DNA of 54,090 nucleotides from assembly GCA_002256025.1 (NCBI GenBank), contig NKIB01013649.1, positions 1 to 54,090 of the forward strand. The letters are read 5' to 3'. This stretch comes from Asterionella formosa. Lineage: Eukaryota. The notes beneath the pieces are model-generated. The model saw only the letters and a program-made list of their open reading frames with translations, did not search any database and was not told the DNA's origin. The translations under genes were made by a program, and so were the position numbers. This document shows, piece after piece, positions 1 through 54,090 of this stretch (its first letter is position 1; each line of letters starts with the position of its first letter).

Positions 1-259
1 AACTTTATAGTCTGTTTAAGCATGCTCTATTGTTATATTATTGATTTGTAGAAGCAATTCCATAGCGTTGATGTTAAACAGCTTAAGTCGTAATTTACGA
101 TTTGATTTTTCGTGTTGAAGCTAGTAGAACTACAGTTGACGTGAATCACTATAAATGCTAAAGGAAATGACTCTGGAGTCTATTTACTGTTCTACAATAT
201 TATAATAAATAGTATAGATTGCATTTCTACATCGTTATTGAGGACTGCTACAATCGAAT

Positions 260-670
260 CTACTCCTGGCCTTGAATATCCTCCATCAAGCGGAATGAAG
301 CCATTCCGGCATTCCTCTTGCTCTTCTTTCTCATCATAGAATTTTCATTGTCATCATACAGTTCTAGCACCTGCGCAAACTTGTCGATGTACTTGCTCCG
401 TTGTGAAGGCAATGCTGCAACTTCTCTGCCCAGAAACCCAACAGTGCAAAGTTCCGTGCCATCCTTGATGAGGACAGCCTTGATCGTCTCCAATGGCTTG
501 CCCAATACATCCTCCACAACAGCCAGCTTGAACCTGATCACATCATCAGCCTTAACCGCTTTCCCGCAGCATTCATGTTGCTCACATGAGCGCCCATTGC
601 TGGAAGCATTCAGTCCAAGCAACTCCCCATCTCGGCGGCTGTTGATTGTTGCTGATCTTGTTGTTGACAT
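260..670 (-). CDS. Small HIRAN-like domain protein, probably a transposon accessory ORF
   Basis: Intact 136-aa ATG ORF. Contains GRSCEQHECCG and IKAVLIKDGTELCTVGFLGRE, resembling the HIRAN 'A(I/V)..V....VG(Y/F)LPR' pattern. Lies just inside a TIR-like end at 848-870. Confidence 0.5.
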   Translation of the reverse strand: MSTTRSATINSRRDGELLGLNASSNGRSCEQHECCGKAVKADDVIRFKLAVVEDVLGKPLETIKAVLIKDGTELCTVGFLGREVAALPSQRSKYIDKFAQVLELYDDNENSMMRKKSKRNAGMASFRLMEDIQGQE

Positions 671-826
671 GATTAATATGTAGTATGCATTGGTAGTACC
701 GATATTACTGGTAGTTTATAATGGTAGCGTCATTCAATTTCCGCCACAAAAATCAGAATTATAACACGTTACTTTGTCTATGTCTAGAAAATTATTGGGT
801 GTTTGGTGCCACCTCGAAAAAAAGTA

Positions 827-879
827 CAGGGGGGTCCAGCAACCTCAGGGGGGTCCAGGACAATGAAGTATACGGTAGT
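827..879. mobile_element. Right terminus (TIR-like) of a DNA transposon extending left out of the window
   Basis: GGGGGGTCCAGGACAATGAAGTATACGGTAGT (848-879) is the near-exact reverse complement of 21974-22006. CAGGGGGGTCCAG occurs twice (827, 846). Confidence 0.6.
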
Positions 880-1060
880 AGGGGTATAAGTCAATGCTAT
901 ATATTGTCAGGATATAGGATCTGGCGAGAAACTGCAGAAAGGCTACAAAGACTGGAAATTTCGGGGGAAATCACTTTATTTGGCATTATAAAAAAACCGA
1001 AGTTGCTTTCTGAAGCTTCTTGCCAGAAGTTATATACTGATGCTATTTGAAGGTTACCTA

Positions 1061-4000
1061 CGTCTGCAAATAAAAACCATCATATTTCCATGATGCATCA
1101 TAGGATTATTATCATCTGATCATAATTTTTTGTTATATCATCTAATAATTTTGATAAATGCCCTCGTAATTTAAATAGTAACCCTTTTGACTATGGAAAT
1201 TTAATTATTATATGTATTGTTTCTTTTAGGTTCCTTTATTTAAATTTCTTGGTAGGATAATGTACCAGTTAGAGTAATGTGGTTTGGCTCATCATCCTCT
1301 CCAGTCCTCACTCTGATTCTTGCAACAACGACAAACCAGCCATGTTGAGAGGAACAAATGTTTGTGATAAAATGTTCATTTGTCGTTCAAGTCATCATAT
1401 GTCTTCGATGAATCATCATCTACATTGTACAGTACTATGTTCTTACTATGCAATCCGTTAAGAGCTTGAAAAGAAATCCAATGAAAACGAAATGGCTCAT
1501 CACACAAGACGAATATTTCCGGCCGGTCTGTCACCAGAGCATCAATCAGTGTGACAACCTCAATCATAGCTAAACAACATCCATTATAGAACAGCACAAT
1601 CTAGTACTTCTCCATAACATCTTCTCTCTAACAAGAACGTAATACATCTACAATTGAAATGCAGCATAGGAGGCGATATGCACAAAGAAGCATTAGACTG
1701 TGCCGTCTATTTATAGTAGTAACAGAGTGATTCTGGTTTCGTAATTTTCATGTCTCATTATATTTTCTTTGTCATCGTTCTAGTTACTTACCTTTAAAGA
1801 CAGGAGCGTATTCTTTGATGTATCTGGAATATTTCAATGGATGGCAACAGTTGGTATTAGAAACAAACCTCGACAAAAGCACTAGTACCTTGTCGATGTT
1901 CATGAAAAGCGAGACACTTTGCTTGGCCTATCGCCCACCAGCCAGTCTATACTGCAAAAATGCAAGAAGCAAGCACAAGTTGAATGCCCATTTATGGATT
2001 CAAGTTTCAGTAGTGCAACAATGTAAAATATTAGAATCCGGAAGTCACATTTCATCTAATTACGATTTTCATTAGCTATACTAGTATTGATTGAGAGGAA
2101 GCAATGGTAGAATGGCTGCCAAATGGGCGGGAGCAAACACAGAGAATCCTACTAATTTTTCTTCCCAATGATCCTAGTCCCTTCTTGAATGTCACTTGCT
2201 ACAGAAAATGTAGAACAGCCGCCATGATCTGTTGATTGTTGCTTTATGGTGCCACTGACCGAGACCTCCAGAAATCTCAATGAGTTGCTTGTTTCTTGAC
2301 TTGAATGGTGCAAAAGTGATCGAAACCAGTGGAAAAATCAAAAGGGAACTTAAAATGCTCTGCAAACATCAGGACAATTGTGAAAGAGAAATGAAGGTTC
2401 TTGGGAGGAGAAGTAAAGGGATACTTGCTTCTGGTCTCCTTGCGGGAACAAGAATAGATTGAACCAAACAATGTTGACAAATAGGTACCTACGGGAAAAG
2501 GAAGCATTGCTTTTGGCATCATCAATCTATACACAAGCCTGCGCCACCTGATGTCGTCAATATAGCTCCCTTGACTTCATCAATGAAGAATTCGATAGGT
2601 GGAGCATGTGAGGAAAATCGGGGTTGAGGTTTTCTTGACGCCAACGTGGACCTGCTTGGCTGAACTCCTTGCAGATGAAGGCATTGAGTAACCTGCGCCT
2701 GTGAAGCCAAAGGATAAAGAAAAACCTATGACAAGGGTGCATTGTGAGATAGTGTTTAGGAGGGGGGAGCAAAAGTTATCATAGCTGAACGCATTCGAAA
2801 CTTGTATAGACAATAAATGGTGGCATGCCATGGCTGCTCTTTGCTGACAGCTGCCAAGTCAAGTACAAACACAACGAGCGAGGGTGCACAAAAGACAGTC
2901 CAATTTTAATCAACTGGCTGATACTTTTTTGTGAGACTCACCATTCTGCAATGGGGTGGACTTTGATCATTGCTTCGTTCATAGCACAATCAATTCGAAT
3001 GCTGTCCAGTGAAACAGCCAATGAAAACAATTGTGGCGAAAAAGCGCAGAACAGATCAAGAGCGAGATTTCATAGGAATTAAAATAACAACAGCAGGGCA
3101 TATATGATGCACTGCTCCTTGTGTAGACTAGCTATATTTGATCATTTCCATATTTCATACTATACAGGTACATGGATGACTCCTCCCACCCTTTCATTAG
3201 ATATGCAGCCATTTTGCGATAATTCTACAGGACCTATAGAATTGGTAGTCTGGTGGTCATCATTTCCGCATTGTATATACCAGTAGGACTCATGTATGCA
3301 TGCATGCTGCGATAATTCTTACAAGACATAAAAATTTGGTAGCTTGGGGGTTATCACTTCCGTACTGTATACAGGGGAGAAGGGGAAGGGGTTGCATGCA
3401 TGAGCAGCCAACTACTCCGGTATAAACTATGATCTTTAATCAATGAATTTAGATTTGTTTATCCTATACCTTTGATCATAACATATTGATCATCTGACAA
3501 ACGGTGTCATTGATGAGAAAATGAACAATCAACATTTATTTTCAAGAATCAGGATTAATTGATCTTAAAAATATGATCAAATGATCCTAAACACATGAGC
3601 ATATTCAGTTTTCCGCTACACTATTCTTGTGGTATTTCCATGATAGAAGTAATTACCAGCACGTATACAGTACTACCAATAGGCCATATGAATTTTGGTC
3701 AATATGTCTATATACATAAATGTATGATTTCGACCATTTGAAAAATTGGTGATGACTCCCGTTTATTAAGGGGCTTAATAAAATCAGCCACTGACTTGTA
3801 GGTACAAGAATTGACACAAAACAAATTGAAAAAACTCAACAGGTCGAGGAAAACTATGAACTCATCATGCATTGTATATATTTGAACTATGTGTAATCAA
3901 AATTGATACTAGTATACACAGGATGTGCCATATAATGAGCGTGTTTAAAACTATGCAAATGTTCAACTATGTATACATTTAAACTTCTTACAAATGACTT

Positions 4001-4945
4001 CGTCACCTTTCAGTGATTCAATAGCTCCTTTTCGATTTGGTGGCTGGTCAACCATCAATGTGGACAAAAGAAATCGGTAAGTGCTGCCTAGCCTATCAGC
4101 CATCTTTGGATCAATCCACAACTGTTAGAAAAACTCACGCGTACGTGTTGCTTCTTTCAGGATAATGGTAGACAAACAGTATTTGTAAGCTACAAAAAGC
4201 AGTGTTGGAGCCCATTTATTGATCGATACTTTGCTTCTCATTCAATCTTCGACTGACACATTCTTCTACAGAAATATGCATCAGTTACTTCCTCACTTTG
4301 TGGTAAGTGAAGATAGAAGCAAAATGAATGTTGTTGTGTAAGCAAAACATGAACAGCTAACAATGAATTGCTTCTCTTTATTAGTATGACTGATTGGAAC
4401 AACGAAACGGATTCAATAGTGCATGAATGCAAACTCAGAACCCTCAGGAGTAAATGGAACAAAGCAAGCAGGGGAACAACGGCAAGGCAACCAGTACAAC
4501 AACCTTCAGAATTGGATTGCGGGGAATGTGGAAGTGAAAGCGGCACCAACAATCATTGCGATGAGAGCATTGTAGAACATTCTGTAGCCACTTAAGATAT
4601 AGAATCATAGAACCATTATTAGCTAAATATATTTCTAAATTTCGATCAATTTCATCCTATTTTAGACAGTGATATCGATGAGAATTACGATCATGCTAAG
4701 ATAGATGTATGAAAAAAGTATACACATCATATGACCATGTTTAACTAATTATATGATGCAATGGTATTATAACTATGATAGTCTCATCATACTTCAAGCT
4801 CGGTAAAAGTTTACTGCATGATCATAATTATATGAAACATTGATCATATTTTTGATCGAAAAACTATCATATATGTGAAAATCCTGTGCCACTTAGCGTA
4901 TGATACCCTTGATCATATTTTCATGATATTTTTTATTTACAGACG
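1061..4945 (+). mobile_element. Decayed Tc1/mariner-superfamily DNA transposon (~3.9 kb)
   Basis: TIRs CGTCTGCAAATAAAAA (1061) and TTTTTATTTACAGACG (ends 4945), with TA on both outer sides (1059-60, 4946-47). Contains a transposase relic. Confidence 0.8.
1815..2985 (+). pseudogene. Frameshifted IS630/Tc1-mariner-like DDE transposase relic
   Basis: Motifs in order across frames: FLPNDPSPF, LGRRSKGIL..REQE*IEPNN, SLRHLMS..DFINEE, IGVEVFLTPTW..AELLADEGIE (cf. TPKxHxELAGEGIEY), ETHHSAM/DFDHCF (cf. KTHRxAxDFD). Many stops. Confidence 0.65.
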
Positions 4946-5397
4946 TATGTATCTAACAAATCGCCTTCAGACCCAGTGAACGTTGAGCCTTTTCTACTAT
5001 CTCCAAAATATCGGAATCAGAACCACTTAGCGCCGATTTATCATTCTCTGTCATTGCTGTATCTTTTCCTGAATTCGTTCGCAAAATGACAAGCAGTCGT
5101 TGGTATCATATTTTTGTATCATCACGAACGAGATTTTAGGCTGGATCACTCACTCATCAGCAAGATTGTAAATATCTGTACATTACTATTGGTGAAATTC
5201 TACTAGAACATGCAACTTTTAGAGCTTCATATGTTCATTGATCTAATGGGCATCCTCGAGGAGCCATCATCTCATAGTTACAATTTTTGAACCAGCAGTG
5301 AACAAGCGATCCACAAGATCACATTAAGGAACAAACATAAGAGAAGGTATGTGATGGCCATTGCAATGGCCGTTGTGATGACCAAAAACAAGCTTTT

Positions 5398-5788
5398 TTG
5401 AGCGCTAAATATTTAAAAGGTGACCAGTCAAGATTCTCAAGCCCTGCTTATCCCAATCCAATGGTTATTTGTCTAATCTTTGCAATTGGAATGTATTTAT
5501 GTCAATTCAATGCAGCTGTTGAAAATATTAGTTGTTTAAAAGCCATCACCAAGACAAGAGATTTTGTCCCTTTTTTAACAGGTTTTGAGGGTGAGCAGTG
5601 ATTATGAGCTTCTCGATCCTTGGATGGCAAGAGTATGCTCTGCAGTAGTAGAGAAAATGGTTGTAAATTATGGTAAGAATCAGCATTATATATGCCGCCA
5701 TCCTTCAGTGGAGACTGTAGACATTGCTGGTGTTACTCCTTTGCAAGGAGGAAAAGCATTTATCCATGGGATTCTGGAGCACTGGTAA
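5398..5788 (+). pseudogene. Possible Crypton-type tyrosine recombinase fragment
   Basis: LKGDQ...YPNPMVICLIFAIGMYL, then after a frameshift LFKSHHQDKRF. Resembles the KGDQ..YANP..ICP..ALGxYL..LFxG..QxxRF segment of stramenopile Cryptons. Catalytic HxxR not recognisable. Confidence 0.4.
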
Positions 5789-5999
5789 TAGTTAAGAGGA
5801 ATAGTGTATGATTTTATGCAGTTACAATGTTCAAATGAATTTTTGCTGTTCCATTTTTAATCCAAACACAGTTCCAGTACATTACCTAATACTCCCTCAC
5901 AAAATACACCTAGACTACTAGTACATACCGTATGTACACTGGTGAGACATGTATCATCGTGGTACCAGCTGCAATACCAGCATATCGCTCTCAGTGTGA

Positions 6000-6991
6000 G
6001 GGCCGTTCTTATCATTTTTTTTCGTGTATCACGGAATTTAAATTTTTTTGAAAATGTATCAGCAACGGTAACTCGATTTGAACTGAATTTCATTCATTCC
6101 AAAAGTGTCACTGTATCACTAATTTGTGATCACAGTGTATCATGGAGTAACAAGGATTGTCAACGGTGACAGGCCAGCTACGAGCATCTAGATATATATG
6201 AGCAGTAATATGCATATGCGTAGCTTAAATAAAAATAACAACCGGAATAAAAAACAAATATCATATCATCTTACGGAGCCTGTGCGGTACATGCTACAAC
6301 CCCTGGTACCAGGTATTGAGAGACTCGTCAACACATTGACCATGTCGATAATCAGCTATTTCTCCATCAAAATGGCAAAGGAGTCGCTGCGCTTTTGCGG
6401 TCTAAGATATCATTGTACGAACGATGCAATAGAAAAGGAAATATAGATATATCTTTAAAATTGCATAAGAAATTACGAATCAACAATGTAGAAGAGGAAC
6501 ATTCGTCATTTTATATGATTGCAAACAGAACTATTGATTTGTTATGGCAACGACTAAAGCTATGACTGCTAATACGACTACAATAATACTATTATATGAC
6601 AAAAGTGCTTGCAAAAAGTGGTGTTAGGTTAGTCTTTGTGTTATAGACGCCATTAGATCAATCGATTGCACCAGTGGCGTTTTCAAGTTGCGCTGTGTTG
6701 CTGATGTTGATTTTCCCATCCACAAAATAGATTATATAGTTGGCGCTGGCATGTCTACAGTTATTTTATCAGTGGCAACGGACGTGATACACAGTGATCA
6801 ACGGCTTGATCAGTGATACAGCATTGGTCAGGGGTCCAAAAACTGTATCAGTGATACACCCATGATACACCGGTGATCAGACCAAAAAAACCGTTGGTGA
6901 TACACAAAAAAAAACCAAACCGCCATTTTTGTATCATATTTCGGCGATGATACACCAATGACAACAAATAACAGAATGATAAGAACGGCCC
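6000..6991. mobile_element. PIF/Harbinger-type (Tourist-like) non-autonomous element, 992 bp
   Basis: 17-bp perfect TIRs GGGCCGTTCTTATCATT / AATGATAAGAACGGCCC, 3-bp TSD TGA (5997-99, 6992-94), many subterminal GTGTATCA/TGATACAC motifs, no transposase. Confidence 0.85.
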
Positions 6992-7359
6992 TGAGTGATA
7001 TGCTGATGATGTGATGCTCGATTTCGACATCAAGCATTACATCCAAGCTGATTCTGGATTCCGTTTCTCCATATACTCGTGTGTAGAATTTGTAGTATGT
7101 AGATGGCTGGTACAAACGGAACACACCGACCTCAGTGTCCGGTAAAATGGTTGTGCAACTCAACATGATCCCATCCTCCTCCCCCAGCATGCTGCATCCG
7201 TGATAACCGATGGTTCCCTCCCCACCATGACGTTTTGGACGGCTGGTATTAATTCATAAGAATAATTTATATTTAATAATTGTTCGCTATGTACCGCCCA
7301 CTCCATATTATGTACCGCCGGTAGTATGTACAGTGGGAATACACGCACAATACAATAAA

Positions 7360-9531
7360 ATGCTACTCCAACAAACAGCTCCCAACATCATTCTTTCCTC
7401 CTCATTAGCATCCTGTTCCAAATGTAGGTGTCTATTCCTGCTACTACTACCGGTACTCTGGTGTCAGCCATCCATTGGTTTTGATATTGTTATTGTAAGA
7501 ACACCAACAACGACGAAGCCAAGGAGGTATTCAGCATCAGTATCATCATGTCGTTCTACAACTACTGGTACTGGTAGAACACCTAGAACTACCGGCTTTA
7601 CATCAATTACTACTACTACCATGAGGATGATAGACAGTTCGAATTGCTATGCCGGCATGTTTGATCCATTAAATAGGATAATGCCATTATCAACATCACT
7701 AAATCAAACATTGGATCAAACATTGGATACCATACGATTCAACTATGAAACAAAAGCTCCAGCGGAAATCATCAAAAGTTTGGCACAATATGGATACCAG
7801 TATTCATTTGTGGCTAACAATATTGCGGAAACAACTACTACAACATTTGATACTACCGACAATAACAACAAACAACAAATAGATGGTCCACTCCTGATTG
7901 ATCATTCCTACTTGTACTACTCGTCATCTGTGCTACAACGCGTTCCTGGATGTGTTGCCAATGTTAACATTCAAACAACGTTGATACAACAACAACAATA
8001 TGACAAGGAAAACCCGCAAATGGTGCTTTATGTAAATGGCACATCCGATGCCATTCTTAGTCGAGGCTTGTTGGCACTATTGGCTCATGTGATGCAGGGA
8101 ACATATGCTCAAGACATTCTACAACTTGTTCCTGAAACTATGGCAGATCGACTGGGATTACGGGTGGCACTTTCTAAGGGGCGAAATGATGGTTTGGCAA
8201 GTATGATGAGATTGATACAATCACAAATTAGAGAATTGTTGGTGTCAATGGCAGTGGGAGTGGTGAATTCAATGGACAATACTACTACCAATGCAACGAA
8301 TAATAAAGAGTATTCACTAGTACAAAAACAAGACAAGAAGAAACCAACGGTTGCCATGTTACTTTCGGGTGGCGTCGACTCGGCCGTGGCACTGAATATA
8401 CTTGCATCACAAGGCTACCATGTCACTGCGTTTTATCTGAAAATTTGGTTAGAAGATGAACTAGCTCATCTTGGAACGTGCCCATGGGAAGACGATTACA
8501 ACGTGTGCGTTGAAATTTGTCAACAAGCCAATGTACCATTAGAATCGATTTCCTTGCAACAGGAATACAAAGACAAGGTCATTTCGTATACCATTGCACA
8601 AGCGCAAAAAGGACGTACTCCCAATCCAGATATCATGTGCAATTCGAGAATTAAATTTGGGTGTTTTTATGATGCCATTCAAACAAGAGGATTCGATTTC
8701 GTGGCATCAGGACATTATGCGCAAGTGAATCAGACAAGTGATGATACAGCCACAATGACAACTCGATTGCTTCGAGCACCCGATCCCATTAAAGATCAAT
8801 CGTATTTCTTATGCGCGCTCTCGCAGCAACAACTACAACGTGTTTTGTTTCCGATTGGACATTTGGAAAAACATGCTGTTCGGCAATTGGCAGAGGAGTA
8901 TAATTTACCCAACAAGAATCGACCTGATTCGCAAGGTTTGTGTTTCCTTGGCAAGGTCAAATTTGAAGATTTCTTAGCAGCGTATTTGGGAGAATCACCA
9001 GGAAACATTATTGATGCACAAACAGGAATGATCATTGGTAGACACAAGGGTTTATGGTTTCACACCGTGGGACAACGAAAGGGCATTGGAAAAGTACTCG
9101 ACCCCAAGGCGACAGCACGAGGTCCATGGTATGTTGTCGCCAAGGATCCAAAGCATCAAATTGTGTACGCGTCAAATGAGTACGATGAACAAGCATTCGC
9201 CCAGGCCAGGTCAGATGTGTTTGTGGAAGACATTCACTGGATTTCGGGATCACCTCCTGCATCTTTAGTTGATGGTCCAGCTAGATTTGACATGAAGATT
9301 CGACATGGACCTAGGCTTGTAACAGGATCATTGGAACTGTTGGACGATGGCGTAGCCAATGTGAAACTGGACCAGAAAGATGGTGGACTAGCACCAGGTC
9401 AGTATGTGGTATTTTACGAACCAGACGGAATCGAATGCTATGGTGGTGGAGTCATTAGTGAGCGACACTGGGCTCGGTTTCTATTTGATCAAAATAAACT
9501 TGCACCATCATCAATTAACATAAACAATTAA
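7360..9531 (+). CDS. mnmA: tRNA-specific 2-thiouridylase MnmA with fused N-terminal SufE-like domain, probably plastid-targeted
   Basis: MnmA motifs SGGVDS (PP-loop), TPNPDIMCN, ASGHYA, KDQSYFL, DSQGLCF, TVGQRKG, APGQ. SufE motifs RVPGCVANV, GTSDAILSRGL, LSKGRNDGLASM. Hydrophobic signal ending SIG-F, then an S/T/R-rich transit-like segment. First ATG at 7360. Confidence 0.92.
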   Translation: MLLQQTAPNIILSSSLASCSKCRCLFLLLLPVLWCQPSIGFDIVIVRTPTTTKPRRYSASVSSCRSTTTGTGRTPRTTGFTSITTTTMRMIDSSNCYAGMFDPLNRIMPLSTSLNQTLDQTLDTIRFNYETKAPAEIIKSLAQYGYQYSFVANNIAETTTTTFDTTDNNNKQQIDGPLLIDHSYLYYSSSVLQRVPGCVANVNIQTTLIQQQQYDKENPQMVLYVNGTSDAILSRGLLALLAHVMQGTYAQDILQLVPETMADRLGLRVALSKGRNDGLASMMRLIQSQIRELLVSMAVGVVNSMDNTTTNATNNKEYSLVQKQDKKKPTVAMLLSGGVDSAVALNILASQGYHVTAFYLKIWLEDELAHLGTCPWEDDYNVCVEICQQANVPLESISLQQEYKDKVISYTIAQAQKGRTPNPDIMCNSRIKFGCFYDAIQTRGFDFVASGHYAQVNQTSDDTATMTTRLLRAPDPIKDQSYFLCALSQQQLQRVLFPIGHLEKHAVRQLAEEYNLPNKNRPDSQGLCFLGKVKFEDFLAAYLGESPGNIIDAQTGMIIGRHKGLWFHTVGQRKGIGKVLDPKATARGPWYVVAKDPKHQIVYASNEYDEQAFAQARSDVFVEDIHWISGSPPASLVDGPARFDMKIRHGPRLVTGSLELLDDGVANVKLDQKDGGLAPGQYVVFYEPDGIECYGGGVISERHWARFLFDQNKLAPSSININN

Positions 9532-10639
9532 GTGAATTCATTGATGTCGCCTTGATGATGATGTTTTATGCTTGTAAAAGAACGGTCCTCAAAGCAAAAC
9601 CAAACTTTCATAACTTAGTTTTATTCACGTGTTAAAAAATTGCGTTAGCCAATCGACATAACCAACTATTCCTTGAGCCAGGTAGTACCTGGTATCTCCT
9701 TAGCTGATTGTTGTCGTTTCCTTACCTAGTTGTCATGGTTCTGTTATCAGCCATCATGAACAGGCAGCATTGAAAAGAAAAGTATTTGTATGCCTTTACC
9801 TTCATTCTTCACGTTTCGCTGTACATAGAGTTTCTTATGATAGGATCACTGGTACTTGGTACCAGATACCAGGTACCTGGTACCTGCTACAGGGTACATA
9901 GGTACTGTCCTGCACATGTCGACGCGCGCTGTCGTCGTGTCGGAGTCCCTGTTACTTTCTTGAACCGCCTGCTCTCTACCGGTAGTTTGTAGGCGCTATG
10001 TATGTACTCCGACACCACGTCCTCCTCACTCAAGCAACAACTTGACATACCACCGTCAGATACTTCCTCAAAATCGGAATAGTTTCATTTTGATTCCGAG
10101 TTTGGTGCATTGTAAAATGTGATGCCTTCTCACAGTGATAAGTGTAAATCATCATCACAATAAATGTAGCTAAAAATTCCTCGACACGTGTGCATGCAGG
10201 TGACGTCCATGGTGTGCTTGTCACCATTTCACAGACGACGTGCGTGCAATTGCATGATCGGCAGAATTGCAAAAGGCTCGGCCGGTCGTATTTTTATTCC
10301 CTACTCTGGATTATGGCACTCAGTACCAGGGTGCTATTGAGCCTGGCTGAGCAACACAACAATACAGCCAGTTGCCGGTAGTGAATTACGTTACTCTACC
10401 GTTACATATTTGACGAAGGAAACGAACGGTACGGTAACACTGCTTCGTCACTCCCACAATTTTAACCTGAATCTGTTAATCAGCTCCGAACGATCTAGTC
10501 AGCCACTCTAGTCCATCTCTAACCATCAGCCAGCGAATCCATAATTAACAACACACCTCTCGCTCACAACTCAACTTCAGACTCAATTTAGAAACAATCG
10601 CAAACTCTACTTTCCGAATATCCTTTTCCATACGTTACA

Positions 10640-10879
10640 ATGGTGCATCCATCTATAAGTCGAAGGATCGTTGGATCTGCTATTCGTAACATCCATGCAT
10701 CATCTATGGTGTCATCATCCAGTAAAGCCAAAGTTCTCAATTACGTCAAGTGTGATGAAGCACTTCGAAATTCCATGACCTACTCGCTTTCCTTTTCGTC
10801 GGACACTGATACTACTTCAGCATTGAGTGCCATGATGAGAGATCAACTTTCCAAAAGTCAAGGACAGCTTCTTCGGTAA
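10640..10879 (+). CDS. Small protein of unknown function, possible mitochondrial presequence
   Basis: 79-aa ATG ORF after a C/A-rich UTR-like leader. N-terminus is R/S-rich without acidic residues. YSLSFSSDTD resembles a short SLSF motif recalled from diatom proteins. Confidence 0.4.
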   Translation: MVHPSISRRIVGSAIRNIHASSMVSSSSKAKVLNYVKCDEALRNSMTYSLSFSSDTDTTSALSAMMRDQLSKSQGQLLR

Positions 10880-11167
10880 TGCACACAAACTCCCCAAAAG
10901 AAACACAAGGGGGATCATCCTATCATTTTTGGCTGACATTAAATGGGAGTGCTCAAGGAATCTCTCGACCACTGTGAAGAAATGTATAAATACGCACTAC
11001 TATAACATAATAATTTTAATAGTTGAAAACTTAAAATGATGAAGCCCATCGAATTACACATCTTGAAATTATTGGTGTTTCACTGTAGTTCTGTGACAGG
11101 TACCATGTCTAGTTGCTATCACGTGCCATTTACTAGACCTTACTACATGTTGTATTGTATAACCAAC

Positions 11168-11359
11168 AATGTGAGGTAGCTTGAAATGTGTTCAGGGAAT
11201 ATAAAATGAGTGAGCAAAATGTTATTTAATTATATTTGCTAGCTGGGTAGACCTAATCTTGGAATGTGAGGTAGCTTGAAATGTGTTCAGGGAATATAAA
11301 ATGAGTGAGCAAAATGTTATTTAATTATATTTGCTAGCTGGGTAGACCTAATCTTGGAA
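11168..11359. repeat. Perfect tandem duplication, 2 x 95 bp
   Basis: AATGTGAGGTAGCTTGAAATG...CTAATCTTGG starts at 11168 and again at 11263; no mismatches seen. Confidence 0.95.
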
Positions 11360-11604
11360 AGTGGGCATTTGAGAACCCTTGAAACTGCATAGTCCATTTT
11401 GACTTTTTACCCATGAACTAGTAGCAAAGTTCATTACAAAAAATCTCAGTACTAAATGGTGGGCCAAGGGGGGAGCAACTCGGAATTTTTCCCTGCAATG
11501 AACAATTGCATACTTGCACATATAGGGAAAGGAATCATAGCCACAAAGGAAAGTAGATTCGTGAATACGTCAAGATAGTTCAATACAAAGCCTCAATTCA
11601 ATAC

Positions 11605-11838
11605 ATGTACAACAAGTTATCGAATACAAGCACAAATACACTGGACTGCAATGGCATATCCAGGGCATGCAAATTTTCCAAGCAGAGAACAATTTCAAAA
11701 TATGTCAATGGGTGCTGGCTTCCCACAGGGGACCAGAAGAGACTGATTCAAAAGTGGAAACCTTCTACTGTTCGGAACACGAAAATAATGAAAATTGGAA
11801 TTAATGCAAAAACGGAAGAAAAATCTTCAACCAGTTGA
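11605..11838 (+). mobile_element. Fragment of non-LTR retrotransposon ORF (post-RT region)
   Basis: ISKYVNGCWLPTG resembles the K(F/Y)xxxWLPxG motif preceding the C-terminal Zn knuckle. Same motif at 22852-23050. Confidence 0.35.
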
Positions 11839-12039
11839 GAGTTGCACAATCTTTTCAGACCAGAGGGAGTAAAAATCTATCAACGTTGATAGAAAAGTAT
11901 TTAGTGAAAATATTGAAGTCTCCATGTCCATTTTTGTTTCAATATAAACTATGATCTATTTTATAGCCCATTTGTACTCCTTTTTACAAGGCAAGTATTT
12001 ATTGCGCTAACAGGCCAGCAAGTCCTTTGCTTCCCTAGT

Positions 12040-12332
12040 TTTCTTACCATAGGTGAGTGCCCAATCACCTTTCGCAAAGGTGATTGCTATCTTAGCCGCA
12101 GTGTTAGTAGGGGAAACTCCGACCGCCTTGGAAAGCGGCACAAGCTGCTTGTAGGGGTGCAAACCCGGCGCACTATTTGCTTCTTGACACCAGGCACACC
12201 AGGCACGACTGTGGAGGACGGTAAGGAGTGTGGGAGTCGAACCCAACAATTGCTTCTCAAACAATTTGCGGGAATCAAACCACTCAACCTCAGATTAAGG
12301 ACAACATGCTCAACCGACTAAGCCATACCCTT
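12040..12332 (-). ncRNA. tRNA-derived (Lys-CTT-like) SINE-like or structured RNA element
   Basis: Minus strand starts AAGGGTATGGCTTAGTCGGTTGAGC (A box, D arm), has a CTT anticodon-like loop, a degenerate B box GGTTTGATTCC and a second clean T arm TGGGTTCGACTCCCA (12245-12231). Then several hairpins, including an 11-bp perfect stem at 12062-12086. Anticodon and first T stems mispair, so it is not a functional tRNA. Confidence 0.55.
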
Positions 12333-12493
12333 ATTTCTGTTTCAATATACACTCTAGCTATTCATATATTCTTTTGTATCAACCATGCAACTTCATGGCA
12401 TAGGTCATGAACGATAGTGAAAAAATTTGCTAATAGGATAACATTTTCATATGACTTTTAGCAAAACCATTATTCTGAAAGATGTTAGGTGTA

Positions 12494-13777
12494 TCAGTTC
12501 TGAAATCTAAGAATTTTCGACCTCAATTTGAGCCAGAATAACAACGAACTCATGACAACAACAAATTCAATTCCCTGAACAACAAGCATGATGTCATCAG
12601 TATAGCCCTTGGTTGGAATCATTGCGGGACTGAGGTCACCAATATCTTCAGCATGCATCCCAGAGTCCAAGACTGTTCTGTTTATATGATCCATCGCTTC
12701 AATGCTATTATCTTCATGTTCCTCATTGGCTAAAGATAATGGACAGCCCTGAGCTACATAAGTCATCCATTCCTGCAAAGTATTATCAAAGTAGAAGTAC
12801 AATTTTCCATCTTTGTCTCTCACATGACTCTGCATCGGAGTGTGTGTTTCAACAAATGTTTCATTGGGGACAGCAAACCTGGTGTCATTTCGTATTATTG
12901 ACTCACCAGCATGACTTCCAGACATCAAGTGACACCATTCCTTCAAATGCGCCTCATTCACGTCCAAGTGGATACTGTTGCGTACCATCATTGGATTCCC
13001 ATGAATACGAAATCCAGTTTTAGAAATTGGATAATTTTTCACTTTAACTAATGTTTTGGAGCGACCTTCCCAAGTCGGACAGTAGCTTGAACCCATGCTA
13101 AACCTTTTGGCAGTGCCATTATTGAAAAGGCAATATGACTTGGCTGTGTACGGATATGCATCCAAGCCAAAACCTGAATCCAAAGCCAACAACTTTGTGG
13201 AATGTTTGAGAGTGTACATCCATTTCCCAAAAGAGATATAGGTCGTTTTCAATTTCTGATAATGTAAAATAAATGATTTGATGGATTGTTTCTCCTTGAG
13301 CCACAGAAACTCATCAATATCGATTATGAAAGCCCAATCATAACTAGCAGCATAGATGGATTTTTGAAGGCACAAACGATGAACAACCTCCTGTCCATGT
13401 TCTCTGCCACCGCCATTATACTGCGTCATGGTTACATATGGTAGATTACGAAGCTCTTGAAATCTATGGAGAGCAGTTATCTCTTTACGATACCAAAAGA
13501 ATATGTGATCGAACCCAATCAGTCGATAGTACGACACAAAGGCAAAAATAGGATCGAGAGTAAGGTTTCCGAATAAGGTGCGATGGCAGACGGCTGCAGA
13601 TATACCTGAATCATCTCGAAACTTTATGTAATTGGATTCTCGAACTGTTATCGGATTCCTTGCGTAGTTGCGATTGCGCCAATTGATTCCATTTCTAGCC
13701 TTTTGCTCTGTAGTTATAGCAGTGGAGAATACCAAGCCAACAACAATCAGCGGAAGCACCTGCTTCTGTTGCAACAT
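12494..13777 (-). CDS. Glycosyltransferase family 92 (DUF23)-like protein
   Basis: FVSYYRLIGFDHIFFW and YDWAFIIDIDEFLW (DxD) motifs, N-terminal hydrophobic anchor and C-terminal TM helix. First ATG at 13777. Confidence 0.75.
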   Translation of the reverse strand: MLQQKQVLPLIVVGLVFSTAITTEQKARNGINWRNRNYARNPITVRESNYIKFRDDSGISAAVCHRTLFGNLTLDPIFAFVSYYRLIGFDHIFFWYRKEITALHRFQELRNLPYVTMTQYNGGGREHGQEVVHRLCLQKSIYAASYDWAFIIDIDEFLWLKEKQSIKSFILHYQKLKTTYISFGKWMYTLKHSTKLLALDSGFGLDAYPYTAKSYCLFNNGTAKRFSMGSSYCPTWEGRSKTLVKVKNYPISKTGFRIHGNPMMVRNSIHLDVNEAHLKEWCHLMSGSHAGESIIRNDTRFAVPNETFVETHTPMQSHVRDKDGKLYFYFDNTLQEWMTYVAQGCPLSLANEEHEDNSIEAMDHINRTVLDSGMHAEDIGDLSPAMIPTKGYTDDIMLVVQGIEFVVVMSSLLFWLKLRSKILRFQN

Positions 13778-14493
13778 CACTAGTTGGCATATGACGCCAC
13801 GCGTGAGTCTCAAGTTCCCCTCAAGGTTAAAACCTCAACAACGATGAATGATATACACAAATATAATGATTCTCATTAATGGCAAAAGCAGTTTTGAGTT
13901 TGATCTCTGCCTCGAAACAAAATAGATTTGAGGAAACAATGCACGTCTACAGCTTAATGAAGCCAGAAGTGGATGCTGATACGTGCATGCCGTTAGGAAT
14001 CTTTGCATTTACTTTTATGCAAATATACAAATTAGTAGATGCTATAAATTTAATTAAATAAATATCGCTAATTGTTGTTGGTTTACTAAACACATTTCAT
14101 ACCACAGGATCTTTTAAAGTACACGTACAAGTATGTCCTTCACCAGGTACCAGGTACCAGGGTACGGTAGCGGGACGATCCAAGGATACCCGAACTGGCA
14201 GTACGACGGACAAATAAATGATTTCATCGTGATTGTCACAGGCCACACAGGCAGAGGTGCCCCCTCACATCATCAGGCAGTCATTCTCCATGATTTATTC
14301 TTACTTCTAGATGTAGTACCGGTACTGGTACGCAAATACCGGTATTGTAAGATACTGGTACTTGGAGCTCTATGATATAGCTCAAAAATAATCGTCATTG
14401 CTCGGGCTCTCGTTCCTCCTCTCATTGCACCGGTAAACATATCTGAATCCATCATTAAAACCATTCCTCATCACAACAAGACGACGAAGAAGA

Positions 14494-15513
14494 ATGCTCG
14501 CCGCTGATAAACTCCAACTTCAATCTTCCTTGAAGCAGCAAGCGACCGCGCTAAAGGAAAAGGAATTTAATCTTCATCATTCCAATTTCAGTACGTTTTT
14601 TGTTTCTGTTTCTCGCCTCGTGTCTCTGTCGTTTCAACAATATTAACACTTACTTCTACTGCATCCATGGCCAATCTATATATATTTACATTTTTATATA
14701 TTCCACAGTGACGGTTGGAACTCAGGCAGCAGTGTTGGCTGGATTGGATATAACCATGTTTATTGAATTCACTCCACATCCAGATACCGACTGGGTACGT
14801 CCTAGGACTGTTTGTTCCTTGCTACTATTACTACTACTATTACTACCTAATGCAACCACCACCACTAACTACTACTACTACTATTTATTACTTCACAGGG
14901 ACCACTACTACACTACCTCCCCCGCATATTGAAATTCCTCTATTACATTGTCATTATAACTGCCTTTTGTAGCAACATGATGGTGGTGGCCCATACCACG
15001 GCTCTTTCTGTCCTGGGTGCTGGATTGGCATTGCGTGGACCAGATGGGAGTATGGTGACCGCCACAGATGGCCTGTACGACGAACGACGAAATGTCTTTT
15101 TCATCTTTGGGTTGGGCTTGTCCTGTACTGTGGGCAGTGTCGTCATTTGTGTATGGCTTGTGCTGCAACGAGAAGCTGCTGTGGTCTGCATGTGCATTTC
15201 GGGATATACGTGCTATAGTATTTACAATTCCTACCGACGAGTGTTGAGGAAATTTGAATACGATGAAAGTGAAACTGTAGACTTTAATGATATCTTTGAA
15301 GGACCAGCAGCTATTCGAGGAGTGCCCATGGCATTGAAGAAAGCAGTGAGGCGAGGATGGAATGTAGTGGCAAACAAAACAAGTCATGATTATGATCAAG
15401 AGGAAGACGAGGAGTCTCTGACAAATAGTGAAGAAGAAGCAAGGATACTGTCCAATGGTAGACGACGTGGTATGGAAATTACAAGACGCAGCAAAAGCAT
15501 CAATGTTGTGTAA
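14494..15513 (+). CDS. Orai/CRAC-like multi-pass membrane protein, 3 exons, 265 aa
   Basis: Exons 14494-14590, 14709-14794 and 14899-15513, joined at GTACGT...CACAG introns, give one open frame: MLAADKLQL...NFMTVGTQAAVLAGLDITMFIE...LALRGPDGSM...ERR. TM1 resembles Orai SRTSALLSGFAMVAMVE. Gene model is strong; family call is moderate. Confidence 0.65.
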
Positions 15514-15695
15514 TTGAGTAGTTTATGTAACAACTTAAATGTTGCTGCTACTATACATATGGTAAAAATGATTCTCTTTTTTTTAATGCAAAAATTGTTT
15601 GTTCTTTGTATTTATTTGGTATTTTGCTTTATTAGTTTGCTTAGCAATAGAAATCAATACTACATTGTACGAAACTGTGGGATTATTACTTACTT

Positions 15696-17309
15696 TTATT
15701 GGATGTGCCATAACCCATGCTGCTTCTTTGCGATCATTTTCGTTTTGGCCAGCGCCTGACGCAAATGTTTCAACTGTCTATTGCGTGGAACTCCCACAAA
15801 ATCAGCAATGTGTTCCTTCAAGGAATTATCCAACCCACAATTAATCATGGGGAGTACACAACACGATGGATTCTTACCATCACCATGGCTGTGATGGACT
15901 GCCAACAAAAAGGTGGTAGTAAAGATGTCATGTAATTTGATCAAATCGTGAATTCGTTCCAAGAAATGTGCATTTTCGGAAAAACCATGAAACAATGCAG
16001 AATGAGTTCCAATCACATTTTTCCTGAAAGGACGTAATGGAGCATCCCCATGTATTGCAACAGCAGTAACCAATAGATCAAAACAATCATCATCATCACC
16101 AAGTAAAGTACTACTAGCATTCCATGCCATTCTCCATTCTGCTTCGACAGCTTGGAGCATAAAGTCCTTGTCCCCCCGGAGGGTTTCAGATACCCACTGG
16201 CATTGCTTTTGTAATTGGCGATTCCATTCAATTTCGACATTTTGAAGCATCATGATTCTGTCCCTCCCAAATCGTTCATCGGGTACCTGATGAGGCATCA
16301 TCATCCACTGCCAATGAGAGTTACGGAATATACCATATTCTTTGGACGTACGAGTGGTACTACCGCCAATCAGCATGGCAAGGCATAATTCTGGATCGTT
16401 TTGAAATCTACTATCAATATACTCATGTGGGGCACCTCCGGCGCGGAAATAGGCCAGAACCAAGTTGCGATCGGACCATACTGTGGATAAGAGAGGATTA
16501 CGATCCAATGTAGTAGTAGTAGTACGAGAAGTGCGAGTAGTAGAAATGGATGGTAGACCGTATCGCGTGCGCAATACAGTCCTGAAGGAGCCAGGATTGG
16601 GATTCAACTCGAAAAGAGTTGGATAATGTCGAAGCCACAACATGCACGTAGGATCACTTGTATCATTCATAAGCATAAAGTGCTCAAAAAGATTCGGATT
16701 TGACTGGATGCGATCAGTGGCAATGATGAGTGTATTGACATGCAATGATCCAAGCAATATCATGTAAATTTCATTGTCTGTGTAAACGTCCGGGACAGCC
16801 GCCAAGAATCTGATAGTTTCTTCCGTCCAATCAATACAAAGGCCCAACTCGGGACAATACTTCAAGATCGAGTACATGGTGCTTACTATGCTGATGCTGC
16901 ATTTAGGGGATATCTCAACTCGTAAAGGTGAGGACCCATGCATCCTTTCAAATACACTGCTCAACAAGGATGGATTTACTTTCAACAAGAGTTTGATGTC
17001 ATGCAGCATGCATGACGGACACTGTTCCATTGTTATCTCAATATACTGTCCAGGTTTCTGCCGAATCTCAGCCAGGATCATATGAATGTCTTGTTGAATC
17101 TCCAATGGTACGTTTCCAAACAGTCGTCGTTCTCGGAGGAAACGAAGAAGCACTTTCGCCTGTAGTTCTCGATTCCGCTTCAGTTCTTTGGGAAGCGCCA
17201 TAAAGAGCGAGGTGTCTTGTTCCAGCATCGACCCCAATCTAACAATGTCATTCTTGAGGTTGTCCGTGAGGACAATAGGTTTTCTTTCTTGTGCAAAGTG
17301 CTCCATCAT
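15696..17309 (-). CDS. DUF4116-type helical repeat protein
   Basis: 537-aa ORF with repeated units (LPKELKRNREL, WSDRNLVLA, FQNDPELCLA, SETLRGDKDFMLQAVE) and the C-terminus KEHIADFVGVP..LKHLRQA. Confidence 0.7.
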   Translation of the reverse strand: MMEHFAQERKPIVLTDNLKNDIVRLGSMLEQDTSLFMALPKELKRNRELQAKVLLRFLRERRLFGNVPLEIQQDIHMILAEIRQKPGQYIEITMEQCPSCMLHDIKLLLKVNPSLLSSVFERMHGSSPLRVEISPKCSISIVSTMYSILKYCPELGLCIDWTEETIRFLAAVPDVYTDNEIYMILLGSLHVNTLIIATDRIQSNPNLFEHFMLMNDTSDPTCMLWLRHYPTLFELNPNPGSFRTVLRTRYGLPSISTTRTSRTTTTTLDRNPLLSTVWSDRNLVLAYFRAGGAPHEYIDSRFQNDPELCLAMLIGGSTTRTSKEYGIFRNSHWQWMMMPHQVPDERFGRDRIMMLQNVEIEWNRQLQKQCQWVSETLRGDKDFMLQAVEAEWRMAWNASSTLLGDDDDCFDLLVTAVAIHGDAPLRPFRKNVIGTHSALFHGFSENAHFLERIHDLIKLHDIFTTTFLLAVHHSHGDGKNPSCCVLPMINCGLDNSLKEHIADFVGVPRNRQLKHLRQALAKTKMIAKKQHGLWHIQ

Positions 17310-17719
17310 AATTTATGATGCCTCTCCGGAGAATAATCCGGTGTATACAGTGTCATTTATGACCCCATGTGAGAAAACTTACGGGAGTTTGTGGCATCCA
17401 TGTATTAAAGTGTTGTTCGTGCAGAATAACTTGTTATCCAATGAAAGTGACAGCCAATCAGGACGAACAGAAAAATGTCATGTTATGACTCTTGAAGAAT
17501 CAAGGACCGGTATAGGTAGACTACCAGTACGTCTGGCAGCTACATAGCAGAAAAAATCCCATGTTGAATAGTTTAGTTGTTGTAATATAGGGATCCATTT
17601 CTGATTGGTCTGGAACTCCCCCCTGACACCACGTACACATACCTTGCACGTTGCAGTCATTTTCCTGAAACAGACAACGTGTCGCCGGACAGGGGCTTAT
17701 TTACTCTCATATTAAGATC

Positions 17720-18510
17720 TCTTCTATTCATAGCACAATTCAATAGGGATTTTTACTACATTCCCAAACATAGCAGAGGAATATTGAGCATACCTCTGAT
17801 AAAGTCATTCTATGGTGAACATCAACAGTACCTGGTAGTATGTTGGAAGATACACATGTCCAACAGCACATATGTATGTGCCAGTACTTCGATGTATGGA
17901 TTTATGACAGACAGCATACTACCGGTACTGCTACCTGCAGTATGCGAGCCCAGCAAGGAATGTAATGAATTTATAGAGCACACAATAGTAGAATTAAACA
18001 ATTGGTAACTGTATTTCTCTGTATCCGGCAGCATATGCTTTCGTTGTGATATGTTCAGCGCTTGTTTATATTTTGCTTACAAAATTAGAATGAATCGAGA
18101 CAAGCTACTAACTCGAGAAGAACCACACTCATCATTTCCATGACTCTCATGATGGTGACGATCCCAGTCATTCTTTGGATTCGACACCACCTATTTGAAC
18201 TGTTTTACTACCATAACCTCCTAGTATTCTTGCAGCATCGCTCACCTTATATTTTTCATACTGGAATGATCATTATTCCCATTATGTCTGCTTCGACTCA
18301 GGGAGTGGACATGTTTATCCTGATGAGAACGACACAAGTGGCTATTTCTGTCATAACCCTAAATCTGCTAGCATGTTTATCATTTCCGACTCTGTGGCTA
18401 AGCTGACCTTGCCCAAATCAGATGATTTTAATTACAATCCAGTCCAGTACATGTACTACCTTGCAGTGCCTAAATTGGGCCTCATTAACTACTACTAGCA
18501 TCCAGGCCAA
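17720..18510 (+). pseudogene. Ferric reductase/NADPH oxidase-like pseudogene fragment
   Basis: Across frames: FYYIPKHS, WIRHHLFELFYYH (cf. IRR..FELFYY.H heme-binding helix) and FNYNPVQYMYYLAVPKLG (cf. FxYxPGQY..L.VP at the start of the FAD domain). Stops and frameshifts. Confidence 0.55.
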
Positions 18511-18771
18511 TTAAAACTTGTTTCAGGAGCATTGCTACCATGAATGATGAAATTGCAAACTGGTAAAAATTTTATGATATGAATAATACTAATGTTGCCG
18601 ACACATTTATATTTCATATTTGTATGCTGCTAATTAATAGATATAATCATATACCGGTAAAGTAATATCAATAGTCTATTTTGTCTATACTACGACGAGT
18701 ACAGCTGTGTCCCTTTCTCGTGCTGATGGTGTGGTTAGAAAATATTTGATACTAGGTCTACCAGACTTATT

Positions 18772-19860
18772 CTATTCAACACCAGTGTTACATTGGTTCA
18801 ACCTTGAAATTTTTGGTAATGATGTGCAGGATAGTAGGACTGTATGTTTACGGAAGAACCCACTCAAAGCATCATATCTTGTTGTTTTCTCATTGTGGAG
18901 GATGAACAACCCTGTTGAGAGAAAACGATTTTGAAATGTTGGTACTAGAAATTGCACCAGTAGCTTCCGCACATGTAGTCATGCTGCTGATGTGTTCGCC
19001 TTGAGGTTCCACAATCGCCTGGCTGCTGGTTGTCTGGGTTGATGGCAATAAAAAATCCAAAAGGGACTGTAATTCTTCGTGATTGGCAACTAAAATCAGA
19101 GTTGAAAATAGGATTATTGACTGGGGATCAAATCGAGGCGACATATAATAGACGAACTTCTTACATAGGGAGGAAGCAATGCATACTGTAATGCTTGAGG
19201 AAGCTAGGTCTGTATATTTGCTTGTTGTCAACAGTTGAGTTGATGGTTCGTACCAGTAGAGTACACCTGGTGTAGTAGGGACAGTCTTTCACATTGGTAT
19301 CCCATTTCAGATTGAAGACGCAACTATTCGCTCCTTTTGAGCTTGCAGATTTTGACAAAGGGCCCTCACACGAGACTGATGCGGACAGTTTCATTGTCAT
19401 ACTAGGAGATGAGTCCATACTATCCAGCCCGCACAGATGCTCTGCTGCCATGGCTACCGGTATTCTCCGTGTATGACGACCGTTCAGTCGAATCGACGCT
19501 CGCATTTGTACAACATAACAGCCATCACACTGACGGCTTGTCCATTATGAATCGCACTACATAGCAAAAGGAAATTATAGATGCCTCGCCATTGGCTGCT
19601 TTCTCGTTTGTCCACTCCAAGCGACGCGAGCAAGTATACTGTTCCTGGTACTACTGCTGGGATGCCGGTATATCTCTTCGGTGACATTACAATGTATCGC
19701 GACGATGGATTTCGTTCCTTTCCTACCTGTCACTAGCTATAGCAGCCAGTGGTAACTCCATACTTCCCCAACGTCTGTAACAGTTGTAGCATTCGCATTT
19801 TTTAAGCAGATGCTGACAGTGGCGTTCGCAATTCACGTTGTCACGTGCGATTGTATTGGC
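18772..19860 (-). pseudogene. Pseudogene paralog of the coiled-coil gene at 27241-28227, copy 1
   Basis: Broken frames give AIVEPQGE..AEATGAISSTNISKS and LSGFFRKHTVLLSCTSLPKISRLNQCNTG, matching the C-terminus of the 328-aa protein. SAIHNGQAVSVMAVMLYKCE resembles QAMSKSRIVSISVLYVE. Confidence 0.7.
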
Positions 19861-20719
19861 TGATGTCTCATCAAAGAGAACAACACGACGTCCCCATCTA
19901 TGTAGGATCTAACGTGGGATTCCTGAGTTGTTTCCTATTAATTCGCACTCTGCCTTACAAGTACTTGAATTGATGACTCCTGTGTTTCATACACATATAA
20001 AACCATTCATGATACTATCGTCACCCGTGACTATTGTTAAATTATGCTACAATATAAATTCCATGTTTTTAGACTACATTTATTTACCATCATTAATAAT
20101 AGTATTCGTCTCTCCAGCACTTTTTGATTTCAGTGAATGGTTCGTTCACGTCTAGTATGTCTTGATTAGGCGAATCGGTATCAGATATAGGTAGTACCTG
20201 GTACTATGGAACATGATACTGGTACAACGACCAGGTGTACCAATAGACAGTATGTAGGCGACAAAATAGTACTTCCCTAATGAACGTGCAGGCCAAGACT
20301 TTCAAGACGTGCGTGAGAAATACCTAGGCATATTACCAGGTACCGAATGCACATTCTGCCAAGATTTACAAGATGTTCGTGAGAGAACCCCACTTTTTTC
20401 ACACCAGGAGACAGCAGTCATGGATTTCAATACTCGACTTGCTCGTACGTTCTGTACGAAGAATCTTTGGAGCTCTCATTTCTGTGTTCGGTTTGATCTA
20501 CTTCAACAAAGAAGAACATAGCCAGCACTACGAGAAGCCGGGCATCAGTTGCAATCCTCCACGAGGACACCTCGTGGAGACAGTACTAGGAGTTCTTTGC
20601 TTCTCATTCGCAAACAAACCATTATTATTTTCATTTTGTTTTGTCTCATAAAACAAATTTCCTTCACTTGTAACAGTCAAGTTCTATAGCTACACTAAAA
20701 AAGAAAATCATCATCCAAC

Positions 20720-21700
20720 ATGAAGATCACGGCTGCTACTTTTCTCGTCCCAATCCTCCTTCTCGTGAAATACGGCCCTTCTGCGGCCCAAGAGGAAGAA
20801 CACTCCATTCGTGGCCTCAAGTCGCCACCCGCTCCAGCGCCTTACACAGTTACTTTTGATCAGTCACTCACAAACCCTGGTGTGTACTGGGGAGACGGTA
20901 ATGGGGGTGATTTTTGGACAGTTGGTATCAGTAGCACTAACAATGTCAATGGAAGGAAACTCAAGATTGGTCTGCGTGGCCATAAACGTTACCGAGCAGT
21001 ATACCCTCAGTTGAACCTACATGGTGATTACATTTTCAACGTGGGCACAGGATTTAAACAAGATGGCACCACCCCCACAGGATTGCCCGAGTGGAGCTTT
21101 GACTATATGTTTGATTCCGATGTTAATTGTCCCAGCAACATCACCACCTGCACATCCCTTGCGACATATGCGTATGAAGTGGCAATGGATGTAGATCCGA
21201 CCATCAAGACTAAGTGGATTAAGTACGATCCAATCAACCAGGACTGCTATGACCATGGGCTCGGGAACACTGCCACTGTCAATGGCAACGCAACCACCAA
21301 GGTCGAGCTTGATTGCAATGTACCCGCAAGTGCAGGAATATACCAGGCTGCGATTAATGGTGGAACATGGCATGTGGCACAGAATTCCTTCAACTACGGC
21401 TTCATCGTGAATTTTGCTCCTGATCACTGGGGAGGATTTGCGGCAAATAATCCTCTTGTCTACACTGAAGGCATCTACGACGTTGTGCTTTCCATCAAGA
21501 ACAAGAAAACGGGAAAGGTATTGGTCAAGACGTCTATTCGCTTCCTTGTCAAGAACGATTCCAAGTGCACTATTCGAGGAAAGTGCTTCCCAACTGTTGC
21601 GGCCGACTGCAACAAGTCCAACATTGGCAAATTCAACATGTTCTTCAACAACAAGGATACCAAGGCATGTGAGGATTTTGTCGCTGGCATCAAGCAGTAA
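20720..21700 (+). CDS. Secreted 326-aa protein, paralog A, with bacterial-like extracellular beta domain and Cys-rich tail
   Basis: Intronless ORF with signal peptide (..PSAA-Q), RGL motif, core motifs KIGLRG, WSFDY, DVDP, DPIN, DH, VAQNSFN, and a four-Cys C-terminal module. Confidence 0.9.
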   Translation: MKITAATFLVPILLLVKYGPSAAQEEEHSIRGLKSPPAPAPYTVTFDQSLTNPGVYWGDGNGGDFWTVGISSTNNVNGRKLKIGLRGHKRYRAVYPQLNLHGDYIFNVGTGFKQDGTTPTGLPEWSFDYMFDSDVNCPSNITTCTSLATYAYEVAMDVDPTIKTKWIKYDPINQDCYDHGLGNTATVNGNATTKVELDCNVPASAGIYQAAINGGTWHVAQNSFNYGFIVNFAPDHWGGFAANNPLVYTEGIYDVVLSIKNKKTGKVLVKTSIRFLVKNDSKCTIRGKCFPTVAADCNKSNIGKFNMFFNNKDTKACEDFVAGIKQ

Positions 21701-21973
21701 AGGTGCATTGCCCGATCCCAGCAAGAGTAGTACCTGGTAGGATGAATAGGTGCATACGTTTATATTCATTGTAGTTCAGAGTGGTGTTGCTGATCGAAGG
21801 AGGAGGATGGCGGTATACCAAAAAAGGCAATCCTGCGCTGTGTGCATGCATGTTATTTATTATGATATACTTAAACTATCAAACGACATGATCTTTTATT
21901 CTGGTATTTGTAATGAGTACCGGTAGGCTATCTATGAACATAACAGTGAAATATACATCAGGTATGTATTCAA

Positions 21974-22006
21974 ACTACCCGTATACTTCGTTGTCCTGGA
22001 CCCCCC
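21974..22006. mobile_element. Left TIR-like end, same family as 848-879
   Basis: ACTACCCGTATACTTCGTTGTCCTGGACCCCCC, located at the end of duplication unit 1. No partner TIR found downstream. Confidence 0.55.
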
Positions 22007-22851
22007 AACGTACACTGCCGTGACTGAAATTGACTGAATTTGAACCCCTACGACTACGGTAGGCAAAAATTAAAATCCCGGAAAATCGCGCGTATGCATT
22101 TACATAGATTCCTTTTCGAATTCGCTAAATATATATATATATATATATAATATAAATAGCTATGTGTATACACGTACCCTTCACTACGATCAACATGTAT
22201 GTGTCATCCGACCCGACGGTCTGGTAAACGTCCCGGCATCTCGGCAAATATTTGAAGTGCACTCTTTGCTTAGGATTGGTATGCATATGTCAAATGATAT
22301 AATCATCTACCGGTGCCCGTGGTGGATTTGGTACCAGGTCCTAGTATGTTAAAGTATTACCTTTTTGATAGATCTACTAGTAGTATATCATTAGACAAAG
22401 AAGACTATAGATAGAGACGTTCGTTTCTCTTTCCGTTTCTATATTCTTATTGTGAGTTTACTAATCTAGTTTAGGTTGTTCTGTTTGAACAAACAAACGA
22501 GCTATTCTCCAAATGCTGTTTGCATTTCTAGAAACATACAATCATAGATAGACCCATGTCTATCTCACACTTACTGATCATAGGTTTTTAACCATGATCA
22601 TTCATTTTCAAACTATCGGTCTTCCGAAATAGCTTATATCGTCCGGCTCATTATAGGCGGAGTAACAAGGTATAATGTGTGGTTGATGAGAGCTTGCTTG
22701 GTACATCAAAGCTGACTCATTCGAATCGTTTGACTCGTTTGACTCCGAGTCATAACTACGTAGATGAGCTCACTTTAACATACCTGATACACCTGCTACC
22801 TGGTTTTTCTCCGAAAAATATATAGTTTATCGTTTCCTATTCAAATATTCC

Positions 22852-23050
22852 TTGGGTGCATTTTCTCAAGCGTTCAAAGCCAAATCGGCAACTGAACGAG
22901 CAATGATCACAAAATTCATTCATGCATGGCTACCAATGGGTTCCAGGAGGAGAGCACTCATACTATCCAAAGGGAGTACATCTGTTCCTCATTGCAAGGA
23001 GCTTGAAACCACAGAGCATCTCCTCACCTGTAACAATTCAAAAATGAAAC
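22852..23050 (+). mobile_element. Fragment of non-LTR retrotransposon C-terminal Zn-binding region
   Basis: ITKFIHAWLPMG...VPHCKELETTEHLLTC fits the CxxC..ET..H..C knuckle that follows LINE RT; the first Cys is lost. Confidence 0.6.
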
Positions 23051-23369
23051 ACAATAGAGGTCTCCAAATGAATTTTTTGAGTCTCAAAAGTTTTCCAGTA
23101 GTATGCATATTACAAATGTTGCTGACTCATTTATATTTCATATTTTGTATGCTGCTAATAAATATGAGTCATAGCAATGTAATATGCATACTGGTAAGTG
23201 TACCAGTAAATATGATGCATGTTATAGTCTTTACAGTAAATGCTTCAATAGACAATATTGTCCAACGGTAATATCGGGAAACTATTTTGTGTATACTACC
23301 AGTACAGCTGTGTCCCTTCCTCGTGCTGATGGTGCTGTGAGAAAGTATTTGATACTGGGTCTACTAAAC

Positions 23370-24450
23370 TTATTCTATGCAATACCAGTGTTACAATGGT
23401 TTAAACTTGAAATGATTGGTAATGATGCTGTGCAGGACAGGACTGCAGGTTTACGGAATAACCCACTCAAAGTATCTTGTCTTGTTCATTCCTCATTGTG
23501 AAAGATGATCCCTTCCGGGAGAAATCGATTTTGAAATGATGGTACTAGAAATTGGACCAGTGGCTTCCACATATGAAATCATGCTGTTGTTGTGTCCTAC
23601 TTGAGGATCCACAATCGCCTGGCTGGTTGTCTGGGTTGGCAATAAATAAATTCAAAAGGGACTGTAATTCTTCCTCTCTGGCAACTAAAATCAGCGTTGA
23701 AAATAGGATTATCGACAGGGGATCCAATCGAGGCGACATATAATAGACGAGCTTTGTACTTAGGGAGGAAGCAATGCATAACATTGTAATGTTAGAAGAA
23801 GCTAGGTCTGTATATTTGCTTGTTGTCAACAGTTGGATTGATGGTTCGTACCAGTAGAGTACACCTGGTGTAGTAGGGCCAGGGACAGTCTTCCACATTG
23901 GTATCCCATTTCAGATCGAAGACGCAACTATTCGCTCCTTTTGAGCTTGCAGATTTTGAAAGGGCTCTCACACGAGACTGATGCGGACAGTTTCATTGTC
24001 ATACTAGGTGAGGAGTCCATATTGAGCCCGCACAGATGTTCTTCTGCCATGGCTATTCTCCGTGTGTTACGTTCAATCGAATCGACTCTCGCAGTAGTAC
24101 AACATAACAGCCATCACACTGACGGCTTTTTCATTATGAATCGCACTACATAGCATAACAAGGATATTATTGATGCGCCATTGGCTGCTTTGCTTCTCGT
24201 TTGTCCACTCCAAGCGACACGAGCGAGTATACTGTTACCGGTACAATATCTCTTCGGTGACAGTTCAATTTATCACGGCGATGGTTTTCGCTACTTTTTC
24301 TACCTTTCATTGGCTTGTAGTGGTAACTCCATACTGCCTCATCGTTCGTGACAGAAGCATTCGCAATTTTTTGGCGGATGCTGACAGTGGTGTTCGCAAT
24401 TCATGTTGTCACCTGCCGTTGTATTGGCTGATGTCATCAAAGAGAACAAG
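23370..24450 (-). pseudogene. Pseudogene paralog of the coiled-coil gene, copy 2
   Basis: Nucleotide-homologous to 18772-19860 with multiple in-frame stops. SAIHNEKAVSVMAVMLYYCESRF resembles QAMSKSRIVSISVLYVEAKL. Confidence 0.7.
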
Positions 24451-24612
24451 ACATCTCCATCTGTGCAGGATCGCACGTGGGATTCTAGAGTTATTTAGTG
24501 TTCGCACTCTTACAGTATTAAAAAAGTACCAGCACTTTCATTGATGATTCCTATGTATCATACACATATCAAACCCTTCATAATACTTTCATCACCCGTG
24601 ACTGATGGTTAA

Positions 24613-24627
24613 GGGCCGTTCTTATCT
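24613..24627. mobile_element. Solo Harbinger-type TIR remnant
   Basis: TAA followed by GGGCCGTTCTTATC, identical to the first 14 nt of the TIR at 6000. Absent at the equivalent site in unit 1 (~20040). Confidence 0.6.
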
Positions 24628-25284
24628 TTCTGTCACACTACATACATTACATGTTTTAGAACATATTCATTTACCATTTTTAATAATATTATTCGTCTCC
24701 ACAGCTCTTATTGATTTCATTGAATGGTTCGTTCACGTCTAGTATGTCATCATCATTAGTCGAATCGGTATCAGGTACCTGGTACTACCAGTTGTATTTA
24801 GCCGTAGGGAGTAGTCGCCTGTACCGAATGAACATGCAGCCCAAGACTTTCAAGACGTGCGAGAGAAATACCCAGGCACACTATCTGGTATAACAGGTAC
24901 CGAATGCACATGCAGCCAAGATTTGCAAGATGTGCGTGAGAGAACCCCACTTTTTCGACACCAGGAGGCAGCAGTCTTGGATTTCAATACTCGGTTTGCT
25001 CCTATGTTCTGTTGGAAGAATTTGGAGCTCTCATTTCAGTGTTCGGTGCGTTTGATCTACTTCAACAGAGACGAACGAAGCCAGCACTACGAGAAGCCCG
25101 GCATCAGTTGCAATCCTCCTCGTCAGGTACACCTCGTGGAGACAATACGAGTAGTTCTTTGCTTCTCATTCGGAAACAAACCATTATTATTTTCATTTTG
25201 TTTTCGTCTCATAAAACACATTTCCTTCACTTTTTACAGTCAGGTACTAGATACACTAACTAACGAAGAAAATCATCATCCAAC

Positions 25285-26265
25285 ATGAAGTTCACTGCTG
25301 CTACTCTTCTCGTCCCAATCCTCCTTCTGGTGAAACAAGACCATTCCGCGGCCCAAGAGGAAGAACACTCCATTCGTGGCCTCAAATCGCCACCTGCTCC
25401 AGCGCCCTACAAAGTTACTTTTGACCAGGCACTCACAAACCCTGGTGTGTACTATGGAACAGGTAATAATGTTGGTGATCCTAATACATGGACAGTTGGT
25501 ATCAGCAGCACTAAAAATGTAAATGGAAGGAAACTCAAGATTGGTCTGCGTGGCAAGAAACGTTACCAGCCCGAATACCCCCAGTTCAACCCACATGATG
25601 ATTACTACATTTTCAATGTGGGATCTGGATTGGATAACTCTCTTCCGCCCGTCTCTACAGGATTGCCCGAGTGGAGCTTTGACTATGAGTTTGATTCCGA
25701 TGTTGGATGCGCTGCCACCACTGCGACCAGTAACACCTGTAATCCCCTTGCCACATATGCGTATGAAGTGGCAATGGATGTAGATCCGACCATCAAGACA
25801 AGATGGATTACAGGCGACCCCATCAATGTGCTTTACGCTGACCATGATTTCGGGCAATCTGATACGGTTCAAGCAACCAAATATAAAGCAGGCAACCAAC
25901 CAGACTATCATACTGCAATTACTGGTGGAAAATGGCATGTGGTACAGAATTCCTTCAACTACGGCTTCTTAGCGGGGATCCCTCCTGAACACTTTAGTGG
26001 ATTTATATTGAATCGTCAACTCGTCAATACTGAAGCCATATATGACGTTGTGCTTTCCATCAAGAACAAGACAACGGGACAAGTTTTGGTCAAGACGTCT
26101 ATTCGATTCCTTGTCAAGGACCAAGAGAAGTGCAATATTCGAGGAAAGTGCTTCCCAACTGTTGCAGCCGACTGCAACAAGTCCAACATTGGCAAATTCA
26201 ACATGTTCTTTACAAGCAAAGATACCAAGGCATGTGAGGACTTTGTCAAAGGCATCAAGCAGTAA
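25285..26265 (+). CDS. Secreted 326-aa protein, paralog B
   Basis: Same architecture as 20720-21700, with near-identical termini and divergent internal loops. Confidence 0.9.
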   Translation: MKFTAATLLVPILLLVKQDHSAAQEEEHSIRGLKSPPAPAPYKVTFDQALTNPGVYYGTGNNVGDPNTWTVGISSTKNVNGRKLKIGLRGKKRYQPEYPQFNPHDDYYIFNVGSGLDNSLPPVSTGLPEWSFDYEFDSDVGCAATTATSNTCNPLATYAYEVAMDVDPTIKTRWITGDPINVLYADHDFGQSDTVQATKYKAGNQPDYHTAITGGKWHVVQNSFNYGFLAGIPPEHFSGFILNRQLVNTEAIYDVVLSIKNKTTGQVLVKTSIRFLVKDQEKCNIRGKCFPTVAADCNKSNIGKFNMFFTSKDTKACEDFVKGIKQ

Positions 26266-27240
26266 AGGTGCATTGCACGTTCCCATCAAGAGTATTACCT
26301 GGCAGGATGAATAGGTGCATACGTTTATATTTATTGTAGTTGTGGCTGATCGGAGGAGGAGGACGGTGGTATACCAAAAAAGGCAATCCTGCGGTGTTTG
26401 CATGTTGCTTACATACCGTTTATTATTTATATTTTATGACATGATGTTTTATTCTGGTACTTTGTAATGACTGCTGGTAACTACGTACATGCACATCAGG
26501 TATTTAAAATACAGATATATGCATACACATGTATTTATAATATCGGTATACAGGTACATGATATTTGAAGCTTCTTCGATGTTATTCATCTATGTACCGG
26601 TAACTGCACAGCACTCCTCTTATGCTACGTACTACCGGTATATGGCTCGGTCCAATGTTTCTGTAAACAAGAGGAAACCACCCGAGGTAGGTTTGTGTTG
26701 ACATGGTATGTATAGAAACTATAACCCTATCCACTAGACTACTCCAATCACCATGGCTAGTCATGGTGCTTTTTTCTTGTTGTAATTGCGTTCATCTGCC
26801 CTCGTCAACTGCAGACATTCTTCATAATGATGCAACAGAAGGGTCAATGACTAGATCGAATTGTAAAAAGAGAGAAAGTTCGGAAGGCAATTTCATCGGT
26901 CATCGGCTCAATTGAAAGTGAATTTCGCCAGCGCCCTTAAACGTTTTGATGATGCATCTTCAAATGATTTGACATTTATCGAACCGGTAGTCTATACTGC
27001 CTGCAGTTCCGAGCAAAATATCATCGATGATGCAAGCATGACAGCGTCAAAACAAAGAGGTGTTATTCGACGTCGTTGGGGAGTGTTCCTTATGATTGCA
27101 TACCAGTACCTGAATCATGTACCGGTATTGTGCACTCAGCAATGGTCTACGAACATAGGAGTATACATTAATAAAAGCCAGCACACGGATACGAAGCAGG
27201 GGAAGCGAGTACATGATTTAATGATGGGTCTCGATTTAGT

Positions 27241-28227
27241 CTATGCAGCACCAGAGTTACATTGGTTCAAACTTGAAATAATTGTTGGCGATGTCCAGGA
27301 AAGGACTACAGGCTTTCGGAACAATCCACTCAAAGTCTTGTTCATTTCTCGCTTTGTAGGATGATTCCATGTGGGAGAAGTCGATTTTGATATGGTAATA
27401 CTAGCAATTGCATCAGCAGCTCGTACACATGCTGCACTGCTCCTGCGTCCACCTTGTGGAACCACAATCGTTTCGTCCGGGTTGGAAATAACTAGCTTAA
27501 TTGAAGAAGTAGATGTTGCAGCTCGCACAAGCAACGGCATTTTCAATCCTCCTTGTGGAGAAGCCCTTTTCGGTGAAAGCGATCTTGTCCAAGAAGTACA
27601 ATTAGTAATCGAACCAGCTCGCACAAATGATGTTCTGCGTACACCTGATGCTGCTGGTTCAGTGATCTCCTCATCCAGGCTGGGTTGAATGACTGGCTTC
27701 AGAAGTCCACGTAATTGGGCCAATTGTTGCTGTTGCTCCGCAATCGTCGAGATATACTTCTCTTTGAGTTTAGAACGATTCTTTCCAACTTTGGCATGTA
27801 ATAGATCAAAGTAGTTTTGACACAACTTCTTTTCGTCTTTCATTTGATCCATTAGGGTATCCATTTGGTCGCAAACATCGCTGCACATCTTTTTTTGAAT
27901 ATGAGCTTGATGTTCCAGTGCGCCCAACTGATGTTCAGTTCTGCAAAGTTTTGCTTCAACGTATAAGACACTGATACTCACGATTCGGCTTTTGCTCATG
28001 GCTTGAGCGTATACAAGCGAATTGCTGTTCGTCCCCAACTCTGTTTCACTGGCTTGTTTGTATTGACGCTCTAGGGCAGCTTTCCGTCTTTTCATCGTTG
28101 CCATATCCAAACGATGGCGGAGTGCAGTGTGGCGATTGGTAGCACGTAAACGTTCGAGCTCTTGTCGCGTATCGGCAAGTTGTTGATCCAGTGCAATCAT
28201 AGTGGTGGAGGTGGTTCTCGTCGTCAT
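27241..28227 (-). CDS. Coiled-coil protein of unknown function
   Basis: 328-aa ATG ORF; heptad-like Q/E/K/L-rich N-terminal half and S/R/P-rich tail. Confidence 0.75.
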   Translation of the reverse strand: MTTRTTSTTMIALDQQLADTRQELERLRATNRHTALRHRLDMATMKRRKAALERQYKQASETELGTNSNSLVYAQAMSKSRIVSISVLYVEAKLCRTEHQLGALEHQAHIQKKMCSDVCDQMDTLMDQMKDEKKLCQNYFDLLHAKVGKNRSKLKEKYISTIAEQQQQLAQLRGLLKPVIQPSLDEEITEPAASGVRRTSFVRAGSITNCTSWTRSLSPKRASPQGGLKMPLLVRAATSTSSIKLVISNPDETIVVPQGGRRSSAACVRAADAIASITISKSTSPTWNHPTKREMNKTLSGLFRKPVVLSWTSPTIISSLNQCNSGAA

Positions 28228-29239
28228 TTGATGATTGAGTTCTTGCGTTGATGAAAGTATTGCTACTTTGATATTATGCCAAGACTGGTCCGGAATTTAG
28301 AAATGAGATTTTGCTAATTTCGATAAAAACATTTTTATGAGAGAATGATGGTTCGTTGAGGAACTGTTCACCGAGCGACATGGGAAAATGGGATTGGACT
28401 TTCTCCGAAACCATGAAATCATAAAATTACATAGAATGGTCATGAGATGGTACCCCATCATTTAGCAGGCCACAAAGTCATAATGCCAGTTACACATTTG
28501 TAATTTTATTTATTGTGGGGGTATCCCAATTACGCTTTTGTCGTATACAGTGACTGGGCTTTCGTTCATAATAACAAAATAATAGTGGGCTTATTATTAT
28601 GTTAAAATAAGAAACTTCAGCACCGAATATGGGGGGGCATTTGAATTTCTAAAGTATGACATAAAAGTCTGTTTAACAAAACGAAAAATGACTTTGGATC
28701 CGAATCAGGTGATAAAACCCGATCGATTTGCCGTTTCTTTCGTGTATAATAGTATCACTCTCCGGGTCCACGAAAGAATGGTTTTGGTCCCAACTTAGGC
28801 AATTATACCGACGTAGCGATGGCAATCCCGAAAGGTACCAGGTACCTGGTAATAACATATAGCAAAGTGCAATGATTAAAAATCTAAGCTTTCCTCTTTT
28901 TTCCCGGACCTCCATTATACCGGTACAAAGGGGGTGGTCATCATTAAAAGTTCAGATGTCACGACGAAGCGTAATGATATTCACCTTTATGACTATGGGT
29001 AATGTGAACTGAACTGATATTGAATTGAATTGTCCACGAGAAAGTCTAGGATCACTCAAAAAGCCAGCCATTATCCAATTTTGAAGCAAGCGCTGGACCA
29101 ATTTTTTTGAATAATTCATAAGAAAATCGTGACATTTGAAATATAGCATGGACAGAACAGCATCAAGCATTTGGAACGAGCATGAATTGCATGGTCGCAA
29201 AATGAGGAACGAAGTTGACCTCTTCTGTGGCGATATTCA

Positions 29240-29517
29240 ATGTTGTTGTTGCAAAAATCGGAGTGATGAGGGGCGGATGGAAATGACGAGCCAAATTACA
29301 TTACTTGAACTGGTACATTATCCTACCAAGAAATTCGAATACAGGAATCAAATAGAAAAAATACATATAATAATTAAATATATGTAGTCAAAAGGGTTAC
29401 TATTTAAATTACGAGGGCATTTATCACAATTATTAGATGATATAACGAAAAATTATGATCAGATGATCATAATCCTATGATGCATGATGGAAATATGATG
29501 GTTTTTATTTGCAGACG
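29240..29517 (-). mobile_element. Inverted copy of the left end of the 1061-4945 transposon family
   Basis: Reverse complement aligns with ~1061-1335, including the TIR TTTTTATTTGCAGACG ending at 29517. Confidence 0.85.
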
Positions 29518-30149
29518 TTCTTTGATCTTTTCCTTACTTTCTTCTGCTTCTTTGTCATCTCTATCTCTTGCAGCCCTGTTAGCTGTAATTGTGGCAAGTG
29601 CACCATACCCCAAAAACGCAAGGAGTCTTGGCTGAAGTTTTCCATTGACAATGATGCATGACATGATGAATGCTTTTTTACATTTTACACGGATGTCTAG
29701 TATTATGCATTTTTATGCTGCTGGTGCCGTATATCACAGAATAATGTTGGACTGTTGTTAGTTGGTAAAAACAACTTCATGTCCAATTAGAATCCACAAA
29801 AATCATACTGACACATCAACAGACAATTTTGATCAAACATCTTGTTATGTCATAACATGTTTTACTATTAGAAACTTTATCAGAGATTTTTTTATTTTCT
29901 CAGTCCTAAGGAAATAATCCAGAGGTTGTAATACTGGCATGTCAGATTCTTTCCAGATAGGCTGAATTCAGACTAATATACTTGATTTGCTTGCTCAACC
30001 TAAATTTCAATCTGCCCATTGTCCCTGCCTTGTTGTTGAATTCATTCTATATTTCTTTCAAAAAAACTCAAGGTTTAAAACAAAATTCAGATACATGAGA
30101 AGTCGCTCTGTCTGTCAAAATAATCGCAAAAATATAAGTGTGGAATCAT

Positions 30150-30740
30150 GGTGTGAAAGGAAAATTGGTAACAGGCAAAGCAAGATGTCGTCATTTCATG
30201 CCATTTCATCTACATTCACCTATCACTGTGGGTCCAAAATCACCATGTGAATATTGCAAATGGTTTTCTACTCGAAAGAATAACAGTGCTGCAGAGGGAG
30301 ATTCAAAAATCAGGCGAAGAAGTGATCATGGCCACCATTGCTTGTGGTCACAGCCCCAGAAGTATGGATGATGCCTGTACAGCTGATCTGCTATCCCCAT
30401 GAAAAAAGGCAAGGTCATTTCTGAAGTTAATCTAAACTTCTTTTACTATTATTAAGGTGATTACTAGTATACTTGTTGAGGAAGTAGAAGAAGATGAAGA
30501 GATGCCATCTGATCTCCTTGAACAAACTTATCAATCATTCTGGCTCATTTCATGATGCTGATGATGTTGCCCTGCTTGCAGCTGTTTTTGTTGGCACTGA
30601 TGATGACAATGTCCTAGCACCTGCAAATGTTATTTGTCCCAATGAATGGGTAATCAATTTTTTTGATAATGAGTTCTGGGAGCATTCAGGAATTTCTTGT
30701 ATGTGGCTTGTTTTGCAGATGTCTGGCAAGAAAACCACCA
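30150..30740 (+). pseudogene. Possible N-terminal relic of a piggyBac-like (DDE_Tnp_1_7) transposase
   Basis: GTDDDNVLAPANV...EFWEHSGISC and YIHLSLWV..LERITVLQREI resemble N-terminal motifs recalled from diatom piggyBac-like ORFs. No catalytic domain visible. Confidence 0.35.
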
Positions 30741-31271
30741 AGACAATATCCCCTTCCATTTATATTTTATAAATTGTATGAGGGAACCACCAATTGAAAG
30801 GTTTCACTGAGGAATTGGATGACACAAGGAACTAACCACCAAAAATATTTTGATAATACAGATGAGGCTATTCACAACCACTACAAATTTGAAGAACATG
30901 ATGAAAAAGAAAAAGAAGAAGATGAAGTAGTTGGGCCTCAAAGGGAGACTGAAATCAGCCCAACGACGAGTCGGAAATTACCCAATACCATAAAAAAAAT
31001 ATGTACCAGTACCAGGTACCCGGTAACATTATGGTTGTGGTCAGGATAGGTGCCTGATGCTCATGTCTGTGTGGTGAAAAGGGTGCCCCGTAAACAGCAT
31101 ACGATGTGATGCTGTGCAATAATGTAAAAATCCTACCACGTCCCCCTCCTTGAAACGATGGAGCTCATATGATAAAAGCTCTAATAATAAAAACAATACA
31201 GTAAAGTTTTATATTACATACCGGTATTTTATTCTATATTGTCTCATGTATGCATTTGGAAACAAACCATC

Positions 31272-32156
31272 ATGTCAACGACTGCCACCAAGAGATTGAA
31301 TGCCCTTGTTGTGGGTGGAACAAGTGGTATTGGTCAAGGAATTGCTCTGGCATTGGCGAAGCGCGGATGTAATGTGACTGTTGTTGGTCGCAATCCCAAG
31401 AATGTCTTGTCTCTGTTGGCTGCGGCATCAGCATCATCAGTAGCAGCTTCATCTGCATCAGTATCAGGACAACAACAACAACAACCGCGCCACTCCTTCA
31501 TTCAGGCGGATGGATTTGATCTTGCCTCATTTGCTAAATTGCTACCTAATGATGATGCTGATGCACCCGATTTGCTTGTCATGACTCAGGGGATGGCCAC
31601 GACTCAGGGATATACACCAACTATTAATGGCATGGACCAGAAACTACAATTGCATTGCTTTTCACGAATATATCTAACTCAACTTTTGGCACCGCATATG
31701 AAGGACGAAACTCGGGTATTGACAGTGTTGTCTGCTGGTGTACATTCACGATACAACAAGTACCAGGATGACTTTTCTCTCCAACACAATTATTCCATCG
31801 TCAATGCTGCAAATGCTGCTGGCTTTTATACCGATGTTGGCTTTGAGCAACTCACTCATTTGTATCCAAAGATAATCTTTTGTCATGCTGCACCTGGATT
31901 TGTAAATACCAACTGGGGAACAGAAATGCCATGGTACCTACGGGGTATTGTACGTGCCCTTCAACCATTGTTGGGACGATCCTTGGAATTATGTGGAGAA
32001 ATCTTGACAGACGCATGGCTGCAGTTGCCCATGGATGGCAACTATCATTTGATAGACCGAGATGGAAAGCCTACCAAACGTGGAGTACAGCACAAAGGAA
32101 CAGAGGAAGCTAAAGTGATTTGGAACAAGATCTTGGAATTGCTTCCCAAAGTGTGA
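31272..32156 (+). CDS. Short-chain dehydrogenase/reductase (NAD(P)-binding Rossmann fold)
   Basis: ALVVGGTSGIGQGIA, VTVVGRN and HAAPGFVNTN motifs. First ATG at 31272. Confidence 0.9.
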   Translation: MSTTATKRLNALVVGGTSGIGQGIALALAKRGCNVTVVGRNPKNVLSLLAAASASSVAASSASVSGQQQQQPRHSFIQADGFDLASFAKLLPNDDADAPDLLVMTQGMATTQGYTPTINGMDQKLQLHCFSRIYLTQLLAPHMKDETRVLTVLSAGVHSRYNKYQDDFSLQHNYSIVNAANAAGFYTDVGFEQLTHLYPKIIFCHAAPGFVNTNWGTEMPWYLRGIVRALQPLLGRSLELCGEILTDAWLQLPMDGNYHLIDRDGKPTKRGVQHKGTEEAKVIWNKILELLPKV

Positions 32157-32245
32157 GGAGAATAGTATTTGGCACTAGTTTTGTTTTGTTCATTTCGTTC
32201 TTGTTGTCAACACAGCCCCAGCCTGTCATATGCATGTATGGGCAT

Positions 32246-32247
<2 letters not shown>

Positions 32248-32279
<32 letters not shown>
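32248..32279. repeat. (AC)n microsatellite
   Basis: About 16 AC units. Shorter runs: (CA)n at ~34903-34923 and (TA)n at ~22129-22149. Confidence 0.95.
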
Positions 32280-32281
<2 letters not shown>

Positions 32282-33178
32282 CAAATGCAAAGGTACTAGG
32301 GTATATTGCAAAAACACAGAAGAACGGATGATTTACTTTACATGGCAATATGAATGTCCACCTCAACTACTACTACGGTCCTTTCATTGCTAAATTCTAC
32401 AAGAGCGGAGACTAACTTTCTTGGAAATCCGGTATAATATAGGATGTAAATTCATTGTTATGATATGTAGCTTTCTGCGAGGAAAGTTATAATCATGGTA
32501 CCAGCCATAACTAGCTACCGGGACTCTACTTACAAAAGTATTTATTAGTGGAGTAGACTTTAGGATGTGATCCTTAATCTTGCAATAGGATGGTTCACAT
32601 GTCAGCGCTACAATACATTCATACACAGATTATTTAGAACATGCATCGCTCAGTCATTGCTCAGGCAACCATGCATCACCACAACAAAAAAACAAGAGGT
32701 CTCATTATTGTACCGTAGAAAAGGCGGTCATTACTTCAACCAAACCATATGGCTAAATTTCTCATCTACAGCAACCTTGCACAGTAGAAAGTACACACAG
32801 TATATACCATGTTGACTCTGGCCGTCTGGAACTTCGTCATCGTGCATGCATCAGGCAGCAAAATGATACTAACCAACCACCATTCATCGTCACATAAAAC
32901 CTCTGCCCTTCCATCATTGTCACATGATTTTCATTGTTGCAATCAACAAGAATCTCATCATTCCATCATTTCTTGTGATTTACTAAAACCACAACACCAC
33001 TTTTGTGTTTTGTCATCACCATCTTGTACTGCTGCTCTCTTATGTATCAGATATAGCAAGAAGCAACCCCCTCCTGTCGCGGGCACGTTCACTATTTTTG
33101 TGGCTTTTCCGGCGGAAATCTTTGTAATCCTGGTGTACTGGGGGAGTACCAGAGTCTACGTAATTTCTACGCCTCAAA

Positions 33179-34834
33179 ATGACAACCTTCGTGGCTCCTA
33201 CTACTGCTACAACCACAGCGGAAGACAACGATCATGACTCGTTAGCTACCACAACGGATGCATACTCCTCCAGTTCCAACCACCATTATAGACCAATACT
33301 AGTGGGATATGCCTTTGGACCCAAGAAAATGAGTACCATGGGAGTTGTCATGGCCGAAGCCAGCAAGACCAAAGTATCGGCGAATTCTAGTACCAGTATG
33401 GGAACCCTAGAGCATCCGTATGAGGAAGATGCCACAAGTCTACTAGTAGTACCACGTACTGTTCCTATTCATTCTGGATTGAATGCCACCATGTTGGAAA
33501 GCTGCAGCAACAACCATAGCAACAGTAACAACACGGCTCTGTTGCTGTCATCTGCACCTACTACTACTACAACAACAACATCATCATCATCATCATCACA
33601 CCATGACTATTTCTCAAACTCAAATATTGTCTTTTCCATTTCGGGTGGACCATCAGGGACTGGCTTGAAACACATTGTACGTTATTTTAGAAAAAATTGC
33701 AGTTCGTGCCAAGACGATCATGACGAAGACGACACGGCTAGTATGACAAAGACATGGTCCACAGCGTCCTCGTCGTACCATCTCCCGATTCGAAACGTTT
33801 CCTTTGTACCATTGGATTTGGACTCACCTCTGGAGGAACAACATGGTGGACACTTTGATGTTATTTTACATAAAATGACTGAAGATTGTTTGGTATTGAG
33901 TCAAGTCGATGACACTTTGAAAGGCCTTGTACAACATGGGACGGAGATGGAATTACAAGAGGCACTATCAGATCATGCATCATCACTCCACCAAAATTCT
34001 ACTGCTGCTGCGCCATCATTATTGCGAATTCACAGGTTAATTCAATACCAACGAGAACATGCTCAGCATTGTGCTGTGGTGGACCACCCATCTAATGTAC
34101 AAGTTGTCATGTCTCGATTGGAAATTGCGACTCTCTTGCGAACATCCTTAAACGGCGTGTGCAGTACCAGTGGTATTCCATGTCAAACACCACGATTTGT
34201 CCATTTTACATCAGCCACACCACCTCATCACCACAACTTGAATTATCCACTCATTGCCAAGCCACTTACTGCAGCAGGAACAAAGAAATCACATTGTATG
34301 GGAATAGTATTACATGAAGCAGGGTTGAAACATATTGGTTGTACTCCCTGCTTACTGCAAGAATATGCCAATCACAATTCCATCTTATTCAAGGTGTATG
34401 TCTTGGGCGATACGGTACACGTCTTTTCTAGACCAAGTATACCAGATTTGCCAACACATCCAAATGACTTGCAACATTTAGATCCATATGTAGAGTTTGA
34501 TTCTCAACATCCCTATCCTACATTGGCAGACTTTGGTTTGTCGTCCGACATTATGCCATCTCCATCATCACTACTTGATAATGGTGATGATTATGATCTG
34601 AAACACCCGGCATCATCATCATTTCTATTACAACCAGAAGACCTTACCCCCATTGTTGCATCCTTGAGGAATGCATTTGGATTGGAGTTGTTTGGATTTG
34701 ATATCCTTCATGCCGGTCATGTTTTGTTGGTTGTTGATGTCAATTACTTTCCATCCTACAAGGAAGTGGACAATTTTCCAAATTTATTGGCCAAATATTT
34801 GACACATCGGGCTATTCAAAACAGAAAGAAGTAA
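33179..34834 (+). CDS. ITPK1: Inositol 1,3,4-trisphosphate 5/6-kinase (ATP-grasp)
   Basis: VGYAFGPKK, PLEEQ..FDVILHKMT, YPLIAKPL..SHCMGIV, LQEYANH..FKVYVLGD, LFGFDI and VDVNYFPSY motifs. Confidence 0.92.
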   Translation: MTTFVAPTTATTTAEDNDHDSLATTTDAYSSSSNHHYRPILVGYAFGPKKMSTMGVVMAEASKTKVSANSSTSMGTLEHPYEEDATSLLVVPRTVPIHSGLNATMLESCSNNHSNSNNTALLLSSAPTTTTTTTSSSSSSHHDYFSNSNIVFSISGGPSGTGLKHIVRYFRKNCSSCQDDHDEDDTASMTKTWSTASSSYHLPIRNVSFVPLDLDSPLEEQHGGHFDVILHKMTEDCLVLSQVDDTLKGLVQHGTEMELQEALSDHASSLHQNSTAAAPSLLRIHRLIQYQREHAQHCAVVDHPSNVQVVMSRLEIATLLRTSLNGVCSTSGIPCQTPRFVHFTSATPPHHHNLNYPLIAKPLTAAGTKKSHCMGIVLHEAGLKHIGCTPCLLQEYANHNSILFKVYVLGDTVHVFSRPSIPDLPTHPNDLQHLDPYVEFDSQHPYPTLADFGLSSDIMPSPSSLLDNGDDYDLKHPASSSFLLQPEDLTPIVASLRNAFGLELFGFDILHAGHVLLVVDVNYFPSYKEVDNFPNLLAKYLTHRAIQNRKK

Positions 34835-35436
34835 GGCATTATTGTGTTTGTTATTTGATGTTGTTTGAAGGTGGCGACAAGAATGTGTAAAATACACTAT
34901 TCACACACACACACACACACACAAGCACTCTTACGCTCTCGTCGCTCTTCGTGGAATGAATAATAATAGCAACAACGCCTGCGCATACGATTAAAATAGA
35001 TTTAGACTCTTTTTGAATGATCCAGTATGAATTTTGTTGTTGAATAAATTACCTTTTTAGAAATCTTCGCGTCTTGTGAGATCTTGCCATTTTTGCTCAA
35101 CATATATTTCTTTTAGAGCTACTTGCTATTGTAGTACACAATGAAACGCTGGGTGATGGATGACACACGGGTTGTGTTTTATACAAAACAATTTATGAAC
35201 ATTGAACTTTGTATATAACAGTATACATCACATGTTTACTCACGGCCTCGTTCAAAATCACCCAAGATGTGCAAGTCCAAAACCTTTCTTGTTCTCGTCT
35301 ATTTTAGTTTGTTGCCAAACAGTTTCTCCATAAGGAACGAATGATACATACTATTTAAACGTAGTAAAAACAACTAATATATATGTATTAATTAATATCC
35401 AATCGACACTACTAACCCTACCAACAAAGAAGAAAG

Positions 35437-36201
35437 TCACCACTCGCTTGTTGCCCCATCACCCTCAGTATCGGCAGCAGTTGTTGTAGTTGTAGTAGGT
35501 TCTCCTGTTTTGGTCCACCAAAAGGGATCTTGTTCACTTTTAGATGCCCAATCCTCTTGTACGGATGAAAAGTCTACAGATCCATCATCTCTAATATTAC
35601 TGCCATTATTCGATGGTGTCACCCACCACTTGGAAAAGAATTTCAGTCGTCGAGATGATGATGGATTGATGGATTCTTCATAAGTTCTGTTGTTGTTTGC
35701 ATCAGTTGTTGTCCATGGATGAGGGTCTTCTGAGGACGAGTGTAGTAAAAGGGGGTCTTGTAAAGTCGTTGTCGTAGTTGTAGTGTTCATAGTCCAAAAG
35801 AACCATAGGAACAACACTAATTCCATCATGGCAGCTAAGAATAATATAATGCAAGGTGCATTAGGAAATTGTTGAAGAAAATGCACTAGGGTGGTGGAAA
35901 GATCAAGTTGTGATGCATGTTGAATCAAGTAGGGCCCTGGTGGAATCAATAGTGACACCAACGACAACAGCAAGTACACAATGCCACTACTCATCCCTGC
36001 TATCATGATGATTGTTGTGTACTCGTCTGTCTGCAGCAGTAGTATTACGCACCGTCCCATTCGAGTCAACCCTAATAACAACAGCAATCCTGTCATCCAG
36101 TGAATGGAAATGACAATGGCATAAACCGAAAATGTCAAACCTACGATTCCATCCAGGACTTTGAGACTTGTTGCGAATCGGCAGCAACTTGGACGGTCCA
36201 T
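35437..36201 (-). CDS. Four-TM membrane protein of unknown function
   Basis: 254-aa ORF with four hydrophobic segments, a PLL motif and the tail SVDFSSVQEDWASKSEQDPFWW. Confidence 0.75.
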   Translation of the reverse strand: MDRPSCCRFATSLKVLDGIVGLTFSVYAIVISIHWMTGLLLLLGLTRMGRCVILLLQTDEYTTIIMIAGMSSGIVYLLLSLVSLLIPPGPYLIQHASQLDLSTTLVHFLQQFPNAPCIILFLAAMMELVLFLWFFWTMNTTTTTTTLQDPLLLHSSSEDPHPWTTTDANNNRTYEESINPSSSRRLKFFSKWWVTPSNNGSNIRDDGSVDFSSVQEDWASKSEQDPFWWTKTGEPTTTTTTAADTEGDGATSEW

Positions 36202-37104
36202 TTTGTTGAAAAAACTGTCTGCTTGTTGGGTAAAGGTATCAATGAAATACTGAAAGAATCGTCAAGGGAAAGTAGGAGAATCGACTTCCTTTTCTGTCGT
36301 ACCCTGATTATTGCTCTTGTGAAGCTTCAACACAGACAAGACTATCGAAACCGGTCGGTAACTCATTCATTCTATTTTCTATAACGAAAAGCCAAACACG
36401 CATTAGAAATTAGGTACCGTACCGTATGCACTTTTAATCTATATCCCGGTATATACTGGGACCAATACCGGTAGCATCTTTCGTTCCCCTAGCATTGCTT
36501 ATTAATATCCCAATTTTTATATATTTTTTATACGATTAGTTGGAGTATACCGGTACCAGTACCAGTACACTTTATTCAATCAAACGACGCGGTCACTTCC
36601 ACTATACTAATAGTTACCGGAAGGTTCTTGTAGTATGCCTGATGCTGTGTGATGGCTAGGTGTGATCAGCAGACTGACTACTAAATTATACCAGTACTAC
36701 GGTATCTATCATATTATGTATTCCTTCTGTGTTCTGTTCACGCACAGTTTTCGACTGTTGCTTGCATGATACTCCGTGCAACATCAAGCATAAAATGAAA
36801 TCATGAGAACTGTGATGTTTGATGAGACCCTGCTCACATCATTAAAGCAAAGCAAAACCTAGATTGCCATACATAAAAGCTAACAAAGTCGTAGGAGTAC
36901 TGCAAGTACTAATAATCCAAGGTTATAGGCAAAGCCACGGATACTATCATGGTCCATGGTCCTTGGTTGCCTATCGTAAACCTAGTCTATACTCCGTACT
37001 TCAAAACAAACACACACACTATGAGCAAGAATTGGTGTAAATGACTAGGTAGTAACTAGAATGCTTTCTGTTGTGTTGAACAGGCAGTGCTTTTATTCTT
37101 ATAG

Positions 37105-38934
37105 TTAACAAGAAAACGAAGGATCCATCTTTAATTTCTTTTGTTGAGATTCTTCATGATATTCCATTAAATGAGCCAAGCATTCCTCCTTGATTCCATT
37201 AGGATGCAATAGCATCCATCTGACTTGCTCCTCTAGATAAGAAGCCACAGTAGGACCTCGGGGCAAGTCTAAGGCTTTCACAATGGCGTTCCCATCCAAC
37301 AAAGGTTTCATTCTCCAGATACCATCGAGAGTTGTAACAAGTTCAATATACACATCTTGGGAGAGTGTCAGAACACTATCTACTGTTGATGTTGTGTTCT
37401 TGCAATTGCTCGTCTCAGACAGTAGTAGCACTGTGGCAGCCAAAAGAGTCGTGCTCCATAATTCCTTGGTAGATCGCATCAAGAGACCAGCATCCAATCG
37501 ACTTGTTATTTTGCCATTCCTTTTTGGAATAGAATCAACATCAACATCATCAGTAGCAGCATGTTTGAGAAGAGTACAAAAGGCATCCACGAAATTCATA
37601 ATTGTACGCATGCCATTAAGATCCTTATTATTGAATTTGATTCCCTCTCGCATCATGTATTCCACCACCATTTGTTGTTTACTCTTGTCATTCATATAAT
37701 TCAGACCACGAAATGGCAATAAGAATACAGCCAGGACCAAGAGTCTTTGATCGACTGTCGTTGCATCCGCTGTTGTCGAAACAATTTCCTGATGAGATGG
37801 AATAACAACTGTTGTTCCAAGTTGCAACAATCGTCGTGACTCCTGCCATGCCCGTTGAATATGTTCCTCCTCCATCAACGATGATGACCCGCCCTCATTA
37901 TGAAAAAACTCACCCGACAGAGTTCCTGAAACATTATTTGGAATTAAAAAGACACTTTGTGCAAGACCCAATCGTACCATGGTATCAAGTGCATCATGTG
38001 GATTGGCACCCTTCCCACTCAACATCCCTTCCAATTCTTTGCCCACACGTTCTCTACTAACTTTGAGCATCAATGCCTTATGGATGACTGACGAGCAACA
38101 TGCCGATTCCAAGTCTGGATGTAATGAAAATGAAAATCGAATAGCAAAGCGAATGGCTCTCAATACCCGAAGTGGGTCATCGTGCAGCGTTTTGATTGGA
38201 TCCAAGGGTGTGACAATCATTTTGTTGTTCATCAAATCATCCAGACCTCGACCTGTCCAATCTTCCACTTGTTCTGTTCGAATGTTATAAAACAGAGAAT
38301 TCAGCGTAAAGTCCCGTCTCTCGGCATCATCGTATGGACTTCCAAAGGTTGTGGTGGGTATTCTAGAATCATGTTCATATAACTCTTGTGAACGCAAATT
38401 ACAAAAGTCAATATCTATGCCATGTACTTTCATGGTGGCAGTTTCTAAATGTTTGGATTGGGATGGATTGGCAGAAATGACCCCCATGGTAGGGGCCTTG
38501 TGAGTCAAAGTGGTGGAACTAATGTACTGTTGTACCAACGTGGCGAATTCCACCCCCGACAAGGAATCAATGGCAATATCAATATCATATCCTTGAATTC
38601 CTAATACCTTGTCACGAACCCACCCACCTGCAACTCTGATTTGTAGCTGCTCTTTGTCGTCAACATGTTGTAATTCATGATTTGTTATAGTAGTTCTTGA
38701 CTGTTGTTGGGTTTTATTGGGTAGCACCAGTTGGCCAGAAGAAAAGCCATTGGCAGCAGCTAGTATCGTATCCAATACCTTGCATTCGGTTTCATCCAAT
38801 CGAATAATCACGGAGGGGTGAGAAATGGTAGTAGTACTAGTAGTAGTCGTAGTATTACTAACATTAGTAGGATCCTGACCAGGACGAAGGACGAGGGTGG
38901 GAACAGCTGCCGTAGATGGAGTTGTTGTTGCCAT
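37105..38934 (-). CDS. CCA1: CCA-adding tRNA nucleotidyltransferase (class II)
   Basis: RVAGGWVRDK, DIDIA, NPSQSKHLETA, DFCNLR, DAERRDFTLNSLFYN, DDPLRVLRAIRFA and KVSRERVGKE motifs. First ATG at 38934; the frame is open to 39114. Confidence 0.92.
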   Translation of the reverse strand: MATTTPSTAAVPTLVLRPGQDPTNVSNTTTTTSTTTISHPSVIIRLDETECKVLDTILAAANGFSSGQLVLPNKTQQQSRTTITNHELQHVDDKEQLQIRVAGGWVRDKVLGIQGYDIDIAIDSLSGVEFATLVQQYISSTTLTHKAPTMGVISANPSQSKHLETATMKVHGIDIDFCNLRSQELYEHDSRIPTTTFGSPYDDAERRDFTLNSLFYNIRTEQVEDWTGRGLDDLMNNKMIVTPLDPIKTLHDDPLRVLRAIRFAIRFSFSLHPDLESACCSSVIHKALMLKVSRERVGKELEGMLSGKGANPHDALDTMVRLGLAQSVFLIPNNVSGTLSGEFFHNEGGSSSLMEEEHIQRAWQESRRLLQLGTTVVIPSHQEIVSTTADATTVDQRLLVLAVFLLPFRGLNYMNDKSKQQMVVEYMMREGIKFNNKDLNGMRTIMNFVDAFCTLLKHAATDDVDVDSIPKRNGKITSRLDAGLLMRSTKELWSTTLLAATVLLLSETSNCKNTTSTVDSVLTLSQDVYIELVTTLDGIWRMKPLLDGNAIVKALDLPRGPTVASYLEEQVRWMLLHPNGIKEECLAHLMEYHEESQQKKLKMDPSFSC

Positions 38935-39449
38935 GTTGGCGCGTCCGCTGTTTCTATAATAGTAAGATACCGGTAATAGTGCCAGACCTAACGATCTTAC
39001 ATATAATGATCGGGTGCGACAAGGACAAGGAGAAGGAATGGAGCAAAGGGCAAGGACAAAGCGAAGAGTGATTGCAGATTGATAGTCCACTATTACTCCA
39101 TGATGGGAAAACAAAACGGAATCTTGATGAGAATATCAGAGCGAGGAGAATTTGACTTGACACAACTAACTAACATTTTGCATGTGTACTACATAATTTT
39201 GTACATGAGATTGAACATGACAACCTAGTACGGGTATGTAGCACACTACGTAGTTGTAGATGGGAAGCACATACCGGTACTACAATCTGACATGTGGCAG
39301 CAACGCTGCTGCCAGGCACAGATCTACTTGGTAAGCAATTGTCACTCCTGCTCCTGGTTGTTGAATGCATCATCCCGTTGCTTCAGGAATCGCCACTTGG
39401 TCATTCAATCAAACAGACAATACCTGCTACCAGAAAGCACACAAGCTCT

Positions 39450-39750
39450 CTGGCAGTACAGTATAGCCACATGCAATCATAGTGAAAGCACTCTCGCTCC
39501 TTGGCACAATCACAGGACCCTTGTTTTAAACACTCCCTCTAGTTTTCGCCTTTCAGTCCTCAAAGAATGCACCTTTCACCTTTCACCAGATTGTTAAACC
39601 AGCCAGTTCCCTCCTGCTATTCAAGACCTTTCCTCTACACACCAACAACAGTCTACCAAACAGCCAAGCATCCAAACAGCCTTTCCTCCATGAAAACAAA
39701 TTCGCAAGCAAGGCCTTGCTTAAAATAGTAGTAGTCCAGTACACACACCA
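39450..39750 (-). mobile_element. Possible non-LTR retrotransposon 3' fragment
   Basis: NLFSWRKG and QEGTGWFNNLVKG resemble the Q..IGW..F..G motif of LINE C-termini. Heavily degraded. Confidence 0.3.
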
Positions 39751-39754
39751 TTGG

Positions 39755-41734
39755 CATCTTATGATTATGATCATTTGATCATATTATTTCAGTATATTAT
39801 CTAATTAGTATGATAATGATAATTGTAAACTAAATAGCAACTGTTTTGACTCGCTGGTGTGCATATTCAACAATTATGTATTTTTATTTTTATATTGTAC
39901 CTAATTTGCTATTGTATTTAAGTTTTCTCATAGGATGATGTACCAGGAAAAGAAATGGGATTTTTAGTTCATAAATCATCTTTTGCTCTGTTCGCAACAC
40001 TGAAACAGCAATGCCAAATGGAATGATTGGCTGATAGCTAGCACCTTCAATTATTCTTCAGGTTATCATGATTGTTTGTTCAATAGTTATCACGCAGCAG
40101 TTAGTAATATAGTATGTTTGTAGGTGTTCTGTGATGTTTTCATAGAGAAATCATATGTACTATAGCACGCAACAAGCGACAGAACTACAAATGGTATTAA
40201 AAAGTCATTCAATTTGTAGAAAACGATATTTTAGAACATATTTCATCCAGAATTCAAACACAACGCACCAAAGAGGCACGAAAGAGCACGACGAATGAAA
40301 GGACCCAAAATGTAAGAGACATTCCTGGCTGGTGAGGACATTTTGATTGAAAGTAATTTCGATTCATACTTCGACCTAATTGTTGTATCTGCGCCAAAAG
40401 ACCAAGTTAAATATCATAAAAGTCTTGAAAGATGATTAATTATTACCAGATGACGCACAACAATTCATCTACTAAATTTTGCGACTCTGTCCAAGGATTT
40501 ACCGGTAGTATCACTCTACCAGTGATACCCAACAAGGAGAAGCAATCAACACATGATGATAACCTTGAAAGTGAGAAGATTGAGTCAGTGAGATATTTGA
40601 ATACAACTAATAAACTAGTAGCTGCTTTGTCTGTCAAGAGATTGATTAAAACAATTAATCAATGTTTTATTGATTCATATATCGAAGAAAAAGAATTTCT
40701 TGAGAACATCAGCATCATGAAAAATCCTGACAAATCTTTTTGTGCTAAAAAATATTTCCCAATCAATCTTTCATCTCACTGAATCTTCCGAAAACAATAC
40801 ACAACTGCAACGATGGATAGAGTTTATGCCACCTATTGATTTGATTGGTATTACAAAAAAGAAGTACTCCATTTTAAATCACTTGAATATTGGGATTTTG
40901 AAACGGTTGTTTCCTGTATCCAATATCTGGTTCATGAACTACCTCCAACTGACGTTCATGTAAGATAACCCAGAAGAAGACATTGGTGGAATGGTTTATA
41001 ACGGCAGCTGTTACCCACTTATTCGTGTCAACGAAAAAGCGATAATTGTCAAAAAAAGGAAAAGATCACGACCTGGAAACAAATCATTTTGTCCACAATC
41101 TTTTCGCACTCGATGATGGAATATGTAAAATCCGGAAACATGGAGAAGATGCAATCGTGGACGATCATTTTGATCCAGTATTTCATATTGCTCAAAAGTA
41201 TTGGATGCAATTGGGATAAAGAAGTCTTTCCCTCCTACTCAAAAAGCATCATCTTCCAGAAGGGATGATACCGAAATCAGATTCCTTTTATTTTCATTTT
41301 GACAAATGCTCATGATTTCACATTATTTCATTCAGAACGTGATAGCAGATGGTCATGTGGACCATTTCCAGTGGTGAAAGTTTTGGAAACTCTTTTACAA
41401 CTTCAAAGAAAAAATGTAATCTCCATTTTTGGTCATCGTGAAAAATTTGAGCGACTTGTAAAGATGTCTCAATAATCATGATGCTTGTTTCATGTATTTG
41501 AATCATTTTTAAGAAATTATGGAAGCCAATGGTGTTATGATTATGATTGTATGATCATACATATAGGTATTAAGAGTATGATTGTATGATTGTACTTATA
41601 GGTATTAATAGTATGATTGTACTAATAGTATGAATTGATCATAGATAAAACCTAAACAATTTCATGTATGGAAAATCCTGTGCCACTTAGTGCTGATCCT
41701 ATGCACACCAGCATGATACTGTTAATTTGCAGAC
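39755..41734 (+). mobile_element. Third, older member of the 1061-4945 family with a different interior
   Basis: 39755-39950 resembles 1094-1270 (TAGGATRATGTACCAG). 41528-41734 resembles 4760-4945 (GAAAATCCTGTGCCACTTAG, ending ATTTGCAGAC). The extreme left TIR is missing. Confidence 0.65.
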
Positions 41735-41749
41735 TGGGTGTGGATGTGT

Positions 41750-42580
41750 TCGTTTCTAGATGAATTGACCATGCGAACAAGGCCGCTTCTTCATTGAACA
41801 ATCTATCTGTCCTTATGAGACACAGAAGGCCCAGAAAGGTATGACAAACACACCCTGTTTTCTTGCAGGGTTGTGGAAATGTGAGAAGAGTTTGCAGTAG
41901 ACATCGAGCAAAAGCTGGAAGTGTGGAGCTATGTATGGTCTTTGAATGTTGCTTCAAGGAGGAGCCTTGTTGGCAGAAGAGAAAATTTTTGATTCCTGTA
42001 TGTGACTCTCCAATCTACCAAATTCCTCGCATGAACATGCTGTGAGTGGCGATTTTTCTGTTGTGGCTTGTCATTTGGTGTTGAACTTGATGGAGATACA
42101 GGTTGACTTGATTTGTTCATGTATTCACCATCTATATCCCTTTTGTGCCAGATTTGTTCGGTCTGTGCAGATCCTAAATTGCCAGGCTTTTTGGACCAAG
42201 ATACATAACAAAGAGATATCATCCTGGGTATTTGGCTGAAAAATGGTCCATTTCTCAGGGGAAACATACACCACTGGTGACAGCTGGTGTAATCAGTGGT
42301 GTTATAGGTGGTACAATTGGTGATGATAGTACTGGAAGTTGATATGGTGGTTTGAAAGATGAAAGAATGTTTGGTGTTGATGGATTTTGAATTAGCGGTA
42401 TGAAATGTGGTGCATAAAAATTGAATAGTAAGGCAGTAGTGTTACTAGAGATTCTAAAAAAGGTTCAGTGGGTGATGTGGCTGGTGGTTGTACTAGTGGT
42501 GATAAAGGTAGTTGTATTGGAGAAGTCAATGGTGGTTATACTGGTCGAGTGACTGGTGCTTGCACTGATGGTGTGACGGG
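41750..42580 (-). pseudogene. Decayed Pro-rich stalk plus possible Hint (hedgehog/intein) domain gene
   Basis: Minus strand reads PVTPSVQAPVT..QPP repeats, then GVCFP*E, SLAI*D, THSMF and KQGVFVIPF, in the order expected for Hint motifs (CFxG, LxIGD, HxxF, GVYAPFT). Confidence 0.35.
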
Positions 42581-42584
42581 TCTT

Positions 42585-42766
42585 TCAGGGAGGTACGTGA
42601 AACTCCGTACTTCCTCGCTTTTGTGTATCGTGCACAGACCTCGCTGTTTTTTCAGAAATTTTGCAAAATTCTAGTCGCGCGTCCTTCTTGAATTCGTCGA
42701 ATCGAGTTTGAGCTCTAATCAGGCATTAAACATTCATGGGCAATATGAACATTGCTCATCAGACGG
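42585..42766 (-). mobile_element. Partial MITE, inverted copy of 52056-52305
   Basis: Reverse complement aligns with 52056-52305, with deletions. Terminus CATTGCTCATCAGACGG followed by TA. Confidence 0.8.
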
Positions 42767-44088
42767 TACCCTGGTACCAGTTATACCGGTGTCCGGTACC
42801 GGTACCGGTACCGATACCTGCAAGTTGCGGTAAAATTGCCGAAATGACGATTTGGACATCTCGGATATCCACGCCTAAAGATCAAATACTAAAGTATATA
42901 ATCTGGCTAGCTCGGAAAACGGTTATCTTTGATTCGTGGCATGATCGTTTTGAATACTATTTTACCGGTATGCTAGAATTTGATTTGGCAGGAACTATTT
43001 TAGGGTCAACCTCATTCCCCCAATCCAAAACTCCCCAATTGAAAAACCCCCAATCTAAAAAAAATTGGGGGGTTTTACCGGAGAGCTAGATTCCATCGGG
43101 GTCAGATGCGGGCACAGGAGAGGGATCAAAGAACATGATCGTTGACCACCTCCGATGAGTGCACACGTCCGGGAATACATATAGCGGTAGCGGTTCATGC
43201 ACATACGGTTCTATGTATAATATGTATGCTCTGCCTACATACCACCGAGTATAAGAATTATACAATCGCTCATGAATCGAACATTAGAAATTTCCCATTA
43301 CCATGATAAAATGATTATTAATTTTCGATTTTGTACAACTGCTTAACACTTTTATAAGTTTCTCAGATAGAATACACGTGTCGCTAGCAATTAGTCAAAG
43401 AAACGAACTTGTAGCTTTGATATTCATTGCGAAATAGCTAAAATGGCGTTCGACCGCAATGACAATATCTCCATGATTTCTTGCTGGATCAAAACCCGAG
43501 TACATAACCGTTATACATCAAGGAGACATATTCTATAATATCAGAAGCTGAAAACAACAATTGGTTTATAATTCGTGATTCATCTGTTTACAATAGGCGT
43601 ATCATCACTGTCATGATGTTGCTGGTATGGTACCAAACCAGCAATCATCATGTTCCAAGAACATACATGCTTGTAGCTATTCTTTACTAAAAACCATTTA
43701 CTGACATGAAGTCAATTGTACCAGGTTGGAGTACCTGGTACCATTATGAATCGGTAGTTGATACCAGTATGCAGCACACTGTGCCAGTATTGACAATTAA
43801 TTCTACCCCCAATACTACCATTTTTTCCGTAGTGAAAGCTAGTGCACTGGTAGTTTACTAGGATGACGTACAAAGCATGCACTGGAGTATGGGTCTCGAT
43901 CATTTTTGGCTTGGCAGTTGCGTCATGTCAAATATCGCCTGCATGTAAATAGCCACAATACACCGGTTTATGCATGCTATCATTTCATGCATGGGAAAAT
44001 AAAATAAGGTCAGAATGTATATTGTAAATCAAAGGAAAATGGAATGTAAGCATGTAGTAGTTTCCTAATAGTTAATGTATAAGTCTAG

Positions 44089-45630
44089 TTAGACACGTAG
44101 TTGTGGATGCCCACCATTGCGGCGATCTTTTAACAATTGGTTGAGAATTTGAGTAACAGTCGTCTCTGGACCATATAGGCCTCATAGATTCGGTCGATTG
44201 CAGCATGTGCAGTATACCCAGCTTGAACAAGACCTGCTACTGTATCCCAGAAAACCTTACATTTTCGACATTTGAATTCAGGATGTTGTTTGCATTTGTT
44301 ATGCCAAAAGCAAAATTAGAAACACTGTCCCTGAGCATTTTTGCCGGCACCCAGGAAAGTCGATGCAAGCTTGTCTGCATCTTGCCCATCCCTTTGGTCA
44401 CGGTGCTTGTAAGGATGGAAATCTGGCTTTGAATCTCCTTCACCTCTTGTTGAATCTCCCTTTTCTGTGAGTACAGCCCAAGGAATTCATTCTTTTTCCG
44501 GTTCCTCTGAATAAATGCATTGACGGCTTGTTCTGTTGGTGCTTCTGTACGCCGCCTCCTCCATTATTTACTGTTGAAAGTGCAGCTACTCCTGTTGACA
44601 CGTCAGCGACTTCTTCGCCCTCATTTTCCAAAAAATCATCTGGATCCCAGATCTCGTCAATGTAGAGTTCCGCCTCTGCATCATTCACAACAATTAGCCA
44701 TTTCCCCACAGGATTTGTACCTGGTGGTAGATTACATACAAGTGAGTATGCCATCTGGACCCGTTGTGTCAGCTTGCCTGGTAAGAAACCCAGTAGACTT
44801 GGCTCAAAAACCGCCCAAACAACAAGGAGTGGACGTGCCAGAGTTAGTGTCACATTACGTGGAAACTCCATGTATATATTTGGCACTACATATTGCAGAA
44901 GCCAATCATCAGACACACCGCTTTCTTCATTCAGAACATATTTGCATGGACCGCCAATACAAAGGGCTGCCGCAACCTTGGCGTCTGGATAAGGTAGCTC
45001 AACATCAATGTCAGTGTCAACTTGTTCTGTGCGCCGTTTCGAGCGTCCACAGAAGGCAACATCATCCCGGGAGCAGCCATTTCGATGTGTACGTGTTGAT
45101 GGGTACTTCCAAAGGCTGTGTGTGCCAATCAAACATTGTTCATTAGTTTGAACTCACTGCTTTCCCATACATCATCGCGCAGAGTTGTTTTAGCATTTGA
45201 TGGATTGTTGGTTTGTAGCGAAAACACCCATGGATTTTCTGGTGATGCGCCTTGCTCCATACATTCTGTCTCAAGATGAATGGCCAAGGCAAGGATAATG
45301 CAATAGTCTTGCGACATGGATGCAATGATTACCTAGTTTGGTGCCTCCCTCTCTTCTTAGCGTTTTTTGTCCAACACAGCTTGGCCATCAGAGTGAAAGG
45401 AAATTGAAGATTTGCAGTTAGGTTTATTTTTGTCAATTGCACACAATCGTCAGTTTGGCCAACCATGTAGAATTGAAAGGCACACAGTGCAGGCAACTGA
45501 TACCGACAGATACTGTCCTTCAATGAATGAAGGATATGCATTGTATTGGAGAACTCTTGGGATTCTAGGGGTCGCCTTGCTTGTGATGGATTCACTTGTC
45601 TGCGCACTTCCTTTTTTTACTATCTTGGGG
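44089..45630 (-). pseudogene. CryptonS-type tyrosine recombinase with GCR1_C-like tail, inactivated
   Basis: Motifs in order across frames: SQARRPL, AFQFYMVGQTDD, KLCWTKN, DYCIILALAIHLE, GTHSLWK, DTDIDVELPYPDAKVAAALCIGGPCKY, AIDRIYEAYG..VTQIL..DRRNGGHPQL*. Confidence 0.8.
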
Positions 45631-45710
45631 AAAAAAAAAAACTATGAATTCGGAGGCAGTTATTAAATGTTGAAGTATATTTGTAATAATTTGTATTGTG
45701 ACGATTAGTG

Positions 45711-46473
45711 CTACTTCTCTGTACTTAAAGGAATATCCCAACCAATCAATTTCCATTGATTTTGTGGTGGTAATGCAATATAATAATCTGTATTTTCCAT
45801 GGCTTCAACTGTTTCTCTTTTACTCATACATTTACTGATTGTAGCTGGTGCTAAAGCTGGAACTACAAATGCTGTGGAAAGAATGTTGTTATGCTCAACA
45901 ATGCTTAATCTAGTCTTCTCATCACAAATGTAATGAACTGTAGCAAAAAACATGCGATGATGGGCTGGAATGACAGTGATATTCCTCAAAGAACGTATAG
46001 ATGCAAGGAGTGTTTTTTTCATCTGAATAAACAATGTTTCCCCATAAAAGTAATTTTGCTGGTACACTGTAATTTTTCCCATTTCGACTTTCCCAATTCA
46101 CTTCAATCCAATCAAACCAAGAATTTGATTGATGAAGCCTCTTGTCCTGTTTGTTCCATTTTGGATTACATCTTAAAATTGTTTTCGTACCGTCATCTTT
46201 GGATATTATAGTAACATGATAATAGAAACTGATTCGATCTGTCTCTACAGACGTAGTTTCAGTAGAATATTTGTCCTTGCACCGCTGTACGGCATAATTT
46301 ACAAGGTTCTGAACGGCAGGTTTACCATGTTCGTTGTCTGGGTGAAACAAGCGGTAGTATACTGTCCCATCTGAGCGTTTTCGTTGTGTACACAGTTGTT
46401 TAATACCGCCGGAAATGTACCAAATTCCACATTGTTCTTTCTCCGCTGAGAAAGATAATTGTTTGGGCTTCAC
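45711..46473 (-). pseudogene. C-terminal relic of a Plavaka-like transposase
   Basis: ILRCNPKW...SWFDWIEVNW...VPAKLLLW (cf. RxHPxY..PW(Y/F)DW..V.W..PAKIL), continuing after a frameshift in 45711-46082. Confidence 0.5.
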
Positions 46474-46853
46474 AACAATGGATGCCTCTGCTTCCTTTCT
46501 AGTATTTATCGAATTTGTATCTTCAAATTCAGATTCATCTGATTAAACTGTATCAACAGTGACATGGTGTAAACACTGGGGAAGAGAACTTTCCTGGCAA
46601 GTGAATATTGTCTTCCTTCATAACTCCTCAATAATATATCATGTTGGAGACAATGTGTATGGTGACCATTGACTCGTTTACTTGGCCGTTTTAATTTCTC
46701 TTTCAAGAATCTGCACTATCGATAGCGTGCGAATGTCAAGTTGTCAAGAGAAACGTGACTGTAACAGAACAAGGAAGCAGAAAGGGATAATGGTCTGTCA
46801 ACTATAGGATTAGACAGTGCGCAGCACCGACATACTCAGTAATAGACATTAGA

Positions 46854-47085
46854 TTGGTAGCGCAAAGCTACAGTTTCATAGTACCAGCGTAGTAATAGGG
46901 ACAGTTTCACAGTAGCCACATCATGTTCCAACCGGGTATTGAGACAAGGGGAAGAAGGGAATGCTGGTAGGTCAAACCTACAGTTTCACAGTACCAGTGT
47001 AGTAATAAGTACAGTTCACAGAAGTCATGTCATGTTCCGACCGGGTATTGAGACAAGGGGAAGAAGGAAATGCTGGTAGGGCAAG
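46854..47085. repeat. Tandem duplication, ~110-bp period
   Basis: CTACAGTTTCAYAGTACCAG...CCGGGTATTGAGACAAGGGGAAGAAGG at 46868 and 46978. Confidence 0.9.
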
Positions 47086-47141
47086 GAATGTTTTATTTGT
47101 AATTGAACGCTATTAATAACTATTTATAAGATAGCATCTTT

Positions 47142-48201
47142 TTATTTTGTGAGATGTTTGAATGGCCGCCAACTACTATCGCCAAGTTCCTCATCCTCTT
47201 CTTCAAAGTCAAGGAGGTTGGTAGAATTTACGATCTTGGATGTATCTGAAGGTATGGGATCATTCCTTACAAACTTGTTATGTTCTTGATTGTAATTTTC
47301 CCAGTCATGCGCTGTCAACTCTTGAAAACGAAAATAATCTTGCCTACCTTCAATGTCGGGCTTACCCTCACTGTTTGATACTCGTTCCTTTTCGATTGCG
47401 TTCTGTTGTTCAATATTAACAAGAAGCTCTCTGTAGTACTTCAGTGTTTCATCATTCCAGCAAAACTTCAAACCATTGACTCGTCATGAACTGTTTCCAT
47501 TAAGGTTATTGCGTCCCTATGCAGATCCGCCAATCAAAACAATTTCTTCATAGGTAGTGGCGTTAAGGAACTGTTCAGGAATATCAGTATCTTCATCCAG
47601 ATACTGAAAAATTTTCAGGGTGCTGTTAACTAGAAATTTACCGCGAACACTCAGGAAAGTACAGGCCTCTGTGCTGGGATGAATGGAATCACCAACATGG
47701 GTGCCATCAAGAAGACACTTTCCTTGCTTGCTGAGCCTGTGCTTGAAGGATCTTACTGGACCCAGTAAGTAATGATCATGACTCTTGATTCCTGTTTGGA
47801 AGAAGCTGATAGGAGCTAAAAATAGGAGGAAAGCCCAGTAGTAATCGGAAGAACGATCACAAGTGTCCAGGTGAACAAACATCACTCCTTCCTTGAATGG
47901 GTGAATAAAAAGGCGGCACCTTCTTGTTACCAGGAGAGGACAGTTCTAACAAAATGTCAACATTGTCAGAATCTGAATCTTGATGATGATCTCGCTGCTT
48001 TGTTGAAGCAGTTGTATTTGTTACAAACTCTTCGTACTCATGATACAATTTCGTTGCAGGAGTAACCAAACGCCTGCTATGTTTGACATGAATAGAAAGG
48101 CTTTTTCGAATGTTTTCATCCTGGTAACTGTTGCGGTACTTCTTCTGAGACAAGTTATCAACTCTAGAATTATCGCTTCTTTTTATTCCTTTACCGGACA
48201 T
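47142..48201 (-). pseudogene. Frameshifted transposon accessory ORF
   Basis: Three abutting ORFs (48201-47857, 47885-47517, 47471-47142). HPSTEA..N and CWNDETLKYYRELL resemble the SDEAF..EN / GWS.EG..RFNEL pattern recalled from diatom TE accessory proteins. Acidic tail. Confidence 0.45.
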
Positions 48202-50890
48202 GACAATAACGATGTACAGGAGTCAAGGTAAACGGGCCGCTGATGCTTTTCAAATCAAGGAATGAAAAAATAATAAAAGAGAAAAGTCTGATATTATTTT
48301 TGGTGCGCCAAGATTAAAAAGGGAGTTGGTCTCTTAGATCATACAGAAATGTTAATTTATCAGTCACTACCTATGTTATTTTCTGAGTAATTCGGCATTA
48401 TATCATAATAATGCACTTCAAATGTTTTCAATCATGTTCAAATACCTACCGGTAGTTTTGATCAATACTATAGCCAAACTTGAAAGAACAATACCAACAG
48501 GAACATAGACAAAATGTATGGTACCCCCTGGTACCAGGGTAGTTCCCGCTTGGATAATGGCGTACGAGGTCCTGTTACTGTACTCTACTGAGCATCATGT
48601 AAGTTCCAGTATTCCTCCATCATGTAAGAACCAGGTACCAGTAAAATTTGACGGTATGTATATGTACCTATGATACATGGTTTCCACTGTCCACTATATA
48701 GGATATGATAAATGGAAGTATATCGGGTACCATATTCGAATTCCTGTTATATTTTATCTAGTAATCATACGTACTGGTAGGGTATTAAAAGTTCCTTCGA
48801 AAAGTTACTAGACATACAGAGATGTATGTTATGCACAGCCACTTTTTGAAGAAGAGGAAATGTTGAGATATTGTTAAAAAGTTCATGCCGGTTATGCATT
48901 CTATTCCACATAAAAAACTGATGAGGGAATGGTGATAGAGAGCCTTCTACCGGTATCAAACCAACCAGTGAGAAGAGGTAAGTTATATGATTGTTTTGAT
49001 TCTCAACTGTGGCAACAAAGGGGCTTATGATTGGTACCGTGTGAGACCGGAAGCAAACTATAAATTGTATCGCTGTTCGTGTTCGCTGCTGCCACTCAAA
49101 GTTTCTATACTTCCTCAGGACGAACGATAAAAATCAACCTAATTACGAGGTAAGAAACCGCACTTAATATCTTTGTGCACAATGCTGCAGAGGCTTTGTG
49201 GTGTCTGTGTCCATTACTTAGGATTTCGACATTAATAACATCTTTCCCTTCCATATATGCAGATATGAGGGTTAACAACGCTACCCTGTGACCCATCAAT
49301 CAACAGTGCATAGGTAAGTTACTATACTCTCATTTGATGCTCGTTATGTCTATTAGAACGTGAAGTGCGTTATATAGATTGTTTATGTCATCAGTTTGTG
49401 GCATATGTGTGGCTGGAGATGCTTTAATCGTTGCAACACTTTTGCTAACATTGATATTATCTCCTTAAAATCATACAGGAACCTTGGAGAATGTGGCTTG
49501 CTACCATTCTTAATGGAAGCAACAATCAACCATGAGAGCACAGGTAAGTAATATGCACATTGCCTGCTCATACGGAAATTGGAGTGATGGATTGTTCATG
49601 TGATAGTTTCGTTGCACATATCTATGTTTAGATGCCTGCCTTACTTGATGCAACAGGTTTGCTAACATTGTTGTTATTATCTCTTACAGGAAAGTCGTAC
49701 AAGAACATTGGAGAATATGAATTGCTGCCATTCGCAATGGTAGAGGTTCGAATAAAGCATCATCAATTTCGTTTACTCTCTCATTTCATTTTGAAAAGGC
49801 AACGATCTAAACATAGCTACCGGAAGAGAAAATTATGGTATTGAAGACCACTGTGTGCTCATTCTGATAGAGAATGCACAGTGGAAAAAAGGGTTACCAG
49901 AAGTAGAATATTTTAGCATTAAATAGCAATCCATTTAATTCGATTTGTGTTCATTGATCGAACATGATAATAGATTTGATCAATGAGAGAAATTAGTTAG
50001 ATCAGTTGTAATGAACGTTAGATCGAAAGCTAAAAATTCTATTTGATATTAGCATTCCAAAGGTTAGATCGAATCAATAACTGATTTGATCTCACCATCA
50101 CTATCTTTAGATCGAACACCAAAACGTTGGTTGATAATAAGAGTGAGAGTGCTGTATTGATCATAAGCATATCGTATGATCTATTAATTTGACACAAATT
50201 GATATATATAGCTATGATGAGTCGTGTATAATAAATGTGCTTTGTTATTAATGTTACAAATGCAATCGATTACATAGTATTACATAATATCAATATGATC
50301 TATGCTAATTATACATTAGGTCAATGCAACATTATTAATCAATCAATCAATCAGTTTTTTGTATGATCAATCAAAAAATGGTACGTCATACTGAGAATTT
50401 TTGGGGCAGTGGGTCTTACAGCAAAACTGTTAGGCCTAACAGTTTTTTAATTTATAGACGTAGCTATGTATGATGCATACTGATATTGCCATAACAGCAG
50501 TGCACTTCTGTACATTCATACCGGTAGAGAAATGCATTTAAACTAGGAGATTTCTGGAATAAGGAGTCTTGAAACTCAAAATTGCGATTGGGGGGAAAAC
50601 TCCCCAATCCAAAACCGCCAATCGAAAGAACCCTAATCCAAAACCCCCTAATCGTAGCAAGGTTTGGAAACTGGTTTTTTCAGAAAATGATTTTGATAAT
50701 AATGGAATTTATTGGCCCGCGCGAAATCGTTAGAATTTTCTAAATGTCTAAGTTATATTACCGTGGAATCGAATATGAGTGTTTGCCGGCTCCGCATTCC
50801 ATTTTCGGCAAAATGACCGCAACTTGCTGGGACAGAGTATTCCGTATCTAATCATTCGAACCCTGGTACCAGTTAAAAAAAACAGTTAAA

Positions 50891-51099
50891 AACTGTAAGC
50901 CACCGTTATTTTACTCCATCTTCCGACTGAAGATATTTAAGTAATTTATCAATCGAAACCTGATGCAAGTACGAAGTGTATGCTACATGATGCACTCTAT
51001 TGAACGAAAAAGTAATCAGTTTCGATTCAGTGTATAAAGCCATGAAGATCTAATTTTTTCTAAGTCATCAAGATTGTTGCATAGCGGTGGCTTACAGTT
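50891..51099. mobile_element. Small MITE (~210 bp)
   Basis: 19-bp TIRs with one mismatch: AACTGTAAGCCACCGTTAT / ATAGCGGTGGCTTACAGTT. Confidence 0.7.
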
Positions 51100-51211
51100 C
51101 ATATTTTTCTATCCATACATGAGTATATTTTTCCCCCAAACCGTAATTATTTTTACTCGGTTTATACTACAGAAATTCTTTTCGTATTACTTCACCTGTT
51201 AGGCGCGATAT

Positions 51212-51770
51212 AATATATAATATACCAGTAATACACCTTACTGGTACATATGATTTTTGATACCAGTACTCGTTGTCACACCATGCTCAATGCATTGTTC
51301 TGGGTTTCAAAAAAGCAGTCGTTATCCATTTGAACAGTGGATAATGACAAATATTTAACACACTGGGAGTTGATGGAAACTCAGAAGTTAGAAAAGTCAT
51401 GCACAAAAACGGTGTTTTATCTAAAATCGACCTCGCATCACGTTTTCCCAAAGACCGCAAAAGAATGCGAAGTTCACAAAAGACCGCAGAAAAACGTCGT
51501 ATATCCGGGTTTTCCCATTCTTTTGCGGCCTTTTGAGGCTTTTGCGAACTTATGCGAAGTTTTGCGGTCTTTTCCAAACTTCGCATTCTTTTGCGGTCTT
51601 TTCGTTCGATCTCCGTCATTGTGTTAATTATTTGTCATTTATGCATATCCACTGGTCAAATGGATTGTGACTGCTTTTTTGAAACCAATAACGATGCATT
51701 GAGCATGGTGTGACAACGAGAATCAAAAATAATATGTATCAGTAATGTGTATTACCGGTATATTTTATTA
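51212..51770. mobile_element. Foldback-like MITE with ~150-bp inverted arms
   Basis: 51212-51361 is the reverse complement of 51621-51770 (e.g. CTCGTTGTCACACCATGCTCAATGCAT). The interior is homologous to 52303-52505. Confidence 0.8.
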
Positions 51771-52055
51771 TGTTCATGGTTTTCTATCTACACAAAATCG
51801 AGCAAACTCAGGAATCAGTACATACCAGGTAGTAGGGGATACGTTCGGTTCTGAAACTACCGGTATGTTATCATCAGCATACCGGCACGTGAAGTTACAT
51901 CAAGGTGCCGATATGTACCCTGATCGTAACAGGTACCAGGTACCTTGTACCACTGGTACCTGCTACCGGGTAGCTACTGGTAGAGGGTTGAATGATAGAA
52001 ACGAAATACCGGGACTCCACCTGGTAGCAGGTAATCCGTACCAGGTATCGGTATA

Positions 52056-52543
52056 CCGTGTGATGAGCAATGTTATTGCCCGTGGATGTTTAATGCCTGA
52101 TCAGAGCTCAAAATCGATTCGACGAAATGGTAGTCGCGCGTACTTTTCAAGAAGTACGCGAACTTCGCAAAAGAACGCGAACTTCGCAGAATACCGCGCG
52201 ACTAGAATTTTGCAAGATCTTTGAAAAAAAGGGAGGTCTGTGCACGATACACAAAAGGAATTTTCCACGTAGCGAGGAAGTACGGAGTTTCCCGTACCTC
52301 CCTGACGGAGATCGAACGAAAAGACCGCAAAAGAACGCGAAGTTTGCAAAAGAGCGGCTAAACCCGGATATACGACGTTTTTCAACGGTCTTTTGCGAAC
52401 TTCGCGTTCTTTGCGGTCCTTTGGGAAAACGTGATGCGAAGTCGAAAGCAACGTTTTTGTATTTTGTGACTTTTCGTAGTTCGGAGTTTCCGTCAACTCC
52501 CAGTTACGAAATATTCTATGTACCTGGAGTACCCCGTACATGG
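52056..52543 (+). mobile_element. TA-flanked MITE built from two diverged ~200-bp modules
   Basis: Starts TA|CCGTGTGATGAGCAATG. Both modules contain GAACGCGAA repeats and end CGGAGTTTCC..CTCCC (~52283, ~52482). Right end uncertain. Confidence 0.65.
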
Positions 52544-53559
52544 TAAAATTGAAGTTTTGAAAATCTAATCATATAAAGGCACAGCATCAATATTCAATTT
52601 CAAGGCATTTCACATCATGTATCTCCTATGGCACAGCCTTCGAAAAGGTTCAAGATCACTTCCCTTCATAAACAGTACTGTATCATTGTAGAATAATGAA
52701 TGCCTGTAATTGTAATGATTGAAGCGAAAATGAATTATACTTACTGCAACTTGCTTTCTGCATGCTTTGTTCTCCTCTTTGATTGGGTGGGCAATGTCAT
52801 ATTTGAATCCTTACAAATGAGCAAATCACTCTTGTGAATGATCCCGCTATATCGCCGAAATCAAGTTTGGCTGGCATGATTTTATAAGACCGGAATACTT
52901 CAGCCAATCTGGAGCAGGTGAGTGAATTCAATTTAACCAATCAGAATATGTGAAGTGATGTGGCAACTTACCCTGGAGTCTTTTCGGACTGAGAAATATG
53001 CAACAAAACATATGTACACAAGACTCTAAGTGTATGAGAACGTTTTTTGCATATACAAATTCTGATTCCAATATTTTGGCAACTGTTGAAAAAGCTAATT
53101 GGGTCACCTTTATAGAGGAGGATTGCTCTACATCTGTGGGGTCTTATGCAGCAAGATAAAAAAGATAACTTTGTACCCTTTCACCTCAGGAGTTAACTTC
53201 TGGAAAGAAACTGCAGTTATCCTGTTTAATGGATTTTTTTAAGCTTTGTAGCCACTTTTTAGACTATCTTTGCAATAGTTATGAATCTACTTTACATAAA
53301 TTCAGTTTCTTTTCAGAAATGAGGTCCTTACCATATCCAAAGAAAGAACATTTCCCTAAGTTGAAAAATGATTGTATCTATGCAAAGTGGATGTGTTAGT
53401 GAAAGCTGATTCTAGCTTTAACTATTTTATTTACTTGTACATAATGTGTGGATAAAGGTACATCCAAAAACTTATTGGGAAATAACAGACCTTGCAATGT
53501 CTAATTGCAAGGCTGCAACCTTAAATTAATGGTGAAAGACGAGGTTGAACTGAAGATGA

Positions 53560-54090
53560 GACTGGTGGTTGTACTGGTAGTGTGACTGGTGGTTGTACTG
53601 GCGGTGTCCTTGCTGGTTGTACTGGCGGTGTCAGTGGTGGTTGTACCGGTGGTGTCCTTGGAGGTTGTACTGGTGGTGTCCTTGGTGGTTGTACTGGTGG
53701 TGTCCTTGGTGGTTGTACTGGTGGTGTAAGTGGTGGCTGTACTGGTGGTGTCAGTGGTGGCTGTATTGGTGGTGTCAGTGGTGGCTGTATTGGTGGTGTC
53801 AGTGGTGGTTGTACTGGTGGTGTGATTGGTTCTTGTACTGGTGGTGTGACTGGTTCTTGTACTGGTGGTGTCAGTGGTGGTTGTACTGGTGGTGTTAGTG
53901 GTGGTTGTACTGGTGGTGTCAGTGGTGGTTGCACTGGTGGTGTCAGTGGTGGTTGTACTGTTGGTGTGAGTGGTGGTTGTACTGGTGGTGTGATTGGTGG
54001 TTGTACTGGTGGTGTCAGTGGTGGTTGTACTGGTGGTGTCAGTGGTGGCTGTATTGGTGGTGTCAGTGGTGGCTGTATTGGTGGTGTCAG
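53560..54090 (-). repeat. 24-bp minisatellite encoding (QPPLTPPV)n, running off the window edge
   Basis: About 22 units of GGTGGTTGTACTGGTGGTGTCAGT. The minus frame is open to the stop at 53521; likely the Pro/Thr-rich stalk of a secreted protein or pseudogene. Confidence 0.9.

Follow-up and report, generated by a model that had tools for sequence, protein, structure and literature searches.

How does a tRNA 2-thiouridylase that works in a plastid obtain its sulfur? This question is raised by a gene in a stretch of 54,090 nucleotides of Asterionella formosa DNA (contig NKIB01013649.1, hereafter the window), in which an initial annotation had recognized a SufE-MnmA fusion and a possible one-protein sulfur relay for plastid tRNA thiolation. 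Our analysis leads to the conclusion that the gene is real and conserved, and that it probably provides a built-in sulfur relay of a kind that has already been described. Both the SufE-MnmA architecture and the relay idea have been published for apicomplexans, namely the malaria parasite and Toxoplasma: Yang et al. (2022) placed a SufE domain at residues 519-589 of the Toxoplasma MnmA (PMC9420914), and Swift et al. (2023) reported that the MnmAs of five apicomplexans contain a SufE-like domain, and proposed that sulfur passes from SufS to SufE to MnmA (PMC10219651). The A. formosa copy widens the range of this published fusion and does not constitute a new system; what is added here is its distribution across red-lineage algae and a barrel insertion. 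We found no report of a SufE-MnmA fusion in diatoms, red algae or other algae in the literature searched, most subscription papers lying outside that scope. The word "diatom" does not occur in the main text of Swift et al. (PMC10219651), a term search of its preprint version does not return "SufE-like", the available text of PMC12803347 does not mention MnmA, and an algal SUF survey includes SUFE1-3 only, with no occurrence of "tRNA" in its main text (PMC8003979).

The gene and the protein that it encodes

The reading frame occupies positions 7360-9531 of the forward strand and encodes 723 residues; it lacks internal stops and is open from 7231 onwards, in agreement with the single uninterrupted frame of the initial annotation. 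RNA contigs from 4 of the 13 listed RNA runs were compared with it, without a silent control stretch. Contig X1 covers 7159-9497 with neither a difference nor a gap, X2 extends from 7258 to past 9800 and spans both domains, as does X4 (7751-9510), and run X7 is fragmented. In three of the four runs, from two studies, a single contig links the SufE domain to the region of the stop codon. The interval 8200-8400, where RNA had been suggested as a check, is spanned by contigs of three runs, and one piece of X7 bridges 8195-8437. No joints indicative of splicing are listed within the gene in the contigs of the four runs, and transcripts that separate SufE from MnmA were not seen, the contigs of three runs running across both. 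The RNA-library contigs support one unspliced, single-exon unit and say nothing on its level or ends. It might be argued from the low-complexity linker that two neighbouring genes have been read as one, or that the assembly has joined them, but this has practically no chance of being correct. It is already refuted by these joint-free contigs together with the architecture of the homologues: both Pfam domains lie on one chain in 85 of the 86 long proteins recovered with the SufE region, of which those named are diatoms, and in 119 of the best 120 matches to a second profile, a query that favours fused proteins. The adjoining frames, which encode a glycosyltransferase-like protein, an SDR, an inositol-phosphate kinase and a protein with a poly(A)-polymerase head, give no hint of a connection with sulfur or tRNA thiolation.

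A hydropathy scan delimits a signal-peptide-like segment at residues 1-40 (7360..7479, forward strand, as are all features below), with a hydrophobic core at about 24-35 and a predicted cut SIG|F at 40/41. Residues 41-111 (7480..7692) form a transit-peptide-like segment that is rich in Thr, Ser and Arg and disordered (pLDDT <50 for 1-111); the stretch after SIG|F contains 3 Asp and 0 Glu among 70 residues. Diatom plastid leaders have a signal peptide plus an aromatic residue at the cut. Hydropathy, composition and inspection recovered the signal plus transit-like leader that had been annotated, and a crude leader rule (a hydrophobic stretch plus small-x-small-[FWYL]) applies to 26 of the 49 full-length homologues of the diatom clade. 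From this bipartite-looking leader, judged by inspection and the crude rule, we infer that the protein is probably located in the plastid, also because the apicomplexan orthologues are found in the apicoplast (PMC10219651, PMC9420914) and because a second MnmA encoded by the genome falls outside the plastid clade. A mitochondrial or dual location, with the SufE domain served by another desulfurase, is very improbable: the signal segment, delimited by hydropathy, is long (40 residues), and plant SufE1 is dual-targeted (PMC5890173), but signal-plus-F leaders recur among the diatom homologues, the apicomplexan orthologues are apicoplast proteins, and the second MnmA is itself a mitochondrial candidate.

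The SufE-like domain with its VPGC cysteine and SDA..RG motif was located as annotated. Pfam SufE (PF02657) matches the core at residues 193-288 (7936..8223) with an E value of 9.2e-16 and 58.2 bits (cut-off 27), on the same chain as the MnmA domains at 330-699, and C198 (7951-7953), the predicted acceptor cysteine, D230 (8047-8049) and R275 (8182-8184) occupy invariant columns. In the AlphaFold model of the fusion (mean pLDDT 74, pTM 0.57), helices 1 and 2 (118-130 and 134-147; pLDDT 86-94) lie beyond the Pfam match, at residues 118-147 (7711..7800). They are followed by a low-complexity loop of about 36 residues (7807..7914), which by the model and by comparison with homologues is the site of the diatom FABP-fold barrel, and which has pLDDT <50 at 152-179, before the Cys loop. 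The SufE fold is thus predicted by the model to begin upstream of the Pfam match; a red-algal profile covers residues 9-138 of E. coli SufE, and G145 in helix 2 is present in 127 of 140 rows. By Foldseek, the model is similar to the SufE/CsdE structures 3g0m, 5eep and 1mzg (target TM 0.67-0.72, with 0.72 for each of the first two). The fused domain is a SufE-fold domain and not an equivalog of enterobacterial SufE or CsdE, scoring 30.4 against PRK09296 (cut-off 160) and 31.1 against TIGR03391 (cut-off 136.4).

In a 147-sequence alignment of hand-picked fused hits, from which barrel-bearing, truncated and piroplasm rows were excluded, the only invariant columns of the SufE region are C198, D230, G236 and R275, with C198 and R275 each present in 147/147. 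Counted along the alignment to 3g0m, C198, D230 and R275 correspond to C51, D74 and R119 of SufE. In the E. coli SufS-SufE structure, W20, C51, D74 and R119 mark the four SufS-contact regions, and the SufE fold has two universally conserved residues, C51 and R119 (PMC11408855). No equivalent of W20 is conserved in helix 2 of the 147 sequences. Larger homologue sets, which were gathered with fused queries and are biased to fused, Cys-keeping matches, have the cysteine in 118/118 aligned rows of 142 fused proteins (22 more by motif; 2 truncated), in 26/26 rows outside the main diatom set, whose SufE-core identity to the A. formosa protein is 15-41%, and, among a further 101 proteins, in 95 aligned rows and 2 by motif, the other 4 having short N-termini. 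The cluster proteins of Theileria orientalis and Babesia microti keep the Cys; the Asp equivalent is absent, and they have no aligned Arg motif and no Pfam SufE match. A search of the ESM Atlas with residues 105-460 returned nothing but sub-0.9 MnmA fragments, and the Porphyridium SufE region, used as a query, returned only itself among 846 candidates. The idea that the fused SufE is a duplicate of the plastid SufE is unsupported: the red-algal SufE profile gives 33 + 21 bits for the genome's own SufE (two exon ORFs) versus 64-73 bits for enterobacterial SufE.

The annotated low-complexity linker lies at about residues 306-328 (8275..8343), with pLDDT <50 at 306-324, and appears to be flexible; the distance from the SufE Arg to the PP-loop is 40-170 residues, with a median of 57, among 239 proteins. 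The MnmA domain follows at residues 330-699 (8347..9456), with PF03054, PF20259 and PF20258 at 330-532, 536-604 and 620-699, including the PRC-barrel and beta-barrel domains. That this MnmA is complete, as had been claimed, is borne out by TIGR00420 (366.8 bits, cut-off 236.95; model positions 2-351 of 351), PRK00143 (348.6 bits, cut-off 284), a match to 2hma (E 5e-76) and Foldseek matches of the model to 2hma (target TM 0.88) and 2det, as well as by the PP-loop SGGVDS at S336-S341 (8365-8382), DIMC at 424-427 and GLCF with C528. D-type MnmAs are defined by a C-DxxC-C motif, as against CC-CxxC-C (PMC7025502), and the protein is D-type, having C374, D424xxC427 and C528; DxxC is present in 162/162 and 101/101 fused proteins and CxxC in none. 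The DxxC and C ligands of a putative [4Fe-4S] cluster are present in the sequence, and the protein is predicted to form s2U34 on tRNA-Lys, -Glu and -Gln.

Distribution and ancestry of the fusion

A survey of the architecture across ochrophytes and apicomplexans had been suggested, and it found the fusion in diatoms, Parmales, brown algae, piroplasms and other groups. A profile search of the whole library, for which we considered the best 150 of 20,135 matches and names for 30 of them, added Triparma, Porphyridium, Agarophyton, Cyanidiococcus, Galdieria, Chromera, Babesia and Theileria. To these the second profile contributed Gracilaria, Gracilariopsis, Cyanidium, Rhodosorus, Purpureofilum, Ectocarpus, Discosporangium, Prymnesium and Vitrella. 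The fusion accordingly ranges over red algae, diatoms, Parmales, brown algae, haptophytes, chromerids and piroplasms; among the matches listed, none bears the name of a cryptophyte, glaucophyte or dinoflagellate. The SufE-MnmA architecture is a character common to red-lineage plastids. None of 29 green-type MnmAs in the profile results matches the SufE profile, and 24 of them have a leader of at least 30 residues.

In an LG+C20 tree of the MnmA domain with 41 rows, the 22 red-lineage rows, with 3 piroplasms, form one clade (support 87/98, unstarred), and the green rows form a separate clade (100/99). A FastTree analysis of 134 rows recovers a 42-row red clade (89) and places the piroplasms outside it, which we read as long-branch attraction, as the 41-row mixture-model tree has them inside. 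The sequences thus indicate that the fusion protein is orthologous to the red-algal and piroplasm enzymes. Its MnmA domain groups with enzymes of green plastids and of the Babeliales/Dependentiae/Spirochaete type, apart from the E. coli type. Cyanobacterial MnmAs are C-type (PMC7025502), and therefore the plastid enzyme is not of cyanobacterial type. The closest bacterial MnmAs, with about 50% identity, are unfused enzymes of Babeliales/Dependentiae, Peribacteria, Oligoflexales and Spirochaetia. A profile, used without a positive control, detected no SufE-like ORF at 80 bacterial mnmA loci; a desulfurase-like ORF (loose motif) is present in about 8 of the 80 and in 0 of the 19 closest. The simplest reading is that the fusion arose once, at the base of the red lineage; the alternative would be loss in the greens. 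A single record with a long branch, P0139, consists of a signal peptide and MnmA, lacks SufE and lies within the diatom/Parmales clade.

The closest known counterparts are the apicoplast MnmAs of Toxoplasma (TGGT1_309110), Plasmodium falciparum, Babesia, Theileria and Eimeria. They have the same order of plastid leader, SufE or SufE-like domain and D-type MnmA, the same relay has been proposed for them, and the piroplasm orthologues share the 87/98 clade with the A. formosa protein. The latter, with 723 residues, is shorter than the MnmAs of P. falciparum (1084) and Toxoplasma (about 1600), and, unlike in these two, which are known here from the literature alone, its SufE domain is plainly detectable in the sequence, with the equivalents of C51, D74 and R119 intact. 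Plant SufE3 (SufE-NadA) and SufE1 (SufE-BolA) are likewise plastid SufE proteins fused to a partner, whereas the partner in A. formosa is a tRNA thiouridylase. Bacterial D-type MnmAs, such as those of E. coli, supplied by IscS-TusA-TusBCD-TusE, and B. subtilis, supplied by YrvO, share the PP-loop, the C-DxxC-C motif and the three-domain fold but have no fused carrier. Green plastid MnmAs (e.g., Vaccinium P0145) are of the same subtype (YLKIW...CPWEED) and form a sister or near-sister clade; they lack SufE, and shortly before their PP-loop there is a short conserved Cys motif.

Supply of sulfur to the MnmA domain

Besides the fusion and the second MnmA, the A. formosa genome encodes a SufS that scores above the cut-off and has a signal-like leader, and a separate SufE, encoded by two exons and ending in a BolA-like tail (BolA recognized by eye). 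Searches of this genome, whose assembly may be incomplete, retrieved no TusE/DsrC, TusA or TusD; the E. coli control was positive for each. The part of the initial annotation according to which the fusion replaces the Tus relay is not supported: the MnmA domain groups away from the E. coli type and TusBCD/TusE are not widely conserved (PMC7025502), and therefore the lineage may never have had a Tus relay.

The nucleus-encoded fusion, imported into the plastid, would be a tRNA 2-thiouridylase that carries its own sulfur carrier. Plastid SufS would desulfurate cysteine and load the persulfide onto C198 in the fused SufE, which would swing on the flexible linker and bring sulfur to the MnmA active site at every turnover. 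There, sulfur would arrive as a persulfide on C528, or as a sulfide on the free iron of a [4Fe-4S] cluster bound by D424/C427/C528, and MnmA would adenylate U34 of plastid tRNA-Lys, -Glu and -Gln, leading to s2U34. The separate SufE-BolA would serve SufBCD; the fusion would therefore be tRNA thiolation's own branch from a single SufS. We infer both transfers, from SufS to C198 and from C198 to MnmA, with the chemistry of SufE and MnmA and the coupling of SufS to MnmA in the apicoplast carried over from the literature. This putative relay fits the conservation pattern and the gene content of the genome, and the invariant C198, D230 and R275 map to three of the four SufS-contact markers; as the best reading of the fusion, a built-in persulfide relay has about an even chance of being right. 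In Plasmodium, deletion of sufS or mnmA destroys the apicoplast and deletion of the stand-alone sufE spares it (PMC10219651). A built-in SufE would explain in a simple way why the apicoplast survives without stand-alone SufE but not without SufS, because MnmA would carry its own SufE. In plant SufE3, the SufE domain activates NFS2 and is required by the fused NadA (PMC5890173).

Several observations argue against the SufE domain being necessary, namely P0139 without SufE, the eroded domains of two piroplasms, the SufE-less green MnmAs, and the rescue of Plasmodium mnmA loss by B. subtilis MnmA, which has no SufE. This rescue succeeded in 1 of 4 attempts, with a growth difference that was not significant, and a MnmA-YrvO fusion rescued the loss in all attempts (PMC10219651); therefore SufS can feed an unfused MnmA. 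SufS of T. thermophilus feeds its own C-type MnmA directly in vitro (PMC7025502). Direct transfer from desulfurase to MnmA, known from B. subtilis and T. thermophilus (PMC11784392, PMC7025502), lends some weight to the view that the SufE domain mainly tethers and activates SufS beside MnmA, or acts in trans as a further SufE of general use to the SUF scaffold. SufE raises the activity of SufS, by about 17-fold in the Plasmodium pair (PMC10219651), and the linker varies in length, which would suit such a role. We nevertheless consider it quite unlikely: the stand-alone SufE of Plasmodium stays essential, so that the fused domain is no substitute for it (PMC10219651), and an invariant Cys is needless for a pure tether, though an activator that unloads the persulfide would need it.

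The sulfur that passes through the SufE domain might also serve to build or repair in situ a labile [4Fe-4S] cluster on D424/C427/C528, and not be delivered at every turnover. The conservation of DxxC in 162/162 fused proteins, with no CxxC, is in line with this possibility, since the D-type MnmA of E. coli binds a [4Fe-4S] cluster via Asp99/Cys102/Cys199 (PMC8053098); MnmA clusters are labile (PMC13066941) and the same role has been proposed for SufE3/NadA (PMC5890173, PMC8003979). Plasmodium apicoplasts outlive the loss of SufC, SufD and SufE, and a cluster-dependent MnmA would need a private route (PMC10219651), but a cluster-free persulfide enzyme accounts for this survival in a simpler way. 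Moreover, the in vivo need of D-type MnmA for a cluster is disputed (PMC11784392, PMC7025502), and the fusion protein has no built-in iron source. Cluster supply is, in our view, somewhat unlikely. A complex prediction for the SufE part (113-298) and the MnmA part (326-715), made without an alignment, scored 0.01 against a mark of 0.34 and is uninformative either way.

For the persulfide relay, the compact algal orthologue would allow a test in a system of two proteins, SufS and SufE-MnmA; for the AT-rich parasite gene, Swift et al. reported that expression plasmids could not be made (PMC10219651). The same system could probe the disputed persulfide-versus-cluster mechanism of D-type MnmA. A wider scenario would be that an obligate persulfide relay was fixed once, in the red-algal ancestor and on a non-cyanobacterial MnmA, and was kept in every red secondary plastid, with a Cys motif in the greens and, in diatoms, a barrel responsive to a lipid or hydrophobic ligand that was lost in the A. 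formosa lineage. As a whole this is a long shot; its part concerning a single origin and a required relay, taken alone, has slightly less than an even chance. If true, the fusion would be a fourth plastid SufE class missed by algal SUF inventories, green plastids may have met the same need via a short N-terminal Cys motif, and the barrel could make diatom plastid tRNA thiolation respond to a lipid or hydrophobic ligand.

A predicted barrel insertion in diatom relatives and an upstream cysteine in green enzymes

An insertion of about 165 residues is present between SufE helix 2 and the Cys loop in 31 of the 86 proteins of the first search and in 33 of 162 fused proteins; the named carriers are Chaetoceros and Attheya. 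It is confidently predicted as a strand, two helices and then a run of strands. Foldseek relates it to intestinal FABP and ileal bile-acid-binding proteins (E about 1e-4, target TM 0.67-0.75, 10-17% identity), and in the Atlas it resembles FABP clusters by structure (TM 0.69-0.72). Pfam gave no match on the insert, and a profile of the insert-bearing alignment retrieved no FABP by sequence from the PDB. The predicted structure suggests a FABP-fold barrel, an insertion for which we found no report in diatom homologues in the literature searched. The A. formosa protein lacks the barrel yet is nested among carriers (FastTree supports 100 and 93), which points to barrel loss in its lineage. Its loop has no similarity to the barrel profile, built from 21 insert-bearing proteins, and the barrel was not found elsewhere in the genome with one query used without a positive control. 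Triparma has an insert at the same site; homology to the diatom barrel was rejected as unsupported, as hhalign gave 14.75 versus 7.8-15.1 in 30 shuffles.

With respect to the green enzymes, a Cys is located 6-32 residues before the PP-loop in all 24 green MnmA rows versus 16 of 187 fused controls. Our guess is that this cysteine may be an alternative sulfur acceptor.

A calycin-fold insert in the SufE domain of diatom homologues

In 31 of the 86 diatom-clade homologues of the SufE-MnmA fusion protein, the SufE domain is interrupted by a domain of about 165 aa, which adopts an FABP/calycin fold in predicted structures and to which Pfam gave no match. This barrel is carried by P0003 (residues about 93-258), P0007, P0019, P0028 (Chaetoceros), P0064 (Attheya) and other homologues, and its insertion site corresponds to positions 7807-7914 of the window, whose lineage lacks the barrel, apparently through loss. 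Long inserts are also present at the identical SufE site in the Triparma homologues P0107/P0229 and in P0116; comparison of these inserts with the diatom barrel (for Triparma, by hhalign against 30 shuffles) yielded no demonstrated homology.

A poly-Gln run within the SufE domain (7980-7995) varies in length from strain to strain: RNA contigs of runs X2 and X4 contain 6-base insertions in it, and the run is longer in the homologue P0002.

Variation among MnmA proteins

In P0139 (423 aa), a signal-like leader is joined directly to MnmA, without SufE; the protein falls on a long branch within the diatom/Parmales clade of the tree, and may reflect either domain loss or a paralogue. The records P0348, P0352, P0357, P0369 and P0373, of about 1150 aa, have a SET domain at the front, and P0348 contains a signal-like stretch in mid-chain, which suggests a gene model merged with the upstream gene.

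In the single-gene tree of the MnmA domain, the proteins of Chromera and Vitrella cluster with that of a brown alga and two other rows (support 91/87), whereas the piroplasm MnmAs are separate from this group, on a long branch, a difference in placement that this one gene weakly suggests. Every one of the 24 leader-bearing MnmAs of green plastids (P0137, P0143, P0145, P0155 and others) has a Cys, often followed by Glu-Pro, 6-32 residues before the PP-loop, compared with 16 of 187 fused controls; this Cys is possibly an alternative sulfur acceptor.

A separate SufE gene and the surroundings of the fusion gene

The A. formosa genome also contains a stand-alone SufE gene of two exons (contig G000:C12442; exon ORFs L002 and L003). 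Its product, of the SufE1 type, starts with a leader that resembles a signal peptide, and its C-terminal part is BolA-like. Two similar ORFs of 333 aa with signal-like N-termini (20699-21700 and 25264-26265) form a tandem duplicate; Pfam gave no match for the first.

Upstream of the fusion gene, inverted repeats of 23 nt (91% identity; 5999-6021 and 6970-6992), accompanied by short subterminal repeats, delimit what looks like a 1-kb MITE-type element (5999-6992). A dispersed repeat (7060-7165), which ends about 195 bases before the ATG, has at least 40 other copies with 90-99% identity, and is also matched by RNA contigs of other loci.

Follow-up and report, generated by a model that had tools for sequence, protein, structure and literature searches.

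The minus-strand element at 11951–12332 of the window (the whole 54,090-nucleotide stretch of Asterionella formosa DNA that was analysed, contig NKIB01013649.1) is very probably one diverged and likely inert copy of a high-copy, non-coding, tRNA-derived SINE of a freshwater diatom nuclear genome. The element is short, non-coding, interspersed and present in high copy number; its head carries A and B boxes, and its copies have a discrete 5′ end together with some 5′ truncation. The proposal of a sequence-only reading that this is a SINE-like element whose Pol III promoter derives from a tRNA is supported by a target-site duplication, by a high copy number bounded by that duplication, by a common 5′ end and by one 5′-truncated copy. 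The features of the window copy are given below, where L001 to L004 denote four copies on metagenome contigs, and X1, X10, X13 and X16 denote four public runs.

11951–12332, minus strand: whole SINE copy, 382 nt, with composite tRNA-like head, body and 3′ tail; based on the direct-repeat borders, the depth jump and the alignment to the four metagenome copies
12333–12353, no strand: target-site duplication next to the element's 5′ end, 19/21 identical to 11930–11950
11930–11950, no strand: target-site duplication next to the element's 3′ end, 19/21 identical to 12333–12353
12220–12332, minus strand: composite tRNA-like head; based on the sequence and on weak tRNA-clan matches of 16–19 bits in the window copy, L001 and L002
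12314–12325, minus strand: A-box-like motif TGGCTTAGTCGG, with 1 match in the window where 0.33 are expected; TGGCTTAGTGG in L001 and L003
12271–12281, minus strand: first B-box-like motif, GGTTTGATTCC, with 1 mismatch; GGTTCGATTCC in L001 and most copies (loose-end consensus at 12266)
12233–12243, minus strand: second B-box-like motif and second T arm, exact, GGTTCGACTCC; invariant in 5/5 aligned copies
12216–12261, minus strand: most conserved block of the family, with the top depth bin of 1.6 million and a run of invariant alignment columns
12155–12194, minus strand: variable stretch, where the window copy has 12 plus 6–7 extra nt relative to L001, L002 and L004; based on alignment gaps, on loose ends at 12157 and 12194 and on a drop in depth
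12062–12086, minus strand: perfect 11-bp hairpin in the body (CAATCACCTTT / AAAGGTGATTG), from an inverted-repeat search; partly kept in L002 and L004
11951–12039, minus strand: 3′ tail with no poly(A) and no simple repeat, ending ...AATGGGCTATAAAATAGATCAT; common with L002 up to GGGCTATAAAA, while the copies of X10, X13 and X16 stop matching at 11954–11959

The borders of the element are marked by a 21-nt direct repeat, 19/21 identical, that was found by a repeat search of the window and that encloses the 382 nt at 11951–12332. At the spacing of 403 nt that separates 11930–11950 from 12333–12353, this pair is the sole 19/21 match among 53,667 window positions; when every spacing between 200 and 600 is considered (21.5 million comparisons), four positions outside a tandem array reach 19/21, and these represent three repeat pairs including that of the SINE. 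Because the direct repeat encloses 11951–12332, the 5′ limit of 12332 given in the sequence-only reading is right, and its 3′ limit of 12040 is short by about 90 nt, the unit reaching 11951. No terminal inverted repeats were found at the two ends of the element (11951 and 12332) by the repeat search of the window. The tail, as read from the window sequence, finishes ...GGGCTATAAAATAGATCAT, without poly(A). A 134-aa antisense stop-to-stop frame runs over the SINE, with no Pfam family and only four database look-alikes, and the element is read from its sequence as being without coding content. Among the 46 ORFs of at least 120 aa in the window, an RT domain is present in none, and neither a partner LINE nor a reverse transcriptase was seen there.

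When metagenome contigs were searched for a 21-nt motif taken from the family's most conserved block, four loci on four contigs were obtained. Their likeness to the window copy is as follows.

L001: 82% identity over 222 nt aligned
L002: 81% identity over 341 nt aligned
L003: 84% identity over 144 nt aligned
L004: 73–77% identity over 150 + 53 nt aligned

In all four head-bearing copies, the similarity starts at one point in the alignment, 7–8 nt before the A box, and the flanks upstream of this point are unrelated. The shared 5′ start reads (A)AGGGAATGG in the window copy, L001 and L003, and AATAGAATGG in the more diverged L002, with the aligned start letters being (A)AGGG and AATAG, respectively. 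L004 is truncated at its 5′ side, being unrelated down to AGAAGCAATTG, and loose ends at 12254–12266 in X1, X10 and X16 represent further copies that begin there. Two of the loci, L001 and L003, are cut by contig ends. The start of the L001 contig (about positions 1–30) is presumably a Nextera adapter string (CTGTCTCTTATACACATCT...), and since the contig ends in this string, the SINE copy of L001 looks 3′-truncated only through an assembly artefact. The target-site duplication is clear in the window copy and was not found for L002 and L004, where a search of the surrounding sequence gave only 8–9-nt matches, neither of the two cases being convincing. Scans for a 20-nt core motif gave no matches in a prokaryote genome collection and none in viral contigs. 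The window copy is not recent, to judge from its sequence, because it carries many private changes, two insertions within 12155–12194 and two mismatches in its duplication, and it is probably inert.

The abundance of the family was assessed from the contigs of the four public runs, which were aligned to 11600–12700 at 80% likeness. X1 contains 97% of the words of this stretch, and 4170 of its contigs align to it, with the following likeness to the window copy.

At least 99%: 522 contigs
95–99%: 1255 contigs
90–95%: 1542 contigs
Below 90%: 851 contigs

The mean word depth of X1 is 1027 in every bin of the flank at 11600–11932 and 1032 at 12340–12561, and it ranges from 6,982 to 1,613,604 inside 11933–12339; within the 37-nt resolution of the bins, the depth rises and falls at the borders set by the direct repeat. 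The ratio of SINE depth to flank depth in X1 is 7- to 1,570-fold, which is a rough guide, as summed contig depth is no copy number. The SINE is a dispersed repeat with sharp borders and roughly 10^2–10^3 copies, this figure being a ratio of summed contig depths. It also occurs in X10 (48 contigs), in X13 (8 contigs) and in the RNA library X16 (30 contigs). Element-like pieces lie inside X16 contigs of 1258–1863 nt, and one X16 contig of 244 nt matches 12005–12248 with three differences and leaves the flanks uncovered, a pattern for which DNA carry-over is possible; the RNA contigs of this library give no starts, ends or strand, and the library may contain DNA. None of the nine contig joints listed skips the whole SINE as an empty site would, and the contigs are uninformative on polymorphism. 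The runs that contain the locus are labelled as algae, freshwater or lake metagenomes.

The tRNA-like motifs by themselves would also fit an insert of organellar DNA, a tRNA-like gene or a functional non-coding RNA gene at a single locus. However, thousands of contigs with different flanks match in one run (X1), and the element gives no tRNA call and belongs to no Rfam family, so that such an explanation is improbable in the extreme. A further alternative is a DNA transposon derivative (MITE), or another dispersed repeat, that captured a tRNA pseudogene, since the existence of a repeat family with a flanking direct repeat does not by itself identify the mechanism. The target-site duplications of DNA transposons are 2–10 nt long, and the 21-nt duplication of the window copy is far longer; the ends of the SINE show no terminal inverted repeats, and the one-sided (5′) truncation fits reverse transcription. 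Although MITEs have been reported in diatom genomes, according to passages of PMC5859163, these properties make a transposon origin of the family very improbable.

The head of the SINE comprises, in order, a 5′ acceptor-like strand, a D arm with the A box, an anticodon-like arm, a first T arm, a short hairpin, a second T arm, ACTCCTT as the 3′ acceptor-like strand, and ACC. The A and B boxes that had been claimed for the head are confirmed, the A box at 12325–12314 and the B boxes at 12281–12271 and 12243–12233, and the claimed second T arm corresponds to the exact B-box motif GGTTCGACTCC at the last of these positions. Taken singly, the A and B motifs are within chance, the B-box pattern being found 6 times in the 54-kb window where 5.0 are expected, and the informative part is the order and spacing of the motifs on one strand, not each motif alone. 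The A box and the two B boxes are ordered on one strand within about 90 nt, and the distance from the A box to the first B box is 44 nt start-to-start; in tRNA genes, the spacing between the A and B boxes is approximately 44 nt. The motifs are cleaner in L001 and L003 than in the window copy. The assignment of the head to tRNA-Lys is one that we take to be plausible from the anticodon arms of tRNA-Lys.

No tRNA was called by ARAGORN in the window, nor in the five copies at the default and -ps settings, and Rfam 15 at the gathering score gave no match in the window stretch and no tRNA call in any of the five copies. When E values up to 10 were admitted, the only Rfam match in the window stretch was a 16-bit match to tRNA-Sec over the second T arm (gathering score 47), and the best tRNA-clan scores across the copies were 16–19 bits against the same gathering score. 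Because neither ARAGORN at its default nor Rfam at the gathering score calls a tRNA, the tRNA origin of the head rests on the motifs and on these weak matches. A functional tRNA gene was considered and rejected, as a cloverleaf call is absent in both ARAGORN and Rfam. The isotype given by relaxed ARAGORN (-ps70 -i) was likewise discarded, since it differs per copy (Ile, Lys, Gln) and is accompanied by many spurious calls in the AT-rich flanks.

Relaxed ARAGORN reads the whole head as an intron-containing tRNA closed by an acceptor stem. In its drawing, ACTCCTT pairs with the first bases of the element at 5 of 7 positions in the window copy and at 6 of 7 in L001, and is followed by ACC. The two T-arm regions align with each other with a score of 20–28 units, which in L001 corresponds to about 16 of 20 nt. 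The head could consist of two fused units or of a single tRNA that carries an internal duplication, and the latter may apply because the 5′ acceptor strand of the first unit pairs with the 3′ strand of the second. Dimeric tRNA-headed SINEs, such as the Twin SINE of Culex, carry two tandem tRNA-related units at the 5′ end. The head of the window family resembles them in consisting of two tandem tRNA-related units with similar T-arm regions, whereas its second unit, unlike that of the Twin type, keeps only a hairpin, the T arm and the 3′ acceptor strand.

An oligo-T run is found between the two tRNA-like units, with T7 in L001, T8 in L003, T4 in L002 and none in the window copy (12258–12266), from which it was lost or where it never existed; in X1, T7 results from the majority letters at 12262 and 12265. 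An oligo-T run of the T7 kind is expected to terminate Pol III, here after about 75 nt, and as most copies have such a run midway through the head, full-length Pol III transcription is not assured. Read-through may be sufficient, the run may be missing from the active masters, or the full-length RNA may be produced by another polymerase. A rival explanation takes up the last of these options and describes the family as a non-autonomous retroposon without a Pol III drive of its own, which would owe its full-length RNA to host-gene transcripts or to read-through by Pol II; the first tRNA-like unit with its oligo-T run would then be a separate module yielding only a short tRNA-like RNA. The presence of T7–T8 after the first T arm in L001, L003 and the majority of X1 copies argues for this explanation, as do the many copies that start just past the run (L004; loose ends at 12254–12261) and the element-like pieces inside the X16 contigs of 1258–1863 nt. 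However, Pol III initiation, and not read-through, would be expected to give the single start point that all four heads share, 7–8 nt before the A box; no run longer than T4 is found in the window copy or in L002, and the RNA contigs carry no information on starts, ends or strand and could stem from DNA carry-over. On this evidence, a family without its own Pol III drive is unlikely.

For a tRNA-derived SINE of the kind preferred here, Pol III would initiate at the tRNA +1 position and transcribe the element from the promoter inside the head, and the enzyme of a partner LINE would recognize the non-poly(A) 3′ tail of the SINE RNA. Target-primed reverse transcription at a staggered chromosomal nick would then produce the 21-nt duplication and the occasional 5′ truncation.

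The sequence-only reading had also placed the tRNA-like head within a self-cleaving fold, in which the SINE RNA would adopt an HDV-like ribozyme structure, the cut would fall 5′ of G12330 and the tRNA head would form a large insertion in J1/2. HDV-like ribozymes occur at the 5′ ends of R2/RTE-type retroelements, and the proposed cleavage site coincides with the 5′ end of the SINE. The strings on which the fold was built are present on the minus strand (GGGTATG at 12330–12324, CGTGCCT at 12207–12201, CTTACC at 12225–12220 and GGTAAG at 12048–12043), as are AGTGC and GCACT, and CTAT before GGTAAG. The window copy thereby has the helix order of HDV, with a P1 of seven pairs including a first G–U pair, a P2 of six Watson–Crick pairs and CTAT before P2′. 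It was conceded from the outset that P3 mispairs, and indeed the 12 nt between P2 and P1′ (GTCCTCCACAGT) form at most two wobble pairs as a "P3" and provide no P3 stem with an L3 loop and P1.1. The body had been described as hairpin-dense, a description that is contradicted by a folding stability no greater than that of dinucleotide shuffles (z = +0.30 for the 382 nt and z = −0.51 for the earlier 293 nt).

The helices of the proposed fold are broken in the other copies. P1 has 2–4 non-pairs of 7 in 4/4 other copies, P2 has 2–3 non-pairs of 6 in the two copies that cover it, and 4 of the 13 pairs of P1 and P2 are formed in the window copy alone. Covariation in P1 and P2 is nil, with 69.8% of cells pairing, a value equalled or exceeded by 398 of 500 shuffles. 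The AGTGC/GCACT that closes P4 is AGTGG/GGACT in L002 and is lost in L004. The majority letters of X1 also break both helices: on the plus strand, C>A at 12206 (167,558 of 171,340 depth) changes CGTGCCT to CTTGCCT with the loss of one P1 pair, and C>G at 12047 (281,680 of 293,203 depth) changes GGTAAG to GCTAAG with the loss of one P2 pair, these letters coming from the 40 of 89 variant rows listed and the partners at 12221 and 12325–12327 being seen only in the four loci. A consensus, which had been suggested as a check on whether the fold is restored, does not restore P3/L3 and also destroys P1 and P2. A consensus fold of three copies contains 61 pairs, 3 of them with a compensatory change, and has a covariation term of +1.68, values from too few sequences to back any conserved structure.

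The order of the two helices is at the level of chance. When P1 was defined as 7 bp with at most three G–U pairs and a start in the first 12 nt, and P2 as 6 bp of Watson–Crick pairs, P1 and P2 in HDV order arose in 84% of 300 dinucleotide shuffles of the earlier 293 nt, and the real sequence has 21 such combinations against a shuffle mean of 12.4. No ribozyme family of Rfam 15, HDV-type or other, matched at E up to 10 on either strand of 11700–12700 or of L001–L004, the HDV-type models being ones that score no pseudoknots and would not tolerate a 100-nt insertion. The Pol III start and the retroposition boundary account for the match between the cut site and the 5′ end. With the HDV-like ribozymes (HDV, CPEB3, drz), the window copy shares only the cut position at the 5′ end of the element and a nominal two-helix order; unlike them, the window family has no conserved helices, no P3/L3/P1.1 and no model match. 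The HDV-like pairings are best read as accidents of the private substitutions of the window copy, and a ribozyme in this family is highly improbable. The plausible HDV fold seen in one copy dissolved once other copies were compared.

The window copy lies close to a gene. A 446-aa ORF with glycosyltransferase domains occupies 12494–13834 on the minus strand, and the SINE is located 162 nt downstream of its stop in the same orientation, so this copy may belong to the 3′ UTR of the glycosyltransferase gene. The tail of the window copy contains AATAAA at 11998–12003 on the minus strand, where L002 and L004 have ATGAAA, and the plus-strand variant C at 12000 makes up 4,632 of 8,192 depth in X1. Behind the stop codon of the gene, this AATAAA could serve as a polyadenylation signal, if used by the host. 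A 95-nt unit is duplicated in perfect tandem (100%) at 11168–11357, which belongs to the same intergenic region and lies some 600 nt away from the SINE's 3′ side.

The window as a whole is eukaryotic DNA, poor in introns and with a G+C content of about 40%. A 766-aa frame at 7231–9531 on the plus strand encodes a SufE domain fused to a complete MnmA-type tRNA 2-thiouridylase, a fusion that is present in all diatom relatives listed. A metagenome protein is 99% identical to this ORF, and among the 120 matches listed, the organism-named relatives are all diatoms, at 54–60% identity, which identifies the host as a diatom by protein similarity.

Other repeats are scattered over the window. A tandem duplication extends over 18691–27431, its period being about 4.6 kb; its units are 76–97% identical, a third unit is partial, and it contains paired 333-aa ORFs (20699–21700 and 25264–26265) with no Pfam family. 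An array of 24-nt tandem units at 53449–54090 reaches the end of the window, and a related 111-nt stretch is found at 42471–42581, 11 kb upstream. An AT-rich repeat of 236 nt occurs in inverted orientation at 1060–1295 and 29283–29518 (92%), with a third partial copy at 39754–39851; it is unrelated to the SINE by blastn and may be a second mobile-element family. A nested inverted-repeat cluster at 51269–52445 (repeats of as much as 125 nt, 80%), whose arms have relatives 9 kb away at 42647–42745, has a foldback- or MITE-like look, and a 22-nt direct repeat at 49432–49453 and 49649–49670 (20/22, spacing 217) could flank another small insertion.

The family resembles tRNA-derived SINEs in being about 380 nt long, non-coding and of high copy number, in having A and B boxes at tRNA spacing at its very 5′ end, and in showing a common 5′ terminus, 5′-truncated copies, a target-site duplication and no terminal inverted repeats. 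It differs from typical members of this class in its composite head with two T arms, in the acceptor-like stem followed by ACC and in the oligo-T run inside most heads, and also in that the tail of the window element is neither poly(A) nor a simple repeat and that a partner LINE was not found in the window.

SINEs have long been held to be absent from most unicellular eukaryotes, a view for which passages of two papers (PMC5859163, PMC7466962) cite Kramerov and Vassetzky 2011. In these two diatom genome papers, 13 "putative SINE" copies covering 1,454 bp are given for Phaeodactylum tricornutum from automatic annotation (PMC5859163), and the SINEs of Cyclotella cryptica come from repeat annotation, with roles that are called poorly understood (PMC7466962). 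The window family shares the host group and the nominal class with these putative diatom SINEs, to which it may or may not be related; in contrast to them, it has a far higher copy number and explicit hallmarks of retroposition. Among the papers listed in full-text literature searches (20 of 415 in one, all on other organisms, and 22 in another), none was devoted to describing a SINE family of diatoms, and five motifs of the SINE occurred in no paper in the full-text search.

It is conceivable, and put forward here only tentatively, that this is the first explicitly characterized high-copy, retropositionally competent tRNA-derived SINE family of diatoms, common to freshwater and marine samples, with a head of two tRNA-like units closed as one extended cloverleaf (acceptor-like stem plus ACC) and a conserved oligo-T run between them, so that each copy would yield a short tRNA-like Pol III RNA and, by read-through, the full retroposition template. 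The interest of the family is modest, in that diatom SINEs have barely been described and have so far been only "putative" items of automatic repeat annotation, and it lies mainly in diatom genome biology and in the odd head with its internal oligo-T run. A SINE family would imply an active LINE partner in the diatom lineage. With roughly 10^2–10^3 copies in a widespread freshwater diatom, the family would be a marker for population and phylogenetic work, and it would also be a source of 3′-UTR variation, the window copy sitting just behind a gene.
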